Below, piece after piece: positions 1-64,000 of a stretch of 64,000 nt of DNA. The stretch spans positions 1,344,001-1,408,000 of the forward strand of contig OY760175.1 of NCBI GenBank assembly GCA_963663165.1. Reading direction: 5' to 3'. Position 1 is the stretch's first letter; every line of letters begins with the position of its first letter. Position numbers and translations under genes: made by a program. The notes beneath the pieces are model-generated. The model made no database searches. It worked only from the letters and a program-made list of their open reading frames with translations, and had not been told where the DNA came from. Source of the stretch: an uncultured Desulfospira sp. Its GTDB lineage: Bacteria; Desulfobacterota; Desulfobacteria; Desulfobacterales; Desulfobacteraceae.

Positions 1-1
1 T

Positions 2-1702
2 CAGCCATTGCTGATCGGCGATGGGTTTGGCCGTATCAAGGTAATCCACAATGGCCTTGATGATCTGCATCTGGTTATGCTTTTTTTCTTCAAGGTTCAC
101 CTGGTCCACAAACCGGACAAAATCGGCCAGACTGTCAATGGGCAGGACAATATCTTCGTTGAGCTTAAAGGCATTGGTGTGGGCGGCAATGGCCCCGAGT
201 TTTTTTCGATCCTCCCAGAACCGTTGGGCCTCTCTGGGGTCCTGGGCAATGGTCAGGCTGGTCCGTTCATAGGGGTCGAGGATCTGTTCTATGACCTCTA
301 CCCCCCGGTCAAGGCTGGGCCTTTCATCGGCCACCATGTCAATGAGCAGCACGGCTTTGAGCCGGGAACCGGCCGGCTGTTTGGTCTTGTATTTAATGGC
401 CTTGATATACTCTTCATCAAAATGCTCAAGGGCCATGAGGGCCGGGTCCTGGGACTTAAAGGCCCGGCACAGGGCCGTGATCACCTTGCCGGCCTCGGCC
501 ATGTCATCGCCGAAAAACTCAATGCAGAAGGTTTTTTTGAATTTAAACTCCGGGTAAAGGATGAATTTTGCCGAGGTAATGATCCCGTCACACCCCTCCT
601 TTTGAAGCCCGGGCAGGCCGTTGAGGGTTTTATTGGTAACGTCTTTGCCAAGCCCCTTTTTCCGGATCTGCCCCCCTTCCAGGGTCAAGGTGTCCAACAC
701 GTTGTTTTCATCGTCAAACACCTTGAAGACCAGGGTATCTTGGGGCAAAATTTTTCTTAAGGGGTGATGTTCCCGGACCACGGTGCGGGCTGACCCGTCG
801 GGCATGGTGATCTTGTAGGACAGGACATTGTCTATGGCGGTCCCGTAGAGCACGGCGGTCTTCCCCCCGGCGTTTTCGGCAAGGTTGCCGCCAATGGTGC
901 AGGCCCAGGCGGAGGTGGGGTCCGTGGCAAAAACCAGGCCCTGTTGCTTGGCCGTGTCTTTGGCATCCTGGGTCACCACCCCGGCCTCAAGTTCAACAGA
1001 CCAATAGGGGCCGGCCTCCCCGTCCGGATGTTCCTGGATGGGGAAAATCCGGTTGAGCTTTTCCGTATTGATCATGATGCAGTCCGGCGTTAAGGGGGTG
1101 GTCCCGCCGGTAAGGCCGGTGCCGGCCCCCCGGGGGATGATCCGGTAGCCAAGTTCTTTTATTTTCTTCACCAGGACCGGCACCTGGCCTTCCTTGCCGG
1201 GACGGACCACGGCCACCGGGGCAAACCGCCGCCAGTCCGTGGCATCGGTGATATGGGCCGTGAGGTTAAAGGGGTCAAAGTAGATGCTGTCTTTGCCCAC
1301 CACAGGGCTTAGCTTGCGCCGAATTCTGCGGCGGCAGGATTCAACGGCCTTGATCTGCCCGAAAATCTTTTCAAGGGCTTTGCCGCAGGCATCAAGGACC
1401 TCTATTACCCCGAGATGGCCGGCATGTTCCCGGATAATATTCAGATCATTTGCAAACTCTTTAAACAGCTTTTTTCTTAGAACGGGGTGTTCCACCACTT
1501 CCTGGAACAAAAACGGATTGCGCTGGATGATAAACAGGTCCCCCATGAACCGGTGAAGGCGCCTGGAGGACCTGCCTGTGTCTTTCTGAGTTTCAAGGGA
1601 CTGGATCTGTTCTAAAACGTCTTGCCCAAAAAGATGCCGGATGATCTGATCATCATCCGCCGACGTATAATTATACGGTATTTTCCGTTTGGGATCTTGC
1701 AC
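2..1702 (-). CDS. FAD-binding oxidoreductase (DUF3683 / FAD-linked oxidase type), 3' part runs off the window
   Basis: Not in the ORF track because it has no stop in the window. Reading from GTG at 1702 gives MQDPKRKIPYNYTSADDQII..., later IIPRGAGTGLTGG and DPTSAWACTIGGNLAENAGG (FAD_binding_4-type motifs). Lies directly downstream of serA. Confidence 0.85.
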   Translation of the reverse strand, partial: MQDPKRKIPYNYTSADDDQIIRHLFGQDVLEQIQSLETQKDTGRSSRRLHRFMGDLFIIQRNPFLFQEVVEHPVLRKKLFKEFANDLNIIREHAGHLGVIEVLDACGKALEKIFGQIKAVESCRRRIRRKLSPVVGKDSIYFDPFNLTAHITDATDWRRFAPVAVVRPGKEGQVPVLVKKIKELGYRIIPRGAGTGLTGGTTPLTPDCIMINTEKLNRIFPIQEHPDGEAGPYWSVELEAGVVTQDAKDTAKQQGLVFATDPTSAWACTIGGNLAENAGGKTAVLYGTAIDNVLSYKITMPDGSARTVVREHHPLRKILPQDTLVFKVFDDENNVLDTLTLEGGQIRKKGLGKDVTNKTLNGLPGLQKEGCDGIITSAKFILYPEFKFKKTFCIEFFGDDMAEAGKVITALCRAFKSQDPALMALEHFDEEYIKAIKYKTKQPAGSRLKAVLLIDMVADERPSLDRGVEVIEQILDPYERTSLTIAQDPREAQRFWEDRKKLGAIAAHTNAFKLNEDIVLPIDSLADFVRFVDQVNLEEKKHNQMQIIKAIVDYLDTAKPIADQQWL

Positions 1703-1711
1703 TTAAAATAC

Positions 1712-3295
1712 TCATAACTCAAAGGTTGTCATGCTGACGACCAAATCAAGGCCCGCAATCTCTTTGACCACATCCGGCGGAACCGGCGTGTCTGTTCTCA
1801 AAAAGATAATGTTGCGTTCCCCGTCATCTTCGCGTCCCACCATCATCCGGGCAATATTAATATCATGTTTGCCCAGTGCGGTGCCGATTTCGCCGATGGA
1901 ACCGGGCTTGTCCACATTGTGGATCAGGCCCAAATGGCCCTCGGGAATCACCTCTAACCGGAACTTGTTGATCCTGACGATCCGGGCGTCATCTTTACCA
2001 AAGATGGTGCCTTCCACGATATTGGTCTGGGTATCCGTTGTCACGGTCATCCGGATCAGGTTCAAAAAGTTGCCCGCTTCCCTTGAGGTGGATTCGGTAA
2101 TTTTAATTCCCATTTCATTGGCCAGGGAAATGGCGTTGACAGAGTTGACCTCGTACCGGACAAATTCGTTCAGGGCACCTTTGATGCCCTCAATGGTCAG
2201 GGGTTTTAAATCAAGATCCGGGAACTTGCCGATGTATTCAATATTGACTTCCCGGATTCCGCCGCCCGTGATCTGGGCCTGCATTTTGCCCATTTTCTGT
2301 ATCAGGTAAAGGAAGGGTTTGAGCTGACGCAGGACATCCCCGGTGACCGAGGGAACGTTCACGGCATTGATCACGGTGTTGTTGAGCAGATAGGCGATGA
2401 TCTGGTTGGCCGCGGCCACGGACACATTGGTCTGGGCTTCCTTGGTGGAGGCACCCAGATGGGGCGTGGTAATGACCTGGTCGAGTTTGAGCAACGGATG
2501 ATCCGCAGGCGGCGGCTCGGTGGAAAATACGTCCAGGGCCGCCCCGGCCACTTTGCCCGACTGGATGGCATCATACAGGGCCGCTTCGTTGACAATGCCG
2601 CCCCGGGCGCAGTTGATGACCATGACCCCGGTCTTCATCTTTTCAAAGGCCTGGGCGTCGAGAAGGTCAATGGTGGCGTCCATTTTGGGCACATGGATGG
2701 TGATATAATCGGCCCGGGCATAGAGATCGTCCAGGCTGACATATTCAAAGCCTGCCTTTTCTATATGTTCCGAAGAGATATTGGGATCATAGACAATGAC
2801 GTTCATTCTCAGGCCCTTGGCAAGGCCTGCGGCAATGGAGCCGATATTGCCGTATCCGATCACCCCCAGGGTCTTGTTAAAAATTTCCCTGCCCTGGAGC
2901 AGTTTTTTGTCCCAGCGGCCGGCTTTCATGGACGCCGTTCCCCGGGGGATATTCCGGGTTAAGGCCATCATCATGGCAATGGCGTGTTCGGCCGTGGTCA
3001 CGGTGTTGCCGCCCGGGGTGTTCATGACGGCGATCCCCTTTTTGGTGGCGGCTTCGATATCCACATTGTCCAGGCCGATGCCGGCCCGGGCAATGACCTT
3101 CAGGTTGTCGGCGGCTTCGAGCAGGTCCGGGGTGACCTTGGTGGCGCTTCGAATGGCTAAGGCATCATACTGCCCGATGATCTGTTTTAACTCTTCCGGG
3201 GCAAGGCCGGTGTTGACATCCAGCTCAATGCCGTCCTGGTTTCTGAAGATCTCAATGCCGGCCTCATCCATTTTATCGCTGATCAGTACCTTCAT
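1712..3295 (-). CDS. serA: D-3-phosphoglycerate dehydrogenase
   Basis: RAGIGLDNVD, GxGxxG (GYGNIG), INCARGGIV, TPHLGAST and a C-terminal ACT domain; adjacent to serC. Confidence 0.97.
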   Translation of the reverse strand: MKVLISDKMDEAGIEIFRNQDGIELDVNTGLAPEELKQIIGQYDALAIRSATKVTPDLLEAADNLKVIARAGIGLDNVDIEAATKKGIAVMNTPGGNTVTTAEHAIAMMMALTRNIPRGTASMKAGRWDKKLLQGREIFNKTLGVIGYGNIGSIAAGLAKGLRMNVIVYDPNISSEHIEKAGFEYVSLDDLYARADYITIHVPKMDATIDLLDAQAFEKMKTGVMVINCARGGIVNEAALYDAIQSGKVAGAALDVFSTEPPPADHPLLKLDQVITTPHLGASTKEAQTNVSVAAANQIIAYLLNNTVINAVNVPSVTGDVLRQLKPFLYLIQKMGKMQAQITGGGIREVNIEYIGKFPDLDLKPLTIEGIKGALNEFVRYEVNSVNAISLANEMGIKITESTSREAGNFLNLIRMTVTTDTQTNIVEGTIFGKDDARIVRINKFRLEVIPEGHLGLIHNVDKPGSIGEIGTALGKHDINIARMMVGREDDGERNIIFLRTDTPVPPDVVKEIAGLDLVVSMTTFEL

Positions 3296-4383
3296 TATTT
3301 GGCCTCCTTCTGGAACGTCTCCATGAATTGAATCAAGGCGTTGATGCCTTCCATGGTGGTGGCATTATAAATGGAGGCCCGGCACCCGCCCACGGACCGG
3401 TGGCCTTTAAGCCCGCCAAGGCCTTTGGCGGTGGCTTCTTTGATAAACTGCTTCTCTAAATCTTCGCTGGGCAGCCGGAAGGTCACGTTCATCAGCGACC
3501 TGGAATCTTTTGCTGCGGTGGCCCGGTAAAAGCTGCCGGCATCCATGAAATCATATAACAGGCCGGCCTTTTCCTTGTTAAAGGCTTCCATTTTTTCAAG
3601 CCCGCCCATGTCTTCTTCAATCCATTTTAACACCAGGTCGATGGTGTAAATACCAAAACAGGGCGGGGTATTGTACATGGAATTTTTACCGGCATAGGTA
3701 CTGTATTTGAGCATGGACGGCAGATCCGGGTTGGCGGTGTCCATCAGGTCTTTTTTAATGATCACCAGGGTAGTGCCTGAGGGCCCTAGATTTTTCTGGG
3801 CGCCGGCATAGATCAGGCCGAATTTTTCCATGGGAACGGGCCTTGAAAAAATATCCGAAGACATGTCCGCGATAATGGGAACCGCCCCGGTGTCCGGAAA
3901 CTGGGCAAACTGGGTTCCCTTGATGGTGTTGTTGGAGGTAATGTGGACATACCTGGCGTCTTTGCTGAAGGGGATGTCCTGAGGGATATAGGAAAAATCC
4001 TTATCTTCTGAAGAGGCAACGACCTTATGGTTTTTCTTCTGGATCTGGGCCTCTTTAATGGCTTTGGTGGACCAGGTCCCGGTATTGACATAATCTGCAC
4101 TCTGGTCCCCTGAAAGGAAATTCATGGGGATCATGGCAAATTGAAGGGACGCCCCGCCCTGGAGGAAAAGGACATGGAACTGGTCATCCAGGCCCAAAAG
4201 CCGTTTGGCCCGTGCCACGGCATCGTTGATGACATCGTCAAAATAGGAAGACCGGTGACTGATTTCAGTAATGGACATGCCTGAGTTGTTAAAATTCAGG
4301 AAAGATGCCTGAATTTCTTCCAGAACCGGCAGAGGCAAAGCGGCCGGCCCGGCGTTGAAGTTGAAAATTCTTTGATCCGTCAT
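3295..4383 (-). CDS. serC: Phosphoserine aminotransferase
   Basis: FNFNAGPAALP, GGASLQF, YAGAQKNLGPSG (PLP lysine), GHRSVGGCRASIYNA. Confidence 0.97.
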   Translation of the reverse strand: MTDQRIFNFNAGPAALPLPVLEEIQASFLNFNNSGMSITEISHRSSYFDDVINDAVARAKRLLGLDDQFHVLFLQGGASLQFAMIPMNFLSGDQSADYVNTGTWSTKAIKEAQIQKKNHKVVASSEDKDFSYIPQDIPFSKDARYVHITSNNTIKGTQFAQFPDTGAVPIIADMSSDIFSRPVPMEKFGLIYAGAQKNLGPSGTTLVIIKKDLMDTANPDLPSMLKYSTYAGKNSMYNTPPCFGIYTIDLVLKWIEEDMGGLEKMEAFNKEKAGLLYDFMDAGSFYRATAAKDSRSLMNVTFRLPSEDLEKQFIKEATAKGLGGLKGHRSVGGCRASIYNATTMEGINALIQFMETFQKEAK

Positions 4384-4399
4384 TTTTTTTCCTTTCGTG

Positions 4400-4448
4400 G
4401 TTAGCTGTTAGCTGTTAGCTTTTAGCCGTTAGCTCATCAGCGTTAGCG
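4400..4448. repeat. Short tandem heptamer repeat (GTTAGCT-type)
   Basis: gttagct gttagct gttagct tttagcc gttagct between serC and prfC. Confidence 0.8.
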
Positions 4449-4493
4449 GTGAACTATGATCCTTGTTTTGGTTTTTGATGGTCATGGGCTTGA

Positions 4494-6104
4494 TCACACC
4501 ATATGATTATCTGCTGACTCGTATTCCCGGGTTTTATGAAATACGATTTGAGGCCATTCTTCCATGGCAAATCCAAGCTGGTACTCGCTGGTGGTCAAAA
4601 AAGTCAGCCACCCTTCCCCGTCCAGGGCCAGGCTGGATTCGTTTTTCCGTTTAAATTCCTTGAGCATGGCGTCATCCTTACAGGTGATCCACCGGGCCAC
4701 TGAATAGTCAATGGCCTCCACACCGGCCTTGACATTGTACTCGGCTTCGAGCCGGGCCATGGTCACGTCAAACTGGAGCAGCCCTACCGCCCCGATAACG
4801 TGCATGTTGCCGATCATTGGTCTGAACACCTGGATGGTCCCCTCTTCGGCCAGCTGGGTTAAGCCTTTGTTCAGGGCCTTGGCCTTCATGGGGTCTTTTA
4901 AAATTACCCGCCTGAAGTGTTCCGGCGCAAAACTGGGGATTCCCAAAAACTTTAAGGGTTCTTTGGTGGTAAAGGTGTCACCGATCTTGATAGTGCCGTG
5001 GTTGTGGATACCGATGATATCCCCGGGCCAGGCTTCTTCAATGTTATTTCTCTCCCGGGCCATGAAAATGGTGGCATTGGACAGCTTGATCTCCTTTCCC
5101 AGCCTGTGGTGGCGCACTTTCATACCCTTGGTGAATTTGCCTGAACAGATCCTGAAAAAGGCGATCCGGTCCCGGTGTTCCGGGTCCATATTGGCCTGGA
5201 TCTTAAAGGTAAACCCGGAGAAATCTTCTTCAAAGGGGTCCACATCCCGGGTCTGGGCTGCCCGCTTGCCCGGCGGCGGTGCTATTTCCACAAAGGCGTC
5301 CAGCATCTCCCTGACCCCGAAATTGTTGATGGCAGACCCGAAAAACACCGGGGTCTGGGTCCCGTTGAGAAACAGCTCAAGTTCAAAGGGATCCAGGGCA
5401 CCTTCAATGAGTTCAACATCCTCTCTTAATGAGTCGGCCTGGGACTGTGAAATCAGTTCATCCAGCCTGGGATCGGACAGGTCTTTTACCCGGACATGGT
5501 CGTCGTCCCGTGGCGTATACCCGGGGGTGAAAATCCCCAGTTCCCTGTTTTCCAGATCATACACCCCTTTAAACCGTTTTCCCATGCCAATGGGCCAGGT
5601 CAAGGGGACACACTCGATCTGGAGCTTGTCTTCAATATCTTCAAAAATATCCAGGGGCTCCATGCCCTCCCGGTCGAGTTTGTTGATGAAAGTGATGATG
5701 GGGGTGTTGCGCATGCGGCAGACTTCCATGAGCTTCTGGGTCTGGGGCTCCACCCCTTTGGCGTTGTCAATGATCATGACGGCGCAGTCCACGGCGGTCA
5801 GGACCCGGTATGTGTCTTCGCTGAAATCCTTATGGCCGGGGGTGTCCAGCAAATTGATTTCATAATCCCGGTAATTGAATTTCATCACCGATGAGGACAC
5901 GGAAATGCCCCTTTCCTGCTCAATGGAGAGGAAATCCGAGGTGGCGGCCCGGTCGGCTTTCCTGGATTTCACCGCCCCGGCCTGCTGGATGGCCCCGCCA
6001 AAAAGAAGCAATTTTTCCGTAAGGGTGGTCTTGCCGGCATCAGGATGGCTGATAATGGCAAAAGTCCGCCGTTTGTTGATCTGTTTTACACTTGCTTTAT
6101 CCAC
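4494..6104 (-). CDS. prfC: Peptide chain release factor 3
   Basis: [48 protein letters not shown]. Confidence 0.97.
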
Positions 6105-6120
6105 AATTTCTTTCGCTTAA

Positions 6121-6196
6121 ATTAGCTTTTAGCCATTAGCTGTTAGCTTTTAGCCGGTTGCTGAAACCGAAAGCTAATGGCTAACGACTAACTGCT
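6121..6196. repeat. Inverted heptamer-repeat hairpin (TTAGCT/AGCTAA arms)
   Basis: A TTAGC-type heptamer run followed by the reverse-complement run (aagctaatggctaacgactaac). Confidence 0.75.
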
Positions 6197-6296
6197 TTTT
6201 AAAAACAAAATATCCAATAAACCTAACTGGTTTATCAGATATTTGTACCATTCTCAAGTTCCGGCCGATCTGTTGCTCACAACAGGCGGCTCAGGA

Positions 6297-6530
6297 TTAT
6301 TTTTTTTTATACTTTTTCCTGACGTTGAAAAAATCCCAAACCGCCCAGGGGATCAGCACGGCGCTGAGCACCTGGTTGAAAAGCGCATGTTCAGCCATCT
6401 CCGGATCCGAGGTCAGCCATCCGTCCCAGAAACACCATAATCCAAACCCCAACAATAAAAAGGTGAACACATAAGGGCTCATCTGGGGCGGTTTAGGTGT
6501 TTTCTTCTCTTGAGTGCGTTTCTCTTCCAT
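6297..6530 (-). CDS. Small membrane protein, two TM helices
   Basis: 77-aa ORF with AGGA RBS, two hydrophobic stretches and a basic C-terminus. Confidence 0.7.
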   Translation of the reverse strand: MEEKRTQEKKTPKPPQMSPYVFTFLLLGFGLWCFWDGWLTSDPEMAEHALFNQVLSAVLIPWAVWDFFNVRKKYKKK

Positions 6531-6652
6531 TTAATATCCTGATCTCCTTTAAGATTTTATTTTGGACCTACTTATCATAGATCATTAGAATTGAGAAGAA
6601 AGAAATACGGATAAATTTCTTGCGATCTTCTTAAATTACAGATAGATTCAAA

Positions 6653-6761
6653 GTAACTGTTCATCAGTGCCTCATCTTCGCTCATTTAAGGCCTTCTCAC
6701 ATAGCAAAAGTATGCACCGAAGACCTGACTAAACAAATATGAAGCACTGATGAACAGTTAC
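6653..6761. mobile_element. 109-bp MITE with IS66-like GTAA termini
   Basis: 23-bp terminal inverted repeats GTAACTGTTCATCAGTGC(C/T)TCAT; flanked by GATTCAAA / GACTCAAA (8-bp TSD, 1 mismatch); no ORF. Confidence 0.8.
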
Positions 6762-6888
6762 GACTCAAAAAAAAATTTAAAAAACTTATAACTTCAATCA
6801 TCTGATGAGAAAAAATTGTTTAATGCCTTGAAAAAGGGCTTTTTCTAAGATATGGTCTGCCAACTAAATTATCACAGGTTAGACGATC

Positions 6889-8055
6889 ATGAAATTTTTC
6901 CCGTTGAAAATTGTTCTTGCGTGCCTGATACTTACCCCGCTGCTGTACATCGCGACCCTTTCTGCTGTCCAGAAGCACCTTGAAAATAAATACCTGCAGT
7001 CCATTCAAAATACCGTCATCGGCGACTCGGCCCCCCTGCTGAACGGGACCGTGCGCATCGAAGACCAGATGGCCAAAAACATTCAGGATTTTCTGTCACA
7101 GGATTCGCTGATCAAATTGAGTTCCATTGATCTGGACATCCGGGTGACCACCACCAAAGGAAAGATTATTTATCCGACTTATGTGGGCGCCGACCTGTTG
7201 GATGAGGAGATTGCCAACAATTTTAACACCGAAGCCATTGCCAAGGACAACTTTGAAATTCTCAACAGCGGATTTGATATCACGGCCAAACTTCATATCG
7301 AACATGGCTCCCTGGTTGCCAACATTATTTTGGGCATATACTCAGGACTCTCTTTTCTAATCGTCTTTATATTCTACCGCAAAGGGTTCAAAAAGGCTGA
7401 AACCCTCAACAAAGAACAAACCGCCCTGATCAACAACCTTAAAAATGAAGAAAAAAAACACGAACAGATGGTCAAGGAAATCAGCCGGGAGCGACAGGAT
7501 CTGTTTGAAAACATCAAAGGCCTTAACCAGCGGTACCAGAGCGACCTGAAAAAGGCCAAAATCAACGAAGAGGAAATGTTTAACGAAATTGTTTCCTTAG
7601 AAGAAAAGCTCAAATCCTTTATCGAATCCAAAAAAACCAAAGAGCAGGAAATTGATGAACTCAAATCCATGCTGCTAAAATATGAAAAACAGGAAGAACG
7701 AAGGAAAAGCACCAAAGGCCGGCGCAACGAGTATGATTTTTTACTCAAACGGTTTTCCGCCTTATATAAAAATGTGGAAATCGAAAGAAAAGCCCTGATC
7801 GGCTTTCAAAGCTTGAATGAAGACCAGCAGATCAAGGCCGAAGAGGTGGTTTTTCAACTGAACAATGAACCGGAAAAGGTCATCATCAAACGAAAGGTCT
7901 TTTCAGGAAAGAAACACAAAACCGCTTGCTTTGAAGTGTTATTCGCCTATAATGGACGACTGTACTTCAGGAACGCTGAAACCAGCACCCAGATTGTGGT
8001 CATCGGCACCAAAAACAGCCAGAATAAAGACATGGAGTATCTTCATAATTTATGA
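6889..8055 (+). CDS. Membrane-anchored coiled-coil protein with possible C-terminal RelE-like domain
   Basis: 388-aa ORF with two TM segments, a long E/K-rich coiled coil and C-terminal GRLYFR...GTKNSQNKD. Confidence 0.7.
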   Translation: MKFFPLKIVLACLILTPLLYIATLSAVQKHLENKYLQSIQNTVIGDSAPLLNGTVRIEDQMAKNIQDFLSQDSLIKLSSIDLDIRVTTTKGKIIYPTYVGADLLDEEIANNFNTEAIAKDNFEILNSGFDITAKLHIEHGSLVANIILGIYSGLSFLIVFIFYRKGFKKAETLNKEQTALINNLKNEEKKHEQMVKEISRERQDLFENIKGLNQRYQSDLKKAKINEEEMFNEIVSLEEKLKSFIESKKTKEQEIDELKSMLLKYEKQEERRKSTKGRRNEYDFLLKRFSALYKNVEIERKALIGFQSLNEDQQIKAEEVVFQLNNEPEKVIIKRKVFSGKKHKTACFEVLFAYNGRLYFRNAETSTQIVVIGTKNSQNKDMEYLHNL

Positions 8056-8112
8056 CATTCATGAGCCAGCATGACAGTAAATTGGTTCCGGTATACAACA
8101 TGTATCGAAAAG

Positions 8113-8206
8113 TTGGGATATGGGACTTGGGACTTGGGACTTGGGATGTGCGGAAAGAAGCCTATAGGCTACCCCAAGTCCCATATCCCATATCCCAAGT
8201 CCCCCA
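8113..8206. repeat. Inverted heptamer-repeat hairpin (TGGGACT/AGTCCCA arms)
   Basis: tgggata tgggact tgggact tgggact ... ccccaagtcccatatcccatatcccaagtccc. Confidence 0.8.
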
Positions 8207-8215
8207 AATAAAAAT

Positions 8216-10129
8216 ATGTACACTTCATTTTACAATCTAAAATTAAAGCCCTTCCAGATCAGTTCCGATCCGAGATTCATGTGGTTTGGGGAAAAGCATC
8301 AGGAAGCCCTGGCCACACTCAGATACGGAATCCTTGACAACAAGGGATTTTTGCTGCTGACCGGGGATGTGGGCACCGGCAAAACCTCCCTGATCAATTC
8401 CCTGATCCAGAGCTTAAGTGACAATATCATCTGCGCCACGGTCCCTGATCCCAGCCTGGAAAAACTGGATTTCTTGAATTATATTGCGGCCGCATTCGGT
8501 ATTGACCAGGAATTTCAGAGCAAAGGCAGCTTTCTGGCCTTTTTTCGCAATTTTCTTTCCCAGGCCAGTGAACGAGGGAAAAAAGTCCTGCTCATCGTTG
8601 ACGAATCCCAGCTGCTGACCCAGGAAATGCTGGAGGAAATCCGCCTGCTGTCCAACATCGAACGGACCGATGCCAAGCTGATCAATATCTTTTTTATCGG
8701 GCAAAATGAGTTCAACGAAATTTTAAACCGGCCCCAGAACCGGGCGGTCCGGCAGCGCCTGACCCTGAATTACAATTTGGACCCCTTAACCCCGGATGAA
8801 ACCCATGCCTATATCCGGCACCGGCTGAAAGTCGCCGGAACCACCGAAACCCTTTTTGACATGTCCGCAGTCCAGGAAGTGTTCATGTACTCAGGGGGAT
8901 TTCCCCGGCGAATCAACATTCTGTGCGACCATGCCCTCTTAAGTGGATACGTTAAAGAGCAAAAGGTGATTGACGGTGCCATTGTCAAAGAGTGCGCCAA
9001 AGAGCTCAAGATCCCGGCCCATGTCCGGAACCGGGATATCAACGGGTTTGCCCATGCCCATCAAAGGCCTGCGCCCGCCCCGGACCAGTCCCCGGCCGGT
9101 ATACCGTCAGTAAGGCCGCCAGTGGCACCACCAGCGGTCCCGCCGACACCTTCTCCTGCTGAGCCGCCTTCAGCGCCCTATTCCGGGCCGCCATCTTCCC
9201 AAGTCCCCCGTCCCGGGTATCAGCCCTATCCCGAGGAACCCCGGAAAAGCCGCCTGTCATGGATAGGATGGATACTTGTCATCATTTTATTGGGCCTGTT
9301 TGCCTGGGCCTTTATGTTCCCGGAAAATTTCAGGCAGTCAACCCGGCAGATAGGGGTTGATTTCCCCATAATCGGGCAGACCGTTGAGTTCCTGTTCCCG
9401 TCAACCCTTCACAACGACACCAGGGGGCAGGTCCACGGTGCGGTCCCTTCCCCTCAGCCCCCTTTGCCGTCAACACCGCCATTGAATGAAGGGGCAAAGG
9501 CAACCGCCGACGCCTCGGAAGCTGAACCGCCATCTGCCGGGGTCGCCCCCGGCGAAAGCCAAAGCGGCCAGGCCATTGAAAGCAAAAATAAAGATGCTGG
9601 ACCTGAAATACCAACTGAGAATCAACCTGACGATGCTAAATCCCAGGAGGCTGACATCAGTCCCCCCTTGGAAGACACCGATTCCAAAACTTTGGGAAAC
9701 AAGGACCAGGCGTCCTTGTTAGAACCAGCAACATCCATAGTAACGATGGACAGCGGCCCAACGTCTGAGGGTTCCCAAGACATCCTGCCCCTGCCAGCGG
9801 AAAAGGTAATTGTAAGGTTCAAATACAACAGCAACGATTTTACCGATAAAGGGATTGAAGACCTTGAAACCTTTTCCAGTATCCTTGCCATGTACCCGGA
9901 AGCCAAGGTCCTGGTAACCGGCCACACCGATTCCATGGGGTATGAAAACTACAATAAAAAATTATCCGAATTCAGGGCCAACATTGTGAAAAGCTACCTG
10001 ATGGGAAAGGGCATCCGCCAGGACCAGATCAAAACCCGGGGCCTGGGCGGTGAAAAGCCCATTGAAACAAATGACACGCCCTGGGGGAAGATGATGAACA
10101 GAAGAGTAGAAATCGAAATATTGAAATAG
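8216..10129 (+). CDS. ExeA-family AAA ATPase fused to Pro-rich linker, TM helix and OmpA-like peptidoglycan-binding domain
   Basis: MYTSFYNLKLKPF start, GDVGTGKTS Walker A, LLIVDESQ Walker B, SGGFPRRINILCD; C-terminal GHTDSMG...NKKLSEFRA...NRRVEI. Confidence 0.9.
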   Translation: MYTSFYNLKLKPFQISSDPRFMWFGEKHQEALATLRYGILDNKGFLLLTGDVGTGKTSLINSLIQSLSDNIICATVPDPSLEKLDFLNYIAAAFGIDQEFQSKGSFLAFFRNFLSQASERGKKVLLIVDESQLLTQEMLEEIRLLSNIERTDAKLINIFFIGQNEFNEILNRPQNRAVRQRLTLNYNLDPLTPDETHAYIRHRLKVAGTTETLFDMSAVQEVFMYSGGFPRRINILCDHALLSGYVKEQKVIDGAIVKECAKELKIPAHVRNRDINGFAHAHQRPAPAPDQSPAGIPSVRPPVAPPAVPPTPSPAEPPSAPYSGPPSSQVPRPGYQPYPEEPRKSRLSWIGWILVIILLGLFAWAFMFPENFRQSTRQIGVDFPIIGQTVEFLFPSTLHNDTRGQVHGAVPSPQPPLPSTPPLNEGAKATADASEAEPPSAGVAPGESQSGQAIESKNKDAGPEIPTENQPDDAKSQEADISPPLEDTDSKTLGNKDQASLLEPATSIVTMDSGPTSEGSQDILPLPAEKVIVRFKYNSNDFTDKGIEDLETFSSILAMYPEAKVLVTGHTDSMGYENYNKKLSEFRANIVKSYLMGKGIRQDQIKTRGLGGEKPIETNDTPWGKMMNRRVEIEILK

Positions 10130-10161
10130 GGGTTTAGGCTGAAGGAAATTAGGCTGAAGGG

Positions 10162-10195
10162 AATGAATACCACCAGTAAACTGGTGGTATTCATT
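10162..10195. terminator. Perfect 15-bp hairpin between convergent genes (bidirectional terminator or REP-like element)
   Basis: AATGAATACCACCAG-taaa-CTGGTGGTATTCATT. Confidence 0.65.
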
Positions 10196-12494
10196 ATTTT
10201 ACCTTGCTCCAGTCCGGCTGAAGGATGTCATCGTCATCCCCTGTACCCAGGCCGCTGTCCTCATCTGCCCCATTGGCAAATGGCATGGCCTTTTCCGGGT
10301 CAAAGATCATATCTTCAGTAAATTCTTCCCGTTCTTTGGGGCTGCCAAGCTCGGCAAGAGTCTGCTTGGCCAATTCCTGATCGGTTATGCCAAGGTCCAG
10401 TTCAAGGCAGGCATTCAGCATCTCTTTGGCCTTTTCAAACTGTCCCAACTTAAACAATGCCATGCCCAGGTGAAACTTAACAATGCCGGTTTCCGGCGCC
10501 TTTTGTTCAGCCTCTGAAAGCAGCCATCGGGCCTGGGCATAAGAGCCCTTTTGATAGTAAATCCAGCCTAAGGTATCCTTTAACCAGGGTTCATCAGGCA
10601 GCTTTTCATACGCTTTTCTGGCCAGGTTCAGCGCCTTATCCAGTTCGGTTCCACTTTGCACATACAACCATGCCAGATTGCCTGCGATATGGGGGTCGTC
10701 AGAAAATTTTTCACAAACCTGCTCTAAAAACCCCCGTGCCAGATCCGTCCGGCCCGAACCCACATAAAATTCGGCCAGGCGGGTCGCAGCCCGGTGGCAG
10801 CCAGACTTTGTATCCATCCACTGCTTTAAGGTTGCTTCAAGCGGTTCTGCTTGTCCGTTTTTCTCATACACATCAGCCAGAAGACTGAACACATGGCTGG
10901 GGATATCCGGACCTTTACCTATCGGCTTTAAATATTCCAGGGATGCTTCCAGTTGATTGAGCCTGAAACTTAACCAGGCCGCCGTATACAGGACATCCTG
11001 CGAAGGGCCGTTCTGACGGATCATTTCTTTTATCTGACCCAGAACTTCCCGGCCTTTGTCCAGGTCCAGCATCAGTCCGGCATAGTCAAATAAGGCCTGG
11101 CCCATGTCAGGGTGTTCATCCAGTATCCGGCGGTAAAGGACAGCAGCCTTATCTTCTTCCTTCCCGCATTCAAAGGCCCTGGCCAGAAAATAAAGGGCTG
11201 AAGGTTCCCGGCCCAGGTGCCAGGCCTTGGAAAAGGCGGCCGCCGCCCGGGAGGGTTTTCCGGTTTCCATCAGGCACAGCCCTTTTAAAACATAACCTCT
11301 TGGATTCAGCGGCGACAGGGAAAGGGCCTCCTCCAGGTATTGAAGGGCAAGATCATATTCCCGTTTTTTATAATGCAGCCCAGAAAGGGCCAGCAGGGAT
11401 TCAAGATGGCCTGAATAAAGGGCCCGTGCCCGGACAAAGCTGTTTTCTGCAAGCTTTGTCTGGCCGCCGGCAAAATAGGCAACCCCCAGCAGATAATGAC
11501 CTGAAATCAAAGAAAAATTCATATCTACAGCTGTTTTCAAACTGGATACGGCATGAGCGGTCTTTCCTTGAAAGAGCCAGATTTTTCCCATGAGCAAATG
11601 GTAATCGGCCATATTTTTAACGGTAGCGCCAAGATCCTGAAGCCTTTGCTGTGCCAGGGCAAGGTTCTTTTCAGAAATGTGAAAATCGGCCAGCATCAGG
11701 GGAAATCTTAAATCGTCAGGATAACGTTCCAATAGCTCCAGTAAAAAAGCCTTGGCTTTTTCCTTCATGCCGCATTCCAGGTAAAACCGGCACAGACTGA
11801 CTTTATGCATCAGATTCTCAGGGTCTTTTCCAACCGCTGCCAGCTGACACTTCTCCGCGGTATCCAGATCTTCAACCAGAAAATAATAATCGGACAACAG
11901 CATCAGGTCCGACGACAAAAGATGATCCATTTTCAAGCCCGAAACCAGGCGGCCGGCCGTTTTAAGATCTTTGGTACGCACATGGCAAATGGCCGTCTTT
12001 ATCAGGGCCCTGTCGTTTATCAGGTCCAACCCGCGGGCTTTTTCATACATGTTCAAAGCGAGGCCAAAATCGTTTGAAAGCACATAATAATCCCCAAAAA
12101 GAAGGAACACATCTGAATCCTTTGCTTCCCTGGCAAAAAGTTGCTCAAGATGGGGCAATGCCCGGGCATGGTCCCCTTTGAGCAGCAGAATCCTGACCAG
12201 GTCTTTTTCAATCGCCGAATCTAACGAATCAAGCTGGTGGGCTTTACTGAACGCCTTTCCGGCCAGATCAAGGTCGGCCAGTTTCAGATGGGCGTTTCCG
12301 ATTTTATAAAAAAGTCCCGGGCTGTCCCCACTTTCGGCCACTGCCTGGGTCCAGAATCTCACAGCCATACTGTAATGCGCCTGGGCAAAGGCCTGGTCCC
12401 CTTTTTCCTCAAGCCCTGCCTGTTCTCTTGCACATCCGGTAAACAAGGCGGAGATAAACAGAAAATAAAGGATCAGCGCAGGCACGGGCTTCAT
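10194..12494 (-). CDS. TPR-repeat lipoprotein
   Basis: Lipobox LFTG|C; many TPR motifs (e.g. DTLGWIYYQKGSYAQA). Confidence 0.85.
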   Translation of the reverse strand: MKPVPALILYFLFISALFTGCAREQAGLEEKGDQAFAQAHYSMAVRFWTQAVAESGDSPGLFYKIGNAHLKLADLDLAGKAFSKAHQLDSLDSAIEKDLVRILLLKGDHARALPHLEQLFAREAKDSDVFLLFGDYYVLSNDFGLALNMYEKARGLDLINDRALIKTAICHVRTKDLKTAGRLVSGLKMDHLLSSDLMLLSDYYFLVEDLDTAEKCQLAAVGKDPENLMHKVSLCRFYLECGMKEKAKAFLLELLERYPDDLRFPLMLADFHISEKNLALAQQRLQDLGATVKNMADYHLLMGKIWLFQGKTAHAVSSLKTAVDMNFSLISGHYLLGVAYFAGGQTKLAENSFVRARALYSGHLESLLALSGLHYKKREYDLALQYLEEALSLSPLNPRGYVLKGLCLMETGKPSRAAAAFSKAWHLGREPSALYFLARAFECGKEEDKAAVLYRRILDEHPDMGQALFDYAGLMLDLDKGREVLGQIKEMIRQNGPSQDVLYTAAWLSFRLNQLEASLEYLKPIGKGPDIPSHVFSLLADVYEKNGQAEPLEATLKQWMDTKSGCHRAATRLAEFYVGSGRTDLARGFLEQVCEKFSDDPHIAGNLAWLYVQSGTELDKALNLARKAYEKLPDEPWLKDTLGWIYYQKGSYAQARWLLSEAEQKAPETGIVKFHLGMALFKLGQFEKAKEMLNACLELDLGITDQELAKQTLAELGSPKEREEFTEDMIFDPEKAMPFANGADEDSGLGTGDDDDILQPDWSKVK

Positions 12495-13309
12495 TTTCTT
12501 TTCACCATAAGGGTCACAAGGGTTGCAAGTAAAATAACAACAACCGGCCAGAGGAAAAGTTCCAGCTTATTATTAGCAAAATACTTAATGGCCCCCAGAA
12601 CCACCCTGAAAAGCCAGGGCAGTTCATTATTATAATAACCGACTGAATCCTGGCCCGGTGATGGCCGGGGCTTTTGGTTGTTATTTTCATAACCGGATCG
12701 ACTATCCCCGCCTGCTGAAGGCTTTCCCGGCTGGCCAGATCCTGCTGCCGTCTGTACTGAAATGTCCTTTCCCTGTTCTTGGGAATAGGCCAGGACATGC
12801 GACCTGATAGCGGCCATATCTGTTTCAAGCTTTTTTTCGGCCGCCACGTCCTTGGTAAAGTCCCGTCGGTGAGCCAGCTGCTGTTGATTTTCATCCAGAT
12901 AAGGGATGCCCAGATCCTTGAGTGCCTCCCGGCTCCTTTCCTGAAGCGCCAGATACTGTTCCAGAATATTCTTAATTCTTAAATTGGCAGCAATCCAGCG
13001 GTCCAGGGACATCGCAGGATCAATGGCCTGGACGGACAAAACATATAAAGGAATATCAACATCTATTAAATCGGCTAAGACAGTGCCTGATTTTCCCGTA
13101 TCAATTATCAATCCTGACGGATTGTCTTGCTCCCCGTCATTGGGCAAAATAACATACCGGCTGGAAACCGTATCACTTTTTCTAGGGGATGGCTCAATTC
13201 GAATACCGACCTGATTTTCCTGAATCAGAAACCAGGAATGGGCGGTCAACGGAAACAGCAGAATAAGGCAGGCAAAGAGAAGGATCTTTTGGGGGGCGGC
13301 TGAGGCCAT
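12491..13309 (-). CDS. Hypothetical exported protein with C-terminal TM anchor
   Basis: Signal peptide (..LTAHS); C-terminal hydrophobic helix plus KRK; 4-bp overlap with the TPR gene. Confidence 0.7.
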   Translation of the reverse strand: MASAAPQKILLFACLILLFPLTAHSWFLIQENQVGIRIEPSPRKSDTVSSRYVILPNDGEQDNPSGLIIDTGKSGTVLADLIDVDIPLYVLSVQAIDPAMSLDRWIAANLRIKNILEQYLALQERSREALKDLGIPYLDENQQQLAHRRDFTKDVAAEKKLETDMAAIRSHVLAYSQEQGKDISVQTAAGSGQPGKPSAGGDSRSGYENNNQKPRPSPGQDSVGYYNNELPWLFRVVLGAIKYFANNKLELFLWPVVVILLATLVTLMVKRK

Positions 13310-13571
13310 TAGCGGATATATTGTTCTTTAATATTATTTTCTAGTCCAAATCTTATTGCAGTACAAAAATCAATTAGAAATCAGTACCACGAAAAAGGAC
13401 GGCCTGTCCACTTTAAAATAAACCCGTATCTGCAACAAATTATATTGTCATTTTCATTGACAACACTTATGGCCCGTAATATTTAGACTGTACGGCTCAC
13501 AAAATTTGCAGAAAAACCCCATGATTCATACCATATTATTAATGTGGTGCCATAAATTTGGAGACTCTTTT

Positions 13572-15866
13572 ATGAAACTGTTTTTCAGGCTCATTCTCAT
13601 TTCCCTGATTGTACTGGCCAATTTCACTTTCACCGGCTGTTCCAATAAGGAGGACAAAAAAATCAGCCACTTCAACAAAGGCAATGCCTATTTTGAGGAA
13701 GGAGAATATAAAAAAGCAGAAATTGAGTTTAAAAACGCCCTGCAAATTGACAACCGGTATATCGAGGCCCTGTTAAAGCTTGGGGATACCTTCATGAAAT
13801 TAGGCCAGGCCCGGCAGGCCTTTGCCGCCTATTCCATGGTAGAAAAAATTTCACCCGACAATATTGAGGCCCTTATCAACATCGCAAAATTCTATTTTTT
13901 GGGCAGAAAGATGCCTGAAACCAAAGCCAGGATTGAAAAAATTCTTGAAAAAAATCCGGACAACACGGATGCCCTTTTTTTAAAGGCACAGGTTCTGACC
14001 CGGGAAAATCAGATTGATAATGCACAAAAAATTCTTATTCGCCTTCTTGAAATACAAAAAGACCATATTCCGTCAATTCAGAGCCTGGCCCGGTTAAAAA
14101 CCATGCAAAAACAATTTGATGAAGCCGAGGCGCTATTAAAGCGGGCCATTGAGGCAGCTCCGGAAGCCACCCAGCCCAGGATTTTGCTTGCCGCTTTTTA
14201 CATTGCCCGCAAGGATATGGCCAAAGCCGAGGAACAGCTCGCACTTTCAGCCGAAGAACATCCTGATAATGAGGCTCACCAGATCATTCTCGGCAATTTT
14301 TACCTAAAAACCGGAAACAGGGCCAAAGCCGAAGAAAGTTTCAAAAAGGCACTTGACATCTCTCCGGATAAGGTAGCCCCATACATGGCTCTGGCAGGAT
14401 TTTACGAGCAGATAAATGAAGATGACAAAGCCCTTGAATTGTACCGGAAGGCCGTAGGGCTTGACCCGGAAAACATGAAACCCAAACTGACCCTGGCCCG
14501 GTTCCAATATAAAAAAAGACAGGTGGATGATGCTGAAAAAATGGTTCAGGAAATCCTGGTCAAACGGCCCAGGCTTCCGGACGCCAGGATGCTTCAAAGC
14601 GAAATTCTGATTTTCAAAAAAGAATTCCAAAAGGCCCTGGTCATGCTGATTGATCTTGAAAAAGAAGAACCAAATGCCTACCGCATCCACTATTTTAAAG
14701 GGCTGTGCCATGTGGGATTGGGAGACCCCACTCAGGCAGCGGCCTGCGTTGAAAAGGCTGTGGAGCTTAAACCGACCTATACCAAAGCCCATCTGCTGCT
14801 TGCCGATATTTATTTTCACCAGCGGTCATTTGATCTCGCAGCCCAGCAGGCATCGGAGGTGCTAAAGCTATCTCCTGATATGGTTAATGCCCTCATGATC
14901 AGGGCCAATTCCCTGGCTTCCATGGGGAAAATCAAAGAGGCTGAAAAAGACTATCAGGCCATGATCGACGCACAGCCTGAAAATCCGGCAGGATATTACC
15001 GGATGGCTCAGATCAAATCGGCTCAAAAGAAAATCCAGGAAGCGGAAACCCTTCTTGAAAAAGCCTATTCCATCAACAATAAACTGTTAGATGTATTTGG
15101 CTTGAGGGTGAGGTTAAGCCTCGCCCAAAAGAATTTTGCCCGGGCCCATGAAATCTGCGAAACCCAGTTGCATCACAATAAAGACAATAAGCGGATCCAG
15201 GCCGCGGTCTACAATATCCAGGCCACGATTTTTCTTGCCGAGAAAAAGGCTGACCAGGCCGTGGAAGCATACCAAAAAGCCATTGAAACCGATCCGGAAT
15301 ACCTTTTGTCATACAATGCACTGGCCCAGATCTTTCTTGTCCAGAAAAAAATGGATCAGGCCAAAAAACAATACATCAAAGTGCTTGAAATCAACCCCAA
15401 GCTTGCACCGCCGCATATGATGCTGGGGACCATATATGAGGCAGAAAAAAATTACCCGGAAGCTGAAAAGTATTACCGAAAGGCCCTTAGTATCAACCCC
15501 GAATTTGCCGCCGCCGCCAACAACCTGGCCTATTATCTGGGGGACCGGACCGACCATTACGATGAGGCTTTAACGCTTGCAAAAAAAGCAAAAGAACATT
15601 ATCCTGAAGATCCCAATATCATGGATACCATGGGCCTTGCCTACTATAAAAAGAAACTGTACGGAAACGCCGTGGCCGAGTTCTCCGATGCGTTGAAGAA
15701 ACAGCCGGATAACCCGATACTCCATTATCACTTAGGACTTGCTTACGAAAAAAAGGGAAATAAAGCCCTTGCTGAAAAAGAGCTGGCAACAGCCCTTGAA
15801 TTAAGTAAGGATTTTGTCTACGCACAAAATGCAGAACAACTTTTAAAGGAGTTAAGAGAAAAATGA
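13572..15866 (+). CDS. PrsT-like TPR-repeat lipoprotein of PEP-CTERM systems
   Basis: ATG at 13572 after GGAG; lipobox FTG|C; GEYKKAEIEFKNALQ; continuous TPRs; AANNLAY...DTMG. Confidence 0.8.
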   Translation: MKLFFRLILISLIVLANFTFTGCSNKEDKKISHFNKGNAYFEEGEYKKAEIEFKNALQIDNRYIEALLKLGDTFMKLGQARQAFAAYSMVEKISPDNIEALINIAKFYFLGRKMPETKARIEKILEKNPDNTDALFLKAQVLTRENQIDNAQKILIRLLEIQKDHIPSIQSLARLKTMQKQFDEAEALLKRAIEAAPEATQPRILLAAFYIARKDMAKAEEQLALSAEEHPDNEAHQIILGNFYLKTGNRAKAEESFKKALDISPDKVAPYMALAGFYEQINEDDKALELYRKAVGLDPENMKPKLTLARFQYKKRQVDDAEKMVQEILVKRPRLPDARMLQSEILIFKKEFQKALVMLIDLEKEEPNAYRIHYFKGLCHVGLGDPTQAAACVEKAVELKPTYTKAHLLLADIYFHQRSFDLAAQQASEVLKLSPDMVNALMIRANSLASMGKIKEAEKDYQAMIDAQPENPAGYYRMAQIKSAQKKIQEAETLLEKAYSINNKLLDVFGLRVRLSLAQKNFARAHEICETQLHHNKDNKRIQAAVYNIQATIFLAEKKADQAVEAYQKAIETDPEYLLSYNALAQIFLVQKKMDQAKKQYIKVLEINPKLAPPHMMLGTIYEAEKNYPEAEKYYRKALSINPEFAAAANNLAYYLGDRTDHYDEALTLAKKAKEHYPEDPNIMDTMGLAYYKKKLYGNAVAEFSDALKKQPDNPILHYHLGLAYEKKGNKALAEKELATALELSKDFVYAQNAEQLLKELREK

Positions 15867-16639
15867 AATTAACCGCCATTTTTACCCTTGCTTTGCTTTT
15901 AACAGCCGTTCCTTCATTTAATGCCGGGTCTGAAGAAATATCGGGGCATGCGCTTGCCCAGAAAGTGTTTGACAGGGACCGGGGCAATGATTCCCTTTCA
16001 ACGGCCCAGATGGTTCTGGTCAATAAAGCAGGGAACAAAAGGGCCCGCCAGTTTACCAGCAGCCGGATACTGGAAGGAGAACTGGAAAGCCAGATGATCC
16101 GGTTCACTTCGCCGGCGGATATCGACGGCACGGGTTTTCTGACCATCGAAAAACCGGGTTGGGAAACTGAGCAGTTTCTCTACCTGCCGGCCTTAAGAAG
16201 AACCAGACGGATTGTCAGTTCCCAGAAAAGCCAGAAATTCGTCAACAGTGACTTCACCTATGAGGACATGGAGCGTCATCCTGTTGACGACTATGAATAC
16301 CGGATCACCGGTTCAAAAGAAATCAGCGGCATGGATTGCTATGAACTTGAAACCAGGCCCAAAGAAGGGGTTAACTCCCAGTACGCCCTTACCATCAGTT
16401 ATATCTCCAAACAGTCCCTTGTGCCGGTCCTGGTCAAGTATTTTGACGAAAAAGAGCAACACATCAAGACCTACACCGTGATGAAGCTCGAACAAATTCA
16501 GGGTATCTGGACCGAATCCATGGCCAGTATGGCGAATTTGAAAGAAGGCCACAAAACCTATATTAAGATCCTGAACATCTCGTACAACAAGGGAATTGAC
16601 CCCCAGACCATTTCCCGGAAAGAACTTGAAAATTACTAA
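15863..16639 (+). CDS. Outer-membrane lipoprotein-sorting (LolA-like) protein
   Basis: Signal peptide; RFTSPADIDGTGFL, LYLPALRRTRRI, FVNSDFTYED. Confidence 0.88.
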   Translation: MKLTAIFTLALLLTAVPSFNAGSEEISGHALAQKVFDRDRGNDSLSTAQMVLVNKAGNKRARQFTSSRILEGELESQMIRFTSPADIDGTGFLTIEKPGWETEQFLYLPALRRTRRIVSSQKSQKFVNSDFTYEDMERHPVDDYEYRITGSKEISGMDCYELETRPKEGVNSQYALTISYISKQSLVPVLVKYFDEKEQHIKTYTVMKLEQIQGIWTESMASMANLKEGHKTYIKILNISYNKGIDPQTISRKELENY

Positions 16640-16662
16640 AGATTCACGGGGACTCTCCCCTT

Positions 16663-16678
16663 TGGCCTGAATATTGCT
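16663..16678 (+). promoter_or_regulatory. Putative sigma-54 promoter (-24/-12)
   Basis: TGGCCTGAATATTGCT with GG-N10-GC spacing, ~37 bp upstream of the 16715 start. Confidence 0.55.
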
Positions 16679-16714
16679 TTCTAAATAAAAAAATGCAACC
16701 AGAGGGGATTTATC

Positions 16715-18643
16715 ATGGAACGAAAACGTTGCCTTCTTTATTTTTTTTGTGTTCAGTGCCTTTTTTTCGGGATTCTTTTTTTCAAAGCAGAAATCGCATC
16801 AGCCCTTCCTTCACATCGCATATCTCCCCCTGTATTGGAAACCCGCGGCGCTGAAGAACGGGTTCTAATTGAGCTGACCCACCCGGCAGACACATCCTGG
16901 TTCAGCTTAGAGTCCCCGGACCGGGTGGTTGTTGAAATCAAAGATGCTTATCTTCCGCAGGTATCTTTGACCAGAAAAATTAATTCACCCATCATTCGGA
17001 CCGTTCGCATGGGCCAGAATAAGAAAGATGTGGTCCGTGTTGTCTTAGACCTTAACCCGGGCAGCATCTATGAATTTTCAACGGCTCAGGGTCTTGTACA
17101 GAATTCCCATATCCTGTCCCTTTCCATTGGCCCGCCTGGCAATGGGGCAAAGCCCCCCAAGGATACCGGTACCCTGTTGGCGGCAGCCCCCTTAACCAGG
17201 GAAAAAGCCCCCTTCGAACCTGAGCCTGAGCAACCCGGCCCAACCACGGCCCCTGCCAATACAACAGGCCATTTTGAAGGCGAGGAAAAAAAAGCGGACG
17301 AGCAGACGATTATTCTGACCGATGAAAGCATGCCGGAAGGCATTTTTGAAGATATTCAAGAAGACCAGAGCGAACAAAAGGACTGGGAAATTTCAGGACT
17401 GGTCCAGGCCAGGGCCACCAGCCAGATAAAGGATAACGGGTCAGTTGAAAATGAAACCGGTTTCAGGAACCGGATGATCCTGGAAGCCGAATACAGGGAT
17501 ATCTTTCTCATTTCGGCGTTTTCCGACTACCTGTTTTTCGGCCGGGACGATAAAACCGACACCTATGATCTGACCATCCGCGAATTCACATGGCAGTATA
17601 ACTCCCCAAAAATCGGGCTGTCTGTCGGAAAACAGATCATCCGCTGGGGCAAAACGGACCAGATCAGCCCTGTGGACACCTTGAACCCGGAAGATGTAAG
17701 AGAATTTATCCTGCCTGAATACGAAGAACGAAAGATCCCTGTCTGGATGGCCGATGTCCGGTACTATTTTGATAAATTCACACTGGAGGGGGTGTTTATT
17801 CCTTTTTTTGAAGAATCCCGCCAGGATTATTTTCAAACTGACTGGGCCGTGTTCGGCCACTTGAAAAAAGAAATCAGCAACGCCAATCTTCCCCCTTTTT
17901 ATAAATCCTATTTTAACAATTTATCCGTCCATGAACAGGAACCGGATAATGAAACCGAATGGGGCCTGAGACTGACGACTGCGGTTAAAAGTGTTGATTT
18001 GGGGATTACCTTTCATCACACAACTGAGGATAGTCCTTATTTTAAAAGCTTTCCGATTAAAAACATTGACATCTCAGGCGGTCTTTCAACGGCGAACCTG
18101 ATGTCAAGCCTTGGCAGTGCCGTCCCGATGAACGAAGACATTGAAGTCGAATACAAAAAAACCAATATTGCCGGGATTGAATTTGAAACCATCTGGGGCG
18201 GATTCGGCATAAGGGGGGAAGCGGCCTGGCAGGAAAACGAATCCTTTATCACGTCCGATTTGACCTCTGTAAGAAAACCAACCTTCCTCTACATAATCGG
18301 CGCGGACTATACCACGGCAGGAAATACATATCTAAACCTCCAGGTGGCCCACCGGCATGTTTCAGATTACGACCCCGCTATCCTTTATATTGAGGAAGAT
18401 GAAACCTCCCTTTTGGGCGAAATCCGGATGGACACGGTTTCAGACCGGTTTCAGGCCTGCCTCAGGTATACCAAACCCCTTGATAACGATTCATCCTATC
18501 TGAACCCGTATCTTAAAATCACCTATATCACCAACCTTGAATGCCGGATCGGGGCCAGCCTCTTTTCAGGGGACCGGGATACGGGGTTAGGACGGTACAA
18601 AGATCATGATGTTTATTACCTGGACATCTCTTACCGGTTTTAG
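16715..18643 (+). CDS. AMIN-domain protein fused to an outer-membrane beta-barrel (DUF1302-like)
   Basis: AMIN motifs LESPDRVVVEI / RMGQN..VVRVVLDL; GKQIIRWGKTD; C-terminal YRF barrel signature. Confidence 0.8.
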   Translation: MERKRCLLYFFCVQCLFFGILFFKAEIASALPSHRISPPVLETRGAEERVLIELTHPADTSWFSLESPDRVVVEIKDAYLPQVSLTRKINSPIIRTVRMGQNKKDVVRVVLDLNPGSIYEFSTAQGLVQNSHILSLSIGPPGNGAKPPKDTGTLLAAAPLTREKAPFEPEPEQPGPTTAPANTTGHFEGEEKKADEQTIILTDESMPEGIFEDIQEDQSEQKDWEISGLVQARATSQIKDNGSVENETGFRNRMILEAEYRDIFLISAFSDYLFFGRDDKTDTYDLTIREFTWQYNSPKIGLSVGKQIIRWGKTDQISPVDTLNPEDVREFILPEYEERKIPVWMADVRYYFDKFTLEGVFIPFFEESRQDYFQTDWAVFGHLKKEISNANLPPFYKSYFNNLSVHEQEPDNETEWGLRLTTAVKSVDLGITFHHTTEDSPYFKSFPIKNIDISGGLSTANLMSSLGSAVPMNEDIEVEYKKTNIAGIEFETIWGGFGIRGEAAWQENESFITSDLTSVRKPTFLYIIGADYTTAGNTYLNLQVAHRHVSDYDPAILYIEEDETSLLGEIRMDTVSDRFQACLRYTKPLDNDSSYLNPYLKITYITNLECRIGASLFSGDRDTGLGRYKDHDVYYLDISYRF

Positions 18644-18812
18644 CTGACAGCACCTCTAATTCGGTTACACCTGTTTTCAGACCGGTTGGAAATATTCTCG
18701 CCCGGCACAATCAATTCCCAATACCATCACCTCTTTCTTGCCGTAACTGATAACAAATTGCCTGTTGAAACGAATCTTCATTCGTGGCATACTTCACATA
18801 CACGCTTAATTA

Positions 18813-20690
18813 GTGCCTGACCGGAAACCCCGATTTTGAAATTTTCAGGGGGTCGATGTTTGACAAAACCTTAAATCTTTGTTGTTCCTGTCATCACAAA
18901 CCGGGAGAAATGCTTCCATCTCTGCCGGTTTTCGGCAACTTTCTCCTTTTCCGGACGCAACTGTAGTGTTTGCCGTGTTTTTTTTAAGCAATGGCCTGTT
19001 TTAAGCTGCTTTGCGCTGTTCAGACCCTTGCAGCTTTTTTAATCCCTTTTGTTGTATGTGATGCCCGATGATCTGGAGATTTCTTGCCAAAACCGACAGG
19101 CTCACATACCTCTTAAACCCTTGACTGCCATGATCCGGGCATCTGTCAAGACCATGATTTTCCAGTCCGTTTATGGCAGATTCCACCGCTGAATGTTTTC
19201 TTTTAAAACGAATGAAATCTTCCGCTGTTTCTTCTTCATATTCCGCCTTGTTGCATCTGCCTTTTTTCGGAAGCACCAAAATATCCAATCTGCCCTTCAG
19301 GTCCTTTTTGTTGCCTGGAGAGTAAAACCCTTTATCAAAACTGCATCCTTTGAGATCAGAAAATTTGCTTTGTGCCAATGTTACCATCGCAACGGCGACT
19401 TTATCATCGGTTTCTTTCTCCATCACCCGGTGGTGCAGGATAAAGCCATATTGGTCCTCCAGGATACATACCCGCAAGCCCAATTCCTGGGGAACACCGG
19501 CCTTGCCTTTTGAAATCCACTCCGTGTGGGGTTCGAAAATCGAAAAAATCTTGTCTTCATGGGGGATCTTTTCATCCTGTAACACCCGGCGTTTGATCAA
19601 ATCAATTTGCCAAAGTGCGTAGTTGATATATGTTTGTAATTCTTCAGCTCGGGCTGCACATATAATATCGGATGCCGGTATCATTTCCACGGTCAATCGC
19701 GCCTTTTGAATATATTTTTCAGCAAGCTTGATATATGCTGTATGGGCATCCATAATTTGCTGGACTCTTTTGGCCTTTTTCTTTTCATCCTTTGATGTGG
19801 AATGTTTCAAACGCTGGACTATTCGATAAAGCTTTTTAAATGCTTTAATATTATACGCTGATTGCCGCCACATACTCGTTCCAATGTCCTGGCTGATAAT
19901 AGCGGCAATTTGAATCATTTTTCGGACTGCATCAAAAAGCAGGTTGATATCTGTGGGATAATGAACATTGGTTTCTACAACGAATGAATCACACCGCCCA
20001 ATCAAGGCTCCATCGTCCGAAGTTTTTTTTTCATCAGAAGTTTATGGCCTTCTTGCACAACCAGAGTGTTGATTTTGTCAAGAATATCTGGGGTCATAAG
20101 CCTGACATTATCTTTCAGGGTCTGAAGGGGGTAGGCGATATCATTGTCCATCATGCCATGCCCCAGCATCTGCCTTATTGTTTTGTGGTTGTTCACCATT
20201 TCCTGGAGTTTATCATAATCCCAATTGCAATTGAGCCGAATGACGCCCATTACAAGGATCTTCCACAGGTCCATACCGGGACGTCCATTTTTAGAATCGG
20301 TACTTTCTGGGATCATGTCCGTGAGGATATCAAAAACTTTTTGTCGAAGACTCTGGTCGCAATAGATATGTTGGAGTCCCAAAAGAAGTTTGGGGATTTC
20401 ATCCCTGGCTCTCATATCAATTTTAATTTGATCGATAGGGGTCTGCCCGAATGTCATCTGTAGTTCAAAAATTTTACGCAAAACGACCTCGAAGTTCTGA
20501 TGGAATGTTGAAGTTTGAATTACTATTGGCTTGTCTCACAAAACATAAATCCTATATAATTTTATAGGGTTAGATTAACATAGTAATTAGTAAAAAGCAA
20601 CAAGTAATTCATATCACAACAGAAACTTCAAACGAATTTCAGCCCAGATACCCCTGGAAAATATGATGGTTCCAATTTCCGGTCAGGCAC
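18813..20690 (-). mobile_element. ISNCY-type insertion sequence
   Basis: TIR GTGCCTGACCGGAAA at both ends; palindromic TAATTA on both flanks (probable TSD, exact boundary +/-2 nt). Confidence 0.88.
19001..20481 (-). CDS. ISNCY DDE transposase in two ORFs (20002-20481 and 19001-20005) joined by a -1 frameshift at an A9 run
   Basis: GRPGMDLWKILV in ORF A; DSFVVETNVHYPTD, SFDKGFYS, HSAVESAIN in ORF B; A9C run at 20023-20031. Confidence 0.85.
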
Positions 20691-20708
20691 TAATTATGGA
20701 GATCTAAA

Positions 20709-21380
20709 ATGCCGGATACCGTTTTTAAAGAAAGAGTCAGCGGACTTGAACAGATCATGATGGAGCTTGCCTATGAATCAATGAAAACTGACATGGCTCT
20801 CAAAAATCTTTCAGCAGAGATGAAAGACTTTAAAGACGAGATGAAAGACTTTAAAGACGAGATGAAAGACTTTAAAGATGAAATGAAAGACTTTAAAGAT
20901 GAAATGAAAGACTTTAAGAAGGAAATGAACAAAAAGTGGGGAGATCTGGCAAACAAGATGGGAACCATTGTTGAAGACATCGTTGCCCCCGGTTTAAAAG
21001 GTGTTGCCCGACAGTACTTTGGCGTGGAAGCTTTTGATCATTTTTCTTCCCGCACCATTATCCGCAACAAAGACCGGCCCACAACCCGTGAATTTGATAT
21101 AATTGCTTATACTGAAGACCTGTTTTTTATCGTGGAAACAAAAGCGACCCCACGGCCGGAGTATATTACGAATTTCATAAAATTTCTTCCCGAACTGGGC
21201 ACATGGTTTCCCGTCAGCCTGGAAAAAAAGCTGATTCCCATTTTTGCTTCTCTTGCCCTGTCCGATCAACATATCACCCACCTGACCAATCATAATATTA
21301 TCGCCATGGCCACCCGGGATGACGGGATGGATATTTACAATCCCGAGGTTCTGGAAAAGCTTGGCGTTAACGTTAAATAG
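20709..21380 (+). CDS. Coiled-coil repeat protein with PD-(D/E)XK-like C-terminal domain (DUF3782-like)
   Basis: (EMKDFKD)n, then WGDLANKMGTIVEDIVAP and REFDIIAY...IVETK. Confidence 0.8.
   Translation: MPDTVFKERVSGLEQIMMELAYESMKTDMALKNLSAEMKDFKDEMKDFKDEMKDFKDEMKDFKDEMKDFKKEMNKKWGDLANKMGTIVEDIVAPGLKGVARQYFGVEAFDHFSSRTIIRNKDRPTTREFDIIAYTEDLFFIVETKATPRPEYITNFIKFLPELGTWFPVSLEKKLIPIFASLALSDQHITHLTNHNIIAMATRDDGMDIYNPEVLEKLGVNVK
20817..20929 (+). repeat. In-frame 21-bp tandem repeat, ~5.4 copies
   Basis: GA(G/A)ATGAAAGACTTTAA(A/G)(GAC/GAT/AAG) units encoding EMKDFKD. Confidence 0.95.
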
Positions 21381-21395
21381 GAACGGCCTGTTTTT

Positions 21396-21440
21396 TAAGC
21401 AGGTAATCCTCCAATAACAGCTGGTTAGCGTGGCTCGACC
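21396..21440 (+). repeat. R repeat copy A (partial, 3' half only)
   Basis: taagcaggtaatcctccaataacagctggttagcgtggctcgacc matches the 3' half of copy C. Confidence 0.8.
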
Positions 21441-21536
21441 GTCAATATTCGCAAATTCCAAGAAGGTGTCCCCCGAATTCCATCCCCCGAATTCCGCGAA
21501 TTCCGAATCCCGGCAATGAACGTACAGGAAAAAATA

Positions 21537-21782
21537 TTAAGCAAGGACCTTCATTTGTTCATAAAGGAACTCAGGGGCCAGGTCCGCTCCGTTTTCCCAG
21601 ACAATCGTGTTCATGTCAGGGTCAACCCGGAATTTTTGAAATTCGGATAATTCTTTGAGAGGGCCGAAAACTTCGCCGGTGAGTTCATCTTGAAGGTCAA
21701 TTTCCCCGACAGCTTCGTTATTAAACCTTAGCCAAATAACATAACCTTTAATATATTTGGCTTCTTTGACATGTAAAAACAT
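21537..21782 (-). CDS. DUF2442 family protein (putative TA component)
   Basis: IWLRFNN...FGPLK...TIVWENGADLAPEFLY; paired with DUF4160. Confidence 0.85.
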   Translation of the reverse strand: MFLHVKEAKYIKGYVIWLRFNNEAVGEIDLQDELTGEVFGPLKELSEFQKFRVDPDMNTIVWENGADLAPEFLYEQMKVLA

Positions 21783-21785
21783 TTG

Positions 21786-22042
21786 TTACTCCAGTGGGGC
21801 TATGGAATTTAATTTTTCTTTATTTTCAGCCTTGGACCAGTTTTCAATCAAAGCGTCAACATTCAATATCCGCCACTCATTTATCATCCGAACAGCTCTA
21901 TTGGCCATTGTCCCTTTAACTTCTCCGCTAATAATGTCAACTGAAATCTCCTGATCACAGTATCGGGCATGAAAATGCGGCGGCATATGATCCTTATAAT
22001 AAATATAAATTACAATTCAAAAAAGCGAATAATTACAGGCAT
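21786..22042 (-). pseudogene. DUF4160 family protein, frameshifted near the 5' end
   Basis: ATG at 22042 gives MPVIIRFF, then a 1-nt deletion (TTT GA ATT instead of GGA ATT); the other frame continues IVIYIYYKDHMPPHFHARY. Confidence 0.75.
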
Positions 22043-22262
22043 TTTGCAATTACCACCCATAAATGATTTTATATACATTGTTTATGATATATCTGCTCAG
22101 CTTTGAAATCAAGTAAAGAACTCGCCCTGCCCAGAGTGATATATAAAAGTTAATAGACAGGCAATCCCTTAAATCAATGTTTTTGGGGGCAAAAACAGTC
22201 GATTAAGCCCATTTTACGTCTACTTTCAAGCAGTTAATTCTTTAATAACAGCTTGTTAGCGT

Positions 22263-24168
22263 GTCGCGGTAGGAATGCCGGTTACCCGGCACCCCCCGCA
22301 CAGATCCGTACGTGAGGTACTACCTCATACGGCTCCTACCTCGGGTAATAACGTTGAAATCTCTGATTTGGAAAAGGGTGAACAATTCTGACCCTTGGGA
22401 TCAACCATCTGATTAGTTTTTCAAAGCGCTCCCATGTGAAGTTCTGTCCTTTGTGACTCCTGCGCCTCAGTGTATGCAACCATGCCTTTGTTGTTTGGTC
22501 GTAGAAGCTTTTTACCAAATCCATGTTTCCGGGAACCGCATAATAATTCTGGAACCCTCTTATTACTGAATTTAGCCATTTTCCTGTTTCCTTTACATTG
22601 TCGTGCATACGTTCTTTCAGTTCAGCTTTGACTTCTTTCAGCTTTCGGACAAACCTTTTCTTAATAGTTTTACGACGTATGGTAAATGCGCCGCGTCGTG
22701 TCTTAGAGCACGAGTGGGTAAAGCCCAGGAAATCAAATGTCTCCGGTTTTCCTTGGCCTTTCCTCTGGCGGTTCGATTCTGCGAAACGTCCAAACTCAAT
22801 TAATCGAGTTTTATCCGGGTGCAGGTCAAGGCCAAATTTTCCCATTCTGCTAGTTAAATCCTTTAGAAAGTTTTCTGCATCATTTTTGTATTGGAAGCCG
22901 ACCACTGTATCATCGGCGTAACGGACTATGATTACGTCGCCTTTTGCATGTCTGCCTCTCCACTGATTTGCCCATAGGTCTTGTGCGTAATGCAGGTAAA
23001 CATTTGCCAATACAGGTGAGATTACCGAGCCCTGTGGGGTCCCGACTCCCTGTGCTATACGTTTACCGTCTTCAACAATCCCTACTTTGAGCCATTTTCT
23101 AATCAGCCGCAGTATTCTCTTATCCGCTACTCGGTGCTTTATAAATTTCAACAACCAATCGTGATTGATCTTGTCGAAAAATGCTGAAACATCGGCATCA
23201 AGTATATAATTTATTTTACACCTTGATATTCCCATGTATAAAGCGTCCAGAGCGTTATGTTGACTACGTTTTTCCCTGAAACCATAGCTAAAACCCATGA
23301 AGTCTGTCTCATAGATCTGGTTTAATATTATTGCCACTGCCTGCTGGACTATTTTATCTTCGAGAGCTGTTATCCCCAGTGGCCTTTTGCGGCCATCGGT
23401 CTTATTTATATAAGTCCTTTTTACCGGTGATGCTCTATAACTGCCAGCGTGCAATCTGTCGTGCAAGTATATTATCCGATTAGCTAAGTCTTCCTTGTAC
23501 ATATGCCAGGTTATTTCATCCACTCCTGGAGCAGCGTTTCTTTTTAGCTCAAAGAAGCTAACTGTCAGCAGGTCCGGGGTGATGTGATGAAAAAGGTTAT
23601 CAAACCTGACTTTCTTGTCCTGATGAGCTTTCCTACGCACACCATATAAACTGGTCGACGCAGCTACCCGCCCCTGTGTGCGGACTGCGGCAGTGCATAT
23701 GGTGTTTCCCTTGGTCAGCGTCCTTCCCTCCACCTGCTCCGCCGAGTTTTCAAACTCTTTGTTCGCTGGCTTCTTCGGTACTATGTTGCTGTCCGACTTC
23801 CACGGGCCGTGCATGGCAGCAGTATAGGATTTCCCCTTCACTGCCCGATCCCCTTTAGGGATAACCTGTGGATCTCCCGATTCCCGCGTAAAAGATGTCC
23901 ACACATGCCAGGTTCTAAGACTCCGCCGGGTTGTTCCCCTGCTTGCATAGCGCTGGGACTCATGTTGCCTTCCCTACCGGACCACGAGGTCGGCACCCGA
24001 GAGGTGGTGATTTCGGAGCTCAATAGCCCGCCTGTGCTTCCCTCTGTCCACGCTTCAGCCAATGCATTACTGCAATCGCCGCATGACTCGAGGCTGGTGT
24101 GATTTGCTAAACCTTCACCATAAGACTCTTTCATTCTCTATCCTTTACCGGTTTTAATCGGCGCTTTC
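22263..24168 (-). mobile_element. Group II intron (ribozyme plus RT/maturase ORF), 1906 nt
   Basis: Domain V GAGCCGTATGAGGTAGTACCTCACGTACGGATC; domain VI ending CCTACCGCGAC; boundaries fixed by comparison with uninterrupted R copies; EBS1 loop at 23978-23986. Confidence 0.92.
22336..23814 (-). CDS. ltrA: Group II intron reverse transcriptase/maturase (no HNH endonuclease domain seen)
   Basis: RPLGITALEDK, GTPQGSVISPVLAN, RYADD, FDFLGF and X domain; likely start MHGPWKSD at 23814. Confidence 0.93.
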   Translation of the reverse strand: MHGPWKSDSNIVPKKPANKEFENSAEQVEGRTLTKGNTICTAAVRTQGRVAASTSLYGVRRKAHQDKKVRFDNLFHHITPDLLTVSFFELKRNAAPGVDEITWHMYKEDLANRIIYLHDRLHAGSYRASPVKRTYINKTDGRKRPLGITALEDKIVQQAVAIILNQIYETDFMGFSYGFREKRSQHNALDALYMGISRCKINYILDADVSAFFDKINHDWLLKFIKHRVADKRILRLIRKWLKVGIVEDGKRIAQGVGTPQGSVISPVLANVYLHYAQDLWANQWRGRHAKGDVIIVRYADDTVVGFQYKNDAENFLKDLTSRMGKFGLDLHPDKTRLIEFGRFAESNRQRKGQGKPETFDFLGFTHSCSKTRRGAFTIRRKTIKKRFVRKLKEVKAELKERMHDNVKETGKWLNSVIRGFQNYYAVPGNMDLVKSFYDQTTKAWLHTLRRRSHKGQNFTWERFEKLIRWLIPRVRIVHPFPNQRFQRYYPR

Positions 24169-24386
24169 GGCCCGACCCCACCGCCAACCCACCGCCAGAC
24201 CCCCGCTGCGCTTTTAAATCTGTGAAATAGTGTTTGTTATGAAACCTTTCATATCTTATAATACAATACAAAAATGACTATTATTTCAGACTGGATTGCA
24301 TTGAGTTTGTAAAATGAAGGAACCATTTTATCCATTTTTCTAAATGGGATAGGATTTTTTTTAAAATGATCAACTACACAGCTAAA

Positions 24387-26229
24387 CCCAAAACAAGCGT
24401 GAGATAAGTAATAAAAATGAGATAAAATCCTCGAAACGCCTATCAATAAAAGGTATAATAAGTTTACCACAACGAAATATACCAAATTGAAAGGACGTTT
24501 CGAGTGAATAAAAATATCAACAAAAATTTGGCAAAACGCAAGAAAAAAATAAGCAAAAAGCTCAACAAAAGAGATTGGGATGAACAGCCAGCCCCTATGT
24601 TTAAAGCATCCAACATTCAATACGAGATTGACGGTCGCCTCCAAGGGGTTGCTCCCGGCGGCATAGGGTTAATTCATATGCTTGCCAAAAAGACCGGCCT
24701 TCTGAAAGAAATTGATAAGGAGCTCGAACTGCTTAAACGCCATTTGCCCTATCATGAATCAGATCATGTCGCCAACATGGCATATAATATTCTTGCCGGT
24801 GGCACCTGCCTTCAGGATATTGAGCTGCTCAGAAACAATGAAGCCTGGTTGAATGCTCTGGATGCAGAAATTATCCCCGATCCCACTACAGCCGGAGACT
24901 TTTTGCGCCGGTTTTCCAAGGAAGATATCATAACTCTGCAGGACGTCAAAAATACCATCCGGAAAAAGGTATGGGAAAAGCAGCCGCAAAACTTCAAGAA
25001 AGAAGCCATCATCAATATCGACGGCACTATCAGTGAAACAACCGGCGAGTGCAAACAGGGTATGGACATCTCTTATAATGGTAAGTGGGGATATGCCCCT
25101 CTGATAGTCTCTCTGGAAAAAACAAGGGAGCCTCTTTATATAATCAATCGATCCGGCAATGCTCCGTCCCACCTCAACTCTGCGGGTTGGGTGGATAAGT
25201 CCCTTGATCTGCTGGAAGGCACTTTTAAAAAATTATACGTTCGGGGTGATACTGATTTCAGCCTTACTTCCAATTTTGACAAATGGGATCAACGCTGTAC
25301 CTTTGTCTTTGGCATGGATGCCAGATCAAACCTGATAAAACTGGCCGGTGGTCTTTCAGATTCCGAATGGGAGATATTTGAAAAACAGCCGCAAGCCATC
25401 AAAACAATCCCCAGAAAACGTCCCGAAAATATCAAACTTCAAGTGGTCAAAAAACGCAATTTCAAACGTCTTGAGACCGCCTGTGAACATATAGCCGAAT
25501 TTGAATATAAACCTGGTAAATGTCGGCAACCCTACCGGATGATCGTGCTGCGCAAAACAATAAATGAGTATAAAGGCGAACGTCTATTGTTTGACGATAT
25601 CCGTTACTTTTTTTACATCACAAACGATTGGAAAAAATCAGCCAGGCACCTGGTGGATTTTTACCGGAAACGGGCGGATCACGAAAATGACATTGATCAG
25701 TTGAAACATGGCGTGCATGCAATGGCTAATCCTTCTGATTCCCTAAATGCCAACTGGGCCTATATGGTTGTTGCATCTTTGGCATGGGATCTGAAAGCCT
25801 GGTATGGAATGATGATGCCGTATCGAGCTTTAGGTCTCTCCATCGTCCGTATGGAATTCAAACGCTTTATCCAGACATTTATAAATATCCCTTGCTTGAT
25901 CATACGTTCCAGCAGGGCCATTAAATATCGAATCATTGGTTATAACAACAGGCTCACAAGCGTGTTCAAGTTTTTTAACTCTTTGAAGACTGCCTGGGTT
26001 ACATGATGCCTTTGCTCCGGACAGTTATTGCAAACGGGCTGCAATGGCGAGTCTAAAACCTGTAGATTTCAAAAGGGAATTTAAGCAATGAACCACAACA
26101 CAATCGGCAGTATTCCAAAAAACATCAGGACTCGTGCGTCTGTTTGATGGAAATTGGAGACACAAAATAATAGCTCGGGTCGACAATTGCTTATGAGAAA
26201 TTCATTTTTTATAACACGCTTGTTTTGGG
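24387..26229 (+). mobile_element. IS1380-family insertion sequence
   Basis: TIR CCCAAAACAAGCGTG / CACGCTTGTTTTGGG; (G)CTAAA direct repeat on both flanks. Confidence 0.92.
24504..26006 (+). CDS. IS1380-family transposase
   Basis: IPDPTTAGDFLRRF, INIDGT, VRGDTDF, YRKRADHENDIDQLK. Confidence 0.92.
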   Translation: MNKNINKNLAKRKKKISKKLNKRDWDEQPAPMFKASNIQYEIDGRLQGVAPGGIGLIHMLAKKTGLLKEIDKELELLKRHLPYHESDHVANMAYNILAGGTCLQDIELLRNNEAWLNALDAEIIPDPTTAGDFLRRFSKEDIITLQDVKNTIRKKVWEKQPQNFKKEAIINIDGTISETTGECKQGMDISYNGKWGYAPLIVSLEKTREPLYIINRSGNAPSHLNSAGWVDKSLDLLEGTFKKLYVRGDTDFSLTSNFDKWDQRCTFVFGMDARSNLIKLAGGLSDSEWEIFEKQPQAIKTIPRKRPENIKLQVVKKRNFKRLETACEHIAEFEYKPGKCRQPYRMIVLRKTINEYKGERLLFDDIRYFFYITNDWKKSARHLVDFYRKRADHENDIDQLKHGVHAMANPSDSLNANWAYMVVASLAWDLKAWYGMMMPYRALGLSIVRMEFKRFIQTFINIPCLIIRSSRAIKYRIIGYNNRLTSVFKFFNSLKTAWVT

Positions 26230-26431
26230 GCTAAATACACAAAAATCGATTCAGGGTACATGGGCCAGTTGGTGGAATGGCCCGAAGTGATCACCGAAGG
26301 CAAGAATCTTGAAGAATGCCGGGCCATGCTTCGGGATGCGCTCAATGAGATGGTGCTTGCTTACCGCCAAACCGGCAGGGAAATGCCCATTGGCAACGCT
26401 ATTATTGAGCAACTGCCCATTGAGGTTCACT

Positions 26432-26711
26432 ATGTCGGTCAAACGGCGTGATCTTATCCAACACATGAAACAGAATGGTTTCCATCTCCTAAGGGAAGGC
26501 GCCAACCATGCTATTTATATGAAAGTCTCACTAACGTCCTGAGAAGACTTTCAATATTTGTTGTGGGCGGCTCTTGGTTGGATAACCCAAGCCGTCCGTG
26601 ACGGTTTATACAAATGGAACCAAAATCATCCCTGTAAAACGCCACCGGCAATTCGATAGAATCACCGCAAACGAACTCTGCAAGCAAGCCGGGATAACAC
26701 CTAAATTCTAA
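26432..26711 (+). pseudogene. hicA: HicA-family toxin interrupted by a 91-bp hairpin element
   Basis: Removing the insert restores 62 aa MSVKRRDLIQH...REGANHAIY|TNGTKIIPVKRHRQ...CKQAGITPKF. Confidence 0.88.
26514..26610. mobile_element. 91-bp non-autonomous two-hairpin element bounded by TTTATA
   Basis: TGAAAGTCT...AGACTTTCA hairpin plus GGGCGGCTCTTGG...CCAAGCCGTCC hairpin; inserted in hicA; two more copies at 43416-43610. Confidence 0.85.
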
Positions 26712-26895
26712 TGATTGGATGAAATGGAAGTTTGCCATTGAAAGCTTGGCCAGCTTTTAAAAGTGTAACGCCTATCCCCTATATTCATAACGAAATAATG
26801 TAACGACCAGATACCCCGCTGCCATACCCTGCTAAAAAATTATAAAAATCATACCCCGCATGCCGACCCCGCCGGTAGACCCCGCCGCTGACTTA

Positions 26896-28274
26896 GGGAT
26901 GTGGTAAAATTAAAACCCACAATTCATTCCTCATAGCATGGAATATCAACAGCCCATTTTTCAATCCCTGGAATCCGAATAATTTTGTTTTCTATATTAT
27001 TCACGGCGGACTTGACCAAACGTACCCCTGTCGGGTAAACACCTTTGATTAATTTGACGACAGGATTTTCTCCTTTCCATGTCATTGTTCGACATAGACC
27101 GAGAACCTTTTCAATTTTGTTCAGCAATTCGCCTTTCCAATGATTTTCCAAAACACCCCAAACTCGCTCTATTGGGTTGTATTTACTGTGGTACGGGGGA
27201 TAGTACACCAAACTAATATTTACAAATGCTGATTTGGCAAAGTCCACGAGGCGACTAATGAATTGGCTCCTTCGGCTACTATTTTCCGGCCCATTATCAA
27301 GATTGATCACCAGTGTATGTGGGGCGAATCTTGCGTTCAAAGAAGGCCAGAGTGATTCCAGCGCATCAATCATGAAATCAGAGGTGATGTTGCTTTCAGT
27401 GAAGTACATATAATTTTCATCCAGAGCAGGTATGTTGATACCGAAAAGTTTCAAAAGGGAATCGGGTTTAAAATCATGGTCCGCCGCTTTAAGATTGCAA
27501 CGACTATATCCGCCTCGGGAATAAGGCCCTATTTTAATAGTGGCTTTTGCGTCCATTGAGATACGTAAAACGCCATCTGTTTCATCGGCTAGTTGGTTTG
27601 TCCTATGCACATATTCAAAAATGATGTCTGTTTCAGGAATTTTTTTTTACCTTGGCTTTGGCGACCTTCTTCAGTTTAAAACCCAATTTATTCATTATGG
27701 TGGATAGAGTCCGTACTGTTGGCATATTCTCAGGGTCATATCCCATGTCGTCAACTAATCGACGGAATACTTCATTCGCAGATATTGGGGAATATAAATT
27801 CTGGGTACGGAATGTAGGATCAGTCTGACATATAGGGTTTACAATACGAGTTATGTCCTCTTTTAAATTCGGAAAATGTTCTAAACACGATTTCCGGCCT
27901 CGTCCGGAAAAATTATCAACACAGGTAACTCCGCTTTCTATTTCCCGTCGCCCTTTGATTATTGTTTTCCGATCCCAACCCAGTTCTCTTTCAGCCTTTA
28001 GTTGTCCGCCGTGCCCCATAAGGGAGACAACGCGTGCCATGAATTGGCGCCGTTCATGGCCTTTTAATTTGCTTCGAGTGGTATTCAGAAAATCCTTTAG
28101 TGGTGGCGTTAATTCCGATATAGTTTTGGGTAAATTGTGCTTAGAATGATCAAACATGGTCCTCCTGTATTTTTATGTAATCTTCCATGTTGACCATAAA
28201 CTATCGATTCCATGTTGTCTATAAAAATCAGAATTCAGACTATGGAATTGTGGATATTAATTTTTCTGAGGCCC
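26896..28274 (-). mobile_element. ISAzo13-family IS, copy 1
   Basis: GGG...CCC imperfect TIRs, TTA on both flanks; near-identical to 55568-56947. Confidence 0.92.
26924..28157 (-). CDS. ISAzo13 transposase in two ORFs (27633-28157, 26924-27610) joined at an A9 run
   Basis: GWDRKTI, QTDPTF; KKIPETD across the shift; ISMDAKA, DNGPEN, YYPPYHSKYNPIER. Confidence 0.88.
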
Positions 28275-28325
28275 TTATTCAAAATTTGCTACATATAATC
28301 TCCGTGATTCGAATCTTGGAGAAAA

Positions 28326-28676
28326 ATGATGGCAAAGAATTCTCGTGGAAAACGCCCTTGCTCTATTTGCCGAAAATGGTTTGCTCCTGATGTAAGACAA
28401 AAAGGCCGACAGAGAACATGCAGTCCGGTTTGCCAAAATGAGCTTCATCGAAGGCAATGTGAAAACTGGAACAGGAAAAACAAAGCGGTCTCCATAAATA
28501 ATTACCTGGCAAAGAAAATTGAAAAGGCTCAAAACCTTCAAACATCCGGGAAATTGCCTGTTTTGCCGCTGGAAGTTATTGAAACAGAATACGGTATCAA
28601 GCCGGCAATTATCGTCGAATATCTGGTTGCCCAGGTTATCTGTCATACCAAAGAAAAAATTCGAGAATTCCCATAA
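28326..28676 (+). CDS. Hypothetical Cys-rich (putative Zn-finger) protein
   Basis: PCSICRKWF...TCSPVC; GGAG RBS. Confidence 0.7.
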   Translation: MMAKNSRGKRPCSICRKWFAPDVRQKGRQRTCSPVCQNELHRRQCENWNRKNKAVSINNYLAKKIEKAQNLQTSGKLPVLPLEVIETEYGIKPAIIVEYLVAQVICHTKEKIREFP

Positions 28677-28684
28677 ACACCTCT

Positions 28685-28852
28685 GACTAATCGAATATTG
28701 ATTTCAAGAGACAAGGTTATGGTAACCTCTTGTAATATTAAGATATACAAACAGAGTAATCGAATTTTGATTCTAAGAGACATCATGCGCATAAGTTGTT
28801 GATAATATATATAGATACAAACAGAGTAATCAGTATTCCAGTTCAAGAGGCA
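28685..28852 (+). repeat. Three imperfect ~29-bp direct repeats at 69-70 bp spacing
   Basis: GA(C/G)TAATC...AAGAG(A/G)CA at 28685, 28754 and 28824; exact 17-mer ATACAAACAGAGTAATC at 28745 and 28815. Confidence 0.7.
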
Positions 28853-28919
28853 ACTGACAGCCGACCCTGGCCGGTGATATAAAAAGGCATCTGAAATTCT
28901 AAAAATAAGGAGATGTCTC

Positions 28920-29276
28920 ATGGCAAACAGGTTTTCATCCCGGGAATTATTTGAACTGAGGAACAATATCCCTGTGGATATGCTGATCAGGGATCATTTA
29001 CAGATTCCATCCAAGATCAGGGATGGCTACTTTCGTTTTCTATGCCCTTTGTGCAATGAATTTCAAACCGCTGTAAATCCAGGCACGAACCTGGCCAGGT
29101 GCTTCAGATGCGAAAAGAATTTTAATACCATCGACCTTGTCATGAAAATCAAGGGTTATGGCTTCCGGGATAGTGTTTTGTTTTTGAAACAAATAAATAC
29201 GGCCCCCCAGGTTCAGACCGCAAAATTGACGGCTCTTGCTGCTATGGTCGGCAGACCCATGCCGGCAGGGCAGTGA
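28920..29276 (+). CDS. CHC2-type zinc-finger protein (DnaG Zn-binding-domain-like)
   Basis: FLCPLC...ARCFRC...NTIDLVM..KGYGFRDSV. Confidence 0.8.
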   Translation: MANRFSSRELFELRNNIPVDMLIRDHLQIPSKIRDGYFRFLCPLCNEFQTAVNPGTNLARCFRCEKNFNTIDLVMKIKGYGFRDSVLFLKQINTAPQVQTAKLTALAAMVGRPMPAGQ

Positions 29277-29836
29277 ATATGGAACGGTTGCTTGAGCTTG
29301 AAACCCTGATTGGTCGCAACCAGGAATGTTTTTACAAAATCGGTCGGGCCTTGAAGGAAATTCGAGATAACCGTTTGTACAAACAGGCTTTGTTTGAGTC
29401 ATTTGAAACATATACCAGGCAGCGATGGGATATGGGCAAGGCTTATGCCTACCGCCTGATCAGAGCCTATGAAGTGATCTACAATTTGTCGCCAATTGGC
29501 GACAAGCTACCTGCCAACGAATCCCAGGTCCGTCCCCTGACTCAAATGGACTCCATAGAACAACGCCGTATCTGGAGGGAGATTATAAACAGCGGCATGG
29601 AACTGACCGCACAAAATATCAAAAAATTTATTGAGGCCCGGAAAACGGCTCCGGCAAGTAGACCGGATCTGACAAATAAAATTTCAAATGAATACATGGC
29701 TGTTGTAAAGGCAATGCTTGAGCAGGTCCGTGTGGCACAACATGATCATTGGCAGCAGACCTCCCGCCAAGCCGCATTGTTGTGGCACCGGGTCATATAC
29801 GAAAAGATCATATCAAAGGGGGCAGATAATGGATGA
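29273..29836 (+). CDS. Hypothetical putative DNA-binding protein of the mobile element
   Basis: IGRALKEIRDNRLY...FETY...AYRLI...PANESQVRPL; translationally coupled to its neighbours. Confidence 0.65.
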   Translation: MNMERLLELETLIGRNQECFYKIGRALKEIRDNRLYKQALFESFETYTRQRWDMGKAYAYRLIRAYEVIYNLSPIGDKLPANESQVRPLTQMDSIEQRRIWREIINSGMELTAQNIKKFIEARKTAPASRPDLTNKISNEYMAVVKAMLEQVRVAQHDHWQQTSRQAALLWHRVIYEKIISKGADNG

Positions 29837-31492
29837 CCTAAGCATTGACGACCGCTTCCACTTACTGCTGCACAAAAAAATCATGAACAAAACTGGATCT
29901 GCCAAGAGAAGATCCAAAAAATATTACAAGGACCAGTACAAAAAAAACGGGATTATCCCGCCTCCCCTTTTACTGGTTGAAAAAGGAATTATGGATGGCC
30001 GCAAGTGCAGCGGGCGGCCCAGAGTCATAGACGAACAAACCCAAAGGCGGTTTATTGAAATGGTCAAGGCGTCATGCGACCCCTCATCCCAGGGGTTCAT
30101 TTTTATCACCCGGAGAGCCAGGACCATTAAAAATTACCACTACTGGCTTGAGGAAGAGTTGGGGAAAAAATCAGTCTTCCTGCACTTTGGCGATGCGCCA
30201 AAAGGGAGAATCTCAAATTTTACCTGGAAAAAGAGGACGATCAGGAGCCGTCACCGGCACGTTATACCTTCAAATCGGTTCCGGTGTTTACCTTGATCCA
30301 GGTTGACGGTTGCAAGTTCCAATATTTAAGAATCAGAGATGAACATGGCCACTGGCAGAAACCACAGGTAATTGAAATATTCGATACCGGCTCCAGGAAG
30401 CTGTTTATTATGGAATTCTATTTTACCGAAAGCAATCTGAACGCTGTGGACCTTTTTACCCGTTTTTTGTTGTGCACACCTTTTCCTTTGATAACAATCG
30501 GTATCAGGCCTGATCGGGCAAAGGGATTTTTAAATCTCAAGCGTCCCATTAATGCTATTAACCTTGCGCATTCTACGCCGGGCGGTTTTTATTTGGCACC
30601 GGAATTTTCAAGGGCGCATTCCCCCAAAGATAAGGCGCATCTGGAATCTTCACACCGGAGCCTGCACAATTTTGAAATAAGGGTTATCAAAACCTTTGAG
30701 GACAGGATTGTGAAAACCGTTACCGAATACGATTTCAAGCGGGGAAGAAAGGAAAAAGTTACTGTAACCCTTCTTGATATCACCCTTGATGAATTGAGGA
30801 ACAGCACTGTGCTCAGTCAATACCGTAACGAACACAATCATACACAACATTATTTTACCGAAGACGGCGTAGTCAGTGCCTGGGTACCGGCACAAAAGTT
30901 TGATGATTTTTTATCAAACCAGACAGACACCCTGAATTTTACCCCGGAGCAGGTTCAGGAATATATGAAATACGGTTACAGGAAAATCAAAGCCACGGTA
31001 TCCAAACATAGAACCATCCGCCATGACAAAAGGGATTATTATGTGACCAGTGGTGCAGACCGGTTCAGCAGGCATAAAAGTACACCGGTAAAAATATCCA
31101 GATACAGGGACAAACTTTTTATCTTTGAGCCCAGTGAAGACGGCATACTGATAGGCGAAGCCATTGCAAAAAAGCCGTTTGACAGCCCGCCGTCCCCAGC
31201 GCCCGCTCCTGTGCCAGACGAACTCGACACCATTATCGCTCTTTTGGAAAAGCACAATATGGCCGTTGATCGGCCTATTTTAATCGAAGTTTACCATAAG
31301 GGCCTCACCCTGTCCCTAGCGGAGCAAGTACTTCACCATAATCAATCAAGGTACGCAGATTACATGAAAAAAATGAACCAGCCTGAGGAACGTAAAAATC
31401 AAGCCTTATTTAATGCTTTTATGCTTGATTGCCAAAAATCGTTAAATACGAATCAGGTGGCCACTTATGCATCCCACGGAGATATGCCATGA
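29829..31492 (+). pseudogene. DDE transposase/integrase (rve/Mu-like) with a frameshift at GGGGAAAAAA (30161-30170)
   Basis: N-terminal SGRPRV HTH-like region; the shifted frame ISLPALWRC... joins ORF 30284-31492 with IQVDG, RPDRAKGF, KAHLESSH. Confidence 0.7.
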
Positions 31493-32151
31493 AAGAGGAT
31501 TTTATCAGTGATAAACGAAGGGTCTCATACCTGTCTGCTACTTATAACAGGATATACAGGGGTCAAAGCGTACTCATTGAAGGGGATTTTGGCGCAGGCA
31601 AAACTCGTTTTTTAAGACTGCTGCGGCCTAAAAAGCTCCATGCCGTATGGGTCGAGTCTCTGTTCAACATCCATGAAACCCTGGCATCCATACTTAAAGA
31701 ACTGAATTATGAGACCTCCGCCACTTACCGCCGGACTCCCCAGTACCTGAAAACGATCTGCAACCTATCCAATTGTTTTATCATCATAGATGAAGCCAAC
31801 GACCTGGACTCCCGGGTTTGGCCATATCTCAAACGAATTATTGATGCCGGTGTCCCCATCGTATTTGCAGGGCTCCCCAAGGTCAGAACCTATTTGAGCC
31901 GGAATCATCCCGATATACTCAGCCGGCTCAAAACTCTGATTTTATATCCCATAGAGGTCGAGGACTTCATTGAAAAATACAAAGATATCCAGCATGAAGC
32001 AGTTGAACAGATATATATGGCCGTCAAAGGCGACATGAGAAAATTTAAAGAAATCTGTACAGACTGTCAGGACAGGGCAAAGGAGTTGAACCACAACTTT
32101 GTTGATATCAATCTTGCCCTGGAATTTATATCCGACCTTCCTCCCCAGTAA
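31489..32151 (+). CDS. AAA+ ATPase (TniB/ExeA/MuB-like transposition helper)
   Basis: GDFGAGKT Walker A, IIIDEA Walker B; ATG overlaps the transposase stop (ATGA). Confidence 0.8.
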   Translation: MKEDFISDKRRVSYLSATYNRIYRGQSVLIEGDFGAGKTRFLRLLRPKKLHAVWVESLFNIHETLASILKELNYETSATYRRTPQYLKTICNLSNCFIIIDEANDLDSRVWPYLKRIIDAGVPIVFAGLPKVRTYLSRNHPDILSRLKTLILYPIEVEDFIEKYKDIQHEAVEQIYMAVKGDMRKFKEICTDCQDRAKELNHNFVDINLALEFISDLPPQ

Positions 32152-32603
32152 TCCTTATCACAATTTATCTGCACTAACAGGCCACCTTGTGTTAGCACCA
32201 AGGGCGGCCTTGTTGTATCTGTTCATTATATAATGGTGCCGATGCCTGCTTGATCTATTGTTAATGTCTTGAAACCACAGACCATTTTTGAGTTCTTTTT
32301 GGACCGTTACATTATTTTGCAATTATTCTTTTGATGACGATTTCACTCAACACTTTTAAATCACAATAAAAACATTGATTTTTATCGGTAGCATCAAGCC
32401 TCAACACCGTTACAGTATTTGAAGCTCGTCAAAAGCTGTGATTATTGGCAAAACCTTCTTAAGGGTCTATAGTCTGTGATACTTGATATCTTTAGCGAAT
32501 ATTCTCGATTATAACCGGATTGCAATATTTTGAATCTTTGATAAAATATTTATTCAGTAATGTTGAGGCCATCACAACAAAAATAGAGAATAGAGGGCTT
32601 ATC

Positions 32604-32825
32604 ATGCATCACAACACAATTTCTCCCAGCGAACAAGAAAGGTTCATTCTGGCCAAAATCAGGATGCTGCCTCCGGATAAAATTGCCGAGGTTTCAAATT
32701 TTGTGGACTTTATCAGCCAAAAAAACCAGGACCGGAAACTGAGCAAAGCCGCCCGTGAAATGGCGGAAGACGCATTCAAAAGAGTCTGGGATAATGCCGA
32801 GGATGACGCATATGATCGCCTATAA
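32604..32825 (+). CDS. Putative antitoxin (DUF2281-like)
   Basis: LPPDKIAEVSNFVDFI...WDNAEDDAYDRL; overlaps the toxin start. Confidence 0.75.
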   Translation: MHHNTISPSEQERFILAKIRMLPPDKIAEVSNFVDFISQKNQDRKLSKAAREMAEDAFKRVWDNAEDDAYDRL

Positions 32826-33150
32826 CTTCGGGGATGTTATACTGGTGCCATTTCCATTTACTGATCAGAGTACAAGTAAAAAGCGCCCGGCGGTCATCAT
32901 CAGCTCAAACTCATATAATCAAGAACGGCCGGATGTTGTAATTATGGCCATCACCAGTCAAATCCACGGTTCTGGTTATTTTGGTGATATCCGTATCCAA
33001 AAATGGCAGCAGGCCGGTCTTTTAAAAGCATCAGTCATCAAGCCGATTCTGACTACCGTTGAAAAAGGCCTCATCATAAAAAAATTAGGCTGCCTCTCTG
33101 ACAATGATCAAGAAGCCTTGAACAAAGGACTGCAAACTATTATTGGATAA
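32812..33150 (+). CDS. PemK/MazF-family toxin
   Basis: GDVILVPFPFTD...KKRPAVIIS...AITS. Confidence 0.9.
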   Translation: MIAYNFGDVILVPFPFTDQSTSKKRPAVIISSNSYNQERPDVVIMAITSQIHGSGYFGDIRIQKWQQAGLLKASVIKPILTTVEKGLIIKKLGCLSDNDQEALNKGLQTIIG

Positions 33151-33199
33151 TTCTATCATTTTTTTATGAGATCGGAACATATAAAATAGAAGCCAGCAA

Positions 33200-33306
33200 C
33201 CTTAAATCGATGTTTTTGGGGGTAAAAACAGTCGATTAAGCCCGTTTTAGGCCCCCAAATAAGCAGGTAATCCTTTAATAACTGCTGGTTAGCGTGGCCC
33301 GACCCC
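33200..33306 (+). repeat. R repeat copy C (107 bp)
   Basis: ccttaaatcgatgtttttgggggtaaaaacagtcgattaag...ggttagcgtggcccgacccc. Confidence 0.9.
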
Positions 33307-33384
33307 ACCGCGACCCACCGCGGTCCGTGCCCACCGCGCTCCGTCCGGCACCCAAGTCCCAACTATGTACTTTTTTTCAACATG

Positions 33385-33424
33385 TGTGAAAACTTTTTCA
33401 CACCGTTGTGAACTTTTTTTCACA
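33385..33424. promoter_or_regulatory. Tandem palindromic enhancer sites (PEP-CTERM-box/bEBP-like)
   Basis: TGTGAAAACTTTTTCACA (33385) and TGTGAACTTTTTTTCACA (33407), 22 bp apart and 150-190 bp upstream of a sigma-54 promoter. Confidence 0.7.
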
Positions 33425-33573
33425 ATGAGTGTTTTCCCTGATTTTTCAGCTTTCATTTTTTAATGGGGTTGTATTAAGACAATAAATAATTTCGTCTACA
33501 ACCGTTTGAATTATAAGCTTTTTAAATCCATAAATCCTAAAAGAAGAAAATAATTGACACTTTTAAAAAATTA

Positions 33574-33589
33574 TGGCACTGTTATTGCA
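33574..33589 (+). promoter_or_regulatory. Sigma-54 promoter
   Basis: TGGCAC-TGTTA-TTGCA, consensus -24/-12. Confidence 0.85.
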
Positions 33590-33790
33590 TTTATAGATTA
33601 GCGTTACACAATGAAAAAAGTAGCAAACTTAAAATTGTACCATCAGAAAGGAGGCTAAATTAGGTACAGGGTTTGGTAAGAATTTTAACTTGGGGATAAA
33701 TTAAGTATCGTCCCCGGAATTTTGAAATTTAATTAAGAAGGGGGCTGTCCCCCCGGAATTAGAATTAAGACTTAAAAGAGGATTATAATC

Positions 33791-34720
33791 ATGAAATTTT
33801 TACGTTTGTTATTAGTGGCAAGTTTGTTGGTATTGTTTTCCAACAGCGCTTATGCTGACCCCTTTGCCATAGACCTTGACGGTGATGGTGATCTTGATAC
33901 TGGTACGGGTATCGGTGGTGCTTATGTAGATGAGATAGACTACTCAAGCTATGGTATTGTAGACCTTTACATTAATAGTATTACTACGGAACTTTCAGGT
34001 GATTTTAATGAACTCGCAGTCATTAAAGTTAGCGACAGTGAATTTTCTGGTGTTGGTGATTATGAAATGACAATTGTTCTTCAGGGTTCCGGTACCTTCA
34101 CTGCTGATTATGAGACTAATACTTCAGGAGACATCATAGTGGGGGATCAGGATTTTAGTTTCACTTCCGGTTCGCTGTCGATATACATAGACGATGGCAC
34201 TAATGTAAATTTCCTATCCACAGTTGCTGATGATGGAACTTATGTCGGTGCGGACGATGGTGACAAGGTTGCGACCTTCACCTTGACAACCGGCAACGGT
34301 ACTCTTCAGACTACTGAAGGTGAGACGGACAATGTTGATATCTGGAGCCTTCTTCTCGACTCTATTGCAGAGGACACCTTTTTCTTTGAAACTGGAATTG
34401 ATTTTAATGATGTTCTTGATCTAATTGCCGGGATTTTCGTACAACTCTACACCAATGATACCAACGAAGTACTTACTGATTCTGATATAATTGCCGGTCT
34501 TGAAGATGATCTTCAAAATGAACTTGCCGATGGTAATTACACTGAGATGTCCGGTGTTATCAAAGATCCAGATACAGGTGACGTAGTAGCTGAAGCTACC
34601 AGAATTTATGTTGAAACAGAAGGCTCGGCTGAGTTCTCTATCGTTCCCGAACCTACTACCATGCTTCTTTTCGGGCTTGGCCTTCTCGGCTTTGCCGGCT
34701 TGGGCAGAAGAAAGATTTAA
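33791..34720 (+). CDS. PEP-CTERM sorting-domain surface protein
   Basis: Signal peptide (..SAYA); acidic D/T/G-rich body; C-terminal VPEPTTMLLFGLGLLGFAGLGRRKI. Confidence 0.95.
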   Translation: MKFLRLLLVASLLVLFSNSAYADPFAIDLDGDGDLDTGTGIGGAYVDEIDYSSYGIVDLYINSITTELSGDFNELAVIKVSDSEFSGVGDYEMTIVLQGSGTFTADYETNTSGDIIVGDQDFSFTSGSLSIYIDDGTNVNFLSTVADDGTYVGADDGDKVATFTLTTGNGTLQTTEGETDNVDIWSLLLDSIAEDTFFFETGIDFNDVLDLIAGIFVQLYTNDTNEVLTDSDIIAGLEDDLQNELADGNYTEMSGVIKDPDTGDVVAEATRIYVETEGSAEFSIVPEPTTMLLFGLGLLGFAGLGRRKI

Positions 34721-34751
34721 GCTTTAGATTATCGTTTTTTACTTTCGTTAC

Positions 34752-34787
34752 AAAAAACCCGGTAGCTTGTGAGGCTACCGGGTTTTT
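34752..34787 (+). terminator. Rho-independent (bidirectional) terminator
   Basis: AAAAAACCCGGTAGCT-tgtg-AGGCTACCGGGTTTTT. Confidence 0.85.
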
Positions 34788-34819
34788 GTTATTGTGCGAT
34801 TATGGTCAAAATCTAGGCG

Positions 34820-34926
34820 GGGGTCGGTCCGCGCCAACCAGCTGTTATTAAACGATTAACTGTTTAAAAACTGCCCTAAAACGAGCTTAATCGACTCTTT
34901 TCACCCCCCAAAACACTGATTTAAGG
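34820..34926 (-). repeat. R repeat copy D (107 bp, inverted relative to A-C)
   Basis: ggggtcggtccgcgccaaccagctgttattaaa...cactgatttaagg. Confidence 0.9.
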
Positions 34927-35003
34927 ATTTAACCCCAAATTCGATACTGTAAAATGGTATGGAAAGAATACGATTTTTAATATCCATATCATCCTTACGG
35001 GTC

Positions 35004-35110
35004 GGGGTCGGGCCACGCAAACCAGCTGTTATTAAACGATTAACTGTTTAAAAACTGCCCTAAAACGAGCTTAATCGACTCTTTTCACCCCCCAAAACGC
35101 TGATTTAAGG
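35004..35110 (-). repeat. R repeat copy E (107 bp), overlapping the ATPase stop codon
   Basis: ggggtcgggccacgcaaaccagctgttatt...cgctgatttaagg. Confidence 0.9.
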
Positions 35111-36422
35111 ATTTAACCCCAAATTCGATACTGTAAAATGGTATGGAAAGAATACGATTTTTAATATCCATATCATAGCCTGCCTGTGAAATTTTTATGC
35201 CAAAGTCAGATTTGAACGTATCAATAAACAGATGCATGCTTTTCATGTGCCCGTTGGCGCCGGATTTAACCTCAACGGGGATAACTTTCTCATTTTTTAC
35301 AATAAGGTAGTCTATTTCGGCGGTACTGTTCCGGGCGGCGCGGGCCCAATAATAAAGCGACGGCTTTGTATAGGCAGACTGATTTGCCATTAACTGCTGC
35401 CCTACAAACTGCTCGGAAACAGCGCCTTTAAAAATATCTGTAAAATCTTTTGCCCGGGCTGTTTCACCATAAATGTGATTCATTGCATGCATGAGTCCAA
35501 CATCAAGAAACAATGCCTTAAAATAGTTTTCTTTTGCACCGGCTTCTAAAGGCAGACCGGCGCCGCTTGTGGATTTGATCCTGACAATAACGCCTGCCAT
35601 TTCCAATAATTCAACAGCCTCTTTTAACTCTCTGGATTTAATGGAGCTGTCAATATTGGTGTAAACAAATTTTTGGCCCACCATTTTAGGCACGGCATAG
35701 AATACTTTTCGCAAATATCTGTGTTTCACTTTTTTTGCGTATTTCCCAAAGTCATCCATATACGTGTCAACTATTGACTGCTGGATTCTCTGGCATTTTT
35801 CAATATTTCCGGATAACCTATACTCCTGAAGCACCGCCGGCATACCACCTAATAAAAAGAATTTTCTAACATATTCAAGCAAACGGATATGAAGCGCCTC
35901 AGGCAATTTTTGCAGTTCAACTTTATTGTTTATATGTTTTCTCAGGGCTGTTTCGCCCATTGCATCAAGAAACTCCCCGTATGACAGGGGAAACATATAC
36001 AGGTACTGGACCCGGCCAACGGGCATACGAAAATTCTCAGAGTTCAAAGTAAATTCAACCAAAGATCCGGCGGCAATAACATGTAACTTGGGAAGTTCCT
36101 CGAAGAAATACCTTAATGCCATAATGGCTGCCGGGCAATCCTGTATTTCATCTAAAAAAAGCAATGTTTTTCCAATACTGGCTTGCTGCTGGGAAAACAA
36201 AAATATTTTTTCTAGAATTTCAACGGGATCAATACTTGTAAAAATCTCTTTATATTCAGGGTTCTTTTCAAAATTGAGTTCAATATAATTTTCAAATTCT
36301 TCCTTCCCAAAATGCCTGACCACATATGTTTTTCCAACTTGCCGTGGGCCACGGATAATTAATGGGCGCCTGTTTGATTCGGCTTTCCATTGCACAAGGA
36401 CTTCATATACATCTCTTTTCAT
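35085..36422 (-). CDS. AAA_14/DUF4143-family ATPase
   Basis: GPRQVGKT, LFLDEIQ, GGMPAV, EIDY...PVEVKSG. Confidence 0.9.
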   Translation of the reverse strand: MKRDVYEVLVQWKAESNRRPLIIRGPRQVGKTYVVRHFGKEEFENYIELNFEKNPEYKEIFTSIDPVEILEKIFLFSQQQASIGKTLLFLDEIQDCPAAIMALRYFFEELPKLHVIAAGSLVEFTLNSENFRMPVGRVQYLYMFPLSYGEFLDAMGETALRKHINNKVELQKLPEALHIRLLEYVRKFFLLGGMPAVLQEYRLSGNIEKCQRIQQSIVDTYMDDFGKYAKKVKHRYLRKVFYAVPKMVGQKFVYTNIDSSIKSRELKEAVELLEMAGVIVRIKSTSGAGLPLEAGAKENYFKALFLDVGLMHAMNHIYGETARAKDFTDIFKGAVSEQFVGQQLMANQSAYTKPSLYYWARAARNSTAEIDYLIVKNEKVIPVEVKSGANGHMKSMHLFIDTFKSDFGIKISQAGYDMDIKNRILSIPFYSIEFGVKSLNQRFGG

Positions 36423-36591
36423 TATCCATATCTCGTATTATAAATGGTTAATGAATTATAAAAGGGAGATGGCCGAAATACAAGGATATTTTCTATAGAA
36501 ATTGGACTTTTTCCAAGGTAAAAACAGATGTTTTTTGGACAAAATCCTGTCTGCGCCTTTGCACCGAGGGCTTCGCCCTATTTTTTTATAT

Positions 36592-36673
36592 TCTCACGCT
36601 AAGGCGCTAAGGCGCAAAGAAACAGCATTGCCCAAGGGGAATTTAAACTTTGCGCCTTTGCGCCTTTGCGAGA
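36592..36673. repeat. Octamer-repeat hairpin 'H' (CGC(T/A)AAGG / CTTTGCGC arms)
   Basis: tctcacgctaaggcgctaaggcgcaaag...ctttgcgcctttgcgcctttgcgaga; near-identical to 38911-38983. Confidence 0.85.
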
Positions 36674-36687
36674 TTATGGTTAGGCGG

Positions 36688-36794
36688 GGGGGCGGGCCAC
36701 GCCAACCAGCTGTTATTAAACGATTAACTGTTTAAAAACGGCCCTAAAACGAGCTTAATCGACTTTTTTCACCCCCAAAAACACTGATTTAAGG
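36688..36794 (-). repeat. R repeat copy F (107 bp)
   Basis: gggggcgggccacgccaaccagctgttatt...cactgatttaagg. Confidence 0.9.
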
Positions 36795-36806
36795 ATTTGG
36801 CTGATC

Positions 36807-37394
36807 CTATTTTGATTCAAACCTAATATCCCAATAGATTTCAGACAGCGGCAACTGGCAATTAACGGATTCCATCTTTAAAATCCGGTCTTCACCTTCG
36901 TATGAACGATATTCCCACTTACCGCCATCACCGCGTATAAATTGTTCAACATGATACTCATCCTGAGAAACAAGTATATACTCCTGAAGCGTCGGAATGG
37001 CCCGGTAATAAGCAAATTTTTTGCCTCTGTCAAAAGCCTCGGTTGACTCAGAAAGGATTTCCATTATAACAACCGGGTTTGTCAGCGTGTCAAATTCATT
37101 ATCTTCAAACTCTGGGTCACCGCAATGAATTACAATATCAGGGTAAACATAGTTGTCTGCAATTTTCACACGCATATCATTGGAAACTGCTTTACAGGCG
37201 GAGTTATCCGCTTTGAATTTATTTCTTAACTCCCCTGCCAGGTTGGCATTAATATAAATATGATTTTTTTTTGCGCCAACCATGGCAAAGACTTCACCAT
37301 CAAAAAATTCATGTTTAACATCAAGAGCGTTTCTTTCAAGGTCAAGATACTCCCCTGGTGTCATTTTATTTTTATCCTGAGCCTGTGAGGTCAT
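36807..37394 (-). CDS. Uma2-family (DUF820) endonuclease
   Basis: KHEFFDGEVFAM, YPDIV, EILSESTEAFDRGKKF, LQEYILVSQ. Confidence 0.9.
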   Translation of the reverse strand: MTSQAQDKNKMTPGEYLDLERNALDVKHEFFDGEVFAMVGAKKNHIYINANLAGELRNKFKADNSACKAVSNDMRVKIADNYVYPDIVIHCGDPEFEDNEFDTLTNPVVIMEILSESTEAFDRGKKFAYYRAIPTLQEYILVSQDEYHVEQFIRGDGGKWEYRSYEGEDRILKMESVNCQLPLSEIYWDIRFESK

Positions 37395-37474
37395 CTTTTC
37401 CCTCCCATTTTGATTCAATTTGCCTGAATGACTTTATACACATAATAATATACGTGCGGTTTGCCCCCCTGTCT

Positions 37475-38686
37475 CTAATATAAAAAACCAAATAAGAATA
37501 AAGGGATTTCATACCTGGAGCTAAAAAGGATGTCGTCTTTAACTAGAAATGCCTGGTCCAGATGGCCCTTTATCTGCTTTTTGCCCTTGTTTTTCCCGCC
37601 AATTTCAAAAAAAAGGCCATTGACTTCAAAATCGCCGGTGTCACTGTAATGGATCTTATGGCCACTGTTTTGTATCATTCTTATAAAAAAAATCTCCCTG
37701 ATGGTTCCAAGTTGTGAGGAAAAGCCTGTCTCATCACTGACAGCTGCATAAATATCAGGATTATCAAGATAGATTTTTTCGGTCTGCTTGAGCAGACCGC
37801 CACCGGATTTGTTCTTTTTCACAAGTTCTGCCAGACCAGATTCGTTCAAAATATTCAAATAATTCTGAACGGTTTTATGATCCAGGCCTAAGGTTTTTGC
37901 AATGCTGTTTCGGTTCAATTCCCCCGGTGGGACTGTGGAAAGATAAGAGATAATCCGCTTAAAAAAATGCAGATTCTCTGTCTTTAATTTGTAGAAATTG
38001 GCAATGTCTTCAAAAACGGTTTTTTCCACTACCCTTAATATTTTCTGATGATAGGTTGCCGTCCCCTCCAGGTGAAAAGGATAATACCCCCGGCCCAGAT
38101 AATTTTTAAAATGGCCTTTAATTTTGTTAATGCCGACCGTTTGAGCACTTATATCTGAATGGTTATTCAGAAGAATGCTAAGTTGAACCGGGGCCATATC
38201 CACCACGTTGTTAAACAGGAGATACTCCCTGAACGACAGCCCTTCCAGGCGGTACAGGACCCCTCTTCTGGACAGGTCGTGGCTTTCCCTGACAAGGTCA
38301 ATACTCGAACTTCCCGAAAAAACAATCCAGACATCCGGGTAGGCATCATAAATATTTTTTAGCTCCTGATTCCAGTTGGTATATTTATGTATTTCATCCA
38401 GAAAAAAATAGTGAACGCCGTGTTCTTCAAGCAATTCATTTACAAATTCAATCAGAAGCCCGTTAGAAAAATAAATATGGTCCATTGAAACATAAATGCA
38501 GTCATCCGGGTTTTCCATTTTTTCTTTTATGTATTGAAGCAGAAGCGTTGTTTTTCCTGTTCCCCTGGGACCAATTACGCCGGTTAAACGGCTGTCCAGG
38601 CGAAATGAATCGAAAAGGTAGCGGTGATGGGGATATTGAATTGAGTTTAGCAGTCGTTTATATGTTTGAATAAAATAAGATATCAT
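37475..38686 (-). CDS. AAA_14-family ATPase
   Basis: GPRGTGKTT, FLDEIHKY, SGSSS, FEIGGKNK; start uncertain (ORF extends to 38734). Confidence 0.85.
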   Translation of the reverse strand: MISYFIQTYKRLLNSIQYPHHRYLFDSFRLDSRLTGVIGPRGTGKTTLLLQYIKEKMENPDDCIYVSMDHIYFSNGLLIEFVNELLEEHGVHYFFLDEIHKYTNWNQELKNIYDAYPDVWIVFSGSSSIDLVRESHDLSRRGVLYRLEGLSFREYLLFNNVVDMAPVQLSILLNNHSDISAQTVGINKIKGHFKNYLGRGYYPFHLEGTATYHQKILRVVEKTVFEDIANFYKLKTENLHFFKRIISYLSTVPPGELNRNSIAKTLGLDHKTVQNYLNILNESGLAELVKKNKSGGGLLKQTEKIYLDNPDIYAAVSDETGFSSQLGTIREIFFIRMIQNSGHKIHYSDTGDFEVNGLFFEIGGKNKGKKQIKGHLDQAFLVKDDILFSSRYEIPLFLFGFLY

Positions 38687-38910
38687 CTGGAGTATATTCC
38701 AACTTATTATCATTTTTTTGGGAGTATACTCCAATTATAGGAAAAAATCAAACTTTGCAAGGGGGGGGTTATCGGGTGACCCTACGACCATGCCTTCATT
38801 TGGAACACGGAGAATTGGCACGATACTAATTAATTGGATTGAATAATTGGGCAGTAAAAATTACATTTTACCCTTTGGCCTATCAAAAAACCCGCCCTCT
38901 ATTTTTATAT

Positions 38911-38983
38911 TCTCACGCTAAGGCGCTAAGGCGCAAAGAAACAGCATTGCCCAAGGGAGGTTAAGCTTTGCGCCTTTGCGAGA
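38911..38983. repeat. Octamer-repeat hairpin 'H', copy 2
   Basis: Same arms and same loop (aacagcattgcccaaggg) as 36592-36673. Confidence 0.85.
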
Positions 38984-38989
38984 TTATTT

Positions 38990-41005
38990 TTATCTTCGCA
39001 AGGTTCTAACCTTCATATCGTCAGCAAACCCAAACCGGAACAGCATGATCTGTCCCCGGTTTTTATCCCTCAATACCGGGAAAAGCCGGTTATATTCCGT
39101 TTCAACCTCTTCAAGGACCTTTTGATGTCTTTTGAGGAACCCGCTTTTTCCTTCCAGTATCCAGCGCAGATAAAACAGGGTGATGGCCGTCATGGGCTGG
39201 AAGGCCATGTCCAGCGAGGTGATCGTAAGCCAGAGTCGTGAAAGGGCCCTTCCACCGGCCAGAAAATCTTTTTGATCAACCCCGTTAACCGTTAACAGGG
39301 CAGCACCCGAACTTCTGACAATCCCCTGGTATGAATGCAAGGCCACCATTCTGCCAAGCCCCAATGTGTTGGCCACATTCATTACAGCCCAGGGCCGGGT
39401 CATCTTCAGGAAGACCTCCCCTGCCGGGCCGGCTTCAAGGTTCTTTAAAGGAAAACCGTCCCGGGTTTTAAGGGCTTCCTGATCCGTAAACCGGATCATT
39501 TTCATCAAATGCTCATGCAACGGCCGGTATTCGGTCCTGATCCGGTCAATTCGATAGATGATTTTGGCAAGGGCCTTGAGCCTGTCCTTTTGGGTGATAA
39601 AATCAAGCCTGGCCCCGGGAATCTCCTTGATACTTGATTCAACGGACTGGCGCACCGAATCGTCAATGGCTTTTTTCTTATAAAATTTCCGGTTGGTGTG
39701 GCGCTGCCAGATAAAATCAGAAAGCAAATCCTTTTTAGCCTGATCCGGTATCAACCGGACAGATGCCAGCAGGTCATTGTCCGTTTTGCCGGTTTCGTCA
39801 TCAACCCGGGCCGTTATGCCAAAGGAAGACGCGGCAATCTTAATGTTTTCCAGCCCGGCCCCGCAGGCAATTATTGAAGCGATCTGCCGGAAATTAAAAA
39901 AGGACCGGTCGCAATCCTGATCAAGATACAGGTCAATCCGGTTTTTATCCTTGGTAAATTTCGAGGGCTGGCAGTTATCCCCTGAAGGTGCCTGAACCCC
40001 GGCCCGGATCAGATATTCCAGCACAGGGTCTGAAATGTCTTCATCCTTCTCCGGTGCCGGAGAAGGCCGTTCCGGGGCGTCTTCCCGTAAGCCGGGTTTG
40101 TTTCTCTGGAGCAGGAATTTAACCACCTTCATTTTTATTTTCTGTACCGGGTTTTTATTTCCCATGAACAGGTAACCCTTCTTCAGGACCTGAAGATAAG
40201 GGTCATACTGGAAATAATGGGGAGCCGGCTTCACTTTGCCTTTGCCCAACATTACCTTCAAGGCTTCTGCCGCCGCCATTCCGGAACATATCTGGCATGA
40301 AGCGTTTAAAGAAGGCCCTGCCTTTGAATCCAGGCTTACTTTTTTAAGATCCATGTATTTGACATGGGTGGCCTTTGGGGAAAGCCCTAAGGCAAAGGAA
40401 AGGTATTTTTCCTGATCCGGCATTTCGGGGCGGATATTAAAATATTCGTCAAACCCCATCCCGCCGGGAGAAAAAATCAGCATGGCCCCGCTGAAACCCA
40501 TGGGGCCGGCGGTGATCACATGAAGCCCTTTTTCCACGGCCCGTTTAAACAGCAGCCGCCTGATTTCAAAACAGAAGAAATCCAGCCCGTCAATCACCAC
40601 ATCCACCCCGTCAAGAAACTCATCAAGGTTAGATTCACTGATGCCCTGTTTGAACATGGTGATGTTGATATAGGGGTTGATGGAAAGGGCCTGCTCCGCC
40701 ATCACTTCAATTTTGGGCCTTCCAAAGTCCGGTACCCTGGCCCCGAACTGGCGGTTGATATTGGCCGGCTCGTAGGTGTCAAAATCAGCGATATGGAAGT
40801 TGCCCACACCGGACCGGACCATGGTGATCAGATGGACCCCGCCAACCCCTCCCATGCCGGGGATGGCCACCTTTGACCTTGCAAGCTTTTCCTGCTCCTG
40901 TTTGGTCAGAAGCCCGATATTCCGGGAAAAGGCCTCGGCAAAATAGCCTTCTTTGGTGGTGATGCCAAAGGATTCAATCTTTTTATACAGAGAATCAAGC
41001 TCCAT
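38990..41005 (-). CDS. ThiF-family adenylyltransferase fused to a nitroreductase-like domain (OxzB-like)
   Basis: FSRNIG, GMGGVG, DFDTYEPANINRQ; second domain QAPSGDNCQP, QRHTNR. Confidence 0.88.
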   Translation of the reverse strand: MELDSLYKKIESFGITTKEGYFAEAFSRNIGLLTKQEQEKLARSKVAIPGMGGVGGVHLITMVRSGVGNFHIADFDTYEPANINRQFGARVPDFGRPKIEVMAEQALSINPYINITMFKQGISESNLDEFLDGVDVVIDGLDFFCFEIRRLLFKRAVEKGLHVITAGPMGFSGAMLIFSPGGMGFDEYFNIRPEMPDQEKYLSFALGLSPKATHVKYMDLKKVSLDSKAGPSLNASCQICSGMAAAEALKVMLGKGKVKPAPHYFQYDPYLQVLKKGYLFMGNKNPVQKIKMKVVKFLLQRNKPGLREDAPERPSPAPEKDEDISDPVLEYLIRAGVQAPSGDNCQPSKFTKDKNRIDLYLDQDCDRSFFNFRQIASIIACGAGLENIKIAASSFGITARVDDETGKTDNDLLASVRLIPDQAKKDLLSDFIWQRHTNRKFYKKKAIDDSVRQSVESSIKEIPGARLDFITQKDRLKALAKIIYRIDRIRTEYRPLHEHLMKMIRFTDQEALKTRDGFPLKNLEAGPAGEVFLKMTRPWAVMNVANTLGLGRMVALHSYQGIVRSSGAALLTVNGVDQKDFLAGGRALSRLWLTITSLDMAFQPMTAITLFYLRWILEGKSGFLKRHQKVLEEVETEYNRLFPVLRDKNRGQIMLFRFGFADDMKVRTLRR

Positions 41006-41090
41006 GGAATTTCTCCTTTATTTCCTGTTGGAAAATATTATTGTCTGCCACAAAAACAATTGTGCATCTTTATATTACCGCCATACCCAA

Positions 41091-41131
41091 AAGCTAATAG
41101 CTAATAGCTAAAGGCTAATAGCTAAAAAGCT
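41091..41131. repeat. Tandem heptamer repeat (GCTAATA-type)
   Basis: aagctaatagctaatagctaaaggctaatagctaaaaagc. Confidence 0.8.
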
Positions 41132-41135
41132 GATC

Positions 41136-43406
41136 TCATACAAACCGCCCCCCTCTTTTGTCCCAGAAAAGCGCGACAGAAGGAAGCAGGAAGATGTCCC
41201 CGGCAACCGCGGTGATCATGATCACGGCACTTAACGACCCGAAATTAATGGTGGGGACAAATCTTGAAAACACCATCACCCCGAACCCGATACACAGGAT
41301 CAGGGACGAGAGCAGAATGGCTTTGCCCTTGCTCTTTATGGTTTTGGTTACGGCGTCTTGAGTGCTTTGCTTTTGGGAAAGATTAAGCTTAAACTCGGAA
41401 AGAAAATGAATGGTATCGTCAACCGCAATGCCGATGGCAACAGCGGATATCAAGGCCGTGGCCGTATTCAAAGGGATATTGAACAGCCCCATTATGCCGA
41501 AATTAAGAACAATGGGAAACAGGTTGGGAACAATGCTGATGCACCCTAAAGGAAAGGACCGCAAAACAAAGAACATGATGACAATGATGATTGCCGCCGC
41601 AGTTGAAAGGCTGTACACCTGCCCCTTTACCAGAGAATCTATGGTGTTAACATCCTGCAGCGCCCGCCCGGTTATCCTGATTTTCAAATCGTGTTTGGGC
41701 AGGGTTTTGAAAAAATTATTCAGTTGGGAAATTATTTTTTCCTGCTCGCTGGTGGAATGACGGGACATGCGAATGGATATCCGGGCATGGTCAAAGGTCT
41801 CATTGATAAAATCCTTGATATCATCTGCATCATAGAGCAGCAGGTATTGAGACACCAGCTGTTTTGAATCGGGTATGGTCAAAAATGACGGCTGTTCATT
41901 GTTAAAGGACTGGTTCATGTCCTTTATGAAATTCACAAAAGACATGCTCTTGTCAACACCGTCCACCTGTTCCAGAAAGGTTTGAATTTTTTCTATGATT
42001 TTTAAATTTTCAGGGTCTTTGAATTCATCCTGGGCCAAAGCGGTTAAAGAGATATCCAGGGTGCTGATACCGGCCAGATGGGTCTCCACAAAATCGGAGC
42101 TGACCCGTACCGGGCTTTTCTTTTTAAAATACCCCAGCAGATTGGTTTCGACCTTGATAGAGGATGCCAGTAAAATTGAAACCAGAGTCAGGACGACCCC
42201 TGCAGTTAGAATCAGGCGAAACCGGTTTAAAACAAAAGAAGCGGTTTTTTCAAGGGTGGCATGAATTTTAATGGTGGTTGTTTTTTCCTGAAAAATCCGG
42301 TCTGTGTTAAACAGCATCAGAACCGGCGGCATAAAGACAAAGGAAAAAAAGAATTCAAAGATCATTCCACAGGAGGCAATGACCGCGAAGTCCTTGATCG
42401 GGGGAATATCGCTCAGATACAAAGAAATAAATCCGATGGCCGTGGTCAGGGTGGTTAAAAAACAAGGTTTGATCACGTTTGTCAAAACATGGCCAAGGGC
42501 CGCACCTTTATTCTCATACCGGTCCAGCAGATCCCGGTCCAGATGGGAGAAAATATGAACCGTATCACAGAGGGCCAGGGCCATGACAACCGGCGGGACA
42601 ATGGTGGTCACGTTGTTCAGGGTGATGCCCAGAATGGGAAAAAGCCCCATGGTTGAGCCCATGCAGATGGATATATTGAGAACCGCGATCAGTGTCAGCC
42701 AGACATTTCTAAAGAAAAAGAAAACCGCCAGGGTGATAAACACATAGGTTATCGGAATAAAGGTGGCGATATCCTGTTTCATGTACCGGCTCAAATAATA
42801 ATTGGTGGTGGTCCATCCGGCTTTGAACACTTCTCCGGTCTGGTTCCGGTACTTTGAAAGAACCGCATCACACTTTTCAAGCAGTCTTTTTCTATAGCCG
42901 GGGTCATCGGGTTTTTCATACACCGAAACCACCACGGCGGCGGTTTTGCCGTCCGGTGAAATAAAATTCCTGGCATAAAGGGGGTTGGATAGAGCGCTTT
43001 GTTTTAAACGGTTAAGGTCTTTTTCCCGGTCCGGAATATGTTCAAGAAACTTTTGAACCATAAAAAAATCTTCTTCACCGATGGTATCGTTGGTATTGGC
43101 CAGGCTTTTGACCTCACGGATTTCTTCGATTTCTTCAAGATCCCCGGTGATCTGCTGCAACACCTCAAGGTTTTCTCTGGTAAAGATGTTTTCTTTTTTA
43201 AAGGCGATGATAAAGAACTCATCGTTGCCGAAAATTTCTTTGAATCCATCATAAAACAGGACATCCGGATCATTTTCAAGAGTGAAATAATCTACATTGT
43301 CCACGGTTTTCACTTTGGGCAGCTGGCTGAGAAACGGAAGGGATGCCAGGATGCTAAGGATCAGAAAAACCCATTTGTGCGTTATAATTGTATTCATGTG
43401 TACCAC
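41136..43406 (-). CDS. MMPL/RND-family transporter
   Basis: Two halves with multiple TMs; LTTAIGF, GIAVDDTIHF. Confidence 0.9.
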   Translation of the reverse strand: MVHMNTIITHKWVFLILSILASLPFLSQLPKVKTVDNVDYFTLENDPDVLFYDGFKEIFGNDEFFIIAFKKENIFTRENLEVLQQITGDLEEIEEIREVKSLANTNDTIGEEDFFMVQKFLEHIPDREKDLNRLKQSALSNPLYARNFISPDGKTAAVVVSVYEKPDDPGYRKRLLEKCDAVLSKYRNQTGEVFKAGWTTTNYYLSRYMKQDIATFIPITYVFITLAVFFFFRNVWLTLIAVLNISICMGSTMGLFPILGITLNNVTTIVPPVVMALALCDTVHIFSHLDRDLLDRYENKGAALGHVLTNVIKPCFLTTLTTAIGFISLYLSDIPPIKDFAVIASCGMIFEFFFSFVFMPPVLMLFNTDRIFQEKTTTIKIHATLEKTASFVLNRFRLILTAGVVLTLVSILLASSIKVETNLLGYFKKKSPVRVSSDFVETHLAGISTLDISLTALAQDEFKDPENLKIIEKIQTFLEQVDGVDKSMSFVNFIKDMNQSFNNEQPSFLTIPDSKQLVSQYLLLYDADDIKDFINETFDHARISIRMSRHSTSEQEKIISQLNNFFKTLPKHDLKIRITGRALQDVNTIDSLVKGQVYSLSTAAAIIIVIMFFVLRSFPLGCISIVPNLFPIVLNFGIMGLFNIPLNTATALISAVAIGIAVDDTIHFLSEFKLNLSQKQSTQDAVTKTIKSKGKAILLSSLILCIGFGVMVFSRFVPTINFGSLSAVIMITAVAGDIFLLPSVALFWDKRGGRFV

Positions 43407-43415
43407 TCAAGTTAT

Positions 43416-43610
43416 TTTATATGAAAGTCTGACTAACTACCCGTAAAGACTTTCAATATTTGTTGTGGGCGGATCTTGGTTGGATAACCAAATCAGCCCG
43501 TGGCTGTTATATGAAAGTCTCAGTAACGTCCTTAGAAGACTTTCAATATTTGTTGTGGACGGTTCTTGGTTGGATAACCCAAGCCGTCCGGTTTCTGCCC
43601 TTCAGGGTAT
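43416..43610. mobile_element. Tandem pair of the 90/91-bp two-hairpin element
   Basis: Two TTATATGAAAGTCT...AGACTTTCAATATTTGTTGTGG...TTGGTTGGATAACC units, 90 bp apart; the second has a 19-bp extra hairpin. Confidence 0.85.
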
Positions 43611-43991
43611 GACGGTTAAAGGAAAATTTGTTTAATGGCGCCACCACGAAAAAAGAGGGTTGTTAATTGACAACTTATGTTTTTCCCGAATTTCTGTTGG
43701 GCGGTTGATTGATATTATCGCCGGCCTTGGATGCCGCCCCGTTTAGGTTTAGAAAGACCTTGTTTTCATAATTTAAGGTGCTGATTTATGTAAAATACCA
43801 CCAAACATTCTTAAAAACAAGCCTGAAAATTGCCCTGCACCTGAAACCATATTGCTTGACTGTGGCAGCCACACCTACTATAGTTACCTTTAACTTTGTA
43901 TTTAAATTACGATAGGTTGTTTTTCAAATCAGGCAGATTGTATTCTAAAGTTCTTTAACGGGTAAAATCGACCATATGAAAGGGACTATAA

Positions 43992-44747
43992 ATGATTAAA
44001 AATGAAATTCAATACGATAGATTTCGATTTGGTATGGTTGACGATGAAGACGTGAAAAAAGATACCTTTAGAATGCGGTATGAAGTCTATGTGGATGAAT
44101 TTGGATTTGAAAAAAAGGAAGATCATCCCGATGGGTTAGAGACCGACGACTATGAAGATGAATCCATTCACTTTGCCTGTCTTAATGAAAACAATTCTGT
44201 TGTCGGCACTATCCGCCTGGTTCTTGGATCGGATAAGGGCTTTCCCATAGAACGCGCGGCAAATACAACCTTTATCGGCGAAAAGCCGCATTATTCCAAA
44301 ATAGGGGAAATATCACGGCTGACCGTTACCAAAGACTTAAGGCGGCGGCGTGAAGACGGTATGTTCGGTGTGGAAAGTTACATTAAAGAAAAAGAGGGCG
44401 GCATTCTGCCCGACGACGGAACCATCCCCAAAGAAATGCAGGGCAGAAAAAACCCCGTTATCGTACTGGGCCTCTACCAGGTGATGTTCCATGAAAGCCT
44501 GAGAAGAGGGCTTACTCACTGGTATATGATCACAGAGGAAAAATTATACTACGCATTAAAAAAATTTGGATTTTTGTTTCACCAGATTGGCGACCCGGTT
44601 CAGTATCACGGACAAAGAATACCCTATCTTGCTGATATTCAAGAACTTATGATCAATCTTAGACAGGTGGATGCCGGAATGCTTGATCTGATGATGGCGG
44701 GTGTTGAAGAAAAATACTACCCCGCTTTTTTCAGGAAAGCCGAGTAA
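43992..44747 (+). CDS. PEP-CTERM/exosortase-associated acyltransferase (N-acyl amino acid synthase-like, GNAT)
   Basis: RMRYEVY..EFGFE, GLETDDYE, VGTIRLV, GEISRL, IGDPVQYHGQRIPY. Confidence 0.85.
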   Translation: MIKNEIQYDRFRFGMVDDEDVKKDTFRMRYEVYVDEFGFEKKEDHPDGLETDDYEDESIHFACLNENNSVVGTIRLVLGSDKGFPIERAANTTFIGEKPHYSKIGEISRLTVTKDLRRRREDGMFGVESYIKEKEGGILPDDGTIPKEMQGRKNPVIVLGLYQVMFHESLRRGLTHWYMITEEKLYYALKKFGFLFHQIGDPVQYHGQRIPYLADIQELMINLRQVDAGMLDLMMAGVEEKYYPAFFRKAE

Positions 44748-45571
44748 TCCGTCAGGGCAAGCATGAAATCCGTTTTACGGTCCTGATCCACACCGGTAAA
44801 ATCAATGGCGCGGGACCGGCCCCAGAAAAAGAAATAATGCAGGTTTTTTTCAACGGGGAATTTGGAATAGACTTTTTTATATTCTTGTTCGGCGGTCCTG
44901 AGGTTGAGCCGCATGGCAACGGCCGGGTTGTTTTTCACATAGGCATATGCATTAACCTGCGCCATGGGTTCAAATAAAAGAATATCCCGGTATACCCAGA
45001 CATGTTTGGGGTGAACCGTGATGACCAGGTCATCCATATCAAGGTAATTGGCCGCATACTCATGGACAACCCGGTTCCCGAGCATGGGAATGTTCATGTT
45101 CTGCATCCGAAAACCGGGGTTTGACGCCAGGCAGCCGACTTCTACAATTTTTCTTCCCTGTTTCCTTAAACCATCAAGTTCACTGTTAAACACCGCATCC
45201 ATGGGCAGGCCGTCGTCGCTGTCCGGGAACAAACTGACAGTATACACCGGAATCTGTTTTGAATCCGGTTCTTCATAAAAGCCTATGAACACTTTTGATG
45301 AGGGATTGGAATGGTGAGGAATGATGCGCATTGCCGTACTGGACGGATCACTTAACCCGGCCTGGACATAAACATCGTGGAGCAGCCTGAAACAGGTGGT
45401 ATAATCATCGGGGCTTAACGCCGGCCTGAATAAAACACTTTCAAGGTTAAGACGTATCCCGGGTATCTGAGACCGGATCAGCTTTTGGCGCAAAGACTCA
45501 GGAAGGCGTTTAATCACTTTTTTCTTGTATTTTCTGGATAAATTACGAACAGGTATTTTGGGAATATGCAT
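44717..45571 (-). CDS. FeeM-like N-acyl amino acid synthase
   Basis: RLLHDVY, DGLPMD, VEVGCLA, ITVHPKH..VY..ILLF, NPAVAMRL. Confidence 0.8.
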   Translation of the reverse strand: MHIPKIPVRNLSRKYKKKVIKRLPESLRQKLIRSQIPGIRLNLESVLFRPALSPDDYTTCFRLLHDVYVQAGLSDPSSTAMRIIPHHSNPSSKVFIGFYEEPDSKQIPVYTVSLFPDSDDGLPMDAVFNSELDGLRKQGRKIVEVGCLASNPGFRMQNMNIPMLGNRVVHEYAANYLDMDDLVITVHPKHVWVYRDILLFEPMAQVNAYAYVKNNPAVAMRLNLRTAEQEYKKVYSKFPVEKNLHYFFFWGRSRAIDFTGVDQDRKTDFMLALTDYSAFLKKAG

Positions 45572-45722
45572 TATGATTTTCGGCCATATAAACGAACACT
45601 ATTTGAAATTTCACCGTCCACGAATTCCGATTAACATTCCGCACTGCTTATCAAAAGGAAATTTTGCCACCACCTTGGGTGCAATAGTACATCAAAGTGA
45701 AGATATCAAGTAAAAAATTGGT

Positions 45723-45820
45723 TAGGGACTTGGGGTATGGGATTTGGGTCTTGGGGTGTCTTTTAGAGAATTTCCGGTTGTCTAACGTCTCAAGTCTAAT
45801 GTCTAAATATCTCAGGTCTC
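45723..45820. repeat. Degenerate heptamer-repeat element
   Basis: tagggact tggggta tgggatt tgggtct ... gtctaac gtctcaa gtctaat gtctaaa. Confidence 0.65.
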
Positions 45821-47782
45821 TTAAATTCCTCCTTTTGAGCGGATTATTTTTTTCAGATCCGGCAGGCGCTCAAGGCATTCCTCCATGCCGCAACGCATTA
45901 AAGAAAGCCCCTTGTGAAAATCATCCCAGGCATACCCGGTCACATCGGGATAAAGGACCATGTCCGCTTTTTTGGCAAAATCCCCCGTGGCCCGTCCATG
46001 AACAATACTGATGGTCCGGGAAACAATGTTCTTAATTCCCGGGGCCTTTGAGGCGGCGCACCCTGCCCTGGCGGTCCGGGGTTCAATGCAGACGGCCATA
46101 ACCATGTCGGCACCTTTTCTTAACAGGACATCCACGGGAACAGGGTTTAAAAGGCCGCCGTCCACTATCCACCGGCCCTGGTGGCGGTAGGGGGAAAAAA
46201 CTGCCGGAATGGCAATACTGGCCCTGACCGCATCCGTAACCTTACCGGTTTCAAGAACCACCTCTTCCCCGTTCACAATGTCCACCCCAATGATATACGC
46301 CGGTATCATCAGGTCCATAAAATCGGCATTGTTAATGGCGCTTCGGACCAGGCTGGCGGCCTTGGCCCCTTTTAAAAGCCCCTGCCTGGGAAAAGTATAA
46401 TCAAATATTTTTTTTCGGGCCTGAAATTTGGTCGGGAAAAGGTCAACCGTGCTTTTTTGAAGTTTATCCACAGAGGCGGTGGCCGCGTAAATTCCCCCGA
46501 CCAGAGCCCCCATGCTGGCCCCTGAAATCATATCAATATGAATGCCGGCCTCTTCCAGCACCTTGAGAACCCCGATATGGGCCCACCCCCTGGCCGCACC
46601 GGCCCCAAGAGCGATGCCAAGGCGGATTCCGGCAATTTCCCTGGCCACGGCCCGGGCCCCTTTGACCGGAAAACACTTGGTGGTATCAATCCGGTCATTA
46701 AAGGCATCCTCGGACCGGTCCACCCAAATGTTGGGGGTTTCCGGCAGGTTCAGCAGCTGCCTTAACTCCTGGCGGGCAATTCCTGTGTGGCCTTTAAGGT
46801 GGCTGACCCCCATCCTGATCCGGCCTAAAAAGGCACTGGGCCCGCAGATCTCCTCCAGTTCATTTAACCGCTGCTGCACATGGCCAAGCTTTTCTCTGGT
46901 GTTGTTCATGAGCAGCATTGTCCGGTCGCAAAGCCGGACAAAAAGCTTTTCCATGGCCGTTAAGTAATGGGACAGGTTAAAAAAAACAATATCATAGTTG
47001 TGGCGCAGGCCTTCCATGAGGGCGGGCATCACCTCGGGCAGCCGGTTTGAAAACCCCGTGGTCAGCTGAAGTACGGCAAATCCGGATTCATGATAAAACC
47101 ATGTGATGTCTGACGGATCGTAACTGTTTTCCGGCAGCAGCCTGAAAAGACCGGGATCCGGGCAGGCCATACCGGACATCCCATATTTTTTCATGATGCC
47201 TTCAGGCTCAAGGTGGGGTTCAATCACCAGAACCTTTTTGGAAGATTCATCAGCGATATGAAAGGAGACCGTATAAAGAAAATGGGATACCCCAAGGCCC
47301 GGGCCTGTTGCTGAAACCGCATAAAAAACAGGGGTATTCTGTTTCCTTAAACGGTCCTTTTCCCCGGTGGACATCTGCTTGGCGTAATACCGGCTCAAGT
47401 AAAGCCCGATACTTTTATTGTCTTTGATCAGTATCTCGAAATTCGGACGGGTCAGGCAGAATAAGGTGCAGTCCAGGGAAACGGTTACCGTAGAGTTTCT
47501 CGGCTCACCAGAGAGAAGCGACAGCTCGCCGAAAAAATCCCCCCGTTTTAATTGGGCCAGATATATTTTCTGGCCATTGATTTCCCGGGCAACCGAAATC
47601 ATGCCGGACCGGATAATATACATGGAATCCCCGGGATCACCCTGGCGGCAGATGATGTCGCCTTTTTGAAAGGCCTGCTTTGTAAACAGGCTGGCAACGC
47701 CAGCCACCTGCTCACCGGGGACAGAAGAAAACAAGGGGACATTCTGCAAAAATTCAATCAGATCCTGAAGGGTCTTTTTCAT
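45821..47782 (-). CDS. cNMP-binding patatin-like phospholipase (NTE family)
   Basis: N-terminal cNMP domain (GDFFGELSLL..EPR); GAGAARG, GASMG, DGG. Confidence 0.9.
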   Translation of the reverse strand: MKKTLQDLIEFLQNVPLFSSVPGEQVAGVASLFTKQAFQKGDIICRQGDPGDSMYIIRSGMISVAREINGQKIYLAQLKRGDFFGELSLLSGEPRNSTVTVSLDCTLFCLTRPNFEILIKDNKSIGLYLSRYYAKQMSTGEKDRLRKQNTPVFYAVSATGPGLGVSHFLYTVSFHIADESSKKVLVIEPHLEPEGIMKKYGMSGMACPDPGLFRLLPENSYDPSDITWFYHESGFAVLQLTTGFSNRLPEVMPALMEGLRHNYDIVFFNLSHYLTAMEKLFVRLCDRTMLLMNNTREKLGHVQQRLNELEEICGPSAFLGRIRMGVSHLKGHTGIARQELRQLLNLPETPNIWVDRSEDAFNDRIDTTKCFPVKGARAVAREIAGIRLGIALGAGAARGWAHIGVLKVLEEAGIHIDMISGASMGALVGGIYAATASVDKLQKSTVDLFPTKFQARKKIFDYTFPRQGLLKGAKAASLVRSAINNADFMDLMIPAYIIGVDIVNGEEVVLETGKVTDAVRASIAIPAVFSPYRHQGRWIVDGGLLNPVPVDVLLRKGADMVMAVCIEPRTARAGCAASKAPGIKNIVSRTISIVHGRATGDFAKKADMVLYPDVTGYAWDDFHKGLSLMRCGMEECLERLPDLKKIIRSKGGI

Positions 47783-47872
47783 ATCAAAATCTCACAGGGT
47801 AACCGAATGCAACTTGCCTGCAATGTAAACTTACCAAATACAATTTCAGTGCTTCGCACTGAAATATTCTAT

Positions 47873-47951
47873 TCTCACGCAAAGGCGAAAAGGCGCAAAG
47901 ATTAGTTCCCTATAGCAGTGTTTTTCTTTGCGCCTTTGCGCCTTTGCGTGA
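47873..47951. repeat. Octamer-repeat hairpin of the H family (different loop)
   Basis: tctcacgcaaaggcgaaaaggcgcaaag...ctttgcgcctttgcgcctttgcgtga. Confidence 0.8.
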
Positions 47952-47993
47952 ATTTTTATGGCATCCGGCAGGACTGTAAATTTTCAAGAAATC

Positions 47994-50270
47994 CTAAATA
48001 CGCTTATCCCGCAAATCAATCCCCCGTGCCTCCAGCTTATCACGGATTTCATCAGCCAGGGCCCAGTTCTTTTCTTTTCTGGCCTCTTCCCGCTGCTCTA
48101 TCAATTTAAGGGTTTCACGGTCAAAAGACGGATGATCAAAGGAAAAAATGCCCAGTACCGAATCTATTTGTTTAACCATATCCAGAATCTGCTTGGCGCC
48201 CGTTGCATCAATAAACTGATTGTCCACAAGGATATTAATTTCCCGGATCTTTTTTAAAATATTGGACAAGGCCCCCGAAATATTAAGATCATCATCCATG
48301 GCAGCGTTAAATTCATCGCCCATACTCTGAACCAGATGATCCAGCCCGGAAAAGTTCTGCCCCTGGCCGACCTGGTTCAAAGTTTCAACAAAGTTGTCAA
48401 ACCGTTTGAGCACCTTGCCGGCTTGTTCCAGGCGTTCGTCAGACCAGACAACGGGTTTGCGGTAGTTGGTGGACAGCAGCATAAAACGGATTTCCCTTGC
48501 GGTTAAGCCGCTTTCCATCAAGGCCGGGATATTTAAATGCCGGCTTGTTTCATCCACCTCTTTGCCGTCCAGCATTACAGGGCCGCAGTGCATCCAGTAA
48601 TTGGCCAGCATCTTTCCGGTGGCCGCCATGCCGATGGCGATTTCATTTTCATGGTGGGGGAAAATCAAATGCCGGGCACTGGTGTGGATATCAAAATTGG
48701 GGGATAAATATTTCATGGCCATGGCCGGGCACTGGATATGCCAGGATGGCCTGATGTTCCCCCATTGGGTCTCCCAGTATATCCCTTTTTTCAGTTCATT
48801 TAGTTTGGCCCGTTTGAGCAGTGTGAAGTCTTTGGGGTTGTCCTTTTCATAGTCGTCCAGATCCACTGTGGTGCCGACCTTAATCTTATCAAGTTTGACC
48901 CCGGACAGCTCTCCGTAGCTTGGCAGCCTTGAAATGTCAAAATAGACAGATTTGAGCTTTTCATATCCAAACCCCTTACTGATGATTTTTTCCGTTAAAT
49001 CAATCATCTCCTTTACATGATCGCCGGCAAGGGGGAAATGGTTTGCCGGACGGATAGAAAGCAAATCAAGATCCTGCCGGAACATCTTGACATATTTCTG
49101 GGTAAAGGTTTCAAGATCAACGCCTTCTTCTTGTGCCCCCTCAATGGTTTTGTCGTCAATGTCCGTAATATTCATCACATGATTAACGTCATACCCTTTG
49201 TAACTTAGATACCGGCACAGCAGGTCTGAAAACACAAACCGCCGGGCTTCGCCCAGGTGCATCCTGGCATGGACCGTGGGGCCGCAGGAGTATATCCCGA
49301 CATTGCCTTTTTCATTGGGGATAAAGTCCGTTTTTTCACGGCCCAGGGTATTATAAAACCGGATTGAGCTTTTCTTTTCCGGTGCGGAAAACAGCGTGGT
49401 ACTCAGATACCGTTCCCCGCTGTCCGGCAGGATGGTGACAATGGTGCCAGACTCAAGCTCCCTGGAAAGATTGACGGCTGCCGCCATGGCCGCCCCGGAA
49501 CTCATGCCCACAAAAAGTCCCTCTTTTCTGGCCAGCAGCCTTGCCATTTCAAAGGCTTCATCATCTTCAACGGAAACGATCCTGTCCAGCCGTTTTTTAT
49601 CATAAATCCCCGGGGGATAGGATTCTTTCATGTTCTTGAGCCCCTGGATTTTATGCCCTACCCCCGGCTCCACCCCGATGACCTGGATAGCCGGGGCCTT
49701 TTCCTTAATCTTCCTGGAAATCCCCATGAGGGTTCCGCAGGTTCCCATGGTGGCGACAATCATGGACACCTGGCCCTGGGTCTGATTTAAGATTTCCTCA
49801 GCCGTGCCATGGTAATGGGCCATCCAATTGGCCTGGTTGTTGTATTGGTCTACATTAAAATAAAGATCCGGATGCTCCCGGGTCAGCCGGTATGCCTCTT
49901 CAATGGCTCCGTCTGAACCCAGATGGCTGGGGGTCAGGATAATCTTCGCCCCCCTGGCCTCAAGGATTCTTCGCCGTTCCAGGCTGACCGCCCCGGACAT
50001 GGCCAGCAACAGCTGGTACCCCTTGACCGAACAGACCATGGCAAGGCCGATGCCGGTATTCCCGCTGGTGGCCTCGATAACGGTCTTATCTTTTGTCAGC
50101 TCCCCTGACTTCTCCGCCTCCTGGATCATCCAGAGAGCGGCCCGGTCCTTAATGGAACCGCCCGGATTCATATACTCCAGCTTGGCCAGAATCCGGACAT
50201 CCGGATTATCCTGAACGTTCACCTGCACCAGCGGGGTATTGCCGATGGTATCTATTAATGAATTGTACAT
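47994..50270 (-). CDS. cysS: Cysteine synthase (CysK/M) - cysteinyl-tRNA synthetase fusion
   Basis: N-domain IGNTPLV, NPGGSIKDR, EATSGNTG, PDSGERYLS; C-domain YSCGPTV, NITDIDDK, PSWHIQC, FPHHENE, ADEIRD; alternative start at 50303. Confidence 0.9.
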   Translation of the reverse strand: MYNSLIDTIGNTPLVQVNVQDNPDVRILAKLEYMNPGGSIKDRAALWMIQEAEKSGELTKDKTVIEATSGNTGIGLAMVCSVKGYQLLLAMSGAVSLERRRILEARGAKIILTPSHLGSDGAIEEAYRLTREHPDLYFNVDQYNNQANWMAHYHGTAEEILNQTQGQVSMIVATMGTCGTLMGISRKIKEKAPAIQVIGVEPGVGHKIQGLKNMKESYPPGIYDKKRLDRIVSVEDDEAFEMARLLARKEGLFVGMSSGAAMAAAVNLSRELESGTIVTILPDSGERYLSTTLFSAPEKKSSIRFYNTLGREKTDFIPNEKGNVGIYSCGPTVHARMHLGEARRFVFSDLLCRYLSYKGYDVNHVMNITDIDDKTIEGAQEEGVDLETFTQKYVKMFRQDLDLLSIRPANHFPLAGDHVKEMIDLTEKIISKGFGYEKLKSVYFDISRLPSYGELSGVKLDKIKVGTTVDLDDYEKDNPKDFTLLKRAKLNELKKGIYWETQWGNIRPSWHIQCPAMAMKYLSPNFDIHTSARHLIFPHHENEIAIGMAATGKMLANYWMHCGPVMLDGKEVDETSRHLNIPALMESGLTAREIRFMLLSTNYRKPVVWSDERLEQAGKVLKRFDNFVETLNQVGQGQNFSGLDHLVQSMGDEFNAAMDDDLNISGALSNILKKIREINILVDNQFIDATGAKQILDMVKQIDSVLGIFSFDHPSFDRETLKLIEQREEARKEKNWALADEIRDKLEARGIDLRDKRI

Positions 50271-50491
50271 TATATATTGTCTTTCCCTGCCTTGTATTCC
50301 CATTCAAGTTTACCCATAGCCTTTAAATGATTTTCTACACCATAACGTTCCTTAAAATCAATGGGAGGTTTGGCGTACGAAGCCCGGAAACCGGAAAGGA
50401 TAAGCTGATTTAAAGCCCTTGACTTGAGATTACACCCAGAGACCGCTTCTAAAGTCTATGGTCTAAAGTCTAATGTCTATTTCCGATTTTT

Positions 50492-50758
50492 TTGAAAAAG
50501 CTGCCCATCGGCATACAGACCTTTTCCAATATTATCGAAAACAACTATTGCTACGTGGACAAAACCCCCTTGATCGCCAAACTGGTCACCCAGGGGGAAT
50601 ACTATTTCCTGTCCCGGCCCCGGCGTTTCGGCAAAAGCCTGCTCATCGACACCATTGCCCAGGCCTTTCATGGCAGAGAAGAACTTTTCCAGGGCCTTTA
50701 CAACTGGAACTGGGATAAGATCACCGGACAGGTAGAAAAAATACCATCGTATTCTTGA
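50492..50758 (+). pseudogene. N-terminal fragment of an AAA-ATPase-like (PD-(D/E)XK-associated) protein
   Basis: KKLPIGIQTF...YVDKT...SRPRRFGKSL, truncated at 88 aa; preceded by GTCTAA heptamers (50448-50479). Confidence 0.75.
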
Positions 50759-50818
50759 ACTTATCAGGGGGTGTTCTCTTGTGGAAAACACCCCCTTCAA
50801 AGACAAACGGGCGGTTTT

Positions 50819-53800
50819 CTAAGGCGACCATTTATATCCAAAAAGCCTAATGAACATTTCCATATCCGTTTCATCAATACCACCGTCGTTATCGAAATCT
50901 GCCTGCGGGAAATAGGCATCATCTCCGGAACTGCTGCCGAATGCACCGGCCATCAGCACGAGATCGGCTCCGTCAACATCATTGTCTATATCAAAGTCAC
51001 CAAAAGGCGGGGCTATATCCGGATGGCTTTTTCCATCAAGAGGATCAGAACCATTTGTAATTTCCGTGTAGTCGTCAAATCCGTCAGAATCCGTATCGAT
51101 ATCAAAGGGATCGGTTCCATATAAAATTTCGGATTGGTTTGAAAGACCATCCCTATCGGCATCGCCGTCTTCAGAGAATGTCGTAAAATGCCATACGGCC
51201 CCCAAAGTCTGAAGTTCGCTGTCATCTTTAGACAGGATACGCCAGTAATAGGTTGTGCCGAAATCCAGTTTTTCCAGAATAGAAAATTCTGAAAGACTGG
51301 TGGTTCCGAAGACTTCAAGGTTGTCACTATCCGTTGCCATCAGTATCTCGTATACCAAGGTGTCGTTAGAATCCCTGTCCCCACCTTCCCAGGAAAGCGT
51401 TGGCAGCACGGAAACCTGTAAGGCACCTGAAGCCGGATCCGGAAAATATGGCACCAGTGGTGCATGATTGGACTGCCAGGGCATGCCGAAAATTGAGACA
51501 AACCGCTCCAAGTCCTTCTGGTCAATGATATCATCCTCCACCAAATCCGTTTCCGGATCAAAGGCGGCATCCCCGTTGACACTGCCAAAGGACTGGACCA
51601 GCCTAACAAGATCCTTCCCATCGGCATCCTGATCCGAGTCGAAATCTCCGAACAACGGAAAATCCGGGAAGGAAAACTGGCTTAACGGGCTGGTTCCGTT
51701 CCTAATTTCAGAACAATCATCATACCCGTCCTGATCCGTATCCGCTTCAAACGGATCGGTCCCCAATTCTATCTCTTCAGCATTGGTCACCCCGTCTCCA
51801 TCTGCATCTTCCATGGCCGCAAACGTGTGAAAATGCCAGACAGGCCCGCTGGCCTGCAAGCCGTCATTATCCGTTGATACAATGGACCAGAAATAAGTGG
51901 TATTGAAATCCAGATTCTCTAATATGGATGACTCAATACTTTCTATGGTTTCAACCGTAAGCATGTCACTGCCGTCAGTGCCTAACAGGATATCATATGA
52001 AACCGTATCCTCCGGATCAGAGTCCCCCCCCTGCCAGGAAATCGGCACAGATACGGATATGTTTTTGGCCCCGTCTTCCGGGGATGGAATTGAAGGGGGA
52101 TAAGGGGGATGATTTACATCGGGAATCCATGTTATGCTGCCCTGGGCATAAGATATACAGGTGGTTTCTTCATCAGATATCTGAGCGTAAACATAATAGG
52201 TCCCTTCCTCAAGCCCGGATACATCCCATTCATAACTGTCCTGATCCCCATCCGCATCTTCACTGATATCGCCAACGATTAATTCCCCGTCCTGCCCTTG
52301 TGAATCCGTGTCATAATACAAGGATATAAGGGCGTCGGAATCCGGATCTATGTCTTTCCATTCTATTGCCATTACGCTGGCCGGGCTTTCATTGGTCAAT
52401 GTCGTATCCTCATCAGGTGTTGCCAACTCAATAAACGGGGGATTGTTATATGTGTCCTTTAAAACAAAAAAGGCTCCCACTGAACTCCAGTCTCCGTATT
52501 CACCGTGGTTGTCCATAAGCCGGGCACGCCAGTAATACCATTTGCCGTTCTCAAGCTCTAAAGGAATGGGAAATTCAAACCCGTCAGCCAATGTTTGGTT
52601 GATTAGCGGGGCCTCCATTTCCGGATCCGTGTATACCGCCACAGCCATCCGGACCGATTCCCCGTCCGTATCCTGCCCCGGGTGAACGGATAAGGTGGGA
52701 TTGCTGTGGCCGATCCAGGAAAGATGCCCGGGGTTTTGAATCACCGCCTGATCAGGCGGCTCATTAGCGGAATTGATAAAAAATCGGCCATATACCCATT
52801 TACTGTAGCTGCTGCCATCCCCTGCCCGGACCCGCCAGTAATATAAGGTATCATCATTTAAATTGCTGACAGTCCATAGAACAGAATCATCCGAAACCTC
52901 CAAATCCCCTTCACCGGACGTGATAAGATCTGAGGAGTCAAAGGTCTGGGACACATCGACCTGGAATTCATATGAAACCTCATCCCCGTCAGGATCATCC
53001 ACAACGCTGGCCGATAACTCAAGATCAGTGGACTGGATCTCGGCGTCCTGGGCGGGATAAAGCAGATAAGGTTCCTCAGGCTGCTGATTGGCGGTATTAA
53101 CGGTAAAGGAAACCACGGGCCCCGTTGAAGCTGCGCCATTGGCATCGGTTGTGGTGACCTGCCAATAATAAATGGCCCCATCTTCCAGGTCTGTATCCAC
53201 CTGCCATGATACGGTAAAACTTTCCATATCTGCGGTACCGGTGCCGGATGCCGCCGGATCAACCAGTTGAGAATCAGCATACAAAACAAATTCATACGAC
53301 AGTGTATCCTGGTCAGGGTCTGTGCTGCTCTCTGAAACCAGAACCGGGCGAAGGCTGCCGGTTTCTCCTTCATTTTCAGGAAAAACCGGATGGTGGTCCA
53401 AAGGCGGTTCATTGGCCGTATTTACAAAAAAAGCCCCGTGAACCCACAATGAATATGCGATACCGTCAAAGACACGGGAACGCCAGTAATAGGTTGTATT
53501 TTCCTCCAAGGGCACCGGCAGGGCCCAAAGGGCAACATGATCTGATGCTGTAATCCCATCCTGTTCGGTGATTTTCCGGCTAAATCCCTGATCCTCATAC
53601 AGTTCAAATGCATATGTTATTGTTTTGCCGCCCGGTTCAACACTGCAATACACAGACAGATCCGGGGAAAGCACGGATACCGATGCGCCTGGTAACGGCA
53701 AAAGGACTTCAGGCGGATGGGGTGCGTAATTTATAGTGTCCGGTGCTGTACCATTTAAAAATTCATCCGAATCCGACATTCCGTCTTCGTCATAATCCCC

Positions 53801-55492
53801 GGTACCGTCCCGGTCCAGGGTGCCGAAATATTGAATTTCCCACTGATCTTCCAAACTGTCACAGTCGGTGTCGTCAACCGGGCATATTTCAACTGTGGCA
53901 GACCTTGATGTCTCTAAGGTTCCGTCCGATGCGGTAAAGGATAACTGATGCTGCCCTGCCTGGCCTTCCTCAGGGGTCCACTGGAACCGGCCGGTTCCAT
54001 CGCCAAGATCATTAAAAACCGCGCCATCAGGTATTTGATCTGCCGTCAGTACCGGCACAGTTCCATCAGGGTCACTGGCCTTGACAGTAATGGAAAGCAG
54101 CTGGTTTTCCACACCGGTATAGCTGGGAATATACTGCATTACCGGAGCTTGGGGGCTTGAATCAGGTTCCTCAAAAATAAACAAATAGGAAATGGCGGCA
54201 TCTGCATCAAACAAATTAACAAAATATTGCCACGAATCATTGTCATTTCTGATTTTCGATAACCAGACATTTTCTTCTTCAATAACTTTCCCGTCGGAGC
54301 GGATAACCTGCTGGATCTCCTTTTCCCCGTCAAAAGGATCTTTAAATTTTAAATATAAAAAGGCCTCAACAGACGGGACGGTTACAATATACACAGGGCT
54401 TGAGCCGTATTGCTCCAGGATCAGCGACCCGGAATAATCGGTTACATCAGAATCGGATCCCTCAGATTCGTACACCCGGACAGTGTCGTCATCCATGGCC
54501 AGAAAATCCAGCATCTCATCTGAGTCTGAAAGGTCTACCAACACCTCATGAAGAAGAAAATGGGTGGTCACATTCCCTATCAGGGTGATTAAACCGGCTC
54601 CGGATACCTTGGAACCGGAGAACTCTGAAACAAATTCAACAAACTGTCCGGACAGGCTGCTGGTCATTATCCATCGGGCCGTGGTGCATGCCCCGGATAA
54701 AATAGTGCCGAAATCGGCCAACAGGGACGGTGTTTCTTCCTGCCCATTCACACAGGTCCCCTGGATAATAAACTCAACTGCCATATCCTGGCCGCTTGAA
54801 GATATCCTGGGTTCGGCAGATTCGATTGTTAATTCATCGGCAGGCCCGGTACCGTTATTTTTTACCCGGACACCCAAGGAAAAAGGAACCGGTGCTTCAA
54901 TCTCGTCGGTCATTAAATCATCGCCGTAAACCTCTTTGGGAATAAAATAATCCAGGTCAAGCACAGCAGATGGTTTGACAAAAATAATCTGAGGGGTTGC
55001 GTTAATGGAAAAAGGCTCATCACCGACGGTACCCGTAACATTGGCACCCACATAGTAAAGGGTTCCGGCCTCCACTAAACCGGATGCGCCGGACAGGGGG
55101 GTTATAGACCAATCGACAGTTGCCTGTCTTGACGCAGAAACCACCCCCTCTCCCTGGATGTTTTCTATGTTCTCCATGCCGTCCATCTGAGTTAAAAACA
55201 GTATGCCGTCCGTATCTGAGTCTGATGAATAAATAAACTGCGTACCGGTTGCATCTTCAAAAGAAAGGGTAACCCTTATATTTTCTATATCCTCATCAGA
55301 AAGCCAGTTGCTGATTTCAACCTGCATGCTGAAAGGTGCCTGCTCCGCTGTCAGGGTTTGATTAATCTCAATTCCTATCTCTATTTTGGAATCTGCAGCA
55401 ACCACCACTGCATTGCCTTCCCAAATAGGAATCAGCATGCAGGCGATTGCCAGGGCAGTCCGGAATTTATTTTTGTTACATGCATCTAACAT
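50819..55492 (-). CDS. Large secreted multidomain surface protein (Ig/FN3-like repeats, DxDxDG Ca-binding and dockerin-like motifs)
   Basis: Signal peptide; ASDPDG...FQWTP; repeated YYW(R/Q) modules; DADGDG/DTDQDG; GDFDxDxDxDGxDL twice. Confidence 0.85.
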   Translation of the reverse strand: MLDACNKNKFRTALAIACMLIPIWEGNAVVVAADSKIEIGIEINQTLTAEQAPFSMQVEISNWLSDEDIENIRVTLSFEDATGTQFIYSSDSDTDGILFLTQMDGMENIENIQGEGVVSASRQATVDWSITPLSGASGLVEAGTLYYVGANVTGTVGDEPFSINATPQIIFVKPSAVLDLDYFIPKEVYGDDLMTDEIEAPVPFSLGVRVKNNGTGPADELTIESAEPRISSSGQDMAVEFIIQGTCVNGQEETPSLLADFGTILSGACTTARWIMTSSLSGQFVEFVSEFSGSKVSGAGLITLIGNVTTHFLLHEVLVDLSDSDEMLDFLAMDDDTVRVYESEGSDSDVTDYSGSLILEQYGSSPVYIVTVPSVEAFLYLKFKDPFDGEKEIQQVIRSDGKVIEEENVWLSKIRNDNDSWQYFVNLFDADAAISYLFIFEEPDSSPQAPVMQYIPSYTGVENQLLSITVKASDPDGTVPVLTADQIPDGAVFNDLGDGTGRFQWTPEEGQAGQHQLSFTASDGTLETSRSATVEICPVDDTDCDSLEDQWEIQYFGTLDRDGTGDYDEDGMSDSDEFLNGTAPDTINYAPHPPEVLLPLPGASVSVLSPDLSVYCSVEPGGKTITYAFELYEDQGFSRKITEQDGITASDHVALWALPVPLEENTTYYWRSRVFDGIAYSLWVHGAFFVNTANEPPLDHHPVFPENEGETGSLRPVLVSESSTDPDQDTLSYEFVLYADSQLVDPAASGTGTADMESFTVSWQVDTDLEDGAIYYWQVTTTDANGAASTGPVVSFTVNTANQQPEEPYLLYPAQDAEIQSTDLELSASVVDDPDGDEVSYEFQVDVSQTFDSSDLITSGEGDLEVSDDSVLWTVSNLNDDTLYYWRVRAGDGSSYSKWVYGRFFINSANEPPDQAVIQNPGHLSWIGHSNPTLSVHPGQDTDGESVRMAVAVYTDPEMEAPLINQTLADGFEFPIPLELENGKWYYWRARLMDNHGEYGDWSSVGAFFVLKDTYNNPPFIELATPDEDTTLTNESPASVMAIEWKDIDPDSDALISLYYDTDSQGQDGELIVGDISEDADGDQDSYEWDVSGLEEGTYYVYAQISDEETTCISYAQGSITWIPDVNHPPYPPSIPSPEDGAKNISVSVPISWQGGDSDPEDTVSYDILLGTDGSDMLTVETIESIESSILENLDFNTTYFWSIVSTDNDGLQASGPVWHFHTFAAMEDADGDGVTNAEEIELGTDPFEADTDQDGYDDCSEIRNGTSPLSQFSFPDFPLFGDFDSDQDADGKDLVRLVQSFGSVNGDAAFDPETDLVEDDIIDQKDLERFVSIFGMPWQSNHAPLVPYFPDPASGALQVSVLPTLSWEGGDRDSNDTLVYEILMATDSDNLEVFGTTSLSEFSILEKLDFGTTYYWRILSKDDSELQTLGAVWHFTTFSEDGDADRDGLSNQSEILYGTDPFDIDTDSDGFDDYTEITNGSDPLDGKSHPDIAPPFGDFDIDNDVDGADLVLMAGAFGSSSGDDAYFPQADFDNDGGIDETDMEMFIRLFGYKWSP

Positions 55493-55523
55493 TGTCTTAT
55501 GTTTCCTGTGGTCAGAAATAAGA

Positions 55524-55544
55524 CCCCCCCCCCCCCCCCCCCCC
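55524..55544. repeat. C21 homopolymer (G21 on the coding strand) ~32 bp upstream of the surface-protein start
   Basis: Direct count of 21 consecutive C. Confidence 0.9.
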
Positions 55545-55567
55545 GATAAAAATCATCCGTTTGGTTA

Positions 55568-56947
55568 GGGATGTGGTAAAATTAAAACCCACAATTCATT
55601 CCTCATAGCATGGAATATCAACAGCCCATTTTTCAATCCCTGGAATCCGAATAATTTTGTTTTCTATATTATTCACGGCGGACTTGACCAAACGTACCCC
55701 TGTCGGGTAAACACCTTTGATTAATTTGACGACAGGATTTTCTCCTTTCCATGTCATTGTTCGACATAGACCGAGAACCTTTTCAATTTTGTTCAGCAAT
55801 TCGCCTTTCCAATGATTTTCCAAAACACCCCAAACTCGCTCTATTGGGTTGTATTTACTGTGGTACGGGGGATAGTACACCAAACTAATATTTACAAATG
55901 CTGATTTGGCAAAGTCCACGAGGCGACTAATGAATTGGCTCCTTCGGCTACTATTTTCCGGCCCATTATCAAGATTGATCACCAGTGTATGTGGGGCGAA
56001 TCTTGCGTTCAAAGAAGGCCAGAGTGATTCCAGCGCATCAATCATGAAATCAGAGGTGATGTTGCTTTCAGTGAAGTACATATAATTTTCATCCAGAGCA
56101 GGTATGTTGATACCGAAAAGTTTCAAAAGGGAATCGGGTTTAAAATCATGGTCCGCCGCTTTAAGATTGCAACGACTATATCCGCCTCGGGAATAAGGCC
56201 CTATTTTAATAGTGGCTTTTGCGTCCATTGAGATACGTAAAACGCCATCTGTTTCATCGGCTAGTTGGTTTGTCCTATGCACATATTCAAAAATGATGTC
56301 TGTTTCAGGAATTTTTTTTTACCTTGGCTTTGGCGACCTTCTTCAGTTTAAAACCCAATTTATTCATTATGGTGGATAGAGTCCGTACTGTTGGCATATT
56401 CTCAGGGTCATATCCCATGTCGTCAACTAATCGACGGAATACTTCATTCGCAGATATTGGGGAATATAAATTCTGGGTACGGAATGTAGGATCAGTCTGA
56501 CATATAGGGTTTACAATACGAGTTATGTCCTCTTTTAAATTCGGAAAATGTTCTAAACACGATTTCCGGCCTCGTCCGGAAAAATTATCAACACAGGTAA
56601 CTCCGCTTTCTATTTCCCGTCGCCCTTTGATTATTGTTTTCCGATCCCAACCCAGTTCTCTTTCAGCCTTTAGTTGTCCGCCGTGCCCCATAAGGGAGAC
56701 AACGCGTGCCATGAATTGGCGCCGTTCATGGCCTTTTAATTTGCTTCGAGTGGTATTCAGAAAATCCTTTAGTGGTGGCGTTAATTCCGATATAGTTTTG
56801 GGTAAATTGTGCTTAGAATGATCAAACATGGTCCTCCTGTATTTTTTATGTAATCTTCCATGTTGACCATAAACTATCGATTCCATGTTGTCTATAGAAA
56901 TCAGAATTCAGACTATGGAATTGTGGATATTAATTTTTCTGAGGCCC
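55568..56947 (-). mobile_element. ISAzo13-family IS, copy 2
   Basis: TTA on both flanks; differences seen from copy 1 are a 1-bp indel and one substitution upstream of the transposase. Confidence 0.92.
55596..56829 (-). CDS. ISAzo13 transposase in two ORFs joined at an A9 run
   Basis: Protein sequences identical to copy 1. Confidence 0.88.
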
Positions 56948-57002
56948 TTAATTGTTTACCGGACATATCTTAAAGTTTAAAAAGCAGGACCACAGGCGGC
57001 TG

Positions 57003-58832
57003 TTATAGAAAAAACCAGATGCTGTCATATTCCATTGGCGCCTCACCAGTTTCTGCCAATCGGACTAAATAATCCAGAGTTGCCACATCTTTATAAAGAT
57101 AGGTATCACAGGAGACCAGATTCATATCCCATGGATGAAATTCATACAGCCTGCGGCCATCCGGAAGAATGGTCAACAGATCCCGATGCTGCCTGGCCAG
57201 AAGATAATTTTTCCCCAGACCCGGTATATTGAAAACCGCATCATCCGTTCGCCGAAGCCCCGGCACCAGCCGTGCTTCCTCTTTTTGTTCCTGAAGGATT
57301 CTAGCCAGGGGAACCCGGTATGCATTGGTTTCTTCTTTGCCTTTGGGCATAAACGTATAATAAGGATCAATACCCACTCTTCGAAGCAGCATCCTCAGCA
57401 GGGTGCTTTCAAACCGCCTTGACGTAAAAAACGTATATACCTGCTGATTATATACGCCGATTCCCTGCCGTTTGAGCCGGTCAACGGCGAGTGCCGTATC
57501 CGGCGTCACTTCATATGGATGTTCAATATGGGTCATGACGGCTATTTCACGCCGGCCGGGCTCCCGGAACCGGCCCAGGATCTTTGCCAGTTGGTCTGTA
57601 ATCCGCATGGGTAAGGTCACCAATACACGGCTGCCGATACGGATGCAGTCAATATGGTCAATTTCGCAAAGACGGCTAAGCAATGACTCGATTCTCTGGT
57701 CCGGAAGGATAAAGGGATCACCGCCGGTCACCAGGACCTCTTTAATCGCAGGGTGTTTTCGTATCCAGTCCACGGCTGCTTCTATTTCAGCCTCACCGGC
57801 AAAAGAATGCGGGGCCATAACTTCCTCAATCTCCCAATTCCGCTGGCAGTACACGCAAATCTGAGGGCAGGTCATGACCGGTTTCAAGATGGCCACATTG
57901 GGATAACGCCGGGTTACCAGATCTACCGGCGACGTATCGGATTCGAGCATAAAATCAAAAGAGCTCCGGCCGAATTTGCGATGATCCGCCATATGGTCGA
58001 CATAATCTTCAGGCGGGAAAACCTGGGCCCTGATGGCCTGATCATTGACACCTGCTCCCTCTTCCATAAGTGAAAGATAATAAGGTGTTATGCCAAAGGG
58101 AAGCTTTTCTTTTCTTGCTCTTTTAATCAAAGCGTACTGGGCATCTCCTATGTCCATTAGATTGCGGACCGAATCTGCATCGTTAACCACATTCTTAAGG
58201 TGCCATTTCCAGTTGCCCCAGTCGTTTTCATCCGCCCCGAGTTCTTCAAGTATCCGGCTTCTCTGTTTTAACCTGAGTTGAACAGCCTTTTGTGTCAGGC
58301 CATTGGCATAGGATGCCATTTTATGGTCAACCATCTCACCGATCTGGTCCAGCTCAGCCGATCTGATCACGGCCTTTTCCCGGCCTGAAAGCTGATCATT
58401 TTCCTTATGCTCAAACAAAAACTGGAAATCGGCCCGGCCCTCAATGCCTTTTACCCAATTAATCATTTCCGCATAAAATCCCGGGGATAATTCCTCTCCG
58501 GTCTTTCCCTTTGCAATATCCCATACCGCCTGGACCGCATTAAATCCACTGATAGCTTCCGACCGCTCAGAAAAAACATTATGAAGCACCACGCTGCAGT
58601 CCCTCATCCTTATCAACTGGTGGGCGGGAGGATAAGCCCCATTGGAAGGGGAACGAAATAATTGTGAAATCCTTCCCAGCAATGTTTCCCGGACTTCTTC
58701 AAGAGACCTTAGTGCATCAATTCCCTCTAAAAGCTTTGCAGACTCTTTTTTAAAATTATCTATATTGTATAATTTTCTATAATCCCAATTGTCCATATTT
58801 CCATCCCCATAAATGCTTCTAATGGTTTCCAC
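57003..58832 (-). CDS. KamA-family radical SAM protein with N-terminal extension
   Basis: WGNWKWHL, ITPYYLSL, CPQICVYCQR, TGGDP, IRIGSR. Confidence 0.88.
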   Translation of the reverse strand: METIRSIYGDGNMDNWDYRKLYNIDNFKKESAKLLEGIDALRSLEEVRETLLGRISQLFRSPSNGAYPPAHQLIRMRDCSVVLHNVFSERSEAISGFNAVQAVWDIAKGKTGEELSPGFYAEMINWVKGIEGRADFQFLFEHKENDQLSGREKAVIRSAELDQIGEMVDHKMASYANGLTQKAVQLRLKQRSRILEELGADENDWGNWKWHLKNVVNDADSVRNLMDIGDAQYALIKRARKEKLPFGITPYYLSLMEEGAGVNDQAIRAQVFPPEDYVDHMADHRKFGRSSFDFMLESDTSPVDLVTRRYPNVAILKPVMTCPQICVYCQRNWEIEEVMAPHSFAGEAEIEAAVDWIRKHPAIKEVLVTGGDPFILPDQRIESLLSRLCEIDHIDCIRIGSRVLVTLPMRITDQLAKILGRFREPGRREIAVMTHIEHPYEVTPDTALAVDRLKRQGIGVYNQQVYTFFTSRRFESTLLRMLLRRVGIDPYYTFMPKGKEETNAYRVPLARILQEQKEEARLVPGLRRTDDAVFNIPGLGKNYLLARQHRDLLTILPDGRRLYEFHPWDMNLVSCDTYLYKDVATLDYLVRLAETGEAPMEYDSIWFFL

Positions 58833-58923
58833 TTTCTATCAGATCAGACAAAAAAACCAAAAACTTTCCAGTAACAACCATCTTTCCCTGTTCCGTGAGA
58901 TGGGTACGATTATAGGCGTACCT

Positions 58924-61146
58924 TTAGTCCTGTGGGCTTATAAAATTCATTTTCACAGAAATATCCTCGTGATTCTCTGTGGCCACCACTGCTTCCTGGA
59001 CAATAATGGATACGGTTTCCTGATCGGTCTGATCTCCATCACTTACAGAAAAGACAATACGGTGGATTCCAACCTGATCCTCTTTCGGCGTCCAGGAAAA
59101 AAGTCTTGTTTCCGAATTAAATGATGCCCCCTCCGGTAAATTCTCAGCAGAAAAAACCAGCGTATCATACCGGTCACGATCATCGGCCTGAATTTTAAAT
59201 TGAATCAATTCTTCTGCAAGGACACGTTTTGCGCCGATGCCGTTCATTTTGGGAGAAAAGTTGTCTTGGCCTGGTGTAGCTGTTCTAAAATTCTGCTCAT
59301 AATATTCATTTTCATTTCCGGATGCATCCGTGCTGCTCACATGAATTTCAAACCTTTGAATACTTGAAATTTCAGGTAAATTTTCGAGCTTGGCCACATG
59401 GTTTCTTGTTAGGCTAAGATCAATATATTCAGCGTCAGTTCCAGCCGCATATTCAATTTTATAGGCAATTTCTGTTGTTGACAGTTCATCCGTATACCAG
59501 TTAATTGTTGCACTGTTCTCTGATATTTCTGTGACATGGACATCAGTAATGAGTGGTATTTGATTATCTTCACCTGAAGGTGTTTTCACAACAAGAATAT
59601 TGCTTTCAGCACTGCGTTGATCCAATGAATCCCAGGCGATAACTTTATATTCGTAATAACCGTTCGGATTAACACGCTCATCTGAGTAAGACGTTTCTAT
59701 ACTCATATCGATTGGCCATCCGTTTCTGAAAATAACATATCCGGCAAGGTGGTTATCGTCAGACGCAGGGTCCCAGAGGAGAGAAACGCAATCGGATGCA
59801 ATTCTTTCTGCTTTTAGATTTTGAGGCGAAGACGGTGGTTCCATATCCTGCCGGTAATAATTTTCTACAACCAAAAATACATGAATAATCGGTTTTCCCG
59901 GGGAAAAAAGGCCATCCACTTCAGGTTCTGAAACATATAAAATATGCTGCTCATCATCAAATGCCATACCGCCTATACCGGTAAATCGCTGGGTATGATG
60001 GCCGACTCTCTCTATGGAATTAAACATATAGTCATGAAGGTTGAAAACGGCATAAGGCTGAATCTCGTTTGAAGTTAAATCGCCTTGTATTACTTTTGAA
60101 AACAACACCGGATCATAAAACAGCATGGCCGCATAATCCGGATTGGAGTGATATCCTTTTGAACCGTGATCATCAGGCTGCAGGTCGCCATAAGTTTCCA
60201 TTCCGCTTGCAGCGGTCCTGAACCCTTTTGAACCGCCGATGATAATGGCCTGCTTAAAATCAGAAGTCGCCCATACGCCGTCATTCAATTCATCTCTATA
60301 ACTAAAATTAGCAACCGTATAGGGTTTTTCGTATTTCAAAAGTTTTATGGCATTCATGGAACTGCCACTGCGCGGAGATGCCTCTGCGGCCCATGGCTTG
60401 ACCGCATAGAGTGTGGGTCCCAAACTCCCGCCACGGGATCTTCCTGCCACCATGGTATGCCCGTTGATGTAATTTTTTGAAAATTGTTCAGGGATTTTAA
60501 AAAGATACCGGCTGGTGGCATTGGATGCAACATTTCCCAAGTTCCAGACACCCTGGGAGTTTAATTGGGAGAAATCCAGTTCACAGGAGCCAAAGGTCAG
60601 TTCATCATCCGGCGGACAATAATAATTATACATAACCCAGTACAATTTATTCTGCTTTGGCTCGTCTTGGATTTGAACGACTTGAATGTCAGATAATGTC
60701 GGCGTTGTAAGTCCTGAAGACTGCCTACCGCCGGTTATTTCCACAAACCCTTGTAATGTTGTTGCAACCGGCAATTCATCGATATTTTTAGTGGGAGAAA
60801 CAACCGGCTTGGGGATAGAGAATTCTGAAATCATGCTCTTATTTGTTTTTCCATGACTTATCAAAGATCCTGGGAACCCGTCCTGATCACCTGCTGGATC
60901 CCCGTCAGCCCTGAAAGTCATGCCCCTGCCCCCCCCATTCCATTTGGTATCACCGGAAGTTTCGTCTGGCAGTCTGAAAGCACCTAAATAAACAAAATCA
61001 GACGTTGGATTTATCAATCCCAGTTTATCTTCATTGTTATTCGGGGAGGATACTGAAAAATTTATATCCACGCCCTGGGCCGCTAAAGGAGAAACACCGA
61101 TTAAAACACTGATGGCTATTATTAAAATATAAATGACCATTTTCAT
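58924..61146 (-). CDS. Secreted protein with FN3 and Ig-like domains
   Basis: Signal peptide; YLGAFRLP; PPSSPQNL...LWDPASDD...YKVIAWD; C-terminal LPEGASF...FSWTP. Confidence 0.8.
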   Translation of the reverse strand: MKMVIYILIIAISVLIGVSPLAAQGVDINFSVSSPNNNEDKLGLINPTSDFVYLGAFRLPDETSGDTKWNGGGRGMTFRADGDPAGDQDGFPGSLISHGKTNKSMISEFSIPKPVVSPTKNIDELPVATTLQGFVEITGGRQSSGLTTPTLSDIQVVQIQDEPKQNKLYWVMYNYYCPPDDELTFGSCELDFSQLNSQGVWNLGNVASNATSRYLFKIPEQFSKNYINGHTMVAGRSRGGSLGPTLYAVKPWAAEASPRSGSSMNAIKLLKYEKPYTVANFSYRDELNDGVWATSDFKQAIIIGGSKGFRTAASGMETYGDLQPDDHGSKGYHSNPDYAAMLFYDPVLFSKVIQGDLTSNEIQPYAVFNLHDYMFNSIERVGHHTQRFTGIGGMAFDDEQHILYVSEPEVDGLFSPGKPIIHVFLVVENYYRQDMEPPSSPQNLKAERIASDCVSLLWDPASDDNHLAGYVIFRNGWPIDMSIETSYSDERVNPNGYYEYKVIAWDSLDQRSAESNILVVKTPSGEDNQIPLITDVHVTEISENSATINWYTDELSTTEIAYKIEYAAGTDAEYIDLSLTRNHVAKLENLPEISSIQRFEIHVSSTDASGNENEYYEQNFRTATPGQDNFSPKMNGIGAKRVLAEELIQFKIQADDRDRYDTLVFSAENLPEGASFNSETRLFSWTPKEDQVGIHRIVFSVSDGDQTDQETVSIIVQEAVVATENHEDISVKMNFISPQD

Positions 61147-61213
61147 TTTTTCATTCTCCCGGGAATTCGTAATTTAGTTCATTTGGATTTGCCGCAGCAA
61201 ATTAAAAACGAAT

Positions 61214-64000
61214 TTAATTAAAATCCCTGCTACGGGCTTTCAACAATGGCTGAAAACCATTACATTCCGGCACACATGAGCTAACATTTGGCGCTGGGGA
61301 AGCATGGCCTGAATCCGGAATCTGTGTGATATCAAACTTTGGTAAAGATATCTCAACAATGGATCTTTTATAAAGGGGGGAATATTTGGAAATGGACTCC
61401 CCAAGGATACATCTCATCTTCCATAAATCTATTGGGCCAATGGCATTAAACCGGATTGTTCCGGCGTCGGAAAATGAATTTTTAACCACAGTACTTTCTG
61501 CCTCAAGAATATCCATAAGCCACATCCTGATGCAATCCTGGGGAATATTAAAAATCATTTTCAAGATTGACAAATACTCCACATCCTGCTGCCCCCTGCG
61601 AAACGCCTTCAATCTGACAGACGGAATTGGACCATTTTCATCCGGGTAGAATAAGGAAGTTGCTTTCCCCTGAATCCATGTATTTTCATCCCCAATGGTC
61701 TGCCAGGGCAATACCCCGGTTGCTCCGTTGGACCACGCAAAAAGGCTCCATAGAACCGGCTGCAAGTTAGAATCATTAATGGCATTCGCGGTCCCATATT
61801 CAGCAAAATAAGATTTATAATACAGGGACTCATCTTTTTTCATTCTCAATTTCTGAGCATTATTCCCGCCAATATATTCTATATCAACAACGCCTTTGAG
61901 CAGGTCCCGTTCATACTGGCTATAGGAAATATCTCCCCGATACCAGACTTTTGCATCCCCTTTCACAGGCTCAACCGCGGATTTCCACAACAGCCCGAAC
62001 CAGCGAAGCGCCCAGAAGTCCTGGGTATTCATGGGCTCATCAAACAGCCATGGCGCAGAACTCTTATTATCTTTTTTCCGGTAATATATTTTATTGTTAA
62101 GGTAAAATTGGAAATTGGTATTAAACCATTTTTTTTCATTAAGATGAGAGACAAAAAGGGCAAAGGCGGTTTGCAGTTTCTCTGAATATTCCGGTTCAAA
62201 TGCCTCATCTGCCCAATAAGAAGGCCGATAATATTGAAACAGATTTACAGGCCAGTTTTCATTAAAGGGAAGATACATGACATCAACCGGTTCTCCCTTC
62301 CTGGGCAAGTCGTTAAACGCTGAACCGTCCAACAGAGGGGCTGCCATCTCGTCCCAGTGACGCCATTCAAACCGGTCTCCTTTCCACAAAGGAGCAAACG
62401 AAGGGATGCCGTCCCATCCATAGGGTAGCCTGTTTAGGCAGGTACGGTGTTCATGGGCCAAACGATAATATTCATATCCTTTGAAAGGCAAAAAGGTGTC
62501 ATACGTATTCATCTCAGGAACAAATGAAAGTTTGTTTGGAAGGGTAAAGTCCCACACCGTCAAATCGACATCCAGCGCCAGGATATTATTTTCCGATCGA
62601 ACGACAACCATACCCTTTTTTAAGCCTGGTGCTATATCATGTGGGATATAGACTTCCAGTATTAAAGAATGGTTCATCTGCCCCTCTACTCTTGTTTTAC
62701 CGGCTGTTGATGGAATGGAAAAACTCCCCGATGAAGGGATCAGAGGATCCGGGAGTACAGCAAATTTATTGTCTTTATGGTCGATTGTTTTTACATACCC
62801 AAACTCGTATAGCCGTGTGTTTAAATTTGCCTTATCCTTGAATTCGTATGTAACGGATATATTATCACTGTCCCCCTCAACATTGAGCTGAAAGGAGACA
62901 TGTTCATTTTTTGCGCCATAAAGCCGGACCCTTTTTTGTTTCCCGGAAAAAATATGATTTCCACTTTTATAGCCCTTGACTTGAACCGGTATCATCCGGC
63001 CTGATACAGGATCAATTTTATCCAGCACATCAACAACACAAACCTTAAGATTCCCAAGAGCCGGAAGAACCGTATTGGGGGAAAAGGTCTGAACAGCTAC
63101 AGCAGGAAGGCTTATTGGTTTTGGCCCTGATGACAGTTTGATCTTTTGCCTAAAAGGCTTGCTTATATTCCCTGCACCGTCAACGGAACGAATCTGCAAC
63201 GCTATGGTTTGACCGGGAGCAAAGGGCAAATCCTGAATATGCATTTTAACAGGCGCGCCATACTCTTTTGCCATGGGAATTAAATATCTTGGAACTTCTT
63301 TTTTGCCCCCTTCATGCAAATAGTTTACAAAAAAACCGATAGTGCTACTACCGCCGGCATCCCTGGGAGTATTCCAGGAAACCACTGCTTCACCGGCAGG
63401 GAGGCCATTTGTTTCGGTCCTTAACGCCGATACAGGTTCGGGCGGTTCGAAATCTTCGCCATCTGTCCAAATTTCAATCCAGGGGGCATTTTTTTTCTTC
63501 TCTTTGCTGTAGCAAAAGCGGTTAGGAAAATATGAGTATTTAAACTCTCCATTTTTCAATGACCAGATATTCCCAACCTCGTCAAACACACAAAACCCAT
63601 GACTGATTCCGGCAACCCTGGCAGAGACTACCTTTGGGTCAACGGCACAGGTCTGCCAGCCGGAGAAATCAGGCAAGGAGCTTTCCGCAAACCTCCATAT
63701 TGTATTCCCCCGGCCAAAAACAGCATCCAGTATTGTGCTTCCAGGGTATGCCCAATCTTTTTCCAAATATTTTGCCTGAATAAAACAAGAACTTCCTTGT
63801 TGGGGATGATATTTTTTCGAAGTTCCTTCGCCCCATTCACCGGCCAGACTTGAAACCCCCAACCGGGAGAAAGGCAACCCACCAGACGACAAAGACCTAA
63901 AGTGAAGCAACGCTCCGGTTATGATCTTTCCTTTTAGCGGCACAGCATCAATATCTATAAGAATAAACTCCTGCTGCCCCTTCAGCTTTAGCTTTCCTGC
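61214..64000 (-). CDS. Large protein with FN3-like region and DUF4091/GH123-like C-terminus; 5' end outside the window
   Basis: The frame stays open from 63943 to the window edge; GAKNEHVSFQ, VWDFTLP, WLFDEP, PSVRLKAFRRGQQDVEYL. Confidence 0.75.
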   Translation of the reverse strand, partial: AGKLKLKGQQEFILIDIDAVPLKGKIITGALLHFRSLSSGGLPFSRLGVSSLAGEWGEGTSKKYHPQQGSSCFIQAKYLEKDWAYPGSTILDAVFGRGNTIWRFAESSLPDFSGWQTCAVDPKVVSARVAGISHGFCVFDEVGNIWSLKNGEFKYSYFPNRFCYSKEKKKNAPWIEIWTDGEDFEPPEPVSALRTETNGLPAGEAVVSWNTPRDAGGSSTIGFFVNYLHEGGKKEVPRYLIPMAKEYGAPVKMHIQDLPFAPGQTIALQIRSVDGAGNISKPFRQKIKLSSGPKPISLPAVAVQTFSPNTVLPALGNLKVCVVDVLDKIDPVSGRMIPVQVKGYKSGNHIFSGKQKRVRLYGAKNEHVSFQLNVEGDSDNISVTYEFKDKANLNTRLYEFGYVKTIDHKDNKFAVLPDPLIPSSGSFSIPSTAGKTRVEGQMNHSLILEVYIPHDIAPGLKKGMVVVRSENNILALDVDLTVWDFTLPNKLSFVPEMNTYDTFLPFKGYEYYRLAHEHRTCLNRLPYGWDGIPSFAPLWKGDRFEWRHWDEMAAPLLDGSAFNDLPRKGEPVDVMYLPFNENWPVNLFQYYRPSYWADEAFEPEYSEKLQTAFALFVSHLNEKKWFNTNFQFYLNNKIYYRKKDNKSSAPWLFDEPMNTQDFWALRWFGLLWKSAVEPVKGDAKVWYRGDISYSQYERDLLKGVVDIEYIGGNNAQKLRMKKDESLYYKSYFAEYGTANAINDSNLQPVLWSLFAWSNGATGVLPWQTIGDENTWIQGKATSLFYPDENGPIPSVRLKAFRRGQQDVEYLSILKMIFNIPQDCIRMWLMDILEAESTVVKNSFSDAGTIRFNAIGPIDLWKMRCILGESISKYSPLYKRSIVEISLPKFDITQIPDSGHASPAPNVSSCVPECNGFQPLLKARSRDFN

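Follow-up and report, generated by a model that had tools for sequence, protein, structure and literature searches.

RAYT relatives of the TIRYT type are common but little studied, and we know of none that has been functionally tested. The available text of PMC3733652 describes TIRtrons, or TIRYTs, as RAYT-like genes lying within long inverted repeats that carry a GGGGWSAS-type end and belong to dispersed repeat families. Quentin et al. 2018 (PMC6006769, available portion) equated them with TnpA-Y1 subclass 2.1, which is reportedly prevalent in delta-proteobacteria, and with Group 1 of the RAYTs in the scheme of Bertels (PMC5581495).

The locus studied here is a cassette-like array in which genes alternate with a 107-base repeat, R, within a window (the whole stretch of DNA analysed) of 64,000 nucleotides. 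A preliminary description of the array had suggested that R is recognised in trans by an undescribed cassette-capture system, for example an HUH/RAYT-like single-stranded DNA transposase. We find that R is most probably a non-autonomous repeat family whose cognate enzyme is a RAYT-like Y1 (HUH) single-stranded DNA transposase, and not an integron-type site. The suggestion of such an enzyme acting in trans was borne out: its gene lies 3.57 Mb from the window, boxed by inverted copies of R, and genomes rich in R carry the gene. The word "undescribed" has to be dropped, as TIRtrons/TIRYTs had already been described in 2013 (PMC3733652, available text).

The R repeat family

The repeat is real and is one of approximately 57 copies in the genome: 57 non-overlapping copies were counted, and a covariance model recovered 55 of the own-genome copies and gave matches in 23 of 41 related genomes, with a maximum of 61 copies per genome among these relatives. 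Homology among copies has sharp limits, approximately 2–3 nt before TTAA and 5 nt after GACCCC, which sets the R unit at 105–110 nt. Its architecture comprises an inner hairpin and a conserved outer GTGGCCCGACCCC end, the conserved end being 13 nt long; of 42 copies, 30 carry GGGGWSGS at the outer end and none carries GGGGWSAS. All five full copies reported from the window (B–F) and the 3′ half copy (A) were confirmed, with copy B split by an intron (Table 1). Copies D and E make up a tandem duplication of 184 nt (98% identity across 173 nt), and copies E and F are 94.6% identical.

Table 1. Copies of R, their tails and the adjacent genes in the window
Feature	Position	Strand	Remarks
Coiled-coil protein gene upstream of copy A	20709..21380	+	KDFKDEM repeats; DUF3782 match weak, below cut-off
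R copy A	21396..21440	+	5′-truncated, model positions about 50–103; 15 nt past stop of DUF3782-like gene
Copy A tail	21441..21520	+	Short, C-rich units of CCCCCGAATTCC type in tandem; score 13 for periodicity, period 14
DUF2442/DUF4160 pair between A and B	21537..21986	-	Orientation opposite to copy B
R copy B, left part	22167..22268	+	Ends ...GTTAGCGTG
Group II intron splitting copy B	22269..24169	-	Rfam RF02005, RF00029; RT ORF 22336-23904
R copy B, right part	24170..24179	+	GCCCGACCCC, then C-rich tail accgccaacccaccgcc...
mazE-like/mazF (PemK) pair upstream of copy C	32520..33150	+	Copy C 49 nt after mazF
R copy C	33200..33306	+	Full; best-formed inner hairpin among window copies (z -2.12)
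Copy C tail	33307..33350	+	Tandem ACCGCG...CCC units; score 12, period 16
R copy D	34820..34926	-	Full; bears 66-nt duplicate of ATPase gene 3′ end (34927-34992)
R copy E	35004..35110	-	Full; overlaps last codons of DUF4143 ATPase gene
AAA_14/DUF4143 ATPase gene upstream of copy E	35085..36422	-	Missing from syntenic locus in congener G001
Copy F tail	36620..36687	-	Tandem GCAAAGGC units; score 15, period 8
R copy F	36688..36794	-	Full; 12 nt past Uma2 stop
Uma2 gene upstream of copy F	36807-37418	-	
Second DUF4143 ATPase gene, upstream of copy F	37475-38734	-	

Copies without an associated transposase gene take the form of singlets, head-to-head doublets (225–295 bp) and same-orientation clusters, the last being the form found in the window. 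One 133-nt singlet is identical at three loci of this genome, and singlets have spread on their own; one 247-bp doublet occurs at two loci of a related genome (G002) with unrelated flanks, and doublets move as units. Clustering is pronounced: 43 of the 57 copies lie no more than 3 kb from a neighbour, compared with 2.8 on average at random. The top strand is on the leading-strand side in 41/57 copies, a bias that is confounded by gene orientation and by the clustering of copies.

The hairpin that had been proposed for the unit is strong in some copies and weak in others: among eight copies folded, three had z ≤ -2.1 and five had z > -1.2, and the folding indicated that the hairpin is degraded in many copies. 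RNAalifold gave no consensus structure for 42 copies, and the 16-pair hairpin did not beat column shuffles (69.9% versus 69.4% paired). Bulges that shift the register in the ungapped alignment are the likely cause of the failed pair test, and because of this register shift we claim no covariation for the hairpin. At Rfam gathering thresholds R was unmatched and the intron alone was matched.

These folding results also bear on the possibility that R is an RNA or DNA element useful to the host (a 3′ end stabiliser, terminator or protein-binding site) that is kept by selection, its link to a transposase being historical. Such roles have been proposed for REPs (PMC3733652, available text), R lies 3′ of genes in the same orientation as these, and the hairpin is combined with a C-rich, G-poor tail. 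We nevertheless regard this as very unlikely, given the lack of an Rfam match, the degraded hairpins, the absence of a T-run 3′ of the hairpin in copies C–F, which were inspected for it, and the near-identical copies at unrelated loci, which speak for recent spread. A host role and mobilisation by a transposase are compatible rather than exclusive.

The transposase gene between inverted copies of R

The sole intact copy in the genome of a gene for a Y1 HUH transposase was found at contig position 4910707-4911432, tightly boxed by inverted R copies whose hairpin ends face inward and whose GGGGTCGG ends face outward. This arrangement is a "TIRtron". A second copy of the gene in the same genome, likewise between inverted R, is split by IS200. 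At 8 of the 12 homologous loci examined (in seven genomes) R(-) and R(+) lie tight against the gene; in genome G005 the R copies on either side of the gene are direct rather than inverted repeats.

The Pfam Y1_Tnp model gave 32.9 bits for the ORF at one homologous locus (L054, P0002) and 20.7 bits, below the cut-off of 23, for the ORF of this genome (P0001). The REP-associated tyrosine transposase family NF047646 was the sole NCBIfam family match, at 53.6 and 65.9 bits, short of its cut-off of 80. The best solved relative of the R-linked protein is E. coli TnpAREP (4er8), with the HuH and Y motifs aligned and a weak E-value of 0.045, and homologs bear the database name "REP element-mobilizing transposase RayT". 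Across 22 aligned homologs the motifs TSNH[ITV]HLL and C-x-x-Y-[IM]-D-x-N-M show little or no variation; the class 2 signature Y---NP (Quentin et al. 2018, Table 1) is replaced by Y-[IM]-D-x-N-M, with Met for Pro in all 22 sequences. The C-terminal region is conserved and of unknown fold, and a search of four family members for an HTH-like domain (Bac_DnaA_C, HTH_23, HTH_28) gave no Pfam match at E-values up to 10.

The identity of the boxed gene also weighs on a reading that takes R for the terminus of a DDE-type transposon (Tn3-like, for example) or a MITE and the Y1 gene for a mere passenger. The outward GGGGTC ends of R presumably resemble the starts of Tn3-family inverted repeats, R doublets are MITE-like, and the surroundings of R are rich in DDE transposase genes. 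However, target-site duplications were sought at 10 R doublets and none was found, and the gene boxed by inverted R was always that of a Y1 protein (8 loci, 7 genomes) and never a DDE gene, which makes such an origin exceedingly improbable.

Among the 41 genomes, 13 have both R and the transposase gene, 10 have R alone, 2 have the gene alone and 16 have neither, counts that overstate the association since related genomes are not independent and that come in part from fragmented assemblies, of which there are many. R is thus present in 13 of the 15 genomes with the gene, the two exceptions (G026 and G031) having weak or partial homologs. All nine genomes with at least 13 copies of R have a transposase match (a fragment only in G022 and G033), and the ten R-bearing genomes without a homolog at E ≤ 1e-20 have at most 10 copies each.

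Outer end of R, neighbouring genes and the group II intron

Strongly periodic tails follow 14 of 50 own-genome copies of R and 25 of the 78 taken from other genomes, versus 1 of 50 and 2 of 78 for the upstream controls and 0 for shuffles. The tail units open with the first flank bases and close with (GA)CCCC, and the duplications span the R junction; these junction-spanning short tandem duplications at the outer end are an unusual feature of R. Tandem duplications of this kind are predicted by amplification model B of Ton-Hoang et al. for TnpAREP (PMC3333891, available text). The sharp outer boundary, together with the (GA)CCCC-ended duplications, points to the cleavage site of the transposase, and the size of the R family allows putative enzyme footprints to be read from sequence alone.

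If it works like E. coli TnpAREP and IS200/IS605, the RAYT-like enzyme would bind R in its folded single-stranded form at replication forks, cut at or next to its outer end (after GACCCC) and, by rejoining strands, move or amplify R. Repeated rounds of cutting, extension and rejoining, both at the genuine site and at CCCC-like pseudo-sites close by, would yield short tandem duplications outside R, and also larger duplications such as the D–E pair. The amplification model for E. coli TnpAREP has, to our knowledge, never been observed at work in vivo.

A further unusual feature is the frequent position of R immediately 3′ of genes for toxins, Uma2 or DUF4143 proteins. The gene layout given for the window held on re-examination, with copies A, C, E and F just 3′ of the DUF3782-like, mazF, DUF4143 ATPase and Uma2 genes, respectively, and copy B beside an oppositely oriented pair. 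Across the genome R is found directly 3′ of 2/3 Uma2, 2/9 PemK and 3/18 DUF4143 genes, and in G005 R follows a gene for a HepT toxin. We infer that R occupies these positions through insertion and retention in intergenic stretches of accessory islands that the host can dispense with. The association raises the question of whether the repeats alone have spread or neighbouring genes are shuffled too.

Gene shuffling is the essence of an alternative in which R and its upstream gene together constitute a genuine mobile cassette. Cuts by the enzyme after the GACCCC of two consecutive R copies would free a single-stranded circle of flank, gene and R, which would insert 3′ of another R; GACCCC would be both cleavage and target site, same-orientation arrays would be an HUH-driven single-stranded DNA counterpart of the integron, and the short tandem tails bounded by (GA)CCCC would be abortive mini-cassettes. 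The clustering of R in the same orientation (43/57 copies within 3 kb of a neighbour), its position next to the 3′ end of toxin, Uma2 and DUF4143 genes, the sharp end of homology at GACCCC with variable 5′ reach, the (GA)CCCC borders of the tail units and the ATPase-plus-E unit, present here and missing at the syntenic site in G001, are all consistent with this proposal, and Ton-Hoang et al. suggested that TnpAREP could sequester flanking genes (PMC3333891, available text). We consider it unlikely, however: among the gene-plus-R modules compared, none was found in two locations with R ends as the limits on both sides. In G001, a paralog of the ATPase gene linked to copy E stands without R, homology stopping 19 nt from R; the two ATPase–Uma2–R modules have just 381 nt of Uma2 in common; and the paralogs at 559350 and 561106 have a spacer of 1652 nt, of which 751 nt are shared. 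The loss of ATPase plus E is accounted for by recombination between E and F, and REPs generally sit 3′ of genes according to the available text of PMC3733652. The cassette capture put forward in the preliminary description is therefore not sustained by the paralog and module comparisons. Cargo between R copies did prove to differ between congeners, but recombination between the 107-nt repeats or insertion of other mobile elements explains the differences equally well.

A related alternative takes R for a divergent attC and its clusters for integrase-less integron arrays (CALINs) served by the IntI of the genome. The layout of genes and sites, with toxin–antitoxin cargo, is that of such an array, and although no IntI is encoded in the window, as had been stated, one is present in the genome (456 bits); among the genomes compared, IntI occurs in 17 of 23 with R versus 8 of 18 without. 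The group II intron inside copy B lies opposite to the direction of the cargo. Introns specific to attC behave likewise. The insertion point coincides with the conserved outer motif of R, the corresponding R copy in the congener G001 is uninterrupted, and the intron is single-copy in its own genome, being found elsewhere only as a 42-nt fragment near another R. Against an attC origin, neither RYYYAAC nor GTTRRRY occurs in any of 40 full copies of R, flanks included, in agreement with the preliminary description, and the most conserved part of R runs 16 nt beyond its only GTT. The single true integron of the genome lies 2.8 Mb away and has classic GCACAAC...GTTGTGC sites, no R lies within 680 kb of intI, head-to-head doublets of R are common, and two genomes with many copies (16 in G038, 30 in G040) have no IntI match. 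We therefore judge it highly improbable that R is an attC; for annotation, the lesson is that a cassette-like array lacking an integrase can turn out to be a cluster of RAYT-type repeats.

In G010, R was checked for a position within an integron array: it is found 2.6 kb from intI, yet past the single cassette and after a GGDEF-like gene as judged by eye; we treated this as a coincidence.

Comparison with known systems

The R clusters share with integron attC arrays and CALINs the same-orientation succession of genes and sites, the toxin–antitoxin cargo and a group II intron in the site, but R lacks the R″/R′ frames, is unlinked to intI, forms inverted doublets and has a 13-nt conserved end. 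With IS200/IS605 the R system has in common Y1 HUH chemistry, subterminal hairpins, the absence of target duplication and a lagging-strand template bias. In contrast to that family, the R-linked protein is longer and clusters with RayT rather than with IS200 TnpA (the true IS200 TnpA of this genome scores 150 bits on Y1_Tnp versus 21–33 bits here), tnpB is absent, and gene-less repeats far outnumber the gene.

REPtrons and REPIN–RAYT systems (E. coli TnpAREP, Pseudomonas REPINs; PMC3333891 and PMC3116915, available text) are similar in having a Y1 HUH gene within inverted copies of its own dispersed repeat, inverted doublets mobile as units, repeats 3′ of genes and tandem reiteration of repeats together with flanking DNA. 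They differ in that R is 107 nt long rather than 20–40 nt, numbers approximately 57 copies rather than hundreds, is without the GT[AG]G tag and has singlets that have spread alone. An assignment of R to the classical REPs (palindromes of 20–40 nt whose foot bears a GT[AG]G tag on the 5′ side) was considered and rejected, GT[AG]G being found within the first 14 nt in 1 of 42 copies and the unit being 105–110 nt.

Some features also set R apart from published TIRtrons/TIRYTs. Position 7 of the R motif is G where the published motif has A, the Y motif here is YIDLNM as opposed to Y---NP, the HTH tail was not detected in the R-linked protein (four members), the arms of approximately 107 nt include an inner hairpin, and Quentin et al., in the available text of their study (PMC6006769), found repeats absent near subclass 2.1 genes. 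The likenesses comprise a RAYT-like Y1 gene of about 250 aa between long inverted repeats, a GGGG-W-S motif at the outer end, a moderately abundant repeat family present as singles, dimers and clusters, and a low copy number of the gene, which is sometimes duplicated. The R system fits the TIRtron/TIRYT kind of RAYT-repeat system, known since 2013 (Di Nocera 2013), with R itself as a new member.

Copies of R in the window and in the genome

A repeat search and direct reading of the sequence located the 107-bp repeat R at the places in the window that the preliminary description had assigned to it (copies A to F, A being a 3′ half copy). Reading verified both the unit structure and the split of copy B; in the search, D, E and F fell into a single family, B was matched to C, and A to both B and C. 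The gene neighbours were likewise as described, comprising a weak DUF3782-like coiled-coil protein, a DUF2442/DUF4160 pair, mazF, a DUF4143 ATPase and Uma2. The gene upstream of A contains six in-frame 21-nt tandem repeats (window 20781-20948) encoding KDFKDEM heptads. Copies D and E represent a tandem duplication of 184 nt, 66 nt of it coming from the end of the ATPase gene. The group II intron dividing B could be placed between GTTAGCGTG and GCCCGACCCC because the matching R copy in the congener G001 is uninterrupted, its site being without the intron. The intron has one copy in this genome, apart from 42 nt of its 5′ end at contig position 1246183-1246224, which lie about 49 nt outside a different R copy.

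Iterating nhmmer four times on the 6.74 Mb genome (one contig) returned 69 matches, corresponding to 57 non-overlapping copies of R. A neighbour was present within 3 kb of 43 copies, whereas 1000 random placements gave 2.8 such copies on average. The stretch shared among copies usually begins 2–3 nt ahead of TTAA and ends 5 nt beyond GACCCC, thus R is a discrete unit of 105–110 nt with a sharp outer edge. Its most conserved part is the outer end, on the GACCCC side, which reads G-Y-G-G-Y-C-C-G-A-C-C-C-C. The inner hairpin (TTAA..TTTT, loop, AAAA..TTAAG) varies among copies from strong to eroded; folding gave z ≤ −2.1 in three of eight copies and z > −1.2 in five. Covariation is not claimed, because RNAalifold found no consensus structure for R and the number of paired positions in the hairpin was not above shuffles. 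According to GC skew the R top strand is on the leading-strand side in 41/57 copies, a count confounded by gene orientation and copy clustering. This orientation matches the strand bias known for IS200/IS605 elements.

Coordinates of the group II intron in copy B and of Y1_Tnp genes between inverted copies of R
Feature	Position	Strand	Remarks
Group II intron, part (RF02005)	window 23911-24129	minus	Rfam; between the two parts of B
Group II intron, part (RF00029)	window 22263-22337	minus	Rfam
Group II intron, whole	window 22269-24169	minus	exactly within the conserved outer motif of R, orientation opposite to R
Reverse-transcriptase ORF of the intron	window 22336-23904		
Y1_Tnp ORF, this genome	contig position 4910635-4911465		probable start 4911432
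Second Y1_Tnp copy, this genome	contig position 804748-806101		split by an IS200-type tnpA
IS200-type tnpA splitting the second copy	L012:1425-1859 (contig position about 804925-805359)		Y1_Tnp, 150 bits; L012 is a locus extracted from this genome
Y1_Tnp gene, related genome G040			261 aa

Neighbouring genes, cassettes and integrons

Genes with Pfam support whose ends lie just upstream of R, in the orientation of R, encode YoeB (2), DUF4258, ParE (2), PIN, PemK (2), Zeta toxin, GNAT, Uma2 (2), DUF218, an autotransporter fragment and the DUF4143 ATPase (two genes, three R copies); in the related genome G005, R follows a HepT toxin gene. Within this genome R is directly 3′ of 2/3 Uma2, 2/9 PemK and 3/18 DUF4143 genes. 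Two loci of the genome share the gene order DUF4143 ATPase, Uma2, R, one at window 36688-38734 and one at contig position 808972-810900; in DNA these modules are alike over part of Uma2 only (72% identity, 381 nt).

The preliminary description had suggested that R may be the recognition site of a cassette-capture system. The content between R copies differs between this genome and G001, which keeps the frame of DUF3782-like gene, R, R, PEP-CTERM gene, R, R and Uma2; missing from the G001 locus are the intron, both IS remnants, the 4.1-kb element, this form of mazEF and the unit of ATPase and E. None of the gene-plus-R modules compared had both borders at R ends, and we consider it unlikely that the R system captures genes. 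Recombination between E and F could account for loss of the ATPase and E unit, and a G001 paralog of the ATPase stands without R, with homology ending 19 nt short of R. The 4.1-kb element (window 28274-32431) carries a CHC2 zinc-finger ORF (28920-29276), an AAA ATPase (31429-32151) and unknown ORFs; three copies of 99–100% identity are present in G001 and none at the syntenic site there, and the element is probably mobile.

The statement that R lacks the attC frame was confirmed, as neither RYYYAAC near the 5′ side nor GTTRRRY near the 3′ side was found in any of 40 full copies. The genome does encode an integron integrase (contig position 4194663-4195604; TIGR02249, 456 bits, above cut-off), and IntI was found in 17 of 23 genomes with R versus 8 of 18 without it (41 genomes), with no match in G038 or G040, which have 16 and 30 R copies, respectively. 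The array sites of this genome's integron are classic (GCACAAC...GTTGTGC), and none of the 57 R copies lies within 680 kb of intI. An integron-like reading of R was rejected on the missing attC frames, the different array sites and this distance. The intI locus (L033, contig position 4178000-4197500) is a true chromosomal integron with attC sites of about 125 nt upstream of intI; its array holds two PemK genes, and group II intron ends adjoin repeated segments. Many sets of three adjacent tyrosine-recombinase genes (4–8 loci with identical scores) occur across the genome, for example at contig positions 9004-11580, 2334603-2337179 and 4198923-4201319, the last beside the integron; presumably these high-copy trios resemble recombinase-in-trio elements.

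A RAYT-like gene between inverted copies of R

A covariance model of R, run on 41 genomes of the same order, had matches in 23, which represent several families and have at most 61 matches each. Many of these matches lie head to head, spaced 20–90 nt apart, and form doublets of 225–295 bp with GGGGTCGG ends outward. One 247-bp doublet was present at two G002 loci with unrelated flanks, and target duplication was absent in all ten doublets examined. In three cases more widely spaced inverted copies enclose a Y1_Tnp gene, of which tblastn found no further close copy in this genome. The sole NCBIfam match of the R-linked protein is the REP-associated tyrosine transposase model, below cut-off. Among proteins of solved structure its best match is E. 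coli TnpAREP; the E-value is weak, and the HuH and tyrosine motifs align. Homologs, several of them from Desulfobacterales, are named 'RayT' or 'REP-associated tyrosine transposase' in their sources.

R(-) and R(+) lie tight against the gene at 8/12 homologous loci (seven genomes), supporting the earlier suggestion of a RAYT-like transposase; two loci, both in G005, have R on both sides in direct orientation, one is the broken gene copy, with additional genes between R copies, and one is a contig end of 687 nt. Because related genomes are not independent the co-occurrence counts are indicative only: R and the gene are both present in 13/41 genomes and both absent in 16/41, R occurs without the gene in ten (each with at most 10 copies) and the gene without R in two, where it is weak or partial, and all nine genomes with at least 13 R copies have a gene match, a fragment only in G022 and G033.

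A second repeat of about 95 nt (window 26514-26610) has 252 blastn matches in the genome, far more than R, and dozens in G001, often in tandem at steps of 92–97 nt. A distant Y1_Tnp paralog (3023687-3024007) is located about 700 nt from one of the copies (contig position 3022875-3022967), and the 95-nt repeat may be a second RAYT-repeat system.

Tails of R and known RAYT-repeat systems

The 80 nt beyond the outer end of R often consist of short tandem repeats. At a periodicity score of at least 12, periodic tails were detected at 14 of 50 copies in this genome (upstream control 1/50, shuffles 0/50) and 25 of 78 at loci of other genomes (controls 2/78 and 0/78). Tail units start with the first flank bases and end in (GA)CCCC, some taking in 20–35 nt of the end of R, and the pattern is alike at both ends of doublets. 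Ton-Hoang et al. (PMC3333891) showed that E. coli TnpAREP cuts and recombines its own repeats in vitro. In the amplification model that they proposed, a strand is cleaved, the free 3′-OH is extended, the new strand is cleaved in turn and the ends are rejoined, a route by which, they suggested, flanking genes could also be sequestered. The tail units of R are exactly what this model would add. The tails and the D–E pair would then be footprints of a cleavage-extension-rejoining reaction, marking GACCCC| as the putative cleavage site, and they merit a bench test.

Di Nocera et al. (2013; PMC3733652) described RAYT-like genes between long inverted repeats sharing GGGGWSAS and named them TIRtrons and TIRYTs; the repeat families are moderately abundant, their members lying singly, as dimers or in clusters. 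Quentin et al. (2018; PMC6006769) equate most TIRYTs with TnpA-Y1 subclass 2.1, which has a median length of 238 aa and a C-terminal HTH tail and is prevalent in groups that include delta-proteobacteria. For Bertels et al. (2017; PMC5581495) this group is RAYT Group 1, which resembles IS elements more than any other RAYT group does. The R system has a matching gene-and-repeat arrangement. In contrast, the outer end of R is GGGGWSGS in 30/42 copies and GGGGWSAS in 0/42, the tyrosine motif of the R-linked protein is Y-D-NM rather than Y---NP, and no HTH domain was detected in this protein. As the arrangement fits while some diagnostic details differ, R is classed as a new TIRtron/REPtron member, placed by kind rather than by subclass. 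The R system is therefore not undescribed, as had been proposed, since the TIRtron arrangement was published in 2013 (PMC3733652); it is of a known, poorly studied kind.

Follow-up and report, generated by a model that had tools for sequence, protein, structure and literature searches.

RmInt1 is a group II intron without an endonuclease domain that homes into the repeated element ISRm2011-2 in a replication-fork-dependent way. Homing sites, terminator motifs and attC sites are the target specificities of bacterial group II introns treated in a 2015 review (PMC4424553). REP sequences are known as insertion sites of the IS elements IS1397, ISPpu9, ISPpu10 and ISPa11, and a group II intron of P. 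putida was found associated with REP in only 2 of its 9 copies, with no specificity claimed in that survey (PMC1525189). In the REPtron arrangement, a Y1 HUH gene lies between inverted copies of a dispersed intergenic repeat (PMC6006769). In the literature outside subscription journals that we searched, no description of REP-specific group II introns was found.

We analysed a window, meaning the whole stretch of 64,000 nucleotides studied, from an uncultured Desulfospira sp. The reading that we favour, with a probability of about 0.8, is that it carries an intact, mobile, endonuclease-free group II intron tuned to a repeat called R, and that R is the REP-like repeat of a RAYT-like gene.

Anatomy and boundaries of the intron

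The window contains an intact group II intron on the minus strand, without an endonuclease domain. Its features are the following, with the evidence for each in brackets.

22263..24168, minus strand: complete group II intron, 1906 nt (empty R copies, homologue similarity limits, contigs of other runs)
23911..24129, minus strand: ribozyme domains D1-D4, 5' part (Rfam RF02005, 177.9 bits, E 6.6e-52)
22263..22337, minus strand: domains V and VI (42 bits with Rfam RF00029, gathering score 40)
22336..23904, minus strand: RT/maturase ORF, YADD kept, no endonuclease domain (RVT_1, TIGR04416)
23963..23994, minus strand: Id3-like hairpin with EBS1 in its terminal loop (covariance-model structure line and compensatory changes)
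23978..23983, minus strand: EBS1, GGUCCG (pairing with CGGGCC, in which one pair is G-U; covariation with IBS1 among lineages)
24169..24174, minus strand: IBS1, CGGGCC, the final six bases of the 5' exon (empty-copy and homologue comparison)

Comparison with empty R copies placed the insertion point in R copy B between CGGGCC and ACG on the minus strand, where the original prediction had put it, with a one-base ambiguity due to a shared C. The similarity between homologues begins and ends at bases 22263/24168, and contigs from other sequencing runs part from the window at 22262/22263; among the contigs of four runs, none spanned an empty site and the divergence was at the 3' boundary only. The span first proposed, 22263..24179, was therefore correct at its 22263 end and too long at the other, since it included 11 bases of the 5' exon.

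RF02005 was the best model of its Rfam clan for this intron, with a score to be compared with the threshold of 49 bits and with the 151-196 bits of the homologues. The RF00029 match covers the catalytic domain V and a domain VI with its bulged A. The RT/maturase is encoded in domain IV, as in mobile group II introns, likely from the ATG at 23814, and matched both RVT_1 and TIGR04416 (358 bits, cut-off 300); the domain search of this ORF agreed with the earlier claim that the intron protein has no endonuclease domain. RT scores do not discriminate between intron classes, being similar for the solved IIC RTs (125-134 bits) and the IIB RT (138 bits) of the PDB. The 5' end of the intron is GAAAGCG and departs from the canonical GUGYG, with GAUAGCG, GUACG, GAACG or GUUCG found in relatives. 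Excision would give the ligated exon junction GGGTCGGGCC^ACGCTAAC. A promoter scan returned a single weak site, on the minus strand some 310 nt upstream of the intron, which carries no evidential weight.

Could the window copy be a decaying relic, no longer splicing or moving, so that its match to R records a past specialisation only? Such a state would agree with the non-canonical 5' end and with the content of this genome, in which a single full copy stands beside three remnants. Against it, the ORF is open with YADD kept, D5/D6 and D1-D4 both score above the Rfam thresholds, and 7 copies in other genomes share the first 40-50 nt of the intron, GAAAGCG included, without a difference. Moreover, one MAG holds three 1918-nt copies of an intron 93% similar to that of the window, which differ by 0-1 base and lie in flanks only 25-32% alike, pointing to recent mobility. 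We regard the relic state as unlikely, and present-day splicing and mobility of the intron as probable from these sequence features.

Pairing of EBS1 with the end of the R motif

The loop sequence CGUGGUCCG, at 23986-23978, lies entirely inside the terminal loop of the hairpin 23963-23994. The 9-nt match is weak when taken alone, because about 0.3 matches to a 9-mer with at most one mismatch are expected in 1906 bases (10.8 per 64 kb), and the weight of the EBS1 assignment comes from structural position and covariation. Both-sided changes were found in 5 of the 7 pairs of the hairpin across 9 homologues, and 84% of its cells were paired; shuffles gave 65%, and sliding the partner gave 49% at most. 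The hairpin was placed by means of the covariance model and covariation, not by MFE folding: single-sequence MFE folding of D1 did not reproduce it and gave a fold no better than shuffles (z = 0.36). The proposal that folding would put the loop in an Id3-like position was thus upheld by the first two approaches and not by the MFE fold.

EBS1 and IBS1 covary. In the close clade, all six positions pair at 13 of 15 distinct sites, and two of the homologous loci show compensatory double changes (L067, GGUCUG/CAGGCC; L071, GGUCAG/CUGACC); the two remaining sites have one mismatch each (L011, A-A; L096, A-G). Among five more distant intron sites, four pair at 6/6 with unrelated sequences (L020, UGUCCU/AGGACA; L018, UGAGUG/CACUUA; L022, UAAGCA/UGCUUA; L090, UAAGCG/CGCUUA) and the fifth, L089, at 5/6. 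Loop position and covariation together bear out the prediction that 23978-23986 contains EBS1, whose partner is the end of the 5' motif of R.

The pairing had been drawn over nine nucleotides across the junction. Its six 5'-exon pairs stand, and its three 3'-exon pairs find no support, since introns with an identical loop have AAG 3' exons and position +1 of the 3' exon is variable (of 27 sites, 19 have A, 7 have C and 1 has T). The loop U adjoining EBS1 is invariant despite this variation. Regarding EBS3 or delta, no column of D1 divides the sites with A at +1 from those with C, and EBS2 was not found by inspection.

The R repeat, its transposase and the specificity of the lineage

R is a dispersed repeat of about 110 nt, composed of TGGGGTCGGRCC followed by AMGCTAAY and then by two imperfect hairpins, and CGGRCC forms the last six bases of its most conserved part. 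The copies of the window and the adjoining units are the following.

24169..24179, minus strand: R copy B, 5' stub, GGGGTCGGGCC (sequence comparison with other R copies)
22158..22262, minus strand: R copy B, 3' part, with two imperfect hairpins (nhmmer, genome 1366158-1366263, profile positions 12-117)
24180..24215, minus strand: G-rich short tandem units repeating the R 5' end, GGCGGTGGG(G)T
21396..21440, minus strand: R copy A, truncated, only the first ~45 nt present, with a substitution in the target (CGAGCC)
33195..33307, minus strand: R copy C, unoccupied, target intact (33293-33301)
34820..34933, plus strand: R copy D, target substituted
35004..35117, plus strand: R copy E, unoccupied, target intact (35009-35017)
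36688..36801, plus strand: R copy F, unoccupied, target intact (36693-36701)

Reading of the copies confirmed the targets as first described, intact in C, E and F (CGGGCCACG) and substituted in A (CGAGCCACG) and D (CGGTCCGCG). In the whole genome, nhmmer gave 60 matches, of which 45 scored at least 40 bits, dispersed and intergenic, and CGGRCC is followed by A in 28 of these 45. G-rich short tandem units adjoin most R copies; where they precede R, their last bases are invariably GGGGT, which leaves 6 nt to the intron insertion point. RNAalifold found no consensus fold on either strand for 47 R copies, the DNA folds of single copies were mutually inconsistent, and an Rfam search gave no credible match at the E-value threshold. 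Literature searches with 10-mers of the R motif, again outside subscription journals, returned unrelated papers only. R was also seen to mark the edges of variable regions with toxin-antitoxin genes and Rhs genes. Rhs genes and IS copies, which neighbour-gene clustering had suggested as partners of R, turned out to be neighbours and not partners.

The exons of close homologues were then compared with a profile built from the R copies of this genome only, a match being defined as E <= 1e-3. Of the 27 distinct 3' exons, 16 matched the profile, with 12 in exact register, and none of 1350 random 170-nt genome pieces did; 14 of the 17 distinct 5' exons have GG[TAC]C[GAT]G[GA]CC as their last bases. 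Of the 11 3' exons that fell short of E 1e-3, three are at most 67 nt long and one is 97 nt; within this group, other contexts are apparent at L007, L010, L011, L067, L095 and L110. The clade with at least 73% RT identity targets the sequence motif of R and not a hairpin.

These counts bear on the possibility that the intron lies in R by chance, in a lineage without preference for it. One would then expect what the isolated 9-mer match, the occupation of one of the ~45 R copies of this genome and the homologues L079, L110 and L011 in non-R sequence do display. The 16 independent 3' exons and the motif common to the 5' exons are opposed to it, as are the intron remnants elsewhere in this genome, which come after the same motif (GGGTCGGACC and GGTCGGGCC), and we hold a chance location to be highly improbable. 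The comparison of homologues had been proposed as a check for insertions in unrelated sequences; it returned R for the 16 3' exons and non-R sequence for some loci, such as the three just named. The data support the claim that a Desulfobacterota intron lineage, as far as its exons indicate, is specialised on R.

What R is can be approached from its neighbours. A 265-aa RAYT-like protein, encoded at genome positions 4910638-4911432, matched NF047646 with E 1.9e-14 and 53.8 bits, below the curated cut-off of 80, and PF01797 with 20.9 bits for a cut-off of 23. Its NHxHL and DRYH motifs, which we take to be catalytic, are invariant in 14 homologues. R abuts the RAYT-like gene at 14 of 14 loci and flanks it on both sides as inverted copies at 10 of them. 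Among 201 genomes of the order, 40 contain the 18-base R end motif (2 matches for the reversed control), and RAYT homologues are present in 25 of these 40 genomes as against 36 of the 161 others. The canonical GT[AG]G foot was not seen by inspection of the R alignments; atypical REP subclasses that lack it exist (PMC6006769). This arrangement predicts that R is an atypical, REP-like repeat flanking the gene of a RAYT-like HUH tyrosine (Y1) transposase, organised like a REPtron. R would thus provide numerous, nearly identical intergenic targets, both within one genome and throughout the order.

The original prediction had drawn an analogy with integrons. Taken literally, R would be an attC, or would mark the cassette ends of some integron-like system, with the intron as its parasite of the IIC-attC type, which is known elsewhere (PMC3001079). 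R copies do lie 0.3-1.1 kb apart in arrays, next to small accessory genes (MazF, DUF2442, Uma2, DUF4143), the R hairpins are imperfect with bulges, and an IntI is encoded in the genome (456 bits). However, the IntI array lies 2.8 Mb away and has different, canonical attC sites, with no R profile match near IntI. R lacks the paired R''/R' boxes at its two ends and occurs in both orientations relative to its neighbours, with no consistent rule for the orientation of the nearest ORFs. The intron is inserted 5' of the hairpins and not 3' of a stem-loop, and the Y1 HUH gene is bordered by R at every locus. We rejected R as an integron attC on this architecture and on the sites of the true integron, and the parasite reading that goes with it is extremely improbable.

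It could also be argued that intron and R move as one unit, by 3' transduction or by a RAYT moving an intron-bearing R, so that R would not be a pre-existing target. RAYT-type enzymes could in principle mobilise an R that carries an insert, and there are intron remnants within 5' stubs of R that have a fresh R copy immediately downstream. This is very unlikely in view of the identical introns (0-1 difference) that lie beside different R subfamilies and unrelated flanks, the ratio of about 45 R to one intron in this genome and the spread of the R motif over the order; present data also suggest that the phylogenies of the intron and of the flanking R are incongruent.

Endonuclease-free introns can use any replication fork, so the argument that led from the missing endonuclease domain to an R exposed as ssDNA fails. 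Its conclusion gains independent, inferential support from the RAYT-like HUH gene that R flanks, since this transposase family works on ssDNA, and the RAYT would act on single-stranded R.

According to the reading of an intron tuned to R, the six-base EBS1 GGUCCG would recognise CGGRCC, and the intron RNA-protein particle would reverse-splice directly after CC in the R-sense strand. As the intron has no endonuclease, cDNA synthesis would most likely be primed from nascent DNA at the replication fork. With the fork direction taken from GC skew, the window intron is co-directional with fork movement and both intron remnants are head-on. Twenty-eight apparently suitable R targets are free in this genome despite its single full intron copy.

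A bolder version of the same reading, which we consider unlikely, has two ssDNA-dependent systems stacked on each other: the intron lineage would have settled on precisely the end motif at which the RAYT-like enzyme recognises or cleaves R, and R with its RAYT would form an undescribed, large REPtron family of the Desulfobacterales. An intron-bearing R would then either block RAYT processing or be moved by the RAYT as ssDNA, and in the latter case a group II intron would have a second way of spreading, through DNA.

Comparison with known systems

An intron lineage that is tuned to the conserved end of a REP-like repeat associated with a RAYT would add a fourth target type to those of the 2015 review, one of the kind that offers safe, multi-copy, structured DNA. 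It would link two kinds of element, intron and RAYT, that both exploit the lagging-strand template. The EBS1/IBS1 variants constitute a natural series suited to homing assays, and a widespread, atypical REPtron-like system in Desulfobacterales is a by-product of the analysis.

The intron resembles class C (IIC) introns located after terminator hairpins by its small ribozyme (about 400 nt without the ORF), its six-base EBS1 and an EBS2 that was not found. Its distant relatives L018, L089, L090 and L020 do sit 0-15 nt 3' of perfect hairpins, whereas no hairpin precedes CGGRCC in R. RF02005 is not the D1D4 model under which the crystallised IIC intron falls. Group IIC-attC introns such as S.ma.I2 are likewise compact, without an endonuclease domain and with a short EBS1-IBS1 pairing, and they too target a structured multi-copy repeat of an ssDNA recombination system outside coding sequence (PMC3001079; PMC4424553). 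Here, in contrast, the target is not an attC, the insertion is at the 5' edge of R upstream of the hairpins, no stem-loop lies directly 5' of IBS1 and the best clan model is RF02005.

With the IS elements that insert in REP sequences, the intron shares the choice of site, and these elements differ in being driven by a transposase (PMC1525189). R shows the REPtron arrangement of REP/REPIN-RAYT systems, with inverted copies flanking a Y1 HUH gene (PMC6006769), and departs from them by its length of ~110 nt, its two hairpins, its conserved 18-nt end motif, the missing GT[AG]G foot and a RAYT-like protein below the NCBIfam cut-off. RmInt1 with ISRm2011-2 offers the likeness of an endonuclease-free intron that multiplies via a repeated mobile element; its site is long, is recognised through EBS1, EBS2 and EBS3 and lies inside an IS gene, whereas the present intron uses a six-base pairing in a non-coding repeat.

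Intron anatomy and boundaries

Copy B of R, a dispersed repeat of about 110 nt with copies A to F in the window, is interrupted on the minus strand by a complete group II intron. Its flanks, once joined, restore an R copy, the same repeat being found elsewhere in the window. The insertion point is the CGGGCC/ACG junction, with a one-base ambiguity due to a shared C, and the intron therefore corresponds to 22263-24168. The original prediction (22263..24179) was right on the intron, its strand and its insertion in R, but its end at 24179 takes in 11 exon bases. The 5' end of the intron, GAAAGCG, is non-canonical, and the 3' boundary is the only one confirmed by contigs from other runs.

Features of the intron (window coordinates)
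22263-24168, minus strand: group II intron, 1906 nt, delimited by joining the flanks against the other R copies in the window
24129-23911, minus strand: ribozyme domains I-IV (Rfam RF02005, 177.9 bits)
22336-23904, minus strand: RT/maturase ORF of 522 codons between the two Rfam matches (RVT_1 and TIGR04416)
22337-22263, minus strand: ribozyme domains V-VI (Rfam RF00029, 42 bits)

The ORF matched the group II RT/maturase model TIGR04416 with 358 bits (cut-off 300) over residues 114-482, which therefore leaves no room for an endonuclease domain, and no match to such a domain was found in the ORF. Against solved group II RTs, classes IIA, IIB and IIC scored alike (118-138 bits).

An ISAzo13-type IS occurs twice in the window in near-identical form (26893-28277 and 55565-56950), and other transposase genes or fragments are located at 19001-20005 (ISNCY) and 24504-26006 (DDE_Tnp_1_4). 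A repeat family of about 93 nt (TTTATATGAAAGTCT ... GGTTGGATAACC) is present in three copies (26514-26606, 43416-43508, 43506-43598), as is a palindromic repeat (CTCACGCTAAGGCGCTAAGGCGCAAAGA ... CTTTGCGCCTTTGCGCCTTTGCGAGA) located 5' of genes (36567-36673, 38886-38983, 47848-47951). A 21-nt tandem repeat of six to seven units (20781-20948) codes for KDFKDEM heptads within ORF 20709-21380.

EBS1 and its pairing with the exons

The domain I loop CGUGGUCCG, predicted to be matched to R, was located at 23986-23978. In the Rfam alignment it caps the first hairpin that follows a 13-nt internal loop of domain I. The thermodynamic fold of the single intron sequence did not recover this hairpin and was no better than shuffles. 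In an alignment of nine homologues, both sides of the hairpin change in 5 of 7 pairs, and pairing holds in 84% of cells; shuffles reach 65%, and sliding the partner leaves 49% at most. EBS1 itself corresponds to loop positions 3-8, GGUCCG (23983-23978), and pairs with IBS1, the last six bases of the 5' exon (CGGGCC, 24174-24169); five of these pairs are Watson-Crick and one is G-U.

Scans with the intron RT as query identified 24 loci in species genomes and 49 in metagenomes. The close set (at least 73% RT identity) includes 15 distinct sites with both EBS1 and the 5' exon present; pairing extends over all six positions in 13 of them, with compensatory double changes in two (L067, GGUCUG/CAGGCC; L071, GGUCAG/CUGACC), and one mismatch occurs in each of the other two (L011, L096). 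Introns of this Rfam type that are more distantly related carry entirely different loops, which in each case fit the intron's own exon; L089 pairs at 5/6.

EBS1/exon pairs of distant introns
L020: UGUCCU/AGGACA
L018: UGAGUG/CACUUA
L022: UAAGCA/UGCUUA
L090: UAAGCG/CGCUUA

Because close and distant loops match their own exons, the EBS1 assignment and the 5' splice site are well founded, and the predicted match of this loop to R is borne out by covariation. The further pairs into the 3' exon, claimed as part of a 9-nt match across the junction, are not supported: introns with an identical EBS1 loop lie beside AAG 3' exons, and in L009 a loop A faces an exon C. Of 27 distinct sites, 19 have A as the +1 base, 7 have C and 1 has T, while the loop U adjoining EBS1 is invariant, and no column of domain I tracks +1.

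Four loci at the same site (L011, L072, L073, L086) carry, about 40 nt into the intron and inside domain I, an insertion of about 130 nt with inverted ends (GGGCGCATTCCCATTTTCCCGG ... CCGGGAAAATGGGAATGCGCCC) and a flanking duplicate GAATGAAAG, which looks like a small MITE. The metagenome contig L078 has two head-to-tail intron copies, the 3' end CCTACCGTGAC abutting GAAAGCGCC; this may be a repeat assembly artefact, or the trace of an intron circle or tandem insertion.

R and its RAYT-like gene

R consists of TGGGGTCGGRCC-AMGCTAAY, a variable hairpin and a second long imperfect palindrome with conserved ends (CTTAA/TTAAG or CTATA/TATAG) and a T5/A5 apex. A genome-wide nhmmer search gave 60 matches, grouped in small clusters, and 45 of these score at least 40 bits; no Rfam family matched R. 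Among 201 sampled genomes of the order, the exact 18-mer GGGTCGGRCCRMGCWAAY is present in 40 (reversed control, 2 matches).

We rejected R as the attC of the genome's integron, since the IntI (456 bits, genome 4194663-4195604) is accompanied by a separate array of canonical attC sites, with R absent nearby. This canonical integron (G000:C1:4178000-4195604, outside the window; array of attC sites of about 130 nt each) includes two repeats of about 1.75 kb, 99% identical, with group II RT matches (4183947-4185693 and 4189361-4191107), possibly true IIC-attC introns.

A scan for Y1 HUH transposases revealed a gene for a 265-aa protein resembling RAYT, the REP-associated tyrosine transposase (genome 4910638-4911432, minus strand), flanked by an inverted pair of R copies whose end motifs point outward. 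The match of this protein to the NCBIfam model 'REP-associated tyrosine transposase' spans the full length (E 1.9e-14) but, at 53.8 bits, falls short of the curated cut-off of 80. Homologues (E <= 1e-20) were present in 61 of the 201 genomes, comprising 25/40 with the 18-mer and 36/161 without, related genomes being non-independent samples. The 14 homologues compared all keep the NHxHL and DRYH motifs unchanged. R adjoins the gene in 14 of 14 loci examined, ten in the order R(+), gene, R(-). This is the REPtron arrangement, as described for RAYT/TnpA-REP in PMC6006769, which also reports subclasses having atypical repeats without GT[AG]G. By analogy with the family, the protein would act on single-stranded R.

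A second REPtron-like locus (G000:C1:804635-807113) reads R(+), an inserted IS200-type tnpA (804960-805316), a RAYT paralogue of 55% identity (805427-806098) and R(-). Nearly every R copy is immediately preceded by 2-5 short tandem units (window 24180-24215 and 33308-33370, and genome-wide), each repeating a local 6-12 nt and ending in GGGGT, e.g. GGAAATGGGGTT three times, then GGGGTCGGGCC; longer R 5' stubs (14-34 nt) are also nested upstream of full copies. Both, seen in other genomes too, resemble scars left by recurrent events at a single point of R. Five of six genes for Rhs-repeat proteins (G000:C1:1222253-1224871, 1775013-1777511, 1781831-1784308, 3249644-3251950, 3514269-3517055) lie upstream of a same-strand R copy, with 140-670 nt between the gene end and R, and the sixth (3252651-3254804) begins just 3' of an R copy. 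R seems to lie at the borders of regions that carry polymorphic toxins and toxin-antitoxin systems.

Specialisation on R, replication and known systems

The proposed specialisation of the lineage on R held up. Close homologues provided 27 distinct 3' exons; 16 of these matched, at E <= 1e-3, a profile of 31 R copies, all from this genome, versus 0 of 1350 random 170-nt genome pieces at E <= 1. Profile position 13 is exon base 1 in 12 of the 16, the remaining four having an indel of about 10 nt. Among the 11 exons short of the threshold, three are of at most 67 nt, one is of 97 nt and six resemble other contexts. The 5' exon ends in GG[TAC]C[GAT]G[GA]CC in 14 of 17 distinct cases. Three 1918-nt copies in one MAG are 0-1 base apart, with flanks just 25-32% alike. 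This genome has one full intron copy, remnants directly 3' of GGGTCGGACC (1246185) and of GGTCGGGCC (1233593), and an RT fragment (3581633); 28 of its 45 R copies are free and have an A after CGGRCC.

The expected orientation is co-directional insertion into the lagging-strand template. Given the GC-skew origin (about 4.0-4.25 Mb in the genome) and terminus (about 0.75 Mb), the intron is co-directional with the fork, a single case equivalent to a coin flip; both remnants are head-on. R copies are 33 head-on and 12 co-directional, clustered copies being non-independent. PMC4424553 reports that introns without an endonuclease domain find their primer at the replication fork, on the leading or the lagging strand.

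Our literature search found no report of a REP-specific group II intron lineage; in the REP survey by Tobes and Pareja (PMC1525189), a P. putida group II intron is REP-associated in 2 of 9 copies. The closest analogues are RmInt1 in ISRm2011-2, REP-targeting IS elements, IIC-attC introns and IIC introns at terminators. As to the last of these, L018, L089, L090 and L020, which are more distantly related introns with the same Rfam type, lie 0-15 nt 3' of perfect hairpins, a target type like that of class C introns.
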